The notes under the pieces were generated by a model. It was not told where the DNA came from and ran no database searches. It worked only from the letters and a program-made list of their open reading frames with translations. Below are positions 1 through 32,000 of a stretch of 32,000 nt of DNA, one piece after another; positions within the stretch are counted from its first letter, which is position 1, and the number at the start of each line of letters is the position of its first letter. A program made the position numbers and the translations under genes. Origin of the DNA: Trichodesmium erythraeum IMS101 (lineage in GTDB: Bacteria > Cyanobacteriota > Cyanobacteriia > Cyanobacteriales > Microcoleaceae); NCBI RefSeq assembly GCF_000014265.1, contig NC_008312.1:2610001-2642000 (forward strand), read 5' to 3'.

Positions 1-68
1 ATTTTGTAGATTTCAATAGCTTGTAGCAACAACGGTTCTGCTGCTTCATATTTTCCTTGTGAATAATA
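1..68 (-). pseudogene. Distal remnant of the TPR-repeat gene cut by the IS insertion; it continues past the window edge
   Basis: The reverse complement translates to YYSQGKYEAAEPLLLQAIEIYK. This is exactly the remainder of the 42-aa TPR unit that stops at ...NLTNLY at position 1096. Confidence 0.75.
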
Positions 69-1093
69 GAGCTGTTGGGAAATAACTTAGGTTAGCGAAA
101 AATGAAAACTCAAACTAATTAATTTTGGTTAATGATTTTATTATTTATGCTACCATCAGGTACAAGTTCCATAGTCCAGTTGCTGTCAACATTAATTTGT
201 CATCAAAATCATGCTTATGATTACGGTAAATCTGATTGACAGCCCCATAGCGCTTGACACCCGCGAAGGCATTTTCACATATCACCCGCTTATTGACTCA
301 ATGTCCTATTTTCGATCTTTTGCTGTTGAGTTAATTCTCCTCCCTTTGGTTTTTTATGGGGTATGCGGATATTTTCATACTGGTGTTGAATACCTTGAAA
401 GCCAGTATCTACTTCAATTGGTATTTCCACAGGTATATTTCCTATCAACTTTTCTTCGTCTAGGAATTTCTTGTCATGTAACTTTCCAACTCTATCTTGG
501 CTTAATACCAGCACTTGTTTGTTTTGGTTTACTGCTGCTAGATGTTTACGGGTATGACACTTTTTTTTTCCTGAATAATTCAGTTTTTGTGTTTCTGAGT
601 CAGTAGGCCGTTTTACTGGCCGTTCTGTGCCATCCATTACCACTCGTTCTACTCCAGGGAAACGCTCTATAAATGCTTGGACACTATTGATTTGGCGTTC
701 TGGTAGTGCCTTTTTTTCTCCCAAGGCTGCTTCTAATATAGGCTGTAAACGATGAGCCCAGTGATGTGCCTGGCTACGGTCTATATCGAACAAGATACCA
801 GCTAAATCAAAGGTAGGGTAGCATTTAAAATAGAACAGAATATAAAACAATTTTTGCTCAAAAGTCCGTAAACGAGCCTTACGACCTCCTCCAACAGAGC
901 GTTGACGAGGTTTATCCCTCAATGTTTGCTCATATACCTGAGTAAAGGTTAAGAGTAAGGATTGAAATGCTTTACTATTTAATCCTGTTAATGCTCTGAG
1001 CAACCTATCCTGTTTTAAGGCCCGTTTAATATTTAGCATTCTTCGTCAATTTCTTCTTAACTTAACTTATTTTAACTTATTTCCCAACAACTC
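69..1093 (-). mobile_element. IS element of the DDE_Tnp_4 / IS5-like (Harbinger-type) class, inserted into a TPR repeat
   Basis: Imperfect terminal inverted repeats: GAGCTGTTGGGAAATAA at 69-85 versus the reverse complement of 1077-1093 (GAGTTGTTGGGAAATAA). The flanks rebuild an intact TPR unit, with an apparent TA-rich duplication (TAATA at 64-68 and 1094-1098; the true TSD may be 3-5 bp). A transposase ORF lies inside. Confidence 0.8.
145..1039 (-). pseudogene. DDE transposase (HTH plus DDE_Tnp_4-like), frameshifted near 290-300
   Basis: The 249-aa ORF 290..1039 contains DGTERPV...NYSGKKKCHTRK...DTGFQG motifs. The missing C-terminus (KRVICENAFAGVKRYGAVNQIYRNHKHDFDDKLMLTATGLWNLYLMVA, holding the final catalytic E) reads in another frame from about 300 down to the stop at 145-147. 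No slippery site is evident. Confidence 0.7.
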
Positions 1094-2661
1094 TAATATA
1101 AATTTGTCAGGTTGTTGAGACTAACAGCAATATTTGGATGATTTTCAAGAAGGGCAATTTTGTAGATTTCAATTGCTTGTAGCAACAACGGTTCTGCTGC
1201 TTCGTATTTTCCTTGTGCGCGATATAATTCTGCCAGGTTGCTCAGACTAACAGCAATATTTGGATGATTTTCAGGGAGGGCAATTTTGTAGATTTCAATA
1301 GCTTGTAGCAACAACGGTTCTGCTGCTTCATATTTTCCTTGTGAATAATATAAATTTGTCAGGTTGTTGAGACTAACAGCAATATTTGGATGATTTTCAA
1401 GAAGGGCAATTTTGTAGATTTCAATAGCTTGTAGCAACAACGGTTCTGCTGCTTCATATTTTCCTTGTGAATAATATAAATTTGTCAGGTTGTTGAGACT
1501 AACAGCAATATTTGGATGATTTTCAAGAAGGGCAATTTTGTAGATTTCAATTGCTTGTAGCAACAACGGTTCTGCTGCTTCGTATTTTCCTTGTGCGCGA
1601 TATAATTCTGCCAGGTTGCTCAGACTAACAGCAATATTTGGATGATTTTCAGGGAGGGCAATTTTGTAGATTTCAATAGCTTGTAGCAACAACGGTTCTG
1701 CTGCTTCATATTTTCCTTGTGAATAATATAAATTTGTCAGGTTGCTCAGACTAACAGCAATATTTGGATGATTTTCAGGGAGGGCAATTTTGTAGATTTC
1801 AATTGCTTGTAGCAACAACGGTTCTGCTGCTTCATATTTTCCTTGTGCGCGATATAATTCTGCCAGGTTGCTCAGACTAACAGCAATATTTGGATGATTT
1901 TCAGGGAGGGCAATTTTGTAGATTTCAATTGCTTGTAGCAACAACGGTTCTGCTGCTTCATATTTTCCTTGTGCGCGATATAATTCTGCCAGGTTGCTCA
2001 GACTAACAGCAATATTTGGATGATTTTCAGGGAGGGCAATTTTGTAGATTTCAATTGCTTGTAGCAACAACGGTTCTGCTGCTTCATATTTTCCTTGTGC
2101 GCGATATAATTCTGCCAGGTTGCTCAGACTAACAGCAATATTTGGATGATTTTCAGGGAGGGCAATTTTGTAGATTTCAATTGCTTGTAGCAACAACGGT
2201 TCTGCTGCTTCATATTTTCCTTGTGCGCGATATAATTCTGCCAGGTTGCTCAGACTAACAGCAATATTTGGATGATTTTCAAGAAGGGCAATTTTGTAGA
2301 TTTCAATAGCTTGTAGCAACAACGGTTCTGCTGCTTCGTATTTTCCTTGTGCGCGATATAATTCTGCCAGGTTGCTCAGACTAACAGCAATATTTGGAGG
2401 ATTTTCAGGGAGGGCAATTTTGTAGATTTCAATAGCTTGTAGCAACAACGGTTCTGCTGCTTCATATTTTCCTTGTGCGCGATATAATTCTGCCAGGTTG
2501 CTCAGACTAACAGCAATATTTGGATGATTTTCAGGGAGGGCAATTTTGTAGATTTCAACTGCTTGTAGCAACAACGGTTCTGCTGCTTCATATTTTCCTT
2601 GTGAATAATATAAATTTTTCAGGTTGTTGAGACTAACAGCAATATTTGGATGATTTTCAGG
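1093..2661 (-). repeat. 126-bp (42-aa) near-identical tandem TPR repeats: 12 complete copies and one interrupted by the IS
   Basis: The unit is PENHPNIAVSLSNLAELYRAQGKYEAAEPLLLQAIEIYKIAL. Two sequence variants (AELYRAQ and TNLYYSQ) and a P/L first residue are mixed mosaically. Confidence 0.95.
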
Positions 2662-3492
2662 GAGGACGGTTTTAACGATTTTAAATGCTTGTAGGTACAA
2701 TGGTTCTGCTGCTTCGTATTTTCCTTGTGCAAAATATAATGCTGCCAAACAGTTATAAACAGTTGCAATATCAGCATTGTTTTTATCTAGACGTCTTTCT
2801 GCTATTTCTCTACCTCTATCTAACCAAGGTTGTGCCAGTGAGTACAATGCTTGACAATGATAGAACCCACCTAAGCTGATAAAAGGTAAAATCAAATCAT
2901 CATCACTCAAATACTCTGCCAAATTTTCTGCTACTTCCGTAATGTGAGGTATATCAACCTTAACTTCTTTAACTTTTTCCACAGTAATATACTCATCATA
3001 AGGAATTTTCCTTACCGCATCTGCTATTACCCCACAAATATTTCCCTTCATTTCCTCAACCAAGTCAAACTCAAGCAACTTATTTTTATTTCTGAAAAAT
3101 TCTCGTATAAGTGGATGAAACTCATAACAATTTTCACCAAGTGATTGCAACAAACTTAAATTCACCAACTTGTCATCTCGCCTATCCTCCAACTCTACTT
3201 CATCAACCTCAGGCAAACATCCCTCCACCAAATACCAAGGAATTCGAGCACAAGCAAACAAACTCAAAAAACACCCCAACTCCTGATCATCCTCATCCAA
3301 CTCTTGCCAACTAAACTCAAAAGCAGCCGCCACCCCTCTCCTCCCTGTCATATCCTGAGAAAACACCTTGAGAGACCTATGTTCTAATCCTAACCTCTCA
3401 CCTGTTTTTGCCAAAGATAAACTAGTCTTCCGCTCCAAATAACGCGCCACCAACTCCAGCCCCAAAGGTAAAAACCCTAAATCATTACACAA
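1093..3492 (-). pseudogene. TPR-repeat (kinesin-light-chain-like) region plus the C-terminal part of an NB-ARC module; this is a segment of one disrupted STAND NTPase gene
   Basis: The N-terminal end reads CNDLGFLPLGLELVARYLERK (NB-ARC helical/winged-helix signature). After it come divergent TPRs, then 12 full and one interrupted near-identical 42-aa TPRs. The stop codon TAG at 1093-1095 is created at the IS junction. Confidence 0.85.
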
Positions 3493-4510
3493 TGCCTCAG
3501 CCTCCTCTAGCTCCCCCCCCTATCCGACCATCCCCAACAAAAGAAATCAACAACTCTAAAGCAGCATCCTTATCTAAAACCTCCAGCTCCAACCTCTGAA
3601 AAGACTGCCTCAACCATTTTTGGCGAGTAGTCATCAAAACCTTAAACCTAGACCCCCCTGGCGGTAAAAAATCTGAAATATCTTCATAATTAACAACATC
3701 ATCAAAAATCAGCAGTACATCACCATCCTGCCAATGACGCCAACAAAAATCTATCCGACTCTACAAGTCATCATCCTTAGAAAAACTGAAATTAAATTCA
3801 GACATAGCAAAACTAATAATTTGAACCCCCACATTCTGCCCACGACATTCCAACCAACATATACCACCAGCGTATGTACTTTGTTCCCAATGAAAATAAG
3901 CATATTGGAGAGCAACTTCAGTCTTACCAATACCAGCCATACCACTAACAGAAGAAATAGCCACCATTTCAGTTGCTCGCAACTGTTCGTGCAAAGTCCT
4001 TATGACCTCATCCCTACCAACAAACCTCTTAGCTCCTCGTCTGCGACGAAAATTTTCAGGTATACTTTTTGAAACTTGAGTATTCTTCTCAGCAGTAAAA
4101 ACTTTTTCACAGAACCTTATTGTAGAAACATAAACCAAATCATTCTTGCCAGCTTTAGCAATAGAAACGTGATCCGCAGGAACAGCAATAGAGTGAACAT
4201 CCGTAATTCCAGGATCAGCACTATCCTCATTCACAACCAAAACCCCACCCATAGGCTTAGTTTCATAAAACACCTTAGTTAGAATTCCCAACCGCCCAGT
4301 ATTTTGTCGATACCATTGATTCAAATCTCGCAAATGAGGTGAATGTTCTTTTAACTCCTCAACATTTACCCTAGGTTTAGTCAAAAAACCTATATTCTCA
4401 ATTAAATTAGCCAAATGAATTCCCCTGTGTGGAGTAGATAAAAAGACAATTCCCTTAATATGTCGAAGAATACCTTGATACTGAGGAAAATTTTGAGCAG
4501 TACGAATTAC
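3493..4510 (-). pseudogene. Distal half of the hydrolase domain plus the NB-ARC P-loop NTPase core; middle segment of the disrupted STAND gene
   Basis: Walker A is GMAGIGKTEVALQYA. Walker B and the following strand are DVLLIFDDV ... KVLMTTR, read by translating 3493-3760 by hand. There is an in-frame TAG at 3761-3763. A frameshift lies in the poly-C run around 3513-3520 (G8 on the sense strand) just before ELEEAEALCNDLGF. Confidence 0.8.
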
Positions 4511-4906
4511 CTATTTAACAATCAAACCACCCAAACTATGAGTCACAAAAATAAAAGGGGAAGCTCCAATATGATCAACCTCAATAGACTCTAGCAAATA
4601 ACTAGCCTGGTCAAAACGTGAAATTCCCTGACCAGAATACTTCAAACCAGGAGCTTCATATCCAAAGCTCCAGACATTAACATCTATTTCCTTTCCCCGT
4701 AAAATCTCCCCCAGCCAAAAAGGCCAAAAATCAGAACCTTCTGTTTTACCTTGAGGATGCCATGTAGCCCAAGGATGTCCCGCCAAACCATGAACAAAAA
4801 CAATATCACCAATAGAATCAGAATTTTGACAATCAAAAATCCTAAATAAGCCAATTTGATTATGTTTTGTCATCTTATCTGAGTTTCGTATAACTCTATT
4901 GTACAC
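4511..4906 (-). pseudogene. N-terminal alpha/beta-hydrolase (lipase/esterase-like) domain of the disrupted STAND gene
   Basis: The sequence reads FVHGLAGHPWATW ... THSLGGLIVK (GxSxG nucleophile elbow). The ORF ends at the in-frame TAG 4511-4513, and the same frame continues as VIRTAQNFPQYQGILRHIKGIVFLSTPHRG. Confidence 0.75.
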
Positions 4907-5067
4907 TCGAAATACTTGACTATGCCCGCTAGCGGGGTGAAAGTTTGCACTTTGCCCGAAAAATTGAACAAATAAAAGCAGTAATCAATTTTAGAAGAAA
5001 TTCAACCGTATCACCACCTCAACTGAAACTTAACACCTGCCACCTACTAAATTTTTAATTCTTCGAG

Positions 5068-6500
5068 AATGCTACCCAAACTTATATGACACCTTGACAC
5101 CACAAACTATATTTGAGCCGATAAATTTTCATTCTATGGAGCTCCAAAAAAATTAGGGAATCTTGGGAAGAAAATTGCTGAATTTTATGATATGATTCAA
5201 ATAGTGGGGTAAACATGCCTATATGCATGACTTTTTATTCAACACAATAAACTCTATCCTACTATTGCCAATATTTTCACAACTAGAAAAATGAAAAGGA
5301 GTAAAAAGGTTTTCCGGGAAAATGCTACCCAAACTTATATGACACCTTGACACCACAAACTATATTTGAGCCGATAAATTTTCATTCTATGGAGCTCCGA
5401 AAAAAATAGGGAATCTTGGGAAGAAAATTGCTGAATTTTATGATATGATTTAAATAGTGGGTGAAACATGGCTATATGCATGACTTTTTATTCAACACAA
5501 TAAACTCTATCCTACTATTACCAATATTTTCGCAACTAGAAAAATGAAAAGGAGTAAAAAGGTTTTCCGGGAAAATGCTACCCAAACTTATATGACACCT
5601 TGACACTACAAACTATATTTGAGCCGATAAATTTTCATTCTCTGGAGCTCCAAAAAGATTAGGGAATCTTGGGAAGAAAATTGCTGAATTTTATGATATG
5701 ATTCAAATAGTGGGGGAAACATGCCTATATACATGACTCTTTATTCAACACAATAAACTCTATCCTACTATTACCAATATTTTCGCAACTAGAAAAATGA
5801 AAAGGAGTAAAAAGTTTTTCCGGGAAAATGCTACCCAAACTTATATGGTACCTTGACACCACAAACTATATTTGAGCCGATAAATTTTCATTCTCTGGAG
5901 CTCCAAAAAAATTAGGGAATCTTGGGAAGAAAATTGCTGAATTTTATGATATGATTCAAATAGTGGGGGAAACATGCCTATATACATGACTCTTTATTCA
6001 ACACAATAAACTCTATCCTACTATTACCAATATTTTCGCAACTAGAAAAATGAAAAGGAGTAAAAAGGTTTTCCGGGAAAATGCTACCCAAACTTATATG
6101 GTACTTTGACACCACAAACTATATTTGAGCCGATAAATTTTCATTCTCTGGAGCTCCAAAAAAAATTAGGGAATCTTGGGAAGAAAATTGCTGAATTTTA
6201 TGATATGATTCAAATAGTGGGGGAAACATGCCTATATACATGACTCTTTATTCAACACAATAAACTCTATCCTACTATTACCAATATTTTCGCAACTAGA
6301 AAAATGAAAAGGAGTAAAAAGTTTTTCCGGGAAAATGCTACCCAAACTTATATGGTACTTTGACACCACAAACTATATTTGAGCCGATAAATTTTCATTC
6401 TCTGGAGCTCCAAAAAAATTAGGGAATCTTGGGAAGAAAATTGCTGAATTTTATGATATGATTCAAATAGTGGGGGAAACATGGCTATATGCATGACTTT
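5068..6500. repeat. Non-coding tandem array, 253-bp period, about 5.7 copies
   Basis: The motif AATGCTACCC recurs at 5068, 5321, 5574, 5827, 6080 and 6334. Copies are more than 90 percent identical by eye. No ORF of 60 aa or more occurs in any frame. Confidence 0.95.
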
Positions 6501-6547
6501 TTATTCAACAAAACAAAAAAACGAGTATAATAAATACAAAAATAAAA

Positions 6548-6941
6548 TCAAAAAGTATTTTGAGACAGAAAAACAGACTGAATATTAATGCGATCGCCAA
6601 CCCTGAAACCCAACTGTATAGCTCTACCAGCCCTGAGCTCAAGAACCCCATCAACAGGAGTATAAGTTCCATAAGTAGGACAAAGCTCAAACGAACAAAG
6701 AGGTAAATTAGAAAAAATTGCCCGAACTGCCCCATTCTTCAAAAAAACCATATCCAAAAGAATAAACACATTTCTCCAAAACAAAAATCACATTACGAAG
6801 AGGGTCAATAGAAAATAACATACCCTGATTATCTGGCAACTCAGTCCGAAACATCAAACCCACTCACTGCTCAAATGTAGTTCGCGCCACCTCCAAATTA
6901 ATAACTTGACCAGAAAAAATTTGCCCTGAAATAGGCAACAT
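6548..6941 (-). pseudogene. DUF192-family protein, decayed by an in-frame TGA and a frameshift
   Basis: Hand translation gives MLPISGQIFSGQVINLEVARTTFEQ*VGLMFRTELPDNQGMLFSIDPLRNVIFV. After a frame change it continues FWRNVFILLDMVFLKNGAVRAIF...VLELRAGRAIQLGFRVGDRI, which matches the DUF192 pattern GLMfR...GMLF...FWMkNt.iPLDiiF...vLEl.aG. Confidence 0.65.
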
Positions 6942-7043
6942 TTGATCTAACTCCAACCCAACTCCACCTTACCCAAATAAAGAACTAAAATTCGATTCCT
7001 CAAGATTTCTCACCCCTGAACTAAAATAACCATATATTAAAAC

Positions 7044-8561
7044 CTACAAATCTTTGCGTGACAGAAGAGATACAGCCCAACTCACTAAACTCAATAAACT
7101 CCCCACCGCCATCTCCGGCCAACTCGAACATGATGGGATATGCCCCTTATAATGCGTATTAATTGAAAAATCCAGATCAGAATACCACAACCATTTTCCT
7201 TCTTGACGCCATCCAACTTGATCACTAAAAGCTTCCCATATTTTTCGGTCATACTGCCTAGTACCACCCAAGCTCTGATAAATTTGCTTCTGCACAGAAA
7301 AACCAAACTTACCATTACTGTATTTTACCCAAAGTTTGTCAATAGTGCCCAAGTCCTCAGAAGGAAAATTATCTATATCTTCAACTCTCAACCAACCCTC
7401 CTCTTCTCGCTGTGCCACTGTCAACATACAATTAGTAGTTTCGAGATCTGCCTCTTTCCACTGTTGTGTAGCCAATAAATAACGCAACTTTTGATATTTT
7501 ATCTCTCTGACTGAAACTAGAGGTACATCAGTAGAAGCAGAATATTGTGGAAGTTGTTGATTTTTTTTATTATGAGAAGAAGACATTTGAGACTGAGGAA
7601 AAAACGGAGAAACATAAGAACTATTAACATTAATAGAAACAGATTGTTTTGTAAGTAATAGATTTTGTTGAGAAGGAGAAAAAATTGGTTTTAAATCATC
7701 TAAAACAGACTGAACATTCTGATAACGTTTCCTAAGTTTTAGCTCCACCAAACCATCTAAAACTTTCCCCAAATTATCACTAATAAAAGTTTTATTTAAA
7801 AAATCTCGCCATACCCATTCCATTTCTATTACATCATATATATCAAAGGGAGTCATCTGAGTCAATAAATATAAACAAACTAGCCCCAAACTATATAAGT
7901 CACTAGCTAATTTTAGTTTTCCTACCGACTGTTCTGGAGGGGAATATTCTGCCGAATTAAGAACCGTTCCTGTCACATTAAAACGCTGAAATTTTGGTAT
8001 TATTTTAGATATTCTAAAGTCAACCAAGACTAACTTTTTATCAGTCTCTCTCCTAATAATATTCTCTGGTTTAATATCCTGATGAATCACATCATAACTG
8101 TGCACAAACTCCAAAAGAGATAATAAGTCTATTAAAAATTCTCGAATCTGAGACTCATTAAAAACACCATAATTATCTAACTCTTGTTCCAGGGTTTTTC
8201 CTTGAATAAATTCTTGTACTAAATATTGACGACTATCCACAGTAAAATAAGTATAAAGCTCAGGAATTTGTGGATGCTTTCCTAACAACTTCAACTTTTC
8301 CCCTTCCTCTGCAAATAACTCAGCAGCTTTTTCCACATTTTCACTTCCCTGAGCTTGAGATAGAAACTGTTTGATCACACAAAAGGGTTTAGAAGGTTTA
8401 AGTTCATCAACTGCTAAAAAAGTTCTGCAAAAATTACCTTCTCCGATAATACTTTTGATCCAATAACGTTCTACAAGAAATAATTTATTTCCACATTTCT
8501 GAAAAAACTCAGAATTATCGGAATTAGGACTAGGACATTCAGGGTTAAGACATTGAGACAT
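7044..8561 (-). CDS. Ser/Thr protein kinase with a degenerate N-terminal zinc ribbon and a C-terminal GUN4 domain; the catalytic motifs are degenerate
   Basis: Kinase motifs are VIKQF, HQDIKPENI, DFRISK (in place of DFG) and YSPPEQ. The GUN4-like C-terminus reads WKEADLETT...FPSEDLGTIDKLWVKYSNGKFGFSVQKQIYQSLGG...VGWR. Confidence 0.85.
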   Translation of the reverse strand: MSQCLNPECPSPNSDNSEFFQKCGNKLFLVERYWIKSIIGEGNFCRTFLAVDELKPSKPFCVIKQFLSQAQGSENVEKAAELFAEEGEKLKLLGKHPQIPELYTYFTVDSRQYLVQEFIQGKTLEQELDNYGVFNESQIREFLIDLLSLLEFVHSYDVIHQDIKPENIIRRETDKKLVLVDFRISKIIPKFQRFNVTGTVLNSAEYSPPEQSVGKLKLASDLYSLGLVCLYLLTQMTPFDIYDVIEMEWVWRDFLNKTFISDNLGKVLDGLVELKLRKRYQNVQSVLDDLKPIFSPSQQNLLLTKQSVSINVNSSYVSPFFPQSQMSSSHNKKNQQLPQYSASTDVPLVSVREIKYQKLRYLLATQQWKEADLETTNCMLTVAQREEEGWLRVEDIDNFPSEDLGTIDKLWVKYSNGKFGFSVQKQIYQSLGGTRQYDRKIWEAFSDQVGWRQEGKWLWYSDLDFSINTHYKGHIPSCSSWPEMAVGSLLSLVSWAVSLLSRKDL

Positions 8562-8664
8562 AATAATAAAATTGGGAAAAACTATCTTTAGACTATTATT
8601 CTTTCTATGAATTGCATTACTTCTATTTTAAACATTTAACTATTTCTAAAAATTTACTATAATT

Positions 8665-10149
8665 TTAAAGTCTACAAATATTTGTGTGATAAAAGAGATA
8701 TCCTATCCCAAAACGACTCCACTTATTTAATGCCACAGCTGCCGGGAGGTGCCCAATATATCCACATATTTTGAGATTAAAACTTAGCTGAGAGTATCCC
8801 AACCACCTTCCCTTTCTACGCCATCCAACTTGATCAGCAAAAGCTTCCCATATTTTACTATCGTACTTCCTTGTACCCCCCAAACTCTGATAAATTTGCG
8901 TCTGTACAGAAAAACCAAACTGACCATCACTGTATTTTAGCCAAAGTTTATCAATACTGAGCAAGTCTTCACAAGGAAAATTATTTATATCTTTCACTCT
9001 CAACCAAAGTTCCTTTTCTCGCTTTGTAACCTTCAACATACACTTAATAGTTTCCTCATCTGCTTCTTTCCATTTTCCTGTAGCTAATAACTCACGCAAA
9101 TTTTCATAGTTTATTTCTCTAGCTGACACCAGAGGTACATCATTAGAAGCAGAATATTGTGGAAGTCGTTGATTTTTTTTAGTATGAGAAAAAGACGTTT
9201 GAGACTGAGGAGGAAACGTATAAATATGAGAACTATTGACATTAGTAGAAACAGATTTTTTTGTAAGCAATGATTTTTTTTGCACAGTAGAAATATCTGG
9301 TTGTAAATCATCGAAAACAGACTGAACATTCTGATAACGTTTCCTCAGTTTTGGCTCCACCAAACCATCTAAAACTTTTCCCAATTTATCACTAACAAAA
9401 TTTCCATTTAAAGAATCTCGCCATACCCATTCCATTTCCATTACATCATACAAATTCAAGGGACGAATATTAGTTAATAAATGCAAACAAACTACCCCCA
9501 AACTATACAAGTCACTAGCTAAATGTGATTTACCTATAGACTTTTCTGAAGCGGAATATTCTGCCGAACCAGTAATTGTTAACGTCACAGTATTACGTTG
9601 AACTTTTGGTATAATATTAGATACTCCAAAGTCAACCAAGACTAACTTTTTATCAGTTTCTCTCCTAATAATATTCTCTGGTTTAATATCCTGATGAATC
9701 ACATCATAACTGTGCACAAACTGTAATAGAGATAATAAGTCTATTAATAATTCTCGAATCTGAGCTTCATTAAAAACCCCATAATTATTTAACTCTTGTT
9801 TCAGGGTTTTTCCTTGAATAAATTCTTGTACTAAATATTGACGACTATCCACAGTAAAATAAGTATAAGTTTTAGGAATTTGTGGATGCCTTCCTAACAA
9901 TTTTAACTTTTCCGCTTCCTGTGCAAATTCATTCTTTTGGTAGGGAAGAATAAATTGTTTAATGACACAAAGAGGTTGAGATTTTTGAAATTCATCTACT
10001 GCTAAAAAAGTTCTGCAAAAATTACCTTCTCTGATCAGACTTTTTATCCAATAACGTTCTACAAGAAATAATTTATTTCCCCAATTATAACAAAACTCAG
10101 AATGATTGGGGTTAGGACTTAGGCACTTAGAGTTAAAAAAATTAGACAT
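8665..10149 (-). CDS. Ser/Thr protein kinase with a C-terminal GUN4 domain; tandem paralogue of 7044..8561
   Basis: Motifs are VIKQF, HQDIKPENI, DFGVSN and the GUN4 signature WKEADEETI...FPCEDLLSIDKLWLKYSDGQFGFSVQTQIYQSLGG...VGWR. By eye it is roughly three-quarters identical to its neighbour. Confidence 0.85.
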   Translation of the reverse strand: MSNFFNSKCLSPNPNHSEFCYNWGNKLFLVERYWIKSLIREGNFCRTFLAVDEFQKSQPLCVIKQFILPYQKNEFAQEAEKLKLLGRHPQIPKTYTYFTVDSRQYLVQEFIQGKTLKQELNNYGVFNEAQIRELLIDLLSLLQFVHSYDVIHQDIKPENIIRRETDKKLVLVDFGVSNIIPKVQRNTVTLTITGSAEYSASEKSIGKSHLASDLYSLGVVCLHLLTNIRPLNLYDVMEMEWVWRDSLNGNFVSDKLGKVLDGLVEPKLRKRYQNVQSVFDDLQPDISTVQKKSLLTKKSVSTNVNSSHIYTFPPQSQTSFSHTKKNQRLPQYSASNDVPLVSAREINYENLRELLATGKWKEADEETIKCMLKVTKREKELWLRVKDINNFPCEDLLSIDKLWLKYSDGQFGFSVQTQIYQSLGGTRKYDSKIWEAFADQVGWRRKGRWLGYSQLSFNLKICGYIGHLPAAVALNKWSRFGIGYLFYHTNICRL

Positions 10150-11231
10150 GATAATAAATTTTTATAATCTACTAAAATATATTTTTCAATAATAAATAGG
10201 AGTTATGCAGCCAAAGAATAAATCTGGTTTATTACCTTAATTATTATTTTTTACTTACCAAATTTTGTTGAGCGGTACAAACCATTAAATTATTTGTAGA
10301 GAATAAGAAATAATTATTTCTTCAAGTAATTGGATTAATTAATCTAGTAAAACATAGAGATGAATTATTGAACTTATTATCAGTTATTTTCCTAGAAAAG
10401 TTACCATAAATGATGAATCAGGAGTCATAATGTCCATCAAAAAAAATTATAGATTTCCTAACCGCAGGGGCCTTCTACTGAGGAAATGGAGGGAGTGGAT
10501 AGGGAATGTTGTAAAAAGGTATCCGTACAAGAAAAAAATCAACATTAATCAGCATAAAAGCACAGAAAGAAGTTATTAGTAGAAGAAAAATTATCATACA
10601 TTTTACTTTAATTTTGAGTAAATGGGATAATTCATTATAATCTCAAATTAATTAGAATTGTCATGAACAAAAAATTCTAGCTTTAGTTTCGCGATCGCTC
10701 TAGCAAAACTAGGTAAATAGATTCAAAAACTCCAAGATAACTACTATTAAAATATAATAGAATTTGGGGGAATAATCTATAACAATTATTTAATCTATAA
10801 GGTAAAGCTTTAAATTCCCGTGGCACTCGCAAAAAGGGAAGAGCTAACAAAAATCTCTATTTTTACTTGAAAGATAATAGGGGATAGTAAATATACCATA
10901 AAATTTGGGAAATTGTAATAGTTAATCCTGTTATTAAATTATAAATTTTACAGAAGGCTCAAAATATTTGGTTAAATCAAACTTGGCACAATCAAAATTC
11001 TTAACAATTAACTATTTTTAAGTATTATTTAAGATAATTGCCAAATTTAATAAGGTCAGAAAAATCCCCATTAAATTCCCCCAAGTCATTATGGTTCCAG
11101 AATCCTAACTCCTGACTATTGTTAATATTTAGTTATATTTAGTTAATTGCCGAAATTAACTTAATAAGGTTAAAGTTAGGCTGAGTTTATTTAAACTAAT
11201 ATTTAATCCTAATGTGAGGAGTTAATAATTA

Positions 11232-12833
11232 ATGCGAGTCCTATTAATTTATCCCCTATTTCCCAAATCTTTCTGGTCTTTTGAAAAAATTCTAGAATTG
11301 ATAAATCGCAAAGTAATGCTACCTCCTTTAGGGTTAGTAACAGTAGCAGCTATCTTACCCCAAGAATGGGAATATAAATTAGTTGATAGAAATGTGAGGT
11401 CAGTTACAGAAGCAGAATGGGAATGGGCAGATTTAGTCATACTCTCAGCGATGATTGTCCAAAAAGAAGACTTACATGACCAAATTCGAGAGGCAAAACG
11501 ACGGCATAAATTAGTAGCTTGTGGTGGCCCATATCCCACAGCTTTACCCCAAGAACAACTGGACAGTGGTGTAGATTTTCTGATTTTGGATGAAGGGGAA
11601 ATTACCTTGCCAATGTTTGTGGATGCTATCAAGAATGGGGAAACTAAAGGCATTTTCCGTGCAGATGGGAATAAACCGGACGTGACAACAACTCCTCTTC
11701 CTAGATTCGATTTATTAGAAATGAAATATTATGAATCTATGTCGGTTCAATTTTCCCGTGGTTGTCCGTTCCAATGTGAATTTTGCGATATTATTGTTTT
11801 GTATGGTCGCAAACCTCGTACCAAAACGCCAGCACAATTATTAGCAGAGTTAGATTGTTTATACGATTTAGGATGGCGCGGTTCTCTATTTATGGTGGAT
11901 GACAACTTTATTGGCAACAAGCGTAATGTTAAGTTGTTGCTCAAAGAATTAAAAGTTTGGCAAGCAGAACATCAATATCCATTTAAAATAACTACCGAAG
12001 CTTCCGTTAACTTAGCAGAAGATCCAGAATTAATGCAGTTAATGGTAGATTCTAATCTTAGAGCAGTATTTTTGGGAATAGAAACTCCTGATGAAGATAG
12101 TTTAGAGTTAACCCATAAATATCAAAATAATCGTAACCCTCTCAATGAAGCAGTAGAGAAAATTATTAAATCTGGTATCAGAGTAATGGCAGGGTTTATT
12201 ATCGGTTTCGATGGAGAAAAACCAGGAGCAGGCGATCGCATCGTTAAATTTGTGGAAGAGACGACTATTCCCACTGCCATGTTTAGTATGTTGCAAGTCT
12301 TACCAAATACAGCACTTTGGCATCGTCTCAAAAAGGAAGGTCGGCTTTTAGATAAAGGTGCTAATATTAATCAAGTAACGCTGACAAATTTTATCCCCAC
12401 CAGACCAATAGAAGATATTGCAAGAGAATATGTAGAAGCATTCTGGCAGTTGTACGACCATGAAAAGTTTTTAGATCGAACTTATCGGCATTTTCTTATA
12501 ATGGGAAGTCCCACTGCTAAAAGTATTGCAAAAATGCCAAGTTGGATGGAGTTGCGAGCATTGTTGATTATTTGTTGGCGACAGGGAATAAAACGGAAAA
12601 CTCGTTGGAAGTTTTGGCATCATTTGTGGAGTATCAGAAAACATAATCCTAGTATTTTGCCACGTTATATTAGTACCTGCGCTCATATAGAACATTTTTA
12701 TGAGTATCGCAATATTGTTAGAGAAAATATTGAGGTGCAGTTAGCTGAATATTTAGCTAAGAATAAGCAGTTAAATATAATTAAGGAAAAAGTTAACACT
12801 CAAAATCAAAAAACAACAGAAGAAGTAGCTTAA
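11232..12833 (+). CDS. B12-binding domain-containing radical SAM protein with a DUF4070-type C-terminus
   Basis: The N-terminal region looks like a cobalamin-binding Rossmann fold (MRVLLIYP...LGLVTVAAILP). The radical SAM cluster motif is FSRGCPFQCEFCDI (CxxxCxxC). A long helical C-terminal extension follows. Confidence 0.85.
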   Translation: MRVLLIYPLFPKSFWSFEKILELINRKVMLPPLGLVTVAAILPQEWEYKLVDRNVRSVTEAEWEWADLVILSAMIVQKEDLHDQIREAKRRHKLVACGGPYPTALPQEQLDSGVDFLILDEGEITLPMFVDAIKNGETKGIFRADGNKPDVTTTPLPRFDLLEMKYYESMSVQFSRGCPFQCEFCDIIVLYGRKPRTKTPAQLLAELDCLYDLGWRGSLFMVDDNFIGNKRNVKLLLKELKVWQAEHQYPFKITTEASVNLAEDPELMQLMVDSNLRAVFLGIETPDEDSLELTHKYQNNRNPLNEAVEKIIKSGIRVMAGFIIGFDGEKPGAGDRIVKFVEETTIPTAMFSMLQVLPNTALWHRLKKEGRLLDKGANINQVTLTNFIPTRPIEDIAREYVEAFWQLYDHEKFLDRTYRHFLIMGSPTAKSIAKMPSWMELRALLIICWRQGIKRKTRWKFWHHLWSIRKHNPSILPRYISTCAHIEHFYEYRNIVRENIEVQLAEYLAKNKQLNIIKEKVNTQNQKTTEEVA

Positions 12834-13262
12834 TACAGAAAAAAAAGTATTTACATGAAGTTTTTGGCAACCTCCTTATAAATTCTGTATGTATAGTATG
12901 TATTAAGCTGGAAAATACTGGGCGTTGCTAAAACATTTGTCATGATTTTTACATTACAGTGCTTTTGAAATTGATCAACCAAATTCTTACAACCAAAGCT
13001 TTATAGGGATTAATTATTACAGTTAGTCCTTATTGTGGTCTATTAATTATGAAAGCAACTAACTATAGGGTTATATAGCGGTTACTACTTAATGGGATGT
13101 ACTAAAAGCTTTAATGAACAAGCTTTTTAGCTTAAAATATGTACTTCACTCTTTAAGGAAATGCTATACTGTTTCACAAAAGTTAAAAGTCATACATTCA
13201 AAGGTCATCTATTAAGATTTGATCGCCGAAAACACTGATAATTGAAATGACTCCTCTTAACC

Positions 13263-14444
13263 TTGCTGAATATGTATCTGAAACATTTACATTTACGACA
13301 GTTTAGAAACTATCGAGACCAGCAAGTTAAATTTGATGGTGCTAAAACAATTTTGCTTGGAGATAATGCTCAAGGCAAATCTAATTTACTAGAGTCAGTT
13401 GAGTTACTTTCTACTCTTAAGTCTCACCGAGCAATTCGCGATCGCGATTTAATTCTAGATAGTAAACAAGCAAGTAAAATTCAAGCATCTTTAGAAAGAC
13501 AACTGGGAAATATTGACTTGGCTCTAACTCTGCGGAGTCAAGGTAAACGCACTGTAGCAGTTAACGGAGAAACTATTAGTCGCCATTTAGATTTTTTAAG
13601 TATTTTGAATGTAGTTCATTTTTCTAGTCTAGATTTAGATTTAGTTAGAGGTGGGCCAGAAGTACGGCGCTATTGGTTAGATAGACTTTTGGTACAACTA
13701 GAACCTGTCTATGCTCACATTCTGCTACAGTATAATCAAGTTCTCCGTCAGCGAAATGCTCTGTTAAAGAAAATTCGCCAACAAAAGATGGCTGCAGAAA
13801 CTACTGGTTCATCACCTTCTATTCTGACTCAGGAGTTGGCCTTGTGGGATGCTCAGTTGGCAACTACTGGGTCTCGAGTGATTCGACGACGACAGCGACT
13901 TTTGCAGAAGTTGGCACCTCTAGCTGGTGAGTGGCATTGTGCTATTAGTGGGAGTATGGAAGTTTTCAAAATGGAATATTTAGCAAATGTAATTGTTGAT
14001 AGTAACGAGTTAATTATTCAGGATAGTTTGGAAGGAGTACGTCAAGCTTTTTTGGAGAAAATTAAAGTCCGGGCGATCGCTGAACAATATCAAGGTACTA
14101 CGGTGGTAGGTCCTCATCGGGATGATGTAATTTTTACTATTAATGATACTCCCGCACGACAATATGGTTCTCAGGGTCAGCAGCGCACTTTGGTGTTAGC
14201 TTTGAAGTTGGCTGAATTACAACTTATTGAAGAAGTGGTGCAGGAACCACCTTTGTTGTTGTTGGATGATGTTTTGGCAGAGTTAGATCTCCATCGCCAA
14301 AATCAGTTGTTAGAAGCAATTAGTAATCGTTTTCAAACTTTGATTACTACTACTCATTTGGGGTGTTTTGATGGTCAGTGGTTACAGGATACTCAAATTC
14401 TTTCGGTCAAGTCGGGAAATATTAGTTCTTTTTTAGATTTTTAG
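13263..14444 (+). CDS. recF: DNA replication and repair protein RecF
   Basis: The sequence reads MYLKHLHLRQFRNY...GDNAQGKSNLLESVELL (Walker A) ... LLLLDDVLAELD (Walker B). The ATG at 13272 is the more likely start than the TTG at 13263. Confidence 0.9.
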   Translation: MLNMYLKHLHLRQFRNYRDQQVKFDGAKTILLGDNAQGKSNLLESVELLSTLKSHRAIRDRDLILDSKQASKIQASLERQLGNIDLALTLRSQGKRTVAVNGETISRHLDFLSILNVVHFSSLDLDLVRGGPEVRRYWLDRLLVQLEPVYAHILLQYNQVLRQRNALLKKIRQQKMAAETTGSSPSILTQELALWDAQLATTGSRVIRRRQRLLQKLAPLAGEWHCAISGSMEVFKMEYLANVIVDSNELIIQDSLEGVRQAFLEKIKVRAIAEQYQGTTVVGPHRDDVIFTINDTPARQYGSQGQQRTLVLALKLAELQLIEEVVQEPPLLLLDDVLAELDLHRQNQLLEAISNRFQTLITTTHLGCFDGQWLQDTQILSVKSGNISSFLDF

Positions 14445-14574
14445 GTTTTTTAGATTAAATCTGGTACTATTGATATGAATTAGATAATTAATTAGGAGTT
14501 AGTACTTATAAATCAAAAGTTAGGAGCCAGAAAAGTCTGGGAATATTGAGCCATCAGCAAATATTCAACATTTC

Positions 14575-14605
14575 TTGACGCCTAATTAAGTGGGTTTGAT
14601 ATAAT
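14575..14605 (+). promoter_or_regulatory. Putative sigma70-type promoter with an extended -10 element
   Basis: TTGACG lies at 14575-14580 and TGaTATAAT at 14597-14605. The 19-nt spacer is long. It sits about 270 nt upstream of ORF 14876. Confidence 0.25.
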
Positions 14606-14875
14606 ATAAAATACTTTAACGTTCCTCATCAAAGATTAATACTATTTTGGGTAAAATGAGGAAATGATTAAGTTCATCTCTAAGTACATTTTTTCTTTTG
14701 ATATATATTTATATGAAATTTTGGTGTTTGTCCTGAAGTAATATAGCAGTAAATGAACTAATAAAAAATAGTAAGTAAAGGAGGATCTAAATACTAGCTA
14801 TAAAAGCTACAGTATCTCAAAAAAAAGTTCTTATGAAGGTTAAGTATATTTTTTTTATCTACTAATTACATAATT

Positions 14876-15889
14876 ATGGGGAATATTTCAGATTTAGAAG
14901 CAAATATATCACAAATGCAGCAGTTACTAAACGCTGCACAAAATGATATCCAAAAGAAAACTTTTGAAGAAATTATTAATAGATTATCTCAGGAATTAGA
15001 AAAGGAAAAGTCTAAATTAAATTATTCTAAAGTCAAGACTATAGAAGTAGATAAACCTTTAGAAGGAAAGGTGAAGAAAAAAATCATTCAACTGGGAAAA
15101 CATGAAAGTAAAAAAAATCAAAATTTAAAGCTTAAATGTGACTCTAAAATTGAAGAAAAATCACAGCTTGAAACAGAAGAAATATTATACAATAATGAGG
15201 AGGAAAGTCTACCTCCAAAACAGGATTATCTTTTCCACGGTTTAGGGGTTTTGTATGGTAGAATAGTTAAACGATATGAGGATAATGATAATTATTATAA
15301 TGCAATTATTGATGATAAAACTTATCAGTTAATTATTATTAATCCTAGGGTTAGACATTTCATGAAAGTAGATTATAATCCAGAAAAAAATAGATATTTA
15401 ACTGTTTATCCTAATATAGTACATTATCCTCAACCTAGAGGTGGGAGGAAGGAGCCGAAAGTTAGTTTTACTATTATTGCTGCTAATGATTTCCCTACCT
15501 TAGATCTAGAACCTAATGAGTTTAGATTATTTGGATTATGGCAGTTTATCGCTGTGTCAAGATGTCCTGTAATAAGTATTCATAGAAATAGGAAAAATGA
15601 TGGAAGCGATCGCGTATCAGTTATCAAGGAAAGGTTTAAGAATAATGATAAATTACATAAGAATTTAACTAGGGCTAATCATGTTCCTTTATTATGGAGA
15701 GACTCTCCTGTTAAACCTTTTAAGTTTAATCCTAGATTTGATAAGGATAAACAAGGCGATCGCTACTTTTGCAAAATAAAGGCTAAATTTCTGGCATATA
15801 GAGGTGTTTGGGGTTTCCAAGAATTACTTGTAGAACCTACTCTTGATATTCCCAAATTTTATAAGCCTATTAAAATAGCTTTCTCTTAA
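14876..15889 (+). CDS. Hypothetical protein with a Lys/Glu-rich coiled-coil-like N-terminus and an unrecognised C-terminal domain
   Basis: This is a long uninterrupted ORF in an otherwise stop-rich AT-rich region. I recognise no family motif. Confidence 0.55.
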   Translation: MGNISDLEANISQMQQLLNAAQNDIQKKTFEEIINRLSQELEKEKSKLNYSKVKTIEVDKPLEGKVKKKIIQLGKHESKKNQNLKLKCDSKIEEKSQLETEEILYNNEEESLPPKQDYLFHGLGVLYGRIVKRYEDNDNYYNAIIDDKTYQLIIINPRVRHFMKVDYNPEKNRYLTVYPNIVHYPQPRGGRKEPKVSFTIIAANDFPTLDLEPNEFRLFGLWQFIAVSRCPVISIHRNRKNDGSDRVSVIKERFKNNDKLHKNLTRANHVPLLWRDSPVKPFKFNPRFDKDKQGDRYFCKIKAKFLAYRGVWGFQELLVEPTLDIPKFYKPIKIAFS

Positions 15890-16199
15890 AATTAAAGGGG
15901 CAAATATTACAAAGACTCCTCAAAAGTTGACAGCTAGAGATTAAAAGTCTATTAGTAATATCTGACTAAGTTTTAGAGTGTAGCTATGCCAATTATAAAT
16001 AATTAAAAAGTTCTCTTAACAAAGAACAGTTATGTTTATTCTTAACTGACTATTAGGACTAACTCATTTGTTAAGTTTTAGTAGGTTTGCTGTTAGAAAA
16101 CAAAAATAAAAAATGATTGAAGTCAAAGGTAATAGAGAAAAACCAGGATAAAAATTAATGTCTTTAGTAGTAAGCCACTATCAATTTGTTAATTTTTAA

Positions 16200-16262
16200 C
16201 CTAAGGCCTAAAACCTAAAACTTAAAGTCTAACACCCAAAACCTAATACCTAAAACGCAAGA
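16200..16262. repeat. Short inverted-orientation copy of the heptamer repeat family (C-rich strand on plus)
   Basis: CCTAAAACCTAAAACTTAAAGTCTAACACCCAAAACCTAATACCTAAAAC is the reverse complement of the GGTTTTAGG / GGTGTTAG units in the main array. Confidence 0.8.
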
Positions 16263-16278
16263 GATAGCTTCCAAAAAA

Positions 16279-16460
16279 TTCAGATCATCTATTTGAGAAA
16301 TATCCGATAATAGCCTGACATATTTATCAGCAAATTTGAGTTTTCATCCTATTTCAATTGCTAATAATAATGTCTGTTGAATTTGAACGTTTTTTTTGGA
16401 CATCTTCAGAATCTTTGTGGGATATCTCAGCATTCTTTTGGGATATCTCCAGACTTTTTT
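16279..16460 (+). repeat. Left copy of a dispersed repeat of about 140-180 bp that flanks the Uma2 remnant
   Basis: TTCAGATCATCTATTTGAGAAATATCCGATAATAGCCTGACATATT...GGGATATCTCCAGAC is about 75-80 percent identical by eye to 16979-17117. It has an internal duplication of GGGATATCTC. Confidence 0.7.
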
Positions 16461-16589
16461 TCTCCTGCTATTTCATCTCCTTTTTTAATTACATTTCCCG
16501 GCTTATCCCAGCAACCCAACTATTTACCATTTAGATTTTTAAAGAGATTGTCCCATAGGGTTAATCCTAGATTAATATGGGCCAACTCA

Positions 16590-16930
16590 GTATTTTTTTT
16601 ATTTATTTTGTGTCTACTTATAAAATACCACAAAGCCGAAATATTTGCAAGACATTTTGACTAAATTTTTTAATTGGTTATAGACAACATAATAAGAGGC
16701 CCGTAACTTTCTATAGTCTATTAATTTACTTCCTAATTCATTGCCTGGAGTGGGAGAAACTATTTCAATGACTAAGTCTGGTGGTTTGCCAAATTTCCAG
16801 AATAAATAAGAACGAATATTGCCTTTGGGCTATTCTTGAGTGCCAATAATATTTAAGCTGAAAAATACATCTGGGACTATTGCTGAGTCTCTTATATTGG
16901 AGAATAAACCTAATATAGTTTTCGTAATTT
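16590..16930 (-). pseudogene. Uma2-family (DUF820) endonuclease remnant with an in-frame stop
   Basis: Hand translation gives DSAIVPDVFFSLNIIGTQE*PKGNIRSYLFWKFGKPPDLVIEIVSPTPGNELGSKLIDYRKLRASYYVVYN. This carries the Uma2 signature PDv...P.lviEivSp...D...K...Y. Confidence 0.55.
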
Positions 16931-16978
16931 GTCTTTTGAAGAAATATGGGGAATTTGAGAAGCGATCGCCTCCAACTG

Positions 16979-17117
16979 TTTCAGATCATCTACTTGGGAA
17001 ATATCAGATAATAGCCCGACATATTCATCACCACACTAGAATTTCAATCCCATTTCAACTACTAACAATAATGCCTGTTTAATTTGAGTTTCTTTTTGGG
17101 ATATCTCCAGATTTTTT
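16979..17117 (+). repeat. Right copy of the dispersed repeat; it runs directly into the heptamer array
   Basis: TTCAGATCATCTACTTGGGAAATATCAGATAATAGCCCGACATATT...GGGATATCTCCAGATTTTTTGAGG. Its 3' end resembles the array punctuation ATTTTTTGAGG. Confidence 0.7.
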
Positions 17118-20100
17118 GAGGTTTTAGGTTTGAAGTTTTAAGTCTCAATTTTTTGAGGTTTTAGGTTTGAAGTTTGAAGTTTGAGGTCTCAATTTTTTTA
17201 GGTTTGAAGTTTGAGGTCTCAATTTTTTGAGGTTTGAGGTTTTAGGTTTTAGGTTTGAAGTTTGAGGTCTCATTTTTTTGAGGTTTTAGTTTTAGGTTTG
17301 AAGTTTTACGTCTCAATTTTTTGAGGTGTTAGGTGTTAGGTGTTAGGTTTTAGGTTTTAGGTTTGAAGTTTTAAGTCTCAATTTTTTGAGGTTTTAGGTT
17401 TTAGGCGTTAGGCGTTAGTTTTTAAGTTTGAGGTCTCAATTTTTTGAGGTTTTAGGTTTTAGGTGTTAGTTTTAGGTTTGAAGTTTTACGTCTCAATTTT
17501 TTGAGGTGTTAGTTTTAGGTTTGAAGTTTTAAGTCTCATTTTTTTGAGGTTTTAGGTGTTAGGTGTTAGGTGTTAGGTTTGAAGTTTGAGGTCTCAATTT
17601 TTTGAGGTGTTAGGTTTTAAGTTTTAAGTTTGAGGTCTCAATTTTTTGAGGTTTTAAGTTTTAAGTTTGAGGTCTCAATTTTTTAAGGTTTTACGTTTTA
17701 AGCTTGAGGTCTCAAGGTTTGAGGTTTTAAGTTTTAAGTCTCATTTTTTTGAGGTTTTAGGTTTGAAGTTTGAAGTTTGAGGTCTCATTTTTTTGAGGTT
17801 TTAGGTTTTAGGTTTGAGGTTTGAGGTTTGAAGTTTGAGGTCTCATTTTTTTGAGGTTTTAGTTTTAGGTTTTAAGTTTTACATCTAAATTTTTTGAGGT
17901 TTTAGTTTTAGGTTTGAAGTTTGAGGTCTCAATTTTTTGAGGTTTGAGGTTTGAGGTTTGAGGTTTTAGGTTTGAAGTTTTAAGTCTCAATTTTTTGAGG
18001 TTTGAGGTTTGAAGTTTGAAGTTTTAAGTCTCAATTTTTTGAGGTGTTAGGTTTTAAGTTTGAGGTTTGAGGTCTCAATTTTTTGAGGCTTTAGGTTTGA
18101 AGTTTTAAGTCTCAATTTTTTGAGGTTTTAGTTTTAGGTTTGAAGTTTTAGGTTTGAAGTTTGAGGTCTCATTTTTTTGAGGTGTTAGGTTTTAAGTTTG
18201 AAGTTTGAGGTCTCAATTTTTTGAGGTTTTAGGTTTGAAGTTTGAGGTCTCATTTTTTTGAGGTGTTAGGTTTTAATTTTGAAGTTTTAAGTCTCAATTT
18301 TTTGAGGCTTTAGGTTTGAAGTTTTAAGTCTCAATTTTTTGAGGTTTTAGGTGTTAGGTTTGAGGTTTGAGGTTTGAAGTTTGAGGTCTCATTTTTTTGA
18401 GGTTTTAGTTTTAGGTTTGAAGTTTGAGGTCTCAATTTTTTGAGGTTTTAGTTTTAGGTTTGAAGTTTTAAGTCTCAATTTTTTGAGGTTTTAGGTTTGA
18501 AGTTTGAGGTCTCAATTTTTTGAGGTTTGAGGTTTGAAGTTTGAGGTCTCATTTTTTTGAGGTTTTAGTTTTAGGTTTGAAGTTTTAAGTCTCAATTTTT
18601 TGAGGTTTGAGGTTTGAAGTTTGAAGTTTGAGGTCTCATTTTTTTGAGGTTTGAAGTTTGAAGTTTTAAGTCTCAATTTTTTGAGGCTTTAGGTTTGAAG
18701 TTTTAAGTCTCAATTTTTTGAGGTTTTAGGTGTTAGGTTTGAGGTTTGAGGTTTGAAGTTTGAGGTCTCATTTTTTTGAGGTTTTAGTTTTAGGTTTTAA
18801 GTTTTACATCTCAATTTTTTGAGGTTTTAGTTTTAGGTTTGAAGTTTGAGGTCTCATTTTTTTGAGGTTTGAGGTTTGAGGTTTGAGGTTTTAGGTTTGA
18901 AGTTTTAAGTCTCAATTTTTTGAGGTTTTAGGTTTGAAGTTTGAAGTTTTAAGTCTCAATTTTTTGAGGTGTTAGGTTTGAAGTTTGAGGTTTGAGGTCT
19001 CAATTTTTTGAGGCTTTAGGTTTGAAGTTTTAAGTCTCAATTTTTTCAGGTTTTAGGTGTTAGGTTTGAGGTTTTAGGTTTGAAGTTTGAGGTCTCATTT
19101 TTTTGAGGTTTTAGTTTTAGGTTTGAAGTTTTAAGTCTCAATTTTTTGAGGTGTTAGGTTTGAAGTTTGAGGTTTGAGGTCTCAATTTTTTGAGGTTTTA
19201 GGTTTGAAGTTTTAAGTCTCAATTTTTTCAGGTTTTAGGTGTTAGGTTTGAGGTTTGAGGTTTGAAGTTTGAGGTCTCATTTTTTTGAGGTTTTAGTTTT
19301 AGGTTTGAAGTTTTAAGTCTCAATTTTTTGAGGTTTTAGTTTTAGGTTTGAAGTTTTAAGTCTCAATTTTTTGAGGTTTTAGGTTTGAAGTTTGAGGTCT
19401 CAATTTTTTGAGGTTTTAGTTTTAGGTTTGAAGTTTTAGGTTTGAAGTTTTAAGTCTCAATTTTTTGAGGTCTCATTTTTTTGAGGTTTTAGGTTTGAAG
19501 TTTGAGGTCTCAATTTTTTGAGGTTTTAGTTTTAGGTTTTAAGTTTTACATCTCAATTTTTTGAGGTTTTAGTTTTAGGTTTCAAGTTTGAGGTCTCAAT
19601 TTTTTGAGGTTTTAAGTTTTAAGTTTGAGGTCTCAATTTTTTGAGGTTTTAGGTTTTAAGTTTGAGGTCTCAATTTTTTGATGTTTGAGTTTTAGGTTTG
19701 AAGTTTTAAGTCTCAATTTTTTGAGGTTTTAGGTGTTAGGTTTTAGGTTTTAGGTTTTAAGTTTGAGGTCTCATTTTTTTGAGGTTTTACGTTTTAAGCT
19801 TGAGGTTTTAGGTTTGAAGTTTGAGGTCTCATTTTTTTGAGGTTTTACGTTTTAAGCTTGAGGTCTCAAGGTTTGAGGTTTTAAGTTTTAAGTCTCATTT
19901 TTTTGAGGTTTTAGGTTTGAAGTTTGAAGTTTGAGGTCTCATTTTTTTGAGGTTTGAAGTTTGAAGTTTGAGGTCTCATTTTTTTGAGGTTTTAGTTTTA
20001 GGTTTTAAGTTTTACATCTCAATTTTTTGAGGTTTTAGTTTTAGGTTTGAAGTTTGAGGTCTCAATTTTTTGAGGTTTGAGGTTTGAGGTTTGAGGTTTT

Positions 20101-21480
20101 AGGTTTTAGGTTTGAAGTTTTAAGTCTCAATTTTTTGAGGTTTTAGGTTTGAAGTTTGAAGTTTGAGGTCTCAATTTTTTGAGGCTTTAGGTTTGAAGTT
20201 TTAAGTCTCATTTTTTTGAGGTTTTAGTTTGAGGTTTGAGGTTTTAGGTTTGAAGTTTGAGGTCTCATTTTTTTGAGGTTTTAGTTTGAGGTTTGAAGTT
20301 TGAGGTCTCATTTTTTTGAGGTTTTAGTTTGAGGTTTGAAGTTTGAGGTCTCATTTTTTTGAGGTTTGAGGTTTGAAGTTTGAAGTTTTAAGTCTCAATT
20401 TTTTGAGGTTTGAAGTTTGAAGTTTGAGGTCTCATTTTTTTGAGGTTTTAGTTTGAGGTTTGAGGTTTTAGGTTTGAAGTTTGAGGTCTCATTTTTTTGA
20501 GGTTTTAGGTTTTAGGTGTTAGTTTTAGGTTTGAAGTTTGAGGTCTCATTTTTTTGAGGTTTTAGGTTTGAAGTTTGAAGTTTGAGGTCTCATTTTTTTG
20601 AGGTTTGAAGTTTGAAGTTTGAGGTTTTAGGTTTGAAGTTTGAGGTCTCATTTTTTTGAGGTTTTAGGTTTGAGGTTTGAAGTTTTAAGTCTCATTTTTT
20701 TGAGGTTTTAGGTTTGAAGTTTGAAGTTTGAGGTCTCATTTTTTTGAGGTTTTAGGTTTGAAGTTTGAGGTCTCATTTTTTTGAGGTTTTAGTTTTAGGT
20801 TTGAGGTTTTAGGTTTGAAGTTTGAGGTCTCATTTTTTTGAGGTGTTAGTTTTAGGTGTTAGGTTTTAGGTTTGAAGTTTGAGGTCTCATTTTTTTGAGG
20901 TTTTAGGTTTTAGGTTTTAAGTTTTAAGTCTCATTTTTTTGAGGTTTTAGGTTTGAAGTTTGAAGTTTGAGGTCTCATTTTTTTGAGGTTTGAAGTTTGA
21001 AGTTTGAGGTCTCATTTTTTTGAGGTTTTAGTTTTAGGTTTTAAGTTTGAGGTATCAATTTTTTGAGGTTTTAGTTTTAGGTTTGAAGTTTGAGGTCTCA
21101 ATTTTTTGAGGTTTGAAGTTTGAAGTTTTAAGTCTCAATTTTTTGAGGTTTTACGTTTGAAGTTTGAAGTTTTAAGTCTCAATTTTTTGAGGTTTTACGT
21201 TTTAAGCTTTAAGTTTGAGGTCTCATTTTTTTGAGGTGTTAGTTTTAGGTGTTAGGTTTGAGGTTTTAAGTTTGAGGTCTCAATTTTTTGAGGTTTTAAG
21301 TTTTAAGTTTGAGGTCTCAATTTTTTGAGGTTTTAGGTTTGAAGTTTTAGGTGTTAGTTTTGAAGTTTGAGGTCTCAATTTTTTGAGGTTTTAGGTGTTA
21401 GGTTTTAGGTGTTAGTTTTGAAGTTTGAGGTATCAATTTTTTGAGGTTTTAGGTGTTAGGTTTGAAGTTTGAGGTCTCAG
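17110..21480 (+). repeat. Hierarchical tandem array of 4.37 kb. Runs of 7-nt units (TTTTAGG, TTTGAAG, TTTGAGG, TGTTAGG, TTTTAAG) are punctuated by a conserved element TCTCA(A/T)TTTTTTGAGG
   Basis: My hand count finds about 97 punctuation elements, an average module of about 45 bp with usually 3-7 heptamers. The plus strand is almost C-free outside TCTCA. The supplied track shows no ORF of 60 aa or more in any frame between 17083 and 21487. Confidence 0.97.
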
Positions 21481-21553
21481 GTGTCAAGTGTTATTTTTTA
21501 ATTGTCATATGTTATCTATTGGGCCATGTTTTCTCATTTTCCCAAAAAATTTC

Positions 21554-21572
21554 GACTCGCCAAAGGCGAGAC
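21554..21572 (-). promoter_or_regulatory. GC-rich hairpin followed by a T-run downstream of VR2; either a DGR target-site hairpin/cruciform or an intrinsic terminator
   Basis: The sense strand reads GTCTCGCC-TTT-GGCGAGTC then GAAATTTTTTGGG. The stem is 6 bp perfect, or 8 bp with one mismatch. The copy at 24356-24374 is nearly identical, differing only in the loop. Confidence 0.6.
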
Positions 21573-21604
21573 TAAATAGGGCAAAAGGGCAAAAGGGCAA
21601 AGGG

Positions 21605-22522
21605 CTATTCAGGAGTCCTGGGGGGGAAACTCACAAGACGAAAACCAACAAAGTCGTTGACCGCCTCGACCGAGAAATAGTAGCCGCGGAACGCAGAGCG
21701 ACACCACCAAGGAAAGTCGTACCAGGAGCCGCCCCGTAATCTTTTTGTAGTATATTTTGTAGTATTTTGATTACTTGATACCCATGGACTACCATCATTA
21801 GGTGCGCCCTCGTAATTATCATGCGAGTCATCTTCGCACCATTCCCAGACATTCCCGTGCATATCATATAATCCAAAAAGATTAGCAACTTTGAAGTAAC
21901 CAACTGGAGTGGTTTGTTCTCTATATTCTCCTTTTGGGCCTCTGCCGTAAGAGCCAGACGATTTTTTTTCCCCATCATCCTTTCCACGATAGTTAGCGAG
22001 GTCTGTGGTAATAGTTTCCCCAAAATGAAAAGGCGTAGTTGTTCCTGCACGACAAGCATATTCCCATTGTGCTTCACTGGGTAGCTGATAGTTTCTTTCT
22101 GTCTTCTGACTTAACCGGGCACAAAACTCTTGAGCATCTAGCCAAGAAACTTTCTCAACTGGGCGAGTCCAACGATTATATTTTTCATAGTCATCTTTAA
22201 AATATGAAGGGTCAGGCTTAAGGTCACGTTCAATTTTTTCTGTAGTTTCAACAACAGCTTTCCACTGGCCTTGAGTAATGGGATAACGCCCCATAAAAAA
22301 TTCTGGTACTGTAACTTCATGTTGTGGGCGTTCAGAATGAGTCGAATCTAGCTCATTTTCTGGAGCACCCATAATAAACTTGCCTGCTGGTATCTTAACC
22401 ATAGCCAGTTCAACATTATTGCCCAGGTCTTCGGTATAGTATTCAGCTTGTTCTTTTTTCTTACGAATAGTAATTCTTACCATGGATCTATATATATATG
22501 AAGTCGGGCAACAGTTCAGCAT
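21605..22522 (-). CDS. Stand-alone FGE-sulfatase (SUMF1 / C-type-lectin-fold) domain protein; DGR target 2
   Basis: The sequence reads MVKIPAGKFIMGAPENE...RPQHEVTVPEFFMGRYPITQGQW...VSWLDAQEFCARLS...LPSEAQWEYACRAGTTTPF...GLYDMHGNVWEWCED...LRGGSW...CRSAFR...GFRLV. The likely start is the ATG at 22483 (MVRITIRKKK). The C-terminal 38 aa are encoded by VR2. Confidence 0.88.
   Translation of the reverse strand: MLNCCPTSYIYRSMVRITIRKKKEQAEYYTEDLGNNVELAMVKIPAGKFIMGAPENELDSTHSERPQHEVTVPEFFMGRYPITQGQWKAVVETTEKIERDLKPDPSYFKDDYEKYNRWTRPVEKVSWLDAQEFCARLSQKTERNYQLPSEAQWEYACRAGTTTPFHFGETITTDLANYRGKDDGEKKSSGSYGRGPKGEYREQTTPVGYFKVANLFGLYDMHGNVWEWCEDDSHDNYEGAPNDGSPWVSSNQNTTKYTTKRLRGGSWYDFPWWCRSAFRGYYFSVEAVNDFVGFRLVSFPPRTPE
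21611..21732 (-). other. DGR variable repeat 2 (VR2), including the IMH at its 3' end
   Basis: Hand alignment to TR 22642-22763 finds 18 mismatches within 22651-22763, and all are at TR adenines (T on the plus strand). Confidence 0.9.
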
Positions 22523-22641
22523 TGCTTACTGGGCCGCCCAACTCAATTTGATTTTCGGATGCCGTTACCAACATCGCCGGAACAGGTCTGGACTCTTCTT
22601 TGGCACGCCCGACATATTCCCATATGCCAGTTCTGGCACAG

Positions 22642-22763
22642 AAGAGTGCTGGGGGGGAAACTCACAAGACGAAAACCAATATTGTTGTTGTCCGCCTCGT
22701 CCGAGTTATAGTTGTTGCGGTTCGCAGAGCGACACCTCCTAGGATAGTTGTTCCAGGAGCCGC
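22642..22763 (-). other. DGR template repeat (TR), non-coding and transcribed as the RT template
   Basis: It is homologous to both VRs. Conceptual translation is Asn-rich (NSGSWNNYPRRCRSANRNNYNSDEADNNNIGFRLVSFPP), with AAY codons wherever the VRs vary. It is not preceded by the rest of an FGE domain. Confidence 0.9.
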
Positions 22764-22879
22764 TGTTTGCCTGCCCCACATTTAGTATAGTTCAAATTGA
22801 TCAAATTTAACGATTAAATGTTCCCTGTCCGGAGGTCTTGCCGGAAATAGATTTACTTTTACCTTGGTGAATTTCTCAT

Positions 22880-23944
22880 TTAACCCTGGGAACGGGAAAA
22901 GCCATAGGATGCAAAAATAGATTGGCGTAATTTATAGGTATCTCCGTGGGACAAGTGGGCTTCCCAACTTTGCATTCGTTCTTTCAATTTTTCTAAGGAC
23001 AGAGTACCGTTTTGATAATCTTTCTGCATTTGCTTTAGTCGCTTTCGCCCTCGCCTGAGGTTGTCATTGCGGACTCGAATTCTCTCTGGAAATACTCGAA
23101 AACCTACAAAGTTTGCTCCGTGGCGGGTTTCAAATATTTGAGTTTTAATGGGATGAATTTTTAAACGTAGAGCAGTAAGGTTTTGTTCTATTTTTTGTCT
23201 AGCTTGAGTTAAAGTTTCTCGGTGGTCGCTAAAAAGTGCAAAGTCATCAACGTATCGTAAGTATTTTTTGATTTGCAATTTCTCTTTGACAAAATGATCG
23301 AGGCTATCCAAGAAAAAGTTAGCTAAAAATTGACTGGTTAGGTTGCCTATGGGTAGACCTTTTCGCCGGAGTACGGGAGTGGTCGGGTTATCTCCTGGAA
23401 AATATTCTAGCACAGGTTCTTGAGGGTTACTACCATCAATAATTGTATCGATTAACCATAATGTGTTTTGGTATTTAGTTTTCGGGCGGTTCTTGGTTTT
23501 GAGAATTTCTAGGTCAATACTGGGAAAATATTTCTGAATGTCGCATTGCAGAATATATTTGCTGGAACGAGAAAAGTTGATAAAACGTTGCAGGGCTCGG
23601 TGAGAACTGTAGTCTATACGGTTAGCATAGGTATGGTGGATAAAATAATGTTCTACTAGGGGGACAATGATGTTACATAGAGGGTGGTGAACGACGCGAT
23701 CGCGATAAGGTGCGGCAGAAATTAACGGGGGCTTGGGGTCATATATTCTAAAAGTTTTGTAAGCTCCGGGAGAATAGGTTTTATCTCGCAGTTGGGCTGG
23801 TAGTTTGAATATGTTTGTTTCTAAGTTTTAGTTAAATTCTGGGATGTTGTCTCGAAGTCGCTTGCCTTTTTGAGCGTAACGAGCGGCTAAAAACAAGTTT
23901 TTCCAGGCTACAATTTGGGGCCAAAGGTTTCCATGACGTTTCAT
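22880..23944 (-). pseudogene. DGR-type reverse transcriptase; 354 codons are open apart from one in-frame TAA at codon 39
   Basis: Hand translation from the ATG at 23944 gives [45 protein letters not shown]...[13 protein letters not shown]...[11 protein letters not shown]...LPIGNLTSQ...YVDDFALF. The TAA is at 23830..23828. The (I/L)GxxxSQ motif is DGR-specific rather than group II-like. Confidence 0.85.
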
Positions 23945-23968
23945 TGGATTTTGTTTTAAGTTTGATTA

Positions 23969-24310
23969 TTAGGGTTCAGATAAGTTTTTAGTCCAACTAC
24001 CTAAGTCAGATCCTATTCCATTGATCTGTATATTTATATATTTGTAGCGATCGCTGGAAATTAATTCAAAATCTGAGAGTAGGCGAGTTTGGTGCCGAAT
24101 AACATCAAGTTTAATGTTCAGGTTTTGCAAAATCTCTAATTTTTCACTGGTGCTAAAACGGGCACGAATCAGATTTTCCAGCAAATCATAAAGATGATTA
24201 ATTATCCGCGTTCCTAAACCAAGACGATAATTCCTTGGCAAACGATTTAATACTGGGACATACCATTTAATAAAATCATAGGTCTTTTGAATAATTGGTA
24301 ATTCATTCAT
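23969..24310 (-). CDS. avd: Avd-type accessory variability determinant (four-helix-bundle, 23S rRNA IVS protein family)
   Basis: The sequence reads MNELPIIQKTYDFIKWYVPVLNRLPRNYRLGLGTRIINHLYDLLENLIRARF... (113 aa). It sits between the target and the RT. The longer ORF reaching 24394 would run through the conserved VR 3' flank, so I place the start at 24310. Confidence 0.8.
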   Translation of the reverse strand: MNELPIIQKTYDFIKWYVPVLNRLPRNYRLGLGTRIINHLYDLLENLIRARFSTSEKLEILQNLNIKLDVIRHQTRLLSDFELISSDRYKYINIQINGIGSDLGSWTKNLSEP

Positions 24311-24355
24311 ATTTTTATATTTGGGCCATATTTTCTCAATTTCAAAAAAAATTTC

Positions 24356-24374
24356 GACTCGCCAGAGGCGAGAC
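24356..24374 (-). promoter_or_regulatory. GC-rich hairpin followed by a T-run downstream of VR1; either a DGR target-site hairpin/cruciform or an intrinsic terminator
   Basis: The sense strand reads GTCTCGCC-TCT-GGCGAGTC then GAAATTTTTTTT. It lies about 40 nt 3' of the IMH, in the 96-nt gap between the target stop (24407) and the avd start (24310). Confidence 0.6.
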
Positions 24375-24406
24375 TGAAAAGGGCAAAAGGGCAAAAGAGC
24401 AAAGGG

Positions 24407-27040
24407 CTATTCAAGAGTCCTGGGGGGGAAACTCACAAGACGAAAACCAAAATTGATGATGACCGCCCCGTCCGAGCTAAAGTCGTAGCGGTACGCAGAG
24501 CGACACCACCAAGGATAGTTGAGCCAGGAGCCGCCCCGTAATACTTTTGTAGAATATTTTGTAGTATTTTGATTACCTGATAGCCATGGACTACCATCAT
24601 TGGGTGCACCCTCATAATTATCATGCATATCATCTTCGCACCATTCGTAAACATTCCCGTGCATATCGTATAAGCCAAAAGGATTGGCCACTTCAAAACT
24701 ACCAACAGGAGTTGTTTCTTCTCTATACTTGCCTTTTGTCCCTTGGCCATAAGTATAATTGCCATCATAATTGGCCAGGTCTGTAGTAATAGTTTCCCCA
24801 AAATGAAAGGGTGTAGTTGTTCCTGCACGACAAGCATATTCCCATTGAGCTTCACTGGGAAGCCCATAGTTTCTGCCTGTATATTTGGATAGTCTGGCAC
24901 AAAACTCTACTGCATCATACCAAGACACTCTTTCTACAGGTCGATCATTTCCTTTAAAATATGAAGGGTTAGACTTAAGGTCACGTTCAATTTTTGGCAC
25001 ATTATCAACAATGGCTTTCCACTGACCTTGAGTAACAGGGTAGCGACCCATGAGAAAAGCTGAAATATTCACCTGATGTTGAGGACCTTCACGACTTTCT
25101 CGTTCCAATTCATCTTCTGGGGAGCCCATAAGAAACTTTCCTGGGGGAATTTCCACCATTTCAAGTTTAATTCCATTCCCCAAGTCTTCCACAATACCTG
25201 TAACTTGTCGGCGTTGTTTTTTGATAGCCCATCGATATCCAAATAATCTCAATAATTCTGAACGTCTTTTTTCCAACCTTGCTAGATCAAACTCAAAGGT
25301 TACAGTTTCCTGCACTTCAATGAAAGCAACGTCAAAAGTATCAGTTTGAATTTGAGGTTCTGATCTGACTTCTGACTCGGGAGTTTCAAAAATGGGAGGA
25401 ACAGAAACAGGTCGAATTTTCTGGGCAACCTTCTCAGCAAACTCAGCATATTCTCCACCTAAATTTTCCAATACATCAACAGCAACTTGAGCAAAAGGTA
25501 AGACTTGCTCCCGGTCTTCCTCCTCATATTGAGGCAATAAGGTCAACAAAGCTCGAAAACTACGAATAGGTCGGTCAATTTTTTCAGCGATGTAACGAGA
25601 AACAGCATCCAGAACAGCCGTAGTTTCGTTGCGCCCCATTGCCTGGTTCAACTCTTTTCGGACACCAGGAAGAAATTCATAAGTTGGTTGATCATCCTTA
25701 GAGTCAGTTGGAGCAAGCAAACCTCCCATATAAACTTCCGCCACATGAACGGTGGTAGCTTCCTTTAAGAGAGTTTTGCGAATTAAGTTAACCACAGACA
25801 AATTCACCGGAGCCGCCGCCATCATCCCTGCGAGTCGTTGAGCAGTAATAGAAGTTGTTGCCAGAAATTTTCTCACCCTAGTTGTAGGTGAAATTTCTTT
25901 TTTAGGGGTGGGTAGCTCTGGTGGAGAGTCTTCTTGTTTTTGGCAAAATTGCTTTTCAACAAAAGATAAATCAAATAAAAATATAGGTACTCGTGAGTTA
26001 CTAGCTCCGGACACTATCCGACACCAACTTTTCAAAAGTTCAGGTTCAGGCAGAATGACAGGTAAAACCAAAGCATTCTTCCAGTTTATAGGTATCCAGG
26101 GAGGTAAATTTTCCAAAACCAACCGGGGGTTAGGAACTCCTGGTGCAACAGCAGTACCAAAAAATTTACTTCCCACTCCCAGTTGAGTGCTATCCCAAAG
26201 ATATTCAGGGAATAACTGTAATATTGTTGTGGGGTTTTTTTCTGACCAAACTTTTAACCAGTGGTGAACAGTACCATTTTGCCAAATTTTAGAAGTACAG
26301 TCACTGACAAAAATAACTACTCCCCGCTGGTTAGAATGAATTAATTCTCGATGACTATGTTGACGTTGCTTTGGTTTACCGCTGTTATGTCGCCGGACTA
26401 ATTTTAATTTTTTAGTATTTGAACTGAGCAAACTCCAGACTCGGACATTTTTAAATGCTCCCTGAGTTTCCAAGACTTCTTGCATTTCATTCACCGTCTC
26501 TCTCCAAATAAAAGCGGAACTCGACTCTTCTACCACCAGTTCTAAGTCAAGCCAGCGTTCGGGTTCTGGTTTAGTAACGGGCAACCAGATATCCTGCTCG
26601 GCAATAACATTAACAGTTTCTTCTTCGTCTAGTGTTTTTCTGGAGAGAGAGGGAACTTTCCGCATCAGAGGACGCAAAGCACGACCTAACTCCAGTACAT
26701 TCTGGAGAGCTGGAGCCGCGGGTGTTTGGAATGGCAAACCTTTAACTGGAGGTTTTTCGGGGGTTTGGTCTATTGATTCCTCCGTGATCACTGATACTTG
26801 AGGTTCTCTCTCGGTAACAGGTTGAGGATCACTGTCTTCAAAAATTATCGGCAGTTGTTCCGGTTGCTGTTCATATTTTGGCTTCGGCTTTTGTGGAGTC
26901 TTCACCGTACCCATTTGTAAAGCCAACCAAATACTATCAGCAATATTTTCATCGCTGAGTTCCAGACCTTCTAAAATTCCGGTTCGAGCGAGTCGGTCTA
27001 TCAAAAGTTTAATGGTGTGCTCAAAACTGGAACTACTCAT
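24407..27040 (-). CDS. Multidomain sensor protein and DGR target 1. Order: N-terminal helical domain, Pro/Glu-rich linker, vWA-like domain, middle region, C-terminal FGE-sulfatase (C-type-lectin-fold) domain
   Basis: The vWA-like part reads LELVVEESSSAF (an ExSxS MIDAS-like motif) ... GVVIFVSDCTSKIWQNGTVHHWLKVWSEKNPTTILQLFPEYLW. The FGE part reads MVEIPPGKFLMGSPEDE...GPQHQVNISAFLMGRYPVTQGQW...SWYDAVEFCARLS...LPSEAQWEYACRAGTTTPF...GLYDMHGNVYEWCED...LRGGSW...CRSAYR...GFRLV. Its start lies 4 nt after the stop of the upstream gene. Confidence 0.88.
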   Translation of the reverse strand: MSSSSFEHTIKLLIDRLARTGILEGLELSDENIADSIWLALQMGTVKTPQKPKPKYEQQPEQLPIIFEDSDPQPVTEREPQVSVITEESIDQTPEKPPVKGLPFQTPAAPALQNVLELGRALRPLMRKVPSLSRKTLDEEETVNVIAEQDIWLPVTKPEPERWLDLELVVEESSSAFIWRETVNEMQEVLETQGAFKNVRVWSLLSSNTKKLKLVRRHNSGKPKQRQHSHRELIHSNQRGVVIFVSDCTSKIWQNGTVHHWLKVWSEKNPTTILQLFPEYLWDSTQLGVGSKFFGTAVAPGVPNPRLVLENLPPWIPINWKNALVLPVILPEPELLKSWCRIVSGASNSRVPIFLFDLSFVEKQFCQKQEDSPPELPTPKKEISPTTRVRKFLATTSITAQRLAGMMAAAPVNLSVVNLIRKTLLKEATTVHVAEVYMGGLLAPTDSKDDQPTYEFLPGVRKELNQAMGRNETTAVLDAVSRYIAEKIDRPIRSFRALLTLLPQYEEEDREQVLPFAQVAVDVLENLGGEYAEFAEKVAQKIRPVSVPPIFETPESEVRSEPQIQTDTFDVAFIEVQETVTFEFDLARLEKRRSELLRLFGYRWAIKKQRRQVTGIVEDLGNGIKLEMVEIPPGKFLMGSPEDELERESREGPQHQVNISAFLMGRYPVTQGQWKAIVDNVPKIERDLKSNPSYFKGNDRPVERVSWYDAVEFCARLSKYTGRNYGLPSEAQWEYACRAGTTTPFHFGETITTDLANYDGNYTYGQGTKGKYREETTPVGSFEVANPFGLYDMHGNVYEWCEDDMHDNYEGAPNDGSPWLSGNQNTTKYSTKVLRGGSWLNYPWWCRSAYRYDFSSDGAVIINFGFRLVSFPPRTLE
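24413..24534 (-). other. DGR variable repeat 1 (VR1), including the IMH at its 3' end
   Basis: Hand alignment to TR finds 14 mismatches within the segment matching TR 22651-22763, and all are at TR adenines. Confidence 0.9.
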
Positions 27041-27043
27041 ATT

Positions 27044-28096
27044 TTAATCTTCAGCCTCAGCTCTTCCTAAGTCTTGTAAAAGTTGTTGTACTAATTCGTC
27101 GTCAAAAAAACTTTTACCTTCGGTAGCAGGGATACGACCCTTTGTCACCATAAAAATTGCATTCAATAACTGGTCAGTTGCCAGAGTTTTCTCATCCTGG
27201 AGGTCAATAAAATTTTTAATTAGTGTTTGAATTTTTTCTTGTTCAGCAGTATTTTGATTAAAATGAGCAATAACTATTTTGGTCAATTCTTCTTGAGTTG
27301 GAGATTTCATCCTTAAAGGCAAACACCGCCGTAAAAAAGGTGCCGGAAAATCTCTTTCTCCGTTACTAGTCATCACCACCAGAGGAAAAGCGGTGCAAGT
27401 TATCCGCCCATTCTCAATTTCCGCCTCCATCTGAGAACCTGTCTCGGCTTCAGTTTCATCACTGTAAGCAGTACGAACCGTTACCTTGTTTACCTCTTTT
27501 TTTATTCTGACCAACTCTGGAATTTCAAACAACCCCTCTTCGAGAATAGCCAGAAGGTTATTAGGTAAGTCAATATCGCTTTTATCAATTTCATCTATCA
27601 GAAGAACCCGGGGATATTTTGAAGGCAACAAAGCAGTTCCCAAAGGACCGAGAGTTATGTATTTTTCAATTTGTTGTATCTGTTCTCGATATTGTTCTGA
27701 GGAAAAAGTCTGATTATTTAGTCTTTCCTGTTGTTTAACCTCCTGCAACCGACCAATAGCATCATAACTATATAGTCCCTCTTTCAAAATAGTGCGGGTA
27801 GTAACTGGCCAGTAAAGCACTTCTCCCAGTTTTAGTTGTCTAGCCACAGCATAAGCGAGGGAAGACTTACCCGTTCCTGGTTTACCAGTGACAAGTAGAG
27901 GTCGCCTCAAATATAATGCAGCGTTAACCATTTTGACTTCATCAGAACGTGCCTGAAAAGTTTCACCACGTCGCTTCAAGCGACTTTCCCCAGGTCTGTT
28001 TTCTTGACCAAAAGGTCGCCAACTAGGAGGAGGTGGCAAATTTTGAATACCATCATGAGGTTCTGTGTTTTCCTTAAAAATTTCCCAGTTATTCAT
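27044..28096 (-). CDS. MoxR-like AAA+ ATPase
   Basis: Walker A is LLVTGKPGTGKSSLAYAVA and Walker B is RVLLIDEIDKSD, followed by LPNNLLAILEEG. The start overlaps the upstream stop (ATGA at 28093-28096). Confidence 0.88.
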   Translation of the reverse strand: MNNWEIFKENTEPHDGIQNLPPPPSWRPFGQENRPGESRLKRRGETFQARSDEVKMVNAALYLRRPLLVTGKPGTGKSSLAYAVARQLKLGEVLYWPVTTRTILKEGLYSYDAIGRLQEVKQQERLNNQTFSSEQYREQIQQIEKYITLGPLGTALLPSKYPRVLLIDEIDKSDIDLPNNLLAILEEGLFEIPELVRIKKEVNKVTVRTAYSDETEAETGSQMEAEIENGRITCTAFPLVVMTSNGERDFPAPFLRRCLPLRMKSPTQEELTKIVIAHFNQNTAEQEKIQTLIKNFIDLQDEKTLATDQLLNAIFMVTKGRIPATEGKSFFDDELVQQLLQDLGRAEAED

Positions 28097-30024
28097 GACT
28101 CCAACATCCTCAGTTCATTAACAGGTGGAACAATATCAGGATCCTCCCAAAGTAATGATAAGTGATTACCAATATGTCTGTCAATATCTTGTTCCCAAGC
28201 TTCAGAACGTTTTGCTTTTATAGCTTTAGGTAAATTTGACAAAGAGTTACAAGCGTTACAGATATTTTGCAGTTCCTCAGCACAGTCAATATTTTCTGCT
28301 TCTGGCCTCATCCATAGCGCCACAGGAATTCCAGCATAGTAAAAAGCTTCCATAACTGATTCTCGTTTCTCTGGTTGCAGCACTTCTGTTAATCTTACTG
28401 CCGCCACATCGTCAGCAAAAATTTGTCGAAAAAACTTCTTCCTATTACCACTAGTAGCCGAAGGATGAAAAATATCAATTACTCTTGCACTTTGTCTGCT
28501 AGTTAGCGATCGCCACTTTTGGTTAAATTTATTTAATTCAGCATTAGAATTTCCAGACAGCCTAAGGCGTTCTGAAAACCTGAGAGTGATTTCACACTGT
28601 TCTCCCAATAAAGTTTGAAAATACTCAGGTATATTCGGATCACTTATATATTGATCTACCGGCTTAATATCCCGGTCAATTAATTTATAAGGCAAAAATA
28701 TTGCAATTTTCTCTAGATTAAAATCATAACGTTCCGAAACATCAGCCCAAAAGAACTGTAATAATTCAGTCAAATTTTTAGCTTGGTTAAACTCCGAAGT
28801 ATTTTTATTACTAACTATAGTTCCTTTTGCATTCATAAGAACATTTTCTTCATCAATAAAAGAATGGAAACCTTGAGGATTTTCCGGAGTATAATTTTGA
28901 GGATTTTCAATTAGCCATGCCTTCAAAATAAAACCCTTACTCTTTTCAATAGCAGCTACTAATAGATAAGGTTCTGGTTGTTTAATCTGAAAATTTTCCT
29001 GATTTTTCAGAGCTTTCTCTTTTCTTAAAACAGCCTTCAAATCTTCAATATTTTGCGAATATTTTTCCAACCATTCTGTTAATTTCTGGCAAAGCTCAGA
29101 AGGTTTTTTTAAATCCTCAAGATGCAGTAATAAAAAACAGATAAATCTCTCCAGCAAAGAATAATTTTCCTTTGTCCGGTCATCCAAATTTTGAATCATC
29201 TCATTCAAAGATCCAGGGTACTCATCTAGAGATTTCCCAGAACTTAAAGGAATAGAAATTTCTGGCAAAGATAGGTTGTAAGCATAGCGTATTTCTGTGG
29301 TATAATCTTCAAAATAATTTTCCAAAATAGCGATCGCTCCTTGTATCCTACCATCAACGCGACAAACCGTGGCCAAATCCCCAACTTGAAGTATTAGGTC
29401 CGTGGGAATCATAAAAGCCACTTTAGCCTCAGGGCGTTCCTGGTCTGCTTTTACCGCCATACCCACAACACCCTGAAGATTTTTGTCCCAGATAGCAGTA
29501 CCACTAAACCCTGACTCCAAGCGAAGCCCTGTCTGTTTAGTACCCTCAAGTTGGATAAGACCTCGGCCTATTGGTCCCATCAATTTTCCAGTAGCCCACT
29601 CCCCATCGCTCCCTTTTTTTGGGAAACCTAATGCTTCAAACTCATTTTCCTTAAGAGATTGATTTCCTATTTGAATTAAATTAATTGGTTTAGCATCTTC
29701 GGGAAGTAGATCAGAATTTATTAGTTTTAATACTGCAATATCTTGTATATTTTCCTGATCATTTAGAGGTCGCCAAAAAGTCACTTTTGTCTCAAGTTTT
29801 TCACCTATCTTACCTTTCTCAAAAATAGGAAAATTAACCTCAATAATTTCATCAGGAATTTCTTTCTGCCTCATAATTATATGTGCAGTTTTTTTAGGAG
29901 TATCTAAACAATAAGCCACTACATGAGCACAAGTTAAAATATACTCATTAGAAACCAAAAAACCAGAGCCAGCGACACCACCTCCAGATTTAAATATCCT
30001 AACAATAGATAATTCTAAAACCAT
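28093..30024 (-). CDS. Trypsin-like serine protease fused to a VMAP-type (vWA-MoxR-associated) middle and C-terminal region
   Basis: The catalytic triad context is ILTCAHVV (His), DIAVLKL (Asp) and GFSGTAIW (Ser). The C-terminal region (IPVALWMRPE ... HLSLLWEDPDIVPP) matches my recollection of the VMAP-C domain. The domain name is unverified. Confidence 0.8.
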   Translation of the reverse strand: MVLELSIVRIFKSGGGVAGSGFLVSNEYILTCAHVVAYCLDTPKKTAHIIMRQKEIPDEIIEVNFPIFEKGKIGEKLETKVTFWRPLNDQENIQDIAVLKLINSDLLPEDAKPINLIQIGNQSLKENEFEALGFPKKGSDGEWATGKLMGPIGRGLIQLEGTKQTGLRLESGFSGTAIWDKNLQGVVGMAVKADQERPEAKVAFMIPTDLILQVGDLATVCRVDGRIQGAIAILENYFEDYTTEIRYAYNLSLPEISIPLSSGKSLDEYPGSLNEMIQNLDDRTKENYSLLERFICFLLLHLEDLKKPSELCQKLTEWLEKYSQNIEDLKAVLRKEKALKNQENFQIKQPEPYLLVAAIEKSKGFILKAWLIENPQNYTPENPQGFHSFIDEENVLMNAKGTIVSNKNTSEFNQAKNLTELLQFFWADVSERYDFNLEKIAIFLPYKLIDRDIKPVDQYISDPNIPEYFQTLLGEQCEITLRFSERLRLSGNSNAELNKFNQKWRSLTSRQSARVIDIFHPSATSGNRKKFFRQIFADDVAAVRLTEVLQPEKRESVMEAFYYAGIPVALWMRPEAENIDCAEELQNICNACNSLSNLPKAIKAKRSEAWEQDIDRHIGNHLSLLWEDPDIVPPVNELRMLES

Positions 30025-30086
30025 TAAACCTTATCCACTTCCAACTTTTTAAACTCTATAGTTATCCATAGCCAACTTTGCCGTTA

Positions 30087-30437
30087 CTAACCCTCCGTCT
30101 TATTCCATTTCAGAGTAATTTCATAGTTAACCTCCGCGCTACCTGATGCAATAACAGCTCCCAGTTCACCACTCATTTTTATCCCAAACTTCACCTCTAC
30201 AGCATCAGCCGGTTGATTTAAGTCCTGAACCTTTTTGATAATTGCGTTGGCCACCGGCTTAATACTAGAAAGTGCCTTTCCCAGTGTTTGTTTAGCCTGT
30301 TGAGCGACCTCATCCCCAATGCCAATTAACTCCTCATCTTCATCTTCATTGCTACTGACTGGTAGCTTTTCATCCACTTCCACATAGACAAAAGACTCAT
30401 CATCATCATCTAACTGAAACTTAACTAATTTTGTCAC
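30087..30437 (-). CDS. Small Trypco2-like (trypsin co-occurring) protein
   Basis: The sequence reads VTKLVKFQLDDDDESFVYVEVDE...AVEVKFGIKMSGELGAVIASGSAEVNYEITLKW, which fits the family pattern. A GTG at 30437 is preceded by GGAGG (30444-30448) with a 6-nt spacer, so I prefer it over the ATG at 30503 in the ORF track. Confidence 0.7.
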   Translation of the reverse strand: MTKLVKFQLDDDDESFVYVEVDEKLPVSSNEDEDEELIGIGDEVAQQAKQTLGKALSSIKPVANAIIKKVQDLNQPADAVEVKFGIKMSGELGAVIASGSAEVNYEITLKWNKTEG

Positions 30438-30796
30438 TTGTATCCTCCCGTCAGTCAATTTTTTTATATTTCCATATATTCTATAACAACTCGGCAGCCA
30501 CATTGAGATGTCATTTCATTTATTCTTATGTTGGTGTTAAAACTGCCCGTAAAGATAAGAGTAAAAACTAAAAAATATCCTGCCATCCCATTCAAAACAA
30601 ATGGAAAAATTACTGCTATATTCGTAGCTTAATTAACTAGGATATTATAAATATTATCAACCATCAACTAGAAAGAAAAATTAGCCTCAACTGTTTACCC
30701 CTCCCCCATTCCTCCATTCCCCTACTTCCCATCCTGAGAGAGACTAGGGGAACAGAACCTAATCAAAGTGCCAAATTGAAAATTTTTCGAGCTAAA

Positions 30797-30877
30797 TAGT
30801 ATACATCCTTAATATATTAGGGATAGTATACATCCTTAATATATTAGCGATAGTATACATCCTTAATATATTAGCGA
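30797..30877. repeat. 27-bp direct repeat in 3 copies
   Basis: TAGTATACATCCTTAATATATTAG(G/C)GA starts at 30797, 30824 and 30851. The last copy overlaps the stop of ORF 30871..31221. Confidence 0.9.
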
Positions 30878-31221
30878 TCGCATATCATCAAAATTCCAGC
30901 CTCAGAACCTTGAGGAGAAATGAACCTATTACCTTCTAACGTTGTTTCAGCAATAATCTCACCAAGACCAGTTTGTCTTCTAATTAATTGAGAAGCAAAC
31001 CTGCCAATATTACAATCAATTTCCACCACCATATAGACCTGTTTCATTCCATCATCTGCCTCCTGATCGTATTGCTTTAATACTTCTGCCCTCCACAAAT
31101 TGTTGCCCAGGCCTTCAATAGTGTTCATATTTATTAACGTTGTTGCCTTAGTATTATAACCTACAGGCTCCCAATCTAAAATCCCTTGTGTAATAATAAC
31201 ACTAGCCAAAAATTCAAACAT
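30871..31221 (-). CDS. Hypothetical protein (116 aa)
   Basis: This is an uninterrupted ORF with no family motif that I recognise. Confidence 0.45.
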   Translation of the reverse strand: MFEFLASVIITQGILDWEPVGYNTKATTLINMNTIEGLGNNLWRAEVLKQYDQEADDGMKQVYMVVEIDCNIGRFASQLIRRQTGLGEIIAETTLEGNRFISPQGSEAGILMICDR

Positions 31222-31514
31222 AAACTTTGCCTTAAATAACTAATTAAACAGACTTCCTTGAAGAACTGTTGTTAGCTTAACTCACTTTGAACTATTAGTT
31301 AAGAAGTGAATTTATCTTTTTCTCTCCCTTAACCGCTGTTATTAAGTATAAGCCCTTAAATACAAGCTGATATTTAATTATTAATGGCAAATATTTAGCT
31401 AGTATAAATAGGTGATAGGTGTAATATTAGACATAATCAATTTTCAGTAATATCAACTATATCATTAACTCCTATGACCACTATAATTTTCTTCTTACTG
31501 TTTGACTTATAATT

Positions 31515-32000
31515 TTACTGAACCCCTTGCCACAACCCTTTAATTTCTCCCAAAACAGATGGTTGTGGTGCAGCCACAGTATAAACTTGCAGATTAACCT
31601 GAGCGCCAGGAATATTCTGATTCCAAGAAATATTTGCAACTGAGAGCAAATCAATATTGCACAAATACTTTTTGTTTTTCTGGTTGAGTTAAGAAATCTA
31701 CAAACTTATCAGCAGCAGTAGCAGTCGCTTTATTTATATCCCCTTGTACGTTCGCAGCTGTTGTTAAAGTTTCTACAGTCGGGTTGAGATCATAAACTTG
31801 ATAAGGTTTATTCTGAGAAGCTCCCGACAGTTGCCAACCTTAAAGAGCTATACCTTCATAAACTGTTGCTACATCTGCATCATTAGGACCAGGAGCAATA
31901 AACTCTTGAACAACATATAAGTGGAACGGAGTCGCAAATAAACTGACCATTTGACCTTACTGAATAATGATTCAACGGCAGGTGTATTCAAAAAAAAATC
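31515..32000 (-). pseudogene. Decayed periplasmic solute-binding-protein-like gene, partial at the window edge
   Basis: Hand translation gives GQMVSLFATPFHLYVVQEFIAPGPNDADVATVYEGIAL*GWQLSGASQNKPYQVYDLNPTVETLTTAANVQGDINKATATAADKFVDFLTQPEKQKVFVQY*. After a frame shift it continues NIDLLSVANISWNQNIPGAQVNLQVYTVAAPQPSVLGEIKGLWQGVQ*. The family assignment is tentative. Confidence 0.4.

Follow-up and report, generated by a model that had tools for sequence, protein, structure and literature searches.

Introduction

The closest described relatives of the array reported here are the STRR (short tandemly repeated repetitive) heptanucleotides known from filamentous cyanobacteria, which are tandem 7-nt units that occupy intergenic DNA (PMC2670836). 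The present array, found in a 32,000-nt window of the Trichodesmium erythraeum IMS101 chromosome (NC_008312.1, positions 2,610,001 to 2,642,000), likewise consists of tandem 7-nt units in intergenic DNA, and these units also appear as short dispersed runs in Trichodesmium. However, none of them corresponds to a classical STRR consensus, of which there are three, reportedly CCCCAGT, TTGGTCA and CAACAGT, which Mazel et al. are said to have described in 1990. Moreover, classical STRR arrays measure some tens of bp up to a couple of hundred, while that of Trichodesmium spans 4.4 kb, and it alone is punctuated by a 16-nt element every 3-7 units and displays higher-order blocks.

Eukaryotic satellites and minisatellites with higher-order repeats share with the array its periodicities nested within one another (7, 37-58 and 200-900 bp), its local homogenization and its degenerate edges, as well as, probably, an evolution by slippage and unequal exchange, but the array differs from a satellite in occupying a single locus of a bacterial chromosome, in its size of only 4.4 kb and in implying no centromere or heterochromatin role. 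CRISPR arrays (LTRR in cyanobacteria) also alternate a partly palindromic short repeat with variable segments, in modules of similar size to those seen here (37-66 bp); however, the repeat of the array is only 16 nt long, its 'spacers' are low-complexity heptamers that are often reused, and neither cas genes nor a leader were found in the window. Furthermore, about 40% of the T. erythraeum genome is non-coding and other long tandem arrays are known in it, among them one of more than 6 kb that yields the most abundant RNA of the organism (7 units of 736-973 bp, a strong promoter in each, 45% of primary reads) (PMC4143802). That array is likewise long, non-coding, tandem and near a gene 3′ end in the same genome, but its units are promoter-bearing and of ~900 bp, while those of the heptamer array measure 7-58 bp and show no promoter signal.

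Modules and units of the array

The array (4371 bp; Table 1) is built of modules in which a 16-nt punctuation, TCTCA(A/T)TTTTTTGAGG, is followed by 2-7 heptamer units, with a single module lacking units. A total of 94 copies of TCTCAWTTTTTTGAGG with at most one mismatch were found, every one on the + strand and none outside the array, while shuffled sequences were expected to contain 0.01. Exact copies numbered 86 (A-variant, 48; T-variant, 38). The 94 leave out two further copies inside the array that are truncated (TCTCAAGG), as well as a degenerate copy at its start (17104-17121) and a TCTCA at its end (21475-21479), so the hand count of about 97 modules in the preliminary description was close. 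Tandem Repeats Finder, suggested there for module statistics, returned periods of 7, 37 and 44.

The small unit alphabet described earlier agrees with the 408 units counted, of which TTTGAAG and TTTGAGG (96 each), TTTTAGG (82) and TTTTAAG (55) were the most frequent, followed by TGTTAGG (21), TTTTACG (7), CTTTAGG (5) and TTTTACA (4). Two features had been overlooked, namely the 6-nt units TTTTAG (24 copies) and TGTTAG (7 copies), and the position of TTTGAAG, which is the penultimate unit in 77% of modules. As had been noticed, TTTGAGG or TTTTAAG is nearly always the last unit (87 of 93 modules), and the internal order is strict: TTTTAG(G) comes first, TTTGAAG penultimate and TTTGAGG or TTTTAAG last. 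Module lengths such as 37, 43, 44, 57 and 58 bp follow no helical phase, five-unit modules are nearly absent (1/94), and 56 distinct module bodies were present. The + strand is G/T-rich and, outside TCTCA, nearly C-free, as had been noticed (T 50%, G 26%, A 19%, C 5%), with only 28 of its 216 C residues outside TCTCA and a GC skew from +0.56 to +0.72. The claim that the array is ORF-free also held, the longest ORF in six frames having 54 aa.

Table 1. Positions within the window of the array, its internal domains and its flanking features.
Feature	Position	Strand	Description or basis
Heptamer array	17110..21480	+	94 punctuation modules; the G/T-rich strand is +
Left junction	17104..17121	+	TCTCCAGATTTTTTGAGG in flank; matches the punctuation at 16/18 positions with a 2-nt gap; direct reading
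Right junction	21475..21481	+	Terminal truncated punctuation TCTCAGG, then unique sequence
Homogenized domain	20206..21025	+	T-variant TCTCATTTTTTTGAGG in 17/18 punctuations
Segmental duplication, copy 1	17789..18131	+	343 nt, 98.3% vs 18714-19056
Segmental duplication, copy 2	18714..19056	+	Partner of 17789-18131
Segmental duplication	18291..18528	+	238 nt, 98.3% vs 19179-19416
Overlapping duplication	18939..19334	+	214 nt, offset 182, 99.1%
Short heptamer run	16198..16260	-	~8 units of the array's alphabet, opposite orientation; STRR-like ordinary form
Left flank	16250..17103	-	Pseudogene debris; weak Uma2 fragment ~16650-16800
DGR target 2 conserved 3′ cassette	21505..21804	-	87% identical to 24307-24606; outside the array

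Higher-order structure and homogenization

Blocks of several hundred bp had been said to recur, and three duplications of 343, 238 and 214 nt at 98-99% identity were indeed found. In particular, modules containing GAGGCTTTAGG, whose block had been reported at five places, start at 18073, 18292, 18671, 18998 and 20169. The dominance of the T-variant noted for about 20200-21050 was located to the homogenized domain, in which the longest run comprised 13 T-variant punctuations (permutation P about 1e-4), and the punctuation variant was linked with the preceding unit (Fisher P = 0.003). Neighbouring modules were identical in places (20263/20306 and 19275/19318), while module 17927 (three TTTGAGG, then TTTTAGG, TTTGAAG and TTTTAAG) equals module 20060 save for one extra TTTTAGG. 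Singleton modules accounted for 16 of 20 at the edges vs. 24 of 74 in the interior (P = 2e-4).

Junctions, flanks and assembly

The left junction was the same in eight independent short-read contigs and the right one in three others. Assemblies from short reads break at both junctions alike, whether they derive from the culture or from a wild genome of the Great Barrier Reef, and since both junctions are identical across independent assemblies, including the T. erythraeum MAG GCA_018457135.1 from the Great Barrier Reef, the array is real DNA that also occurs in a wild genome; its apparent length in this assembly is 4.4 kb. The length and module order could be partly artefactual, if an array that is shorter or different was mis-assembled. 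The collections contain no assembly that spans the array, each short-read contig ending 30-500 nt inside it; those assemblies also collapse another tandem array of the window (5068-6517), and the contig reaching 494 nt into the array shows 7 differences in its innermost 95 nt. However, the 56 distinct module bodies, the unique variants and the imperfect higher-order blocks are unlike the product of an assembler loop, and the junctions are reproducible in independent data sets, which makes such an artefact unlikely.

The site of the array is little constrained: the gene sets on its two sides converge on it with their 3′ ends, synteny breaks there, and pseudogene debris is adjacent. The left flank contains a duplicated segment with 21-nt repeats, 16300-16470 resembling 17040-17110. 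A 67-aa Uma2 gene was called in L005, one of the eight contigs with the left junction, and an intact Uma2 comes after the homologous gene in L146 and L147. The look-alike TCTCCAGATTTTTTGAGG at the left junction is a possible seed of the punctuation.

Units and punctuation elsewhere

The resemblance to cyanobacterial STRR heptamers that had been pointed out is borne out by shared units: TTTTAGG, TGTTAGG, TTTGAAG and TTTGAGG recur in short runs at 16198-16260, in a counterpart of that run in another Trichodesmium species (L141, 11248-11285; L144, 7432-7469) and in an unrelated metagenome contig (L138). Outside the array, the heptamers of the genus appear only as runs of 4-9 units. A search for the punctuation, as had been recommended, was performed with GTCTCAWTTTTTTGAGGT in three large collections: it returned 47 stretches from 185,579 species genomes, 68 from JGI metagenomes and 2 from IMG/VR, all of them single chance-level matches. 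The punctuation thus appears to be confined to the array, although its uniqueness in the genome is not fully established because the source genome is apparently masked in, or absent from, these collections.

Relation to the neighbouring DGR

DGRs are mutagenic retroelements, and the window is a DGR locus of the T. erythraeum IMS101 type, with its TR at 22642-22763. The cassette of target 2, which contains VR2 (21611-21732), GCCCTTTT repeats and a hairpin with a T-run, begins about 25 nt from the array, correcting the 38 bp given previously. Given this proximity, the array could be imagined either as a DGR accessory that stalls forks or promotes recombination and so aids cDNA homing into VR2, or as a by-product, synthesized from a nick beside the cassette by a reverse transcription that is reiterative in the manner of telomerase. 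Moreover, the G/T-rich strand points 5′ to 3′ toward the cassette, and the 9-nt core of the punctuation occurs once per cassette in the same orientation (21532 and 24334). However, such a match is near chance (~0.6 expected per 9-mer) and the left flank is a better source of the punctuation; in addition, the RT of T. erythraeum is a pseudogene (PMC4143802), a 177-aa RT fragment being found in the window. No array was found at three other VR cassettes, namely VR1 in the window, the target 2 orthologue of Trichodesmium sp. ALOHA_ZT_67 (L145, 91% identical) and a paralogue carried by the T. erythraeum MAG from the Great Barrier Reef (L148). This largely refutes both readings, which are highly improbable; the array is most likely not a component of the DGR, and the juxtaposition is incidental.

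Structural and transcriptional signals

The regular GG-N5-GG spacing proposed earlier is interrupted by AAG units in nearly every module; because of this, only 14 two-tetrad G-quadruplex motifs were found, with no GGG tract, making the suggested potential marginal. The likeness to telomeric repeats (TTTAGGG and TTTTAGGG types) extends to 7-nt G/T-rich units and strand asymmetry, but the array has GG rather than GGG tracts, a mixed alphabet, punctuation and no telomerase, and the analogy was rejected on account of the internal position of the array, which unique DNA flanks at either end. The hairpin suggested for the punctuation is weak (-2.9 kcal/mol as DNA, and -1.1 in the T-variant copies); in 38 of the 94 copies (40%), the T-variant disrupts the closing pair and no compensating change is present.

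These palindromes could nevertheless bind a protein. Plasmid centromeres of the sopC type consist of tandem repeats of ~43 bp that contain an inverted repeat apiece, and heptad iteron arrays are bound by RHH proteins; the array shares with them ~40-bp tandem modules with a short palindrome and heptad sub-repeats. The 94 copies of CTCAA-N4-TTGAG would then serve as operators or resemble a centromere such as sopC of plasmid F, or the G/T-rich strand would be bound by a single-strand-binding protein, for instance the neighbouring tandem-OB-fold protein; in both cases, a protein would be titrated or anchored by the array. Each module carries the 14-bp palindrome within a nearly invariant punctuation, and the nearest intact gene (14876-15889) encodes a 337-aa product with a predicted coiled coil and two-OB-fold domain (pLDDT 78.7) resembling Deinococcus/Thermus SSB (Foldseek E 2e-4 to 1e-3; target-normalized TM 0.47-0.50). 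In another Trichodesmium species, a short TTTTAGG/TGTTAGG run also comes after the homologue of this gene, although the DNA around the run cannot be aligned. On the other hand, the structural match is weak and generic, the gene has homologues in many other filamentous cyanobacteria, and those in Okeania and related genomes had no nearby heptamer runs in the few loci inspected. Furthermore, the array has 94 copies vs. about 10 in sopC, their spacing varies from 37 to 66 bp with no helical phase, the palindrome is degraded in 40% of them, and no ParA, ParB, RHH or HTH genes were found in the 20 ORFs scanned, so there are no partition genes nearby. A binding role is therefore improbable.

It is similarly improbable that the array gives rise to large amounts of repeat RNA acting as a sponge or scaffold, whether this RNA were a G/U-rich one read from the + strand or a C/A-rich one produced by read-through of DGR target 2. 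Such RNA would be analogous to the tandem-repeat ncRNAs that this genome expresses at high levels. At least 40% of active T. erythraeum promoters yield non-coding RNA (PMC4143802), and predicted folding exceeded that of shuffles on both strands (z = -7.1 for the +, mostly through G-U pairs, and z = -6.5 for the -, from small hairpins). However, promoter-like and terminator-like sites in the array were at or below shuffle expectation, with no promoter-like site inside or facing into it beyond chance; the hairpin plus T-run of the cassette sits between target 2 and the array; no Rfam family matched the array; and the published list of top T. erythraeum ncRNAs places none there (PMC4143802). A protein search with the longest spurious ORF gave one weak match.

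Discussion

Overall, the array is probably a compound minisatellite of the T. erythraeum chromosome, or bacterial 'satellite', that is non-coding and specific to this lineage, generated by replication slippage and unequal recombination and probably neutral. Its building blocks would be the STRR-like heptamers of the genus itself (TTTTAGG, TGTTAGG, TTTGAAG, TTTGAGG and TTTTAAG). One heptamer run may have gained the 9-nt core TCTCA(A/T)TTT beside a TTTGAGG unit, probably copied from the flank, resulting in a basic module of ~37 bp, TCTCAATTTTTTGAGG-TTTTAGG-TTTGAAG-TTTGAGG. From there, three scales of change are proposed. Slipped-strand mispairing would add or remove one or two heptamers within modules, since paralogous blocks (17927 vs. 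20060) differ by one unit; whole modules of 37-66 bp would be copied by tandem duplication, because neighbours are sometimes identical; and blocks of 200-350 bp would be shifted by unequal recombination or gene conversion, as argued by the 98-99% identity of the duplicated blocks, the run of 13 T-variants and the linkage between variant and unit. Such block exchange would homogenize the interior while the edges decay.

Both these mutational mechanisms and the neutrality are what we infer for the array, which most likely has no sequence-specific function; the evidence favours neutral satellite DNA, which the preliminary description had named as the alternative refuting its own proposal. As a counterpoint, a short-repeat array of 4.4 kb is very large by the standards of bacterial chromosomes, and persistence in both culture and wild population could mean that the array is maintained. 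The near absence of five-unit modules likewise speaks against the neutral reading. The strict module order and the nearly invariant punctuation are both explained by shared descent, although constraint would explain them too.

Structure of the repeat array

The repeat array extended over 4371 bp of this assembly, unbroken and in a single orientation, and its preliminary description as modules of a 16-nt punctuation followed by a body of short units was borne out with small corrections. A total of 94 matches to the punctuation (TCTCAWTTTTTTGAGG, at most one mismatch) were found, all on the plus strand within the array and none elsewhere in the window, when 0.01 were expected from dinucleotide shuffles. 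Among these, 86 were exact, with A at position 6 in 48 copies (A-variant) and T in 38 (T-variant). Between the punctuations, 408 short units were parsed, the most frequent being TTTGAAG and TTTGAGG (96 copies each), followed by TTTTAGG (82), TTTTAAG (55), TTTTAG (24) and TGTTAGG (21), with rarer variants making up the rest. The heptamers of the alphabet initially proposed were therefore recovered, but the 6-nt unit TTTTAG had been overlooked.

The commonest bodies measured 21, 27 and 28 nt (21 modules each), followed by 42 nt (14) and 41 nt (9), five-unit modules being nearly absent. As whole modules were mostly 37, 43, 44, 57 or 58 bp long, the periods of 7 (~600 copies), 37 and 44 obtained with TRF are explained. 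The polarity of the modules was fixed, since TTTTAG(G) opened 57% of them, TTTGAAG was the penultimate unit in 77%, and the closing unit was TTTGAGG in 62% and TTTTAAG in 31%. Moreover, the three heptamers 5′ of each punctuation were in register in essentially all modules, variation being concentrated directly 3′ of the punctuation. The plus strand was composed of T (50%), G (26%), A (19%) and C (5%), with a GC skew of +0.56 to +0.72 and 188 of its 216 C falling inside TCTCA. A coding repeat protein was ruled out by stops in all frames, the longest ORF on either strand reaching 54 aa.

Other repeated sequences were observed in the window and its surroundings. These were a second non-coding tandem array with no ORF of at least 80 aa, similar in scale to the promoter-bearing ncRNA arrays described for the T. 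erythraeum genome and collapsed to approximately one copy in short-read assemblies (5100 passing to 6225 in contigs L001–L005), two tandem paralogues encoding kinase fusions, a short repeat just beyond the DGR and, past the window end, HIP1-containing repeats.

Features of the window and of related contigs (window coordinates unless a contig is named)
Feature	Position	Strand	Remarks
Second non-coding tandem array	5068-6517		253 bp x 5.7, 97% identity
Ser/Thr protein kinase-GUN4 fusions	7044-10149	-	505 and 494 aa, ~84% DNA identity
337-aa hypothetical gene	14876-15889	+	
Short run of array heptamers	16198-16260	-	240-310 nt 3′ of 337-aa gene
Duplicated flank segment	16300-16470, 17040-17110		
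21-nt repeats	16393-16460		TTTTGGGATATCTTCAGAATC x 3.2
Candidate source of punctuation core	17104-17121		TCTCCAGATTTTTTGAGG
Repeat array	17110-21480	+	
300-nt cassette common to both targets	21505-21804, 24307-24606		
9-nt punctuation core in cassettes	21532-21540, 24334-24342	+	
GCCCTTTT repeats	21575-21604, 24377-24406		
Target 2	21605-22522	-	FGE-sulfatase fold
VR2	21611-21732	-	within target 2
TR	22642-22763	-	
Truncated reverse transcriptase (RT) ORF	22880-23413	-	177-aa RVT_1; split region upstream to ~23960
bAvd	23969-24394	-	
Target 1	24407-27040	-	
VR1	24413-24534	-	within target 1
Three operon-like genes	27044-30503	-	AAA/MoxR-like ATPase (350 aa); trypsin-like protease with VMAP-M1 and VMAP-C (643 aa); Trypco1 protein (138 aa)
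Tandem repeat beyond DGR	30796-30878		27 bp x 3.1, 98% identity
HIP1-containing repeats	L128 4608-5919		82 bp and 497 bp
Short TTTTAGG/TGTTAGG run	L141 11248-11285, L144 7432-7469		another Trichodesmium species
GCCCTTTT repeats in other loci	L145 2102-2131, L148 1884-1905		

Presence of the array in independent assemblies

Exact-protein look-ups on both sides of the array returned ~20 independent short-read contigs (ENA, Logan and NCBI), which were 99.8–100% identical to the window and each of which ended 30–500 nt inside the array. The left junction was found in contigs L001–L008 and the right junction in contigs L128–L130. Contigs L005 and L128 belong to the field genome of Trichodesmium erythraeum GBRTRLIN201 (GCA_018457135.1), so the array exists beyond the IMS101 culture, and both of its junctions are the same there. 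In these collections, no contig crossing the whole array was found, the look-ups with neighbouring proteins giving only contigs that ended inside it, and exact look-ups with the two DGR target proteins, made to find array-spanning contigs, gave no records. Moreover, 56 distinct module bodies were counted and the higher-order blocks were imperfect, unlike what is expected from an assembler loop. The array is real DNA, the exact length and module order given here being those of this assembly. From the right, L128 reached 494 nt into the array, with its outer ~400 nt identical to the window and 7 substitutions in the innermost 95 nt, which may reflect a mis-join or differences between strains.

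Origin and turnover of the array

The array is fairly likely to be a lineage-specific, non-coding compound minisatellite, derived from STRR-like heptamers of Trichodesmium, grown to an unusual 4.4 kb and forming no part of the DGR. Nested periodicities, local clustering of variants, near-identical internal duplications and degenerate edges were all found, as in satellite DNA. At the level of the unit, the paralogous modules at 17927 and 20060 differed by exactly one heptamer, and body lengths changed in 7- or 14-nt steps. At the level of the module, identical copies lay side by side (20263/20306 and 19275/19318). At a larger scale, blocks of 343, 238 and 214 nt were repeated with 98–99% identity at offsets of 925, 888 and 182 bp, respectively, and the module string J-A-x-F-B-x-x-C was repeated 2.15 kb apart. 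Furthermore, T-variants formed a run of 13 (P about 1e−4), and the punctuation variant was linked to the type of the preceding unit (P = 0.003). Unique modules accounted for 16 of the 20 outermost positions compared to 24 of the 74 inner ones (P = 2e−4), and such unique edges around a reused interior are classically seen where unequal exchange homogenises the inner part of an array.

Judging from this pattern, nested duplication at the unit, module and block levels would have built the array. The presence of TTTGAGG on both sides of the punctuation core may provide a substrate for slippage, by which whole punctuations could be gained or lost, and the core itself would have a better candidate source in the left flank (TCTCCAGATTTTTTGAGG) than in the DGR cassettes. 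The size and hierarchy of the array are unusual for a bacterium; the host genome was already known for its abundant non-coding repeats, 40% of the T. erythraeum genome being non-coding (PMC4143802).

Genomic context and adjacency to the DGR

The genes to the left of the array, namely a B12/radical-SAM gene, recF (TIGR00611) and the 337-aa gene, were on the plus strand and those to the right on the minus strand, so the two gene sets converge on the array with their 3′ ends. Between the 337-aa gene and the array, 1.2 kb of debris was found, with a weak Uma2 fragment as the sole Pfam match among the small reading frames (a 67-aa Uma2 gene was called in L005) and with the short heptamer run, oriented opposite to the array. 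In the Okeania-type genomes (loci L146 and L147), the homologue of the 337-aa gene was followed by an intact Uma2 gene, and the IMS101 arrangement is therefore a decayed form of this layout; the Uma2 proteins of both loci gave no alignment with the window remnant, and the loci of 337-aa gene homologues in other species were not syntenic. A segment of this flank was duplicated and 21-nt repeats were observed in it, the array starting exactly past the 17040-17110 copy, at a common CTCCAGA-T6 motif.

To the right, the layout of the window DGR matched exactly the published one of IMS101, in which the RT (Tery_1728/1729) is interrupted by a stop codon and flanked by two VR genes, the TR following closely on its downstream side, with the TR-RNA TSS at 2632789r (PMC4143802); the window is thus the IMS101-type DGR locus. 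Taking this TSS as a reference, the array would be located at roughly 2.627–2.6315 Mb of the IMS101 chromosome. The same split RT (38-aa and 177-aa calls) was observed in the culture-type assemblies L129–L131. Contig L128, from the Great Barrier Reef MAG, had no called RT ORF, and its target 1 was called with 472 aa versus 877 aa.

The preliminary description had the array abutting the DGR, whose cassette begins 25 nt from the array end. No array was found at VR1, which is directly followed by avd; at the 91% identical target 2 orthologue of Trichodesmium sp. ALOHA_ZT_67 (L145), which sits beside its own RT and is followed first by GCCCTTTT repeats and a T-run hairpin and then by unique DNA with a gene for an MFS transporter; or at a paralogous cassette in the Great Barrier Reef T. 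erythraeum genome (L148), likewise followed by unique DNA. The DNA left of target 2 differed between lineages, and this variable neighbourhood makes the site of the array a synteny breakpoint. Each cassette had one copy of the 9-nt punctuation core at a homologous position, and the two forms (TCTCATTTT near VR2, TCTCAATTT near VR1) parallel the variants of the punctuation. Such cassette matches were close to chance (~0.6 expected per 9-mer). Given that other cassettes were without an array, that the core matches were near chance and that the left flank is the likelier source of the core, the adjacency to the DGR is regarded as incidental.

Two further observations concern the DGR itself. In all of the VR-bearing target genes examined, three to four copies of the 8-nt repeat GCCCTTTT directly followed the stop codon and preceded a hairpin and T-run whose sequence was lineage-specific and whose structure was kept; both elements are probably part of a DGR target-recognition or terminator cassette. 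Moreover, the three genes with overlapping stops and starts directly upstream of target 1 resemble a conflict or signalling system of the vWA-MoxR-associated type, with the DGR target coupled to it.

Comparison with known repeat classes and distribution

Filamentous cyanobacteria typically carry STRR sequences, which are 7-bp tandem repeats with unknown function (PMC2670836). The array units were likewise tandem and 7 nt long, in an intergenic location without ORFs and in a filamentous cyanobacterial host, the homologues of the neighbouring proteins being named Trichodesmium, Okeania or Lyngbya. The same heptamer alphabet was dispersed as short runs in the window, in another Trichodesmium species (L141/L144) and in the metagenome contig L138, so the units are STRR-like in behaviour and the likeness initially proposed was confirmed. 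In particular, the L141/L144 run read TTTTAGG TGTTAGG TGTTAGG TGTTAGG TTTTAGG, and in both the window and this other species a heptamer run followed the 337-aa gene at a distance of 240–310 nt, in surroundings that were otherwise unalignable. Contig L138, the only (weak) match in a protein search with the longest spurious array ORF (P0001), had short TTTGAAG/TTTGAGG runs without punctuation. A different heptamer was found in L145 (TCAGTTA x6.7), and none of the handful of loci inspected around 337-aa homologues in Okeania and related genomes, including L146 and L147, had heptamer runs. However, the array units (TTTTAGG, TTTGAAG, TTTGAGG, TGTTAGG and TTTTAAG) fit none of the three STRR consensuses (CCCCAGT for STRR1, TTGGTCA for STRR2 and CAACAGT for STRR3), and a punctuated array of 4.4 kb is itself atypical of this class.

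Scans for the punctuation in the form GTCTCAWTTTTTTGAGGT yielded only lone scattered matches, namely 47 stretches (about chance) in 185,579 species-representative genomes (GTDB), 68 stretches from metagenomes and two matches in IMG/VR, the latter two being terminator-tail-plus-RBS look-alikes in phage contigs (L011 and L012); no sister array was found in any of the three. The hosts of the scattered matches were non-cyanobacterial, except for one Prochlorococcus. The source region itself was not returned by these scans, being presumably masked or absent there, and a second punctuated array in the same genome is likely lacking. It is thus the punctuation, hierarchy and size that set the array apart from the dispersed heptamers. 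The array is of a kind already known and represents a new variant of it, punctuated, hierarchical and 4.4 kb long, and no paper describing it was found in the literature.

Other classes were also considered. CRISPR arrays have repeats of 23–50 nt separated by unique spacers; this class was ruled out by the 16-nt repeat and by bodies that were low-complexity heptamer runs (56 types in 94 modules, many of them reused), and no Cas domains were found in Pfam scans of 20 window ORFs. The palindrome CTCAA-N4-TTGAG in each module is reminiscent of partition centromeres of the sopC, parC or parS-heptad type; no parA/parB-type or RHH centromere-binding genes were found among the ORFs neighbouring the array, which were recF, the radical SAM enzyme, the 337-aa OB-fold-like protein and the DGR genes. 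The telomere-type likeness formerly suggested did not hold, as the array is internal, with unique sequence and genes on both sides and junctions repeated in independent contigs.

Tests for function

No functional signal emerged from the tests on the array. Promoter-like and terminator-like sites in 15800–22900 were at or below shuffle expectation (intrinsic terminators, 5 vs. 5.1 expected, only one of them inside the array), and a terminator or promoter array was ruled out by these counts. No Rfam families were found at E ≤ 1 in 15–24 kb or at the gathering score in the whole window. The punctuation hairpin CTCAA-TTTT-TTGAG reached −2.9 kcal/mol as DNA; the T-variant, in 40% of the copies, loses the closing pair uncompensated (−1.1 kcal/mol), and the hairpin was lengthened to 9 bp (−5.2) only in the five CTTTAGG modules. 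Plus-strand array RNA folded better than shuffles (z = −7.1), with long G-U-rich helices as from any G/U repeat, and the minus strand formed small hairpins only. The G-quadruplex potential that had been attributed to a regular GG-N5-GG spacing proved marginal when computed, as AAG units break the series in almost every module. Neither GGG nor three-tetrad motifs were present in the array, only 14 two-tetrad motifs were found in 4.4 kb, and ViennaRNA with G-quadruplexes enabled predicted none, even in the richest modules.

The neighbouring 337-aa protein, from a family widespread in filamentous cyanobacteria, had no Pfam or NCBIfam match. Its AlphaFold2 model (34-sequence alignment, pLDDT 78.7) showed a coiled coil at the N-terminus, then a disordered linker (residues 51–114) and a confident all-beta C-terminal domain, for which the best PDB matches by Foldseek were the two-OB-fold SSBs of Deinococcus/Thermus and an editosome OB-fold protein (E of 2e−4 to 1e−3, TM of 0.35–0.50 normalised to the target). 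The model thus makes it a candidate single-strand nucleic-acid binder, and an OB-fold protein beside G/T-rich repeats is suggestive, such a pairing being found at eukaryotic telomeres. Against a link, no heptamer runs were seen near the Okeania-type homologues inspected, and the family is widespread. By analogy with telomeres, the array and the short runs might be binding sites for this tandem-OB-fold protein or, alternatively, the 94 palindromes might act as an operator array titrating or anchoring a nucleoid protein in the highly polyploid Trichodesmium erythraeum. Both proposals are considered very improbable. Module lengths (37, 43/44 and 58 bp) had no constant helical phase, which would argue against a cooperative protein array.

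Implications

If the array is a neutral satellite, it would illustrate strikingly how far repeats can expand where the streamlining of a bacterial chromosome is relaxed, adding to the picture of the 40% non-coding genome of Trichodesmium. To our knowledge, hardly any natural arrays of ~100 tandem sites are known from bacteria, and for this reason the array would matter much more if it were transcribed or protein-bound. Moreover, the array is a fixed break point in short-read assemblies adjoining the DGR, and hence the DGR loci of Trichodesmium MAGs will be cut there. Finally, if its length varies, the array could serve as a VNTR-like strain-typing marker for T. erythraeum.

Follow-up and report, generated by a model that had tools for sequence, protein, structure and literature searches.

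The window, meaning the whole 32,000-nt stretch of Trichodesmium erythraeum IMS101 DNA analyzed here, almost certainly contains the known diversity-generating retroelement (DGR) "DGR2" (Tery_1727 to Tery_1731), with its reverse transcriptase (RT) gene broken by a TAA at codon 39. Reports of this element date from 2004 (Doulatov 2004) and 2014 (Pfreundt 2014), and the DGR, its 265-nt template repeat (TR) RNA and the RT pseudogene are already published (Doulatov 2004; Pfreundt 2014; Paul 2022; Doré 2024). Our reading agrees with those descriptions in the locus, the TR, the two neighboring VR genes, the RT stop at codon 39 and the highly expressed TR RNA, and a 7.75-Mb T. erythraeum contig carries an annotated RT fragment 100% identical to ours. 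The TR/VR layout with its adenine specificity, the protein families, the RT lesion, the RNA covariation and the null allele on other haplotypes are results of this analysis; the start of transcription, the RNA level and VR stability in culture come from the literature, and priming, cDNA and homing from homology to BPP-1. The original prediction of a "complete DGR" was right in its assignment, given the adenine-specific mismatches, bRT-like RT, Avd equivalog and FGE-sulfatase targets, but not as to completeness, since the RT is a pseudogene that also deviates at conserved columns. We conclude that the DGR in the IMS101 genome is not autonomous and that this copy is probably inactive today because its RT is broken.

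Table 1. Features of the DGR2 locus and upstream operon (window coordinates).
Feature	Position	Strand	Description
Trypco1 (trypsin-co-occurring domain 1) adaptor gene	30087..30503	-	First gene of upstream operon; PF19493 3.9e-25, NF041216 1.7e-23
Trypsin-like peptidase + VMAP-M1 + VMAP-C (vWA-MoxR-associated protein)	28093..30024	-	PF13365 3.9e-11, PF19963 2.8e-19, PF20028 7.9e-27
AAA+ ATPase (MoxR-like)	27044..28096	-	PF00004, PF07728; 4-nt overlap with VMAP gene stop
Target gene 1 (Tery_1731, 877 aa, ABG50993.1)	24407..27040	-	SAV_2336 N-terminal domain + C-terminal FGE-sulfatase/CLec; ends in VR1
VR1	24413..24534	-	14 A-site + 1 non-A mismatch vs TR; variable part 24534..24451
VR1 invariant 3' part (IMH-like)	24450..24413	-	G at 24419 vs C in TR
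GC hairpin CTCGCC-TCT-GGCGAG, then T-run	24358..24372	-	~40 nt past target 1 stop codon
avd (113 aa), accessory variability determinant	23969..24310	-	NF033474, PF22296 bAvd
DGR RT pseudogene (Tery_1728/1729)	22880..23944	-	354 codons, one in-frame stop; 8ub7, RVT_1, motifs
Premature TAA, RT codon 39	23828..23830	-	TAC (Tyr) in homologs and intact T. erythraeum alleles
-10-like hexamer TATACT	22784..22789	-	Upstream of TR transcript 5' end; read from sequence
TR RNA (DGR RNA), ~278 nt	22500..22777	-	5' stop-duplex strand, TR, structured 3' domain
Long-range duplex, 5' strand GGGGCAGG	22770..22777	-	Pairs with CCUGUUCC at 22586..22579
TR	22642..22763	-	26 adenines in variable part; C at 22648 (position 116), G in VRs
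P1, enclosing P2	22592..22647	-	ACUCUUC (TR 3' end, 22647..22641) with GAAGAGU (22598..22592), GAGAAGU-complement
P2, 9-bp hairpin	22630..22609	-	GGGA (GNRA) tetraloop; inside P1
P3 hairpin; P4/P4a 3' hairpin	22501..22577	-	P3 22577..22557; P4/P4a 22544..22501; covariation
Target gene 2 (Tery_1727, ABG50990)	21605..22483	-	FGE-sulfatase/CLec-only protein; ends in VR2
VR2	21611..21732	-	18 A-site + 2 non-A mismatches vs TR; variable part 21732..21649
GC hairpin CTCGCC-TTT-GGCGAG + T-run	21556..21570	-	Downstream of VR2

Exact alignment on the minus strand placed TR (22763..22642) against VR1 (24534..24413) and VR2 (21732..21611) without gaps and reproduced the adenine-site mismatch counts first obtained by hand, 14 for VR1 and 18 for VR2; the protein strings quoted for the three segments were also correct, and no further TR or VR copy was found in the window. 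The accompanying claim that G, C and T positions are invariant stands up to position 115 and fails at three mismatches near the 3' end, which bring the totals to 15 for VR1 and 20 for VR2. These are TR position 116 (C, 22648), which is G in VR1 (24419) and VR2 (21617), and position 121 (T, 22643), which is C in VR2 (21612). All three lie 3' of the last variable adenine (position 84), and the C116/G116 difference held for all TRs and VRs on 10 related contigs; judged by these comparisons, they behave like a fixed IMH/IMH* difference. Tabulation by TR base put 32 of the 35 mismatches on adenines and none on the 89 non-adenine positions of the first 115 nt, a pattern far beyond chance (Fisher test, adenine vs. 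non-adenine: VR1 p = 1.2e-9, VR2 p = 3.6e-12). All 29 TR adenines occupy codon position 1 or 2, nine codons are AAY, and no A-to-N change can produce a stop codon. Position 69 is G in the TRs of IMS101 and strain 21-75 and in 4/4 of their VRs; the other TRs have A, kept in 8 of the 13 VRs readable there. This distribution supports transfer from TR to VR.

An Avd gene and an RT carrying the IGNLTSQ and YVDDF motifs had been placed between the repeats, and both do lie between VR1 and TR, but the in-frame TAA had been overlooked. Avd matched the DGR Avd equivalog NF033474 DivGenRetAVD (1.5e-35, 121.6 bits vs. a cut-off of 80) and PF22296 bAvd (E = 1.5e-18); its start codon follows gene calls made independently on the identical sequence. 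The best structural-database match of the RT was the Bordetella phage bRT (PDB 8ub7, E = 1e-44, full length), whereas the top group II RT reached E = 1.5e-13, and the RT also matched RVT_1 (E = 1.5e-19). It scored 113.8 bits on the NCBIfam group II model (cut-off 300) and 55.8 bits on the retron model (cut-off 235), so that neither assignment is supported. Of 145 columns with ≥95% conservation, 9 are altered in this RT, the worst result among 118 sequences. Besides the in-frame stop, it carries eight substitutions at such columns. One of them, R73P, lies in the fingertip loop; its bRT counterpart, R74, touches the incoming nucleotide. The TAA is followed by A, and the next start codon comes only at codon 178.

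The 265-nt TR RNA is a very abundant transcript in IMS101 (Pfreundt 2014). The TATACT hexamer fits the published start site (Pfreundt 2014) in position, although a strict consensus promoter scan did not call it. The whole TR RNA unit is kept beside the RT in >100 related loci (nhmmer, E 1e-20 to 1e-42), and covariation across 87 related DGRs indicates that the TR flanks fold into helices matching BPP-1 RNA elements. In those 87 sequences the long-range duplex was paired in 95.5% of cells, compared to 35-64% in shifted controls, with GC-to-AU covariation; GGGGCAGG/CCUGUUCC would be the analogue of the BPP-1 "cPRT Stop" duplex. Compensatory changes were present at 4/7 pairs of P1 and 9/9 of P2 (96.7% and 97.4% of cells paired), 7/8 of P3, 11/11 of P4 and 3/3 of P4a. 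Overall, the 38 pairs were formed in 95% of cells vs. 30-45% in slid controls, double-change cells numbered 552 vs. 78-128, and 0/500 shuffles reached the observed values. The same classes of RNA element have been reported for 207 DGRs, Cyanobacteriota among them.

Both targets end in FGE-sulfatase domains, as originally proposed: target 1 matched PF03781 at 1e-54 (residues 627-869), after NF041121 at 6.5e-146 (residues 30-489), and target 2 at E = 1.1e-51 to 1e-52. The 292-aa form is likely the true target 2 ORF; it was called on identical DNA and in a MAG, and the older 305-aa annotation starts at 22522, within the TR RNA, where the P4 helix overlaps it. The conserved GC hairpin that follows both VR1 and VR2 is terminator-like and possibly a DGR target-recognition hairpin, a function that we infer; taken by itself, its fold did not differ statistically from shuffles (DNA fold, z = -1.4). 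Target 1 sits, by domain content, in a Trypco1 / trypsin-VMAP / AAA-ATPase conflict-system operon whose layout matches the architecture described by Doré 2024. Its N-terminal domain is SAV_2336_NTERM, with no recognizable vWA domain found, and the ATPase matched the bpMoxR profile only below the cut-off; membership in the "VMAP ternary system" is therefore incomplete.

Ordinary paralogy (duplication and gene conversion) next to an unrelated group II intron or retron RT would be another source of three similar repeats. Duplication did occur, since target 2 and the final ~800 nt of target 1 share ~80% identity, a similarity that takes in ~100 nt of the flank beyond the genes, and the best-scoring NCBIfam model for the RT is a group II intron RT/maturase. 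That score is far under its cut-off, however, and among solved structures bRT leads by 30 orders of magnitude in E-value; an Rfam search found no intron or retron RNA, and the TR lies outside any target-family ORF, embedded in conserved structured RNA. Together with the adenine specificity, the structured RNA and RT scores refute this reading, to which we leave practically no probability. We also consider it improbable that the element still functions in IMS101, through read-through of the TAA or through the RT/Avd of the genome's second DGR (Tery_1035) acting in trans on the TR RNA. The abundance of that RNA would suit such activity, as would the variable parts of VR1 and VR2, which have zero non-adenine changes and carry the strain-specific G69 and so were recently rewritten, and the at least five VR1 alleles among stop-bearing haplotypes. 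Against it, resequenced IMS101 cultures showed no VR change (Pfreundt 2014), the stop context and the eight conserved-site changes speak against a working RT, and DGR RT-Avd complexes recognize their cognate RNA via many specific contacts. Haplotypes with three nonsense mutations, moreover, have VRs that have decayed at non-adenine sites and show an earlier state of the TR (AAT codon), a pattern that fits frozen alleles shuffled by recombination.

If the DGR2 RT is indeed dead, when did it die? A single point mutation in laboratory culture between 1993 and 2004, with wild T. erythraeum intact and active, has been proposed (Pfreundt 2014). In its favor, the stop is in the IMS101 genome, VRs were unchanged on resequencing and a wild Hawaiian scaffold with 94% nucleotide identity has an intact RT. 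Some T. erythraeum-type contigs (L156, L158, L159, L160 and L161) do have an intact 354-aa ORF, yet the 94% "wild" RT matches the sister-clade allele (L149 / P0002, 93.5%) and not T. erythraeum proper. Five other contigs (L152, L154, L155, L163 and L164) bear the same TAC-to-TAA change (Y39*) at 1.5-4% local divergence from IMS101, and each of them has RT W8* and Avd W106* in addition, two stops absent from IMS101. Given the extra stops and the divergence, contamination by IMS101 is very unlikely for all five. The L164 record is named as a marine metagenome (PRJEB4352, ERR1726697), a project that we take to be Tara Oceans. Of 19 IMS101-derived RT substitutions, 17 are common to the stop-bearing contigs, and all 19 fall within 23845..23426 between flanks identical to intact alleles; the cluster looks like imported recombination tracts. 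These comparisons indicate, unlike the publications, that Y39* is not a culture artefact, and we regard the culture origin as highly improbable. Beyond the publications, even the "intact" T. erythraeum RT alleles carry R283P, R300P and R302P, at sites that are Arg in 116/116 homologs.

The BPP-1 paradigm (mtd / avd / TR / brt) holds for the components, but the order here is avd-RT-TR, as opposed to avd-TR-RT. As in BPP-1, the differences between TR and VR are adenine-specific, the RT is homologous from end to end and has IGxxxSQ and YxDD motifs, Avd is present, the target has a C-type-lectin fold with the VR at its 3' end, and TR and VR differ in the invariant 3' block (IMH vs. IMH*). In the RNA, both have a duplex between the TR 3' end and sequence downstream, a stem-loop that closely follows TR and a "stop" duplex joining 5' and 3' strands. 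Unlike phage-borne BPP-1, this DGR is chromosomal, its RT is a pseudogene, and it has two adjacent targets (~12 genome-wide per the literature) of FGE-sulfatase-type CLec, one fused to a conflict-system sensor. It resembles the cyanobacterial / multicellular-bacteria DGR clade (Vallota-Eastman 2020; Doré 2024, RT clades 5A/5E; e.g., Thiohalocapsa PB-PSB1 DGR 8), and RT relatives at 57-65% identity come from cyanobacteria and large sulfur bacteria; it differs from that clade in its recognizable VMAP domains on the peptidase, its SAV_2336_NTERM rather than vWA target N-terminus and its inactivated RT. Treponema denticola TvpA (PDB 2Y3C) has the same FGE-sulfatase-type CLec fold and C-terminal VR and matched target 2 directly (E = 4e-11). 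TvpA is a surface lipoprotein, whereas no signal peptide is evident in the T. erythraeum targets, and target 1 is part of an NTPase/peptidase system predicted to be cytoplasmic.

In an intact version, a dedicated promoter immediately 3' of the RT gene would drive a ~270-nt non-coding RNA, whose flanks would fold into the TR 3'-end/downstream duplex, the GNRA-capped hairpin and the long-range 5'/3' duplex. By analogy with BPP-1, these conserved helices would serve as docking sites for the RT-Avd complex, set the place of cis-priming and terminate cDNA synthesis. The RT would copy TR faithfully except at adenines, and the cDNA would replace the 3' 85-100 nt of the target genes, the direction of homing being set by the G/C difference in the invariant 3' block. 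Up to 17 codons may thus be randomized on the ligand-binding face of the FGE-sulfatase/C-type-lectin fold, in target 1 as the predicted sensor of the Trypco1 / trypsin-VMAP / AAA-ATPase conflict system and in target 2 as a stand-alone copy of the same domain. With the RT interrupted at codon 39 and altered at conserved sites, VR1 and VR2 in IMS101 are therefore records of past homing.

Among solved structures, the nearest relative of the RT encoded at this locus was bRT, the reverse transcriptase of Bordetella phage BPP-1 (8ub7; E = 1e-44, residues 2-349 aligned), while the best group II RT gave 1.5e-13. The RT carries the IGNLTSQ and YVDD motifs and lies beside a gene that matches the Avd equivalog, bearing out the original prediction of an Avd-type gene with an RT of DGR signature. 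The FGE-sulfatase model PF03781 extends to the C-termini of both targets, as had also been predicted, so that the VRs, judging from sequence matches, end target ORFs with a C-type-lectin/FGE-sulfatase fold; target 2 matched PvdO, FGE and the DGR target TvpA. At the sequence level the family assignments left no ambiguity. The RT and Avd profile searches that had been proposed as a check placed the alternative RT classes far below their cut-offs: the group II intron RT/maturase model TIGR04416 reached 113.8 bits against a 300-bit cut-off, and the retron model NF038233 reached 55.8 bits against 235 bits. Rfam searches of the whole window at gathering thresholds gave zero matches, with no group II intron or retron RNA and no curated family for the TR RNA. 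PADLOC assigned only generic RT and UG-class matches to the RT and nothing to Avd or the targets, and a PDB sequence search with Avd gave no match. Because the RT is related to bRT, the group II and retron scores fall below cut-off, intron and retron RNAs are absent from the window, and target 2 matches TvpA, the DGR assignment is sound; the locus is a genuine DGR, and the original prediction was right in kind.

Coordinates of the DGR, its RNA elements and the genes upstream
Feature	Coordinates	Strand	Remarks
Trypco1 gene	30503..30087	-	PF19493, NF041216
Trypsin-VMAP-M1-VMAP-C gene	30024..28093	-	PF13365, PF19963, PF20028
AAA ATPase gene	28096..27044	-	PF00004, PF07728
Target 1 (877 aa)	27040..24407	-	SAV_2336_NTERM 6.5e-146, FGE-sulfatase 1e-54; ends in VR1
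VR1	24534..24413	-	gapless alignment to TR; end of target 1
GC hairpin after target 1	24372..24358	-	6 bp + T-run, ~40 nt past stop codon
Avd gene	24310..23969	-	NF033474 equivalog 121.6 bits (cut-off 80), PF22296
RT gene	23944..22880	-	bRT relative; in-frame stop
Long-range duplex	22777..22770 with 22586..22579	-	GGGGCAGG with CCUGUUCC
TR	22763..22642	-	gapless alignment to both VRs
P1	22647..22641 with 22598..22592	-	TR 3' end ACUCUUC, directly after C/G position 116, pairs with GAAGAGU
P2	22630..22609	-	9-bp hairpin, GGGA tetraloop
P3	22577..22557	-	hairpin
P4/P4a	22544..22501	-	3' hairpin
Target 2	22483..21605	-	FGE-sulfatase 1e-52; ends in VR2
VR2	21732..21611	-	gapless alignment to TR; end of target 2
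GC hairpin after target 2	21570..21556	-	same 6-bp hairpin + T-run, ~40 nt past stop codon

The genes upstream of target 1 were compared with the vWA-MoxR-VMAP ternary conflict system (Kaur et al. 2020). As in that system, a VMAP protein with an effector is present, here with Trypsin_2, VMAP-M1 and VMAP-C on one 643-aa protein and a Trypco1 gene upstream. The AAA and AAA_5 models pass their cut-offs, whereas the bpMoxR model PF20030 reaches 16.8 bits against a 27-bit cut-off; at the sequence level target 1 also differs from the system in lacking a vWA Pfam match, its N-terminus instead being NF041121 SAV_2336_NTERM. Multicellular bacteria have been reported to carry DGR-diversified CLec sensors beside MoxR ATPases, Trypco adaptors and trypsin effectors (Doré et al. 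2024). A 27-bp unit repeated 3.1 times (30796-30878; 98% identical) covers the intergenic space before Trypco1 and the start of a 116-aa ORF (30871-31221), which has no family match and is kept in all related contigs.

Exact alignment of the TR to VR1 and VR2 reproduced the 14 and 18 gapless adenine-site differences counted in the original prediction. When mismatches were tabulated by TR base, another check it had suggested, the adenine bias was far from chance, with 14 of 15 VR1 mismatches (Fisher p = 1.2e-9) and 18 of 20 VR2 mismatches (Fisher p = 3.6e-12) at TR adenines. The further claim that all mismatches fall at adenines did not survive: position 116 (window 22648) is C in the TR and G in both VRs, and position 121 is T in the TR and C in VR2. 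These three non-adenine mismatches all lie inside the 3' invariant block. Over both VRs the adenine substitutions comprise 23 A>T, eight A>G and one A>C. Every one of the 29 TR adenines occupies codon position 1 or 2, nine codons are AAY, and a stop codon is unreachable by any A-to-N change. The last TR adenine that varies is at position 84, those at 102, 114 and 117 being constant in both VRs. Homology begins at 22763/22764 and stops two codons short of the target stop codons, beyond which the TR reads CTGTGCC and the VRs GAATAG; no further copies of the conserved 29-mer were found elsewhere in the window. The conserved post-VR hairpin has a fold z-score of -1.4, which is not significant alone, and may be a terminator, a DGR target hairpin, or both.

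An nhmmer search with minus-strand positions 22790..22505 as query recovered the ~275-nt TR RNA unit whole, beside an RT, in >100 related loci of cyanobacteria and large sulfur bacteria (E 1e-20 to 1e-42). RNAalifold analysis of 87 non-redundant sequences gave 39 pairs, of which 34 show compensatory changes. Across five helices (38 pairs), 95.0% of cells were paired, compared to 30-45% when partners were slid, and double-change cells numbered 552, compared to 78-128 in the slid controls; none of 500 shuffles reached the observed pairing values. The long-range duplex was 95.5% paired, versus 35-64% in shifted controls, and showed GC-to-AU covariation. The helices correspond to the TR:Sp priming duplex, the Avd-binding stem-loop and the 'cPRT Stop' duplex of the BPP-1 RNP, and from this likeness we infer probable binding and priming roles. 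By the same analogy, the priming nucleotide would lie immediately 3' of GAAGAGU, and templating would start close to TR position 116. All three classes are conserved in 207 DGRs, and GNRA loops on the Avd-binding stem-loop are common in Cyanobacteriota (Handa et al.); elements of this kind have thus been described before. A TATACT hexamer lies at 22789..22784, and ~7 nt beyond it the stop duplex begins with its 5' strand, a spacing consistent with a transcript of ~278 nt and with the start site already published. Its assignment as the TR -10 element combines a reading of the sequence with that start site; strict sigma-70 and terminator scans called neither the TR promoter nor the post-VR hairpins. 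Since P4 overlaps the former 305-aa start of target 2 (22522), a 292-aa ORF is favored. T. erythraeum has 35 bp (22826-22860), lying between the end of the RT ORF and the TR promoter, that L149 and L150, contigs of the sister clade, lack.

The DGR had been predicted to be complete. However, the 354-codon RT frame reads IPEFN*NLETN, with a TAA at 23830..23828 in codon 39, where RT homologs encode Tyr (EFNYNLE), and neither ATG, GTG nor TTG occurs downstream of this stop before codon 178. Aligned with 117 homologs, the IMS101 RT deviated at nine of the 145 columns that are at least 95% conserved (V34I, L35P, R73P, A88P, G111D, G113S, C158Y, L188T and L270I), the top count of all sequences, the median being one. 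We conclude that the DGR in the IMS101 genome is incomplete, its RT gene being disrupted. An RT fragment annotated in T. erythraeum (7,750,108-bp contig) is 100% identical to this RT, and the targets correspond to the IMS101 proteins ABG50990.1 and ABG50993.1 (Tery_1731).

RT scans of genome and metagenome contigs gave only relatives of ≤66% identity, T. erythraeum itself not among them, and close haplotypes were retrieved by exact-protein look-ups. The contigs so obtained are 96-99% identical to the window, with flanks 0.2-0.8% divergent; L151 (99.99%) and L153 (100%) are IMS101 itself, and L157 has an N-gap across RT codons 1-50. Counting only contigs whose DNA was read, the codon 39 nonsense change Y39* (TAC>TAA) is present on five (L152, L154, L155, L163 and L164). 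The L164 record is ERR1726697.PRJEB4352 marine metagenome, and PRJEB4352 we take to be Tara Oceans; record names (PRJEB4352/TARA labels) are the source of the provenance of L156, L159 and L164. All five Y39* contigs also carry two nonsense changes missing from IMS101, W8* in RT (TGG>TAG, 23922) and W106* in Avd (TGG>TAG, 23994). When polarized with the sister-clade allele L149, the 19 IMS101-derived RT substitutions all fell in 23845..23426 and none in 23425..22880, and 17 of the 19 were common to other stop-bearing contigs. Just upstream, in 24040..23861, IMS101 matches the intact-ORF alleles exactly, and L152, L154 and L155 have a different haplotype.

Pfreundt et al. 2014 (PMC4143802), who described exactly this locus and found the VRs unchanged on resequencing of IMS101 cultures, proposed that the RT was inactivated in culture. 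Against that proposal, the same null RT allele is found in public assemblies, including the ocean record L164. Moreover, their "intact wild RT", whose nucleotide identity is 94%, agrees with the sister-clade allele (L149/P0002, 93.5%; Trichodesmium MAGs St17_bin3 and St5_bin2) and not with T. erythraeum proper. The simplest reading of these sequence comparisons is a recombining population with null alleles in circulation, in which the IMS101 lesion would be an imported tract and not a point mutation that arose in the flask. We dropped 177-aa RT gene calls as proof of disruption for short contigs, on which callers that bar edge-partial genes give the identical call. Two stretches were excluded from inference as probable assembly chimeras between the many VR paralogs: the 3' end of L152 (1767-1868), which switches from TR to VR-like sequence, and the L158 flank after VR2 (7110-7464), which ceases to match the other contigs within the hairpin. 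Chimeras can arise when DGR loci rich in VR paralogs are assembled from short reads.

The alleles with an intact RT ORF are themselves altered. Those of L156, L158, L159, L160 and the MAG ALOHA_ZT_67 (L162, 5'-partial) are mutually identical and carry R283P, R300P and R302P, all CGA>CCA changes (window equivalents 23097, 23046 and 23040) at residues that are Arg in 116 of 116 homologs. The 11 distinct 177-aa C-terminal RT fragments in the protein collection show every R/P combination at these three positions. The intact ORF of strain 21-75 (L161) keeps the three Arg residues and has A88P, S100Y, D104H, G111D and G113S. The sister-clade allele (L149/P0002) deviates at L188I and L270I only. Measured against homologs, every sampled T. 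erythraeum RT allele is thus altered at conserved positions, and the sister-clade allele is clean. Target 1 of strain 21-75 (L161 5221-7853) is annotated as two ORFs of 388 and 489 aa, and the sensor gene is therefore disrupted in that strain, though its RT ORF is intact. The substitution spectrum within RT is unusual: C/G transversions make up nine of 23 differences among T. erythraeum haplotypes (22880-23944 vs. L155/L156), compared to 16 of 91 elsewhere in the 10-kb alignment, and all nine are in NCG/NCC context, mostly creating Pro codons.

The C (TR) versus G (VR) difference at position 116 is fixed in all TRs and VRs examined, a candidate IMH/IMH* asymmetry, and the TRs of all T. erythraeum contigs are identical except at position 69 (window 22695). 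This position is G in the TRs of IMS101 and 21-75 and in four of four of their VRs; it is A in the other TRs and is kept as A in eight of their 13 VRs readable there. VRs thus track their own TR at this non-adenine polymorphism, the outcome that TR-to-VR transfer predicts. Because the variable parts of the IMS101 VRs contain zero non-adenine changes, these VRs were probably written recently. The VRs of the triple-nonsense contigs have non-adenine changes, one indel and an older AAT codon where every T. erythraeum TR has TAT, a state consistent with frozen alleles. The four intact-ORF contigs, whose independence as samples is uncertain, share one VR1 sequence, and the VR2 sequences of L156, L158 (with its chimeric-looking flank) and L160 differ in a pure A-site pattern. 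This variation of VR alleles from haplotype to haplotype may reflect residual activity, an RT acting in trans, or recombination of old alleles. Taking RT and VR data together, we lean toward the view that the natural T. erythraeum DGR is a polymorphic, recombining mix of null and impaired cassettes, and that IMS101 probably lost RT function through import of a ~0.4-kb tract from a decayed allele, its VRs having been rewritten shortly before.

A 4.3-kb array of ~600 degenerate heptamers (17111-21475; plus strand TTTTAGG, DGR-gene strand CCTAAAA) with 37- and 44-bp higher-order periodicity starts ~130 nt past the stop codon of target 2 and takes up the greater part of a 5.7-kb gap that is poor in ORFs. 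The contigs L156 (Tara) and L161 (21-75) enter its first 150-200 nt, and the array is therefore not unique to IMS101. At 5068-6517, 5.7 copies of a 253-bp unit (97% identical) form a non-coding tandem repeat, and two tandem paralogs at 7047-8561 and 8668-10149 encode Ser/Thr protein kinases with a C-terminal GUN4 domain. At 1096-3492, a gene for a 799-aa TPR protein with 13 near-identical (94%) 126-bp (42-aa) repeats adjoins an IS-type DDE transposase (293-1039) and a short AAA_16 fragment (3764-4414).

The DGR itself, including the RT lesion, the TR RNA and the targets, is already published, a textbook case from a genome that has been studied closely. Besides the 2014 description, Paul et al. 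2022 reported a second DGR RT in IMS101 (Tery_1035) and VR hypervariability in Tara metagenomes; given these two papers and Doré et al. 2024, the finding is already known. What goes beyond the literature is the ocean null RT allele with its further nonsense changes, the Arg-to-Pro changes in the "intact" alleles, and a coordinate-level RNA model supported by covariation. The model gives exact coordinates for the inferred RT-Avd docking, priming and stop elements in a cyanobacterial/sulfur-bacterial DGR clade, which is useful for reconstitution. The account of an RT that died in culture misfits the public assemblies, and VR hypervariability in T. erythraeum metagenomes has to be weighed as standing, recombining alleles versus ongoing mutagenesis. 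With a clean sister-clade allele to set against the altered T. erythraeum alleles, natural loss of the diversifier is directly testable. If the mixture of null and impaired cassettes is real, T. erythraeum would show, in nature, how a hypermutation system is shut down and its alleles become frozen one after another.

Follow-up and report, generated by a model that had tools for sequence, protein, structure and literature searches.

The VMAP-type class of MoxR-vWA ternary systems goes back to Kaur et al. (2020; PMC7159879), who also described the pairing of trypsin with Trypco proteins and the fusion of the vWA-family subunit to an FGE/C-type-lectin domain that is diversified by a diversity-generating retroelement (DGR). 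About 80% of the cyanobacterial VMAP systems are DGR-linked (PMC7159879). The direction of signaling proposed by these authors is opposite to that of Doré et al. (2024; PMC10907252), who assign sensing to the lectin-vWA target, transduction to MoxR, and output to the N-terminal peptidase of VMAP. The latter study takes its detailed cases from Thiohalocapsa, includes cyanobacterial clade 5E loci with MoxR, a peptidase, adaptors of the Trypco type, and a second, short target that consists of the lectin only, and is, like the present analysis, comparative and metagenomic rather than biochemical. In Nostoc punctiforme, CHAT, MoxR, VWA, and a DGR target are co-expressed (PMC12691664). Once a trypsin-like partner has cut them behind a conserved Ile, Pepco proteins (Trypco1/2) form toxic beta-barrel pores (bioRxiv 10.1101/2025.11.14.688446; PMC12642450). 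Outside conflict systems, MoxR/AAA_5-clade AAA+ proteins are found beside a MIDAS-type alpha/beta protein in the housekeeping pairs RavA-ViaA, NorQ-NorD, and CbbQ-CbbO, which mature metalloenzymes.

The DGR of Trichodesmium erythraeum IMS101 has been described before (Doulatov et al., 2004; Pfreundt et al., 2014, PMC4143802; Paul and Eren, 2022, PMC8867640), with proximal targets that flank avd and the reverse transcriptase (RT) gene, and with an intact RT and hypervariable variable repeats (VRs) in ocean metagenomes. These papers cover the DGR and its targets and do not discuss the upstream protease, MoxR, and Trypco genes as one system. Here, we compare this very locus, contained in a window of 32,000 nucleotides of the IMS101 genome, with the systems above.

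Locus Architecture and Gene Order

The operon Tery_1734-1731 is a VMAP-type MoxR-vWA ternary predicted conflict system. Its VMAP subunit (Tery_1733) carries an N-terminal trypsin-fold protease and is paired with a Trypco1 (Pepco-family) gene, and the C-terminus of the vWA-family subunit (Tery_1731) is an FGE/C-type-lectin domain, one of the targets of the adjacent DGR. Domain calls and gene linkage show that the original prediction had read this architecture correctly; the coordinates and junctions it gave for the four co-directional genes are confirmed by the open reading frames and in the sequence (Table 1), as are avd (NF033474, 2.5e-35) and RT directly after the operon on the same strand, followed by the template repeat (TR) and a second target. 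The order of VMAP (VMAP-M1 plus VMAP-C), MoxR-like AAA+, and vWA-family protein is that of the systems of Kaur, Burroughs, Iyer, and Aravind (PMC7159879), which likewise have a trypsin N-domain on VMAP with an adjoining Trypco gene, FGS/FGE at the vWA C-terminus, and an adjacent DGR. Nothing architectural differs, although the vWA fold is recovered weakly in IMS101. Tery accessions were not found in one supplementary file of that paper, and PADLOC has no model for this type of system.

The predicted linkage of the genes is strongly conserved in cyanobacteria, where MoxR lies directly upstream of the vWA-family gene in 72 of 74 loci and VMAP lies upstream in 54 of 59 (order VMAP-MoxR-vWA). Trypco1 is present only where VMAP carries trypsin (15/15 loci, none without), irrespective of the vWA C-terminus. 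In 37/56 related loci, the vWA-FGE gene is followed downstream by a short FGE gene that stands alone. A mis-called 70-aa "gene" of related loci matches the operon leader region in two frames by tblastn. No transmembrane segments are predicted in any of the four operon proteins, which are presumably all soluble and cytoplasmic. Genes in the neighborhood are defense-like (PD-T4-6-like kinases, a mad3/GajA-like ATPase). A nearby STAND-TPR gene looks fragmented, and a transposase is present.

Table 1. Features of the Tery_1734-1731 operon and the adjacent DGR (window coordinates).
Feature	Position	Strand	Remarks
Operon leader/promoter region	30440..30878	-	includes stretch kept among Trichodesmium lineages (~30467-30609)
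Tandem repeat, upstream region	30796-30878		27 nt x 3.1 (tandem repeat finder)
Tery_1734, Trypco1/"Pepco"-family small protein	30087..30503	-	annotated ORF 138 aa
Gap Tery_1734/Tery_1733	30025-30086		62 nt
Tery_1733, trypsin-fold serine protease fused to VMAP-M1 and VMAP-C	28093..30024	-	643 aa; Pfam
Trypsin domain	~29380-30024	-	
VMAP-M1	~28954-29328	-	
VMAP-C	~28138-28746	-	
Overlap Tery_1733/Tery_1732	28093-28096		ATGA; MoxR start overlaps protease stop codon
Tery_1732, MoxR-like AAA+ ATPase	27044..28096	-	350 aa
Gap Tery_1732/Tery_1731	27041-27043		3 nt (TAA-AAT-ATG)
Tery_1731, DGR target	24407..27040	-	877 aa; NCBIfam SAV_2336_NTERM and FGE-sulfatase
Alpha/beta (vWA-like) core	25961-26554	-	aa ~163-360
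Helical domain		-	up to aa ~540
FGE-sulfatase/C-type-lectin fold	24434-25162	-	aa 627-869; FGE-sulfatase 1e-54
VR1, 3' end of Tery_1731	24413..24534	-	15 mismatches to TR, all at TR adenines (15/15)
avd accessory gene	23969..24394	-	DivGenRetAVD 120.9 bits (cut-off 80 bits); also Pfam bAvd
DGR reverse transcriptase	22880..23944	-	single frame, 354 codons; TAA at codon 39 (23830-23828)
TR	22642..22763	-	Asn-codon (AAY) rich; 29 adenines in 116-nt core
Second short DGR target, lectin-fold-only	21605..22522	-	305 aa (292 aa in wild orthologues); FGE-sulfatase 1.1e-51
VR2, in second target	21611-21732	-	19/19 TR mismatches at adenines

The DGR Target Tery_1731 and the State of the DGR

Tery_1731 runs from conserved N-terminal helices through a P/E/Q-rich linker, an alpha/beta (vWA-like) core, a helical domain, and a beta-rich extension to the lectin fold; a poorly conserved, low-confidence linker (aa ~541-578) lies between the vWA/helical body and the lectin domain. 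The protein matches NCBIfam SAV_2336_NTERM over aa 30-489 (6.5e-146; 487 bits, cut-off 200), and, as predicted, its C-terminal FGE-sulfatase domain ends in VR1. The motifs quoted earlier for a vWA-like domain are present and conserved in 35 homologues (E171-x-S173-x-S175 and VVIFVSD247C), but the fold itself gives no Pfam vWA match even at E<=10 and was recovered neither by a profile search of PDB sequences nor by hhalign against E. coli ViaA. Foldseek matches of the N-domain model (pLDDT 82) have E 0.03-0.1 and TM 0.26-0.40 and are enriched for vWA/MIDAS domains, with NorD of NorQD among the top matches; the best PDB matches of the full-length model are PvdO, Treponema TvpA, and FGEs. The vWA assignment draws mainly on the literature and on these weak fold matches. 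In contrast to the housekeeping pairs, the MIDAS motif begins with Glu instead of Asp, and the MoxR-vWA pair is accompanied by a protease, a candidate pore former, and a lectin domain that is hypervariable.

Among 18 natural Trichodesmium orthologues, column entropy in the VR1 region (aa 836-864) is 1.07 bits vs. 0.13 elsewhere. In IMS101 the TR is an abundant 265-nt non-coding RNA (Pfreundt et al., 2014, PMC4143802), and the start of avd is probably the ATG at ~24313, which gives the 113 aa at which a wild orthologue is called. The RT contains YVDD; its codon 39 is TAA in IMS101 and TAC (Tyr) in the wild scaffold L081 (93.5% nucleotide identity), and this stop codon had already been noted by Pfreundt et al. 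(2014, PMC4143802). Judged from the reading frame, the RT is a pseudogene in IMS101, so that the DGR is dead in this strain and the receptor frozen, and the term "programmable" used in the original prediction does not at present apply to IMS101.

The nonsense codon is also what one would expect of a relic, a locus that decays after RT inactivation and in which the operon may be silent or non-functional, its frames kept merely through recent inactivation. The VRs were unchanged when the IMS101 culture was resequenced (Pfreundt et al., 2014, PMC4143802), IS elements abound in the genome (PMC7517822), and the apparently fragmented STAND-TPR gene and the transposase point the same way. We nevertheless consider a relic very unlikely, as the four operon genes are intact with preserved catalytic residues and are nearly identical to wild orthologues under purifying selection, while a frozen receptor can still function, since RT loss stops diversification and not signaling.

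The MoxR ATPase

Pfam matches of Tery_1732 to AAA (32.8 bits) and AAA_5 (29.6 bits), both above cut-offs, support its earlier label as a MoxR-type AAA+ ATPase; NCBIfam MadB and GvpN are sub-threshold, and the best PDB sequence match is midasin. Invariant in 16 orthologues are Walker A G71-K77-S79, Walker B D168-E169, T243/N245, R248, and R256/R257. In a profile comparison, MoxR matches E. coli RavA (probability 71%, E 3.8e-5), whereas Tery_1731 has no detectable sequence similarity to ViaA.

The Protease and Its Candidate Substrate Trypco1

The predicted trypsin-fold protease with a VMAP-like C-terminal region is supported by three Pfam matches above cut-off (Trypsin_2 3.9e-11, VMAP-M1 2.8e-19, VMAP-C 7.9e-27), and its proposed His/Asp/Ser residues, H34, D95, and S174, do not vary among 32 VMAP proteases, down to 26% identity. 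Taken alone, the N-terminal protease module shares 45-48% identity with modules found in fusion with nSTAND1/WD40, TPR, GUN4, TIR, and FGE proteins, and because of these fusions it seems to act as an output module joined to varied sensors.

The small protein Tery_1734, formerly labeled Trypco2-like, instead matches the Trypco1 profile (Pfam PF19493, 3.9e-25; NCBIfam CU044_2847, 1.7e-23). Its true start is probably the GTG at 30437, giving 116 aa: a Shine-Dalgarno sequence (GGGAGGA, 30449-30443) precedes it, a Trichodesmium MAG does not share the upstream ATG, and 116 aa is the length called for many orthologues. Trypco1 orthologues share the C-terminal motif YE[IV]T[LM]KW, and the tail after the conserved Ile/Val has 9 residues with invariant T, K, and W. 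In Pepco modules (PMC12642450), as in IMS101, the gene for a trypsin-like protease directly follows that for a Trypco-family protein of ~116-117 aa, which has a conserved Ile/Val close to its C-terminus, and the module is common to many sensor types including FGE fusions. However, the protease characterized for Pepco forms the N-domain of a STAND (Avs4) sensor, whereas that of IMS101 belongs to a VMAP predicted to be regulated by MoxR/vWA, and the Streptomyces Pepco tail has 20 residues and is charged and Pro-rich, vs. 9 in IMS101 Trypco1, whose Ile/Val is a putative counterpart of the Pepco Ile. Because Pepco proteins are protease-activated beta-barrel pores (2025 preprint), Trypco1 is likely to be both the substrate of the protease and the killing effector. 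The substrate, originally listed as undemonstrated, has thereby gained a strong candidate (bioRxiv 10.1101/2025.11.14.688446), and of the earlier view of the protease as effector the protease part stands, its role probably being that of an activator rather than the terminal effector.

Proposed Mechanism

The best overall explanation, to which we give about an even chance, is a VMAP-type ternary system that leads from lectin sensor to MoxR, protease, Trypco1 pores, and abortive infection. The hypervariable lectin surface would bind an invader-derived ligand, and the signal would pass via the vWA-like/helical body to the MoxR hexamer, whose ATP-driven remodeling would free or activate the VMAP-tethered protease. 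Trypco1 oligomers, already assembled, would then lose their short C-terminal tail to the protease, the cut probably falling behind the conserved Ile/Val in YE(I/V)TLKW, and the clipped oligomers would form membrane pores and kill the infected cell, which in a filamentous, colonial organism would amount to abortive infection. In wild populations the DGR would rewrite the sensor surface, which the RT nonsense mutation would have frozen in IMS101. The sensing model of the original prediction, in which the lectin senses and MoxR/vWA licenses the protease, is plausible and is that of Doré et al. (2024; PMC10907252).

Functions other than antiviral defense have been considered for such receptors. 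Vallota-Eastman et al. (2020; PMC7517822) read cyanobacterial DGR targets as tuning of regulatory pathways, and the operon could accordingly be a tunable intracellular signaling or programmed-cell-death switch (stress, nutrient status, bloom collapse) or a kin/self-recognition device, with the DGR tuning the binding specificity of a regulatory receptor. The ~12-18 targets of the IMS101 DGR, fused to kinases, caspases, and other domains, caspase-linked programmed cell death in Trichodesmium (Pfreundt et al., 2014, PMC4143802), and the cytoplasmic location of all four proteins agree with this. Yet the protease-Pepco module acts in phage-triggered cell death (bioRxiv 10.1101/2025.11.14.688446), the neighborhood holds defense-like genes, and hypervariability on the scale of a DGR (~10^15 variants) suits open-ended non-self recognition better than a fixed endogenous signal, which makes a non-antiviral role distinctly unlikely.

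Evolution Within Trichodesmium and the Direction of Signaling

Leaving the DGR parts aside, no component evolves faster within Trichodesmium than the protease-VMAP gene (dN/dS 0.59-0.72 vs. 0.15-0.29 for its partners; dN up to 0.21, with VMAP-C at 0.21), while Trypco1 (dN/dS 0.15), MoxR, and vWA-N are under purifying selection. This rate favors the model proposed by Kaur et al. (PMC7159879; summarized in PMC10907252), in which the variable middle/C-terminal region of VMAP is the invader sensor, a threshold is imposed by the MoxR-vWA chaperone pair, and the activated peptidase cleaves the vWA-family protein, for which the linker at aa ~541-578 could be the site, freeing a lectin effector that binds and neutralizes or physically contains the invader. 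We consider this model unlikely: it leaves the strict tie of Trypco1 to trypsin, whatever the vWA C-terminus, unexplained, it does not account for Pepco as protease substrate and toxin (bioRxiv 10.1101/2025.11.14.688446), and a lectin domain that only binds makes a weak "effector." Moreover, classic sensor-type repeats also occur as fusion partners of the protease module, as do FGE domains in direct fusion, which places FGE in the sensor position.

Both the Tery_1731-1734 locus, a member of a predicted immune-like class, and the hypothesis of its lectin sensor are already in print. The one small new observation is that, within Trichodesmium, the rate of evolution of the protease-VMAP gene far exceeds that of its partners. 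Fast change is not confined to the lectin VR, which fits models that give VMAP itself contact with the invader.

Organization of the Locus

An exact-sequence look-up places the window on the Trichodesmium erythraeum IMS101 chromosome, and the four operon genes are Tery_1734, Tery_1733, Tery_1732, and Tery_1731. The sequence bears out the tight junctions described in the original prediction to the nucleotide: the ATGA overlap spans 28093-28096, and the gaps measure 3 nt (27041-27043) and 62 nt (30025-30086). A promoter and terminator scan of 21.4-32 kb returned promoter-like sites that were rarer than in shuffled sequences and no convincing internal terminator, which makes the scan uninformative on operon structure, and scans for Rfam families and tRNAs were empty.

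Window coordinates of the operon genes and of the adjoining diversity-generating retroelement (DGR)
Feature	Coordinates	Strand	Length
Trypco1 ORF, Tery_1734	30503-30087	-	138 aa
Protease-VMAP ORF, Tery_1733	30024-28093	-	643 aa
MoxR-like ORF, Tery_1732	28096-27044	-	350 aa
vWA-FGE ORF, Tery_1731	27040-24407	-	877 aa
avd	24394-23969	-	
DGR reverse transcriptase (RT)	23944-22880	-	
Template repeat (TR)	22763-22642	-	122 nt
Second DGR target ORF	22522-21605	-	305 aa

Domain Composition of the Operon Proteins

The proposal that Tery_1733 is a trypsin-fold protease with a VMAP-like C-terminal region is borne out by profile searches, in which Trypsin_2, VMAP-M1 (PF19963, 70.3 bits, cut-off 25), and VMAP-C (PF20028, 95.1 bits, cut-off 27) all exceed their Pfam cut-offs, and by the catalytic triad H34, D95, and S174, which is invariant across 32 homologues with identities as low as 26%. 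The trypsin module by itself shares 45-48% identity with modules found at the N-terminus of proteins with nSTAND1/WD40, TPR, TIR, or GUN4 domains and also of FGE-fused proteins, and thus behaves as a portable output module. As had been suggested, Tery_1732 can be placed among the AAA+ ATPases of the AAA_5/MoxR kind, based on profile matches (AAA_5, 29.6 bits, cut-off 22; Pfam AAA likewise above its cut-off) and invariant Walker A, Walker B, sensor, and arginine residues. Its clade assignment is moderately supported: an hhalign profile alignment recovers Escherichia coli RavA (probability 71%, E 3.8e-5), bpMoxR, MadB, and GvpN are all sub-threshold, and single-sequence and profile searches of the PDB return generic AAA+ P-loop matches alone, with midasin at the top.

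The vWA assignment is the weakest of the four domain calls. Tery_1731 matches SAV_2336_NTERM (NF041121) over aa 30-489 with 487 bits (cut-off 200) and FGE-sulfatase at aa 627-869, and the C-terminal domain of a full-length AlphaFold model (pLDDT 67) resembles formylglycine-generating enzymes as well as PvdO and TvpA, a DGR variable protein of Treponema, the last two being the best structural matches. Because the FGE domain dominated the structure search with this model, a second model was built of aa 150-560 (pLDDT 82, pTM 0.79). Its core is predicted to be beta-alpha-beta, with the conserved E171-x-S173-x-S175 at the end of predicted strand 1 and the conserved D247 at the end of strand 4. The Foldseek matches of this model are weak (E 0.03-0.1) but enriched in vWA/MIDAS domains; among them are CMG2, integrin betaI, MDN1-MIDAS, and, from the NorQ-NorD MoxR complex, NorD, with probabilities of 0.82-0.95. 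Pfam searches with ten members of the N-domain family recovered none of the vWA families even at E<=10, the N-domain profile had zero matches among PDB sequences at E<=10, and hhalign found no match to E. coli ViaA. The vWA-like domain is therefore a candidate assignment, with a fold compatible with a divergent vWA. Transmembrane segments were not found in any of the operon proteins.

Conserved Linkage in Cyanobacteria

A scan with the N-domain profile, using one genome per GTDB species, recovered 175 relatives, from which 80 loci were analyzed by searching the six-frame ORFs with the window proteins as phmmer queries; the loci are all cyanobacterial except for a few oddly binned MAGs. In 72 of the 74 loci with enough flank, MoxR is the gene directly preceding the vWA-family gene, and a VMAP-M/C gene lies upstream of MoxR in 54/59; the co-directional VMAP-MoxR-vWA linkage is conserved among these loci. 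The FGE domain is fused to the vWA-family protein in 49 of 67 loci, with GUN4 and Ppx-GppA among the alternative C-termini, an extra short FGE gene follows downstream in 37/56, and an RT is found within 6 kb in 16/56. The VMAP protein carries a trypsin domain in 16 of 59 loci, and Trypco1 is present in all trypsin-VMAP loci with enough flank (15/15) and never where trypsin is missing.

The VMAP ternary systems and the pairing of Trypco1/2 with trypsin were defined previously by Kaur et al. (2020, PMC7159879), who also reported a DGR link for approximately 80% of the cyanobacterial VMAP systems and a fusion of the FGS domain to their vWA component; the Tery accessions are not in one supplementary file of that study. 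In Nostoc punctiforme, CHAT, MoxR, VWA, and a DGR target are co-expressed (mBio 2025, PMC12691664). PADLOC v2, run on eight proteins, gave no system-level match. Its weak generic matches link the protease to LmuA and RT-protease models and the ATPase to IetA via the P-loop, and the vWA-FGE protein, Trypco1, and Avd had no match at all.

The Diversity-Generating Retroelement

All 15 differences between TR and the variable repeat VR1 (24534-24413) of the 877-aa protein are at TR adenines, as are all 19 between TR and VR2 (21732-21611) of the 305-aa target, and the original view of an FGE-sulfatase domain ending in VR1 is upheld. Avd is intact and matches the DGR Avd model over its full length. 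The order and strand of avd and RT are as anticipated, but the RT, a single 354-codon frame with a YVDD motif, is interrupted by an in-frame TAA at codon 39 (23830-23828, reverse strand). This codon is TAC (Tyr) in L081, a wild-population scaffold that is 93.5% identical and is the Hawaiian scaffold of Pfreundt et al. (2014), and the stop indicates that the DGR is disabled in IMS101. The IMS101 DGR was already predicted in 2004, and later work described a TR RNA of 265 nt, targets with VRs that number twelve, the stop in codon 39 of the RT, VRs that remain unchanged in culture, and an intact DGR copy on the Hawaiian metagenome scaffold (Pfreundt et al., 2014, PMC4143802). When the 877-aa protein is compared across 18 orthologues from natural Trichodesmium, the entropy per column is 1.07 bits at aa 836-864 vs. 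0.13 elsewhere, and all columns with at least five residue types lie inside 829-863. This hypervariability indicates that the receptor is diversified in nature, and the DGR targets of IMS101 were found to be hypervariable in Tara metagenomes as well (Paul and Eren, 2022, PMC8867640).

Around 100 nt on the 3' side of both VR-gene stops are conserved (21505-21604 and 24307-24406), inside a 300-nt repeat family with an overall identity of 87%, and may relate to target-side elements needed for DGR homing. The VR2-side copy has a 13-bp imperfect hairpin at 21549-21577, and none was detected in the VR1-side copy with the same settings. Starting approximately 130 nt past the 3' end of the VR2 gene, a 4.3-kb array (17111-21475) consists of about 600 degenerate heptamers (TTTTAGG/TTTGAGG) in higher-order 37- and 44-nt units; its GC skew lies between +0.6 and +0.7, and none of its ORFs reaches 100 aa. 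Tandem repeats were not detected in the corresponding region of L081, and the array is therefore not a DGR component.

Trypco1 as Candidate Protease Substrate

The small protein encoded by the first gene was previously described as Trypco2-like; its family match is instead to Trypco1 (PF19493, 88.7 bits, 3.9e-25), and it also matches NCBIfam CU044_2847. Translation probably begins at a GTG codon (30437), which would give a protein of 116 aa: a Shine-Dalgarno sequence (GGGAGGA) precedes this codon, the upstream ATG is not kept in one Trichodesmium MAG, and 116 aa are called for many orthologues. Upstream of this gene lies Tery_1735 (30871-31221), a Trichodesmium-specific 116-aa hypothetical protein that was considered as a fifth component and rejected, since it is not upstream in the Trichodesmium-lineage locus L001, where no homologue occurs within 3 kb upstream of Trypco1, and since in MAG_R01 (L083 500-5555) a 962-aa HemolysinCabind/CBM_2/GH18 gene intervenes between its homologue and Trypco1. 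Related contigs have a 70-aa gene call upstream of Trypco1, which was rejected as an ORF because it is matched in two frames in the window. A near-perfect 27-nt tandem repeat of 3.1 copies (CGCTAATATATTAAGGATGTATACTAT; 30796-30878) is situated approximately 300-400 nt upstream of Trypco1, begins at a HIP1-like sequence, GCGATCGC, overlapping the Tery_1735 stop codon, and could be a regulatory or terminator element.

According to a preprint of November 2025, proteins of the Trypco1/Trypco2 family, named Pepco, form SDS-resistant beta-barrels of 9-10 subunits, and a neighboring trypsin-like protease activates the barrels by cleaving the C-terminal tail behind a conserved Ile, with cell death as the result; the sensors fused to such proteases include FGE domains (bioRxiv 10.1101/2025.11.14.688446). 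This result supplies a concrete candidate substrate, Trypco1, for the operon protease. The Trypco1 gene lies directly upstream of the trypsin-like protease gene, on the same strand and separated by 62 nt, and the C-terminal motif YE[IV]T[LM]KW is conserved in 16 sequences, with Ile in 12 and Val in 4, and with tails of 0-8 residues past the Trp. The tail of the characterized Streptomyces Pepco has 20 residues, whereas that of the T. erythraeum Trypco1 has 9 and is itself conserved.

Rapid Evolution of the Protease-VMAP Protein

Among six Trichodesmium-lineage loci (the window, L001, L081, L083, L084, and L085), the protease-VMAP protein evolves several-fold faster than its partners, with dN/dS at 0.68 in the trypsin domain, 0.59 in VMAP-M, and 0.72 in VMAP-C (dN approximately 0.21), vs. 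0.15 for Trypco1, 0.27 for MoxR, and 0.29 for the vWA-family N-domain; as pairwise Nei-Gojobori values from six sequences, these do not separate an arms race from recombination or relaxed constraint. The three partners are under purifying selection. The fast evolution could reflect an arms race on VMAP, as predicted by the model of Kaur et al., in which VMAP is the sensor, or by the action of phage inhibitors. Recombination or relaxed constraint could also account for the same values.

Neighboring Genes

Several genes near the operon resemble defense genes. A tandem pair of Ser/Thr kinase-GUN4 proteins (7044-8561 and 8665-10149, reverse strand) matches the PD-T4-6 defense model, with a full-length match of the 7044-8561 protein to PDLC04062 of PADLOC (2.5e-148). 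An SMC_N/AAA_15/AAA_21 ATPase at 13263-14444 (forward strand) with a GajA/PtuA/AriA-like N-terminus matches PADLOC mad3 (2.5e-32) and is followed by a 337-aa protein without a family match (14876-15889, forward strand); the two may form a defense system. Three consecutive ORFs at 1093-4906 (reverse strand), comprising alpha/beta-hydrolase and AAA_16 fragments (4511-4906 and 3761-4414, respectively) and a TPR_10/NPHP3-TPR protein of 799 aa (1093-3492) that contains a 126-nt tandem repeat of 13 copies, look like a single hydrolase-STAND-TPR conflict gene split by frameshifts, next to a DDE_Tnp_4 transposase (290-1039). The window also contains an apparently non-coding 253-nt tandem repeat of 5.7 copies (5068-6517, 97% matches) and a B12-binding radical SAM protein with DUF4070 (11232-12833, forward strand) that is apparently unconnected to the operon and the DGR.

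Proposed Mechanism and Significance

In the mechanism that we propose, an invader molecule would be bound by the cytoplasmic lectin surface, and this binding, relayed by the vWA-like body and the MoxR ring, would release or activate the protease that VMAP tethers. The protease would then trim Trypco1 after the conserved Ile/Val of YE(I/V)T(L/M)KW, which corresponds to Ile129 of the 138-aa ORF or Ile107 as counted from the GTG, and the trimmed Trypco1 would form a membrane pore, resulting in abortive infection. We infer that the terminal effector is Trypco1 and not the protease, which departs from the original prediction, and the defense-like neighbor genes lend this mechanism circumstantial support. 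The model in which the lectin senses and the protease is the output had already been proposed, with cyanobacterial loci included (Doré et al., 2024, PMC10907252). That interpretation is reasonable but unproven, and the locus, the system class, and the hypothesis are all published; the sole additions here are the Pepco link, the corrected Trypco1 start, the neighborhood statistics, and the fast evolution of the protease-VMAP protein.

A more elaborate scheme, which we consider unlikely, has two tiers of recognition, where the DGR-rewritable lectin receptor of the vWA subunit and a germline, fast-evolving protease-VMAP surface, acting as a second sensor or as the target of phage inhibitors, would converge via MoxR on a cut that removes the final 9 residues of Trypco1 in already assembled barrels and opens membrane pores. 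If true, this two-tier scheme would describe a complete receptor-to-pore pathway for a MoxR-vWA conflict system. The value of the locus is that of a well-annotated test case rather than a discovery: it is a clean and compact example in an ecologically important nitrogen fixer, for which ocean metagenomes supply natural alleles. If multicellular bacteria have an antibody-like, hypervariable receptor inside the cell that is linked to cell death, DGR-coupled MoxR/vWA/protease systems rank among its best candidates.
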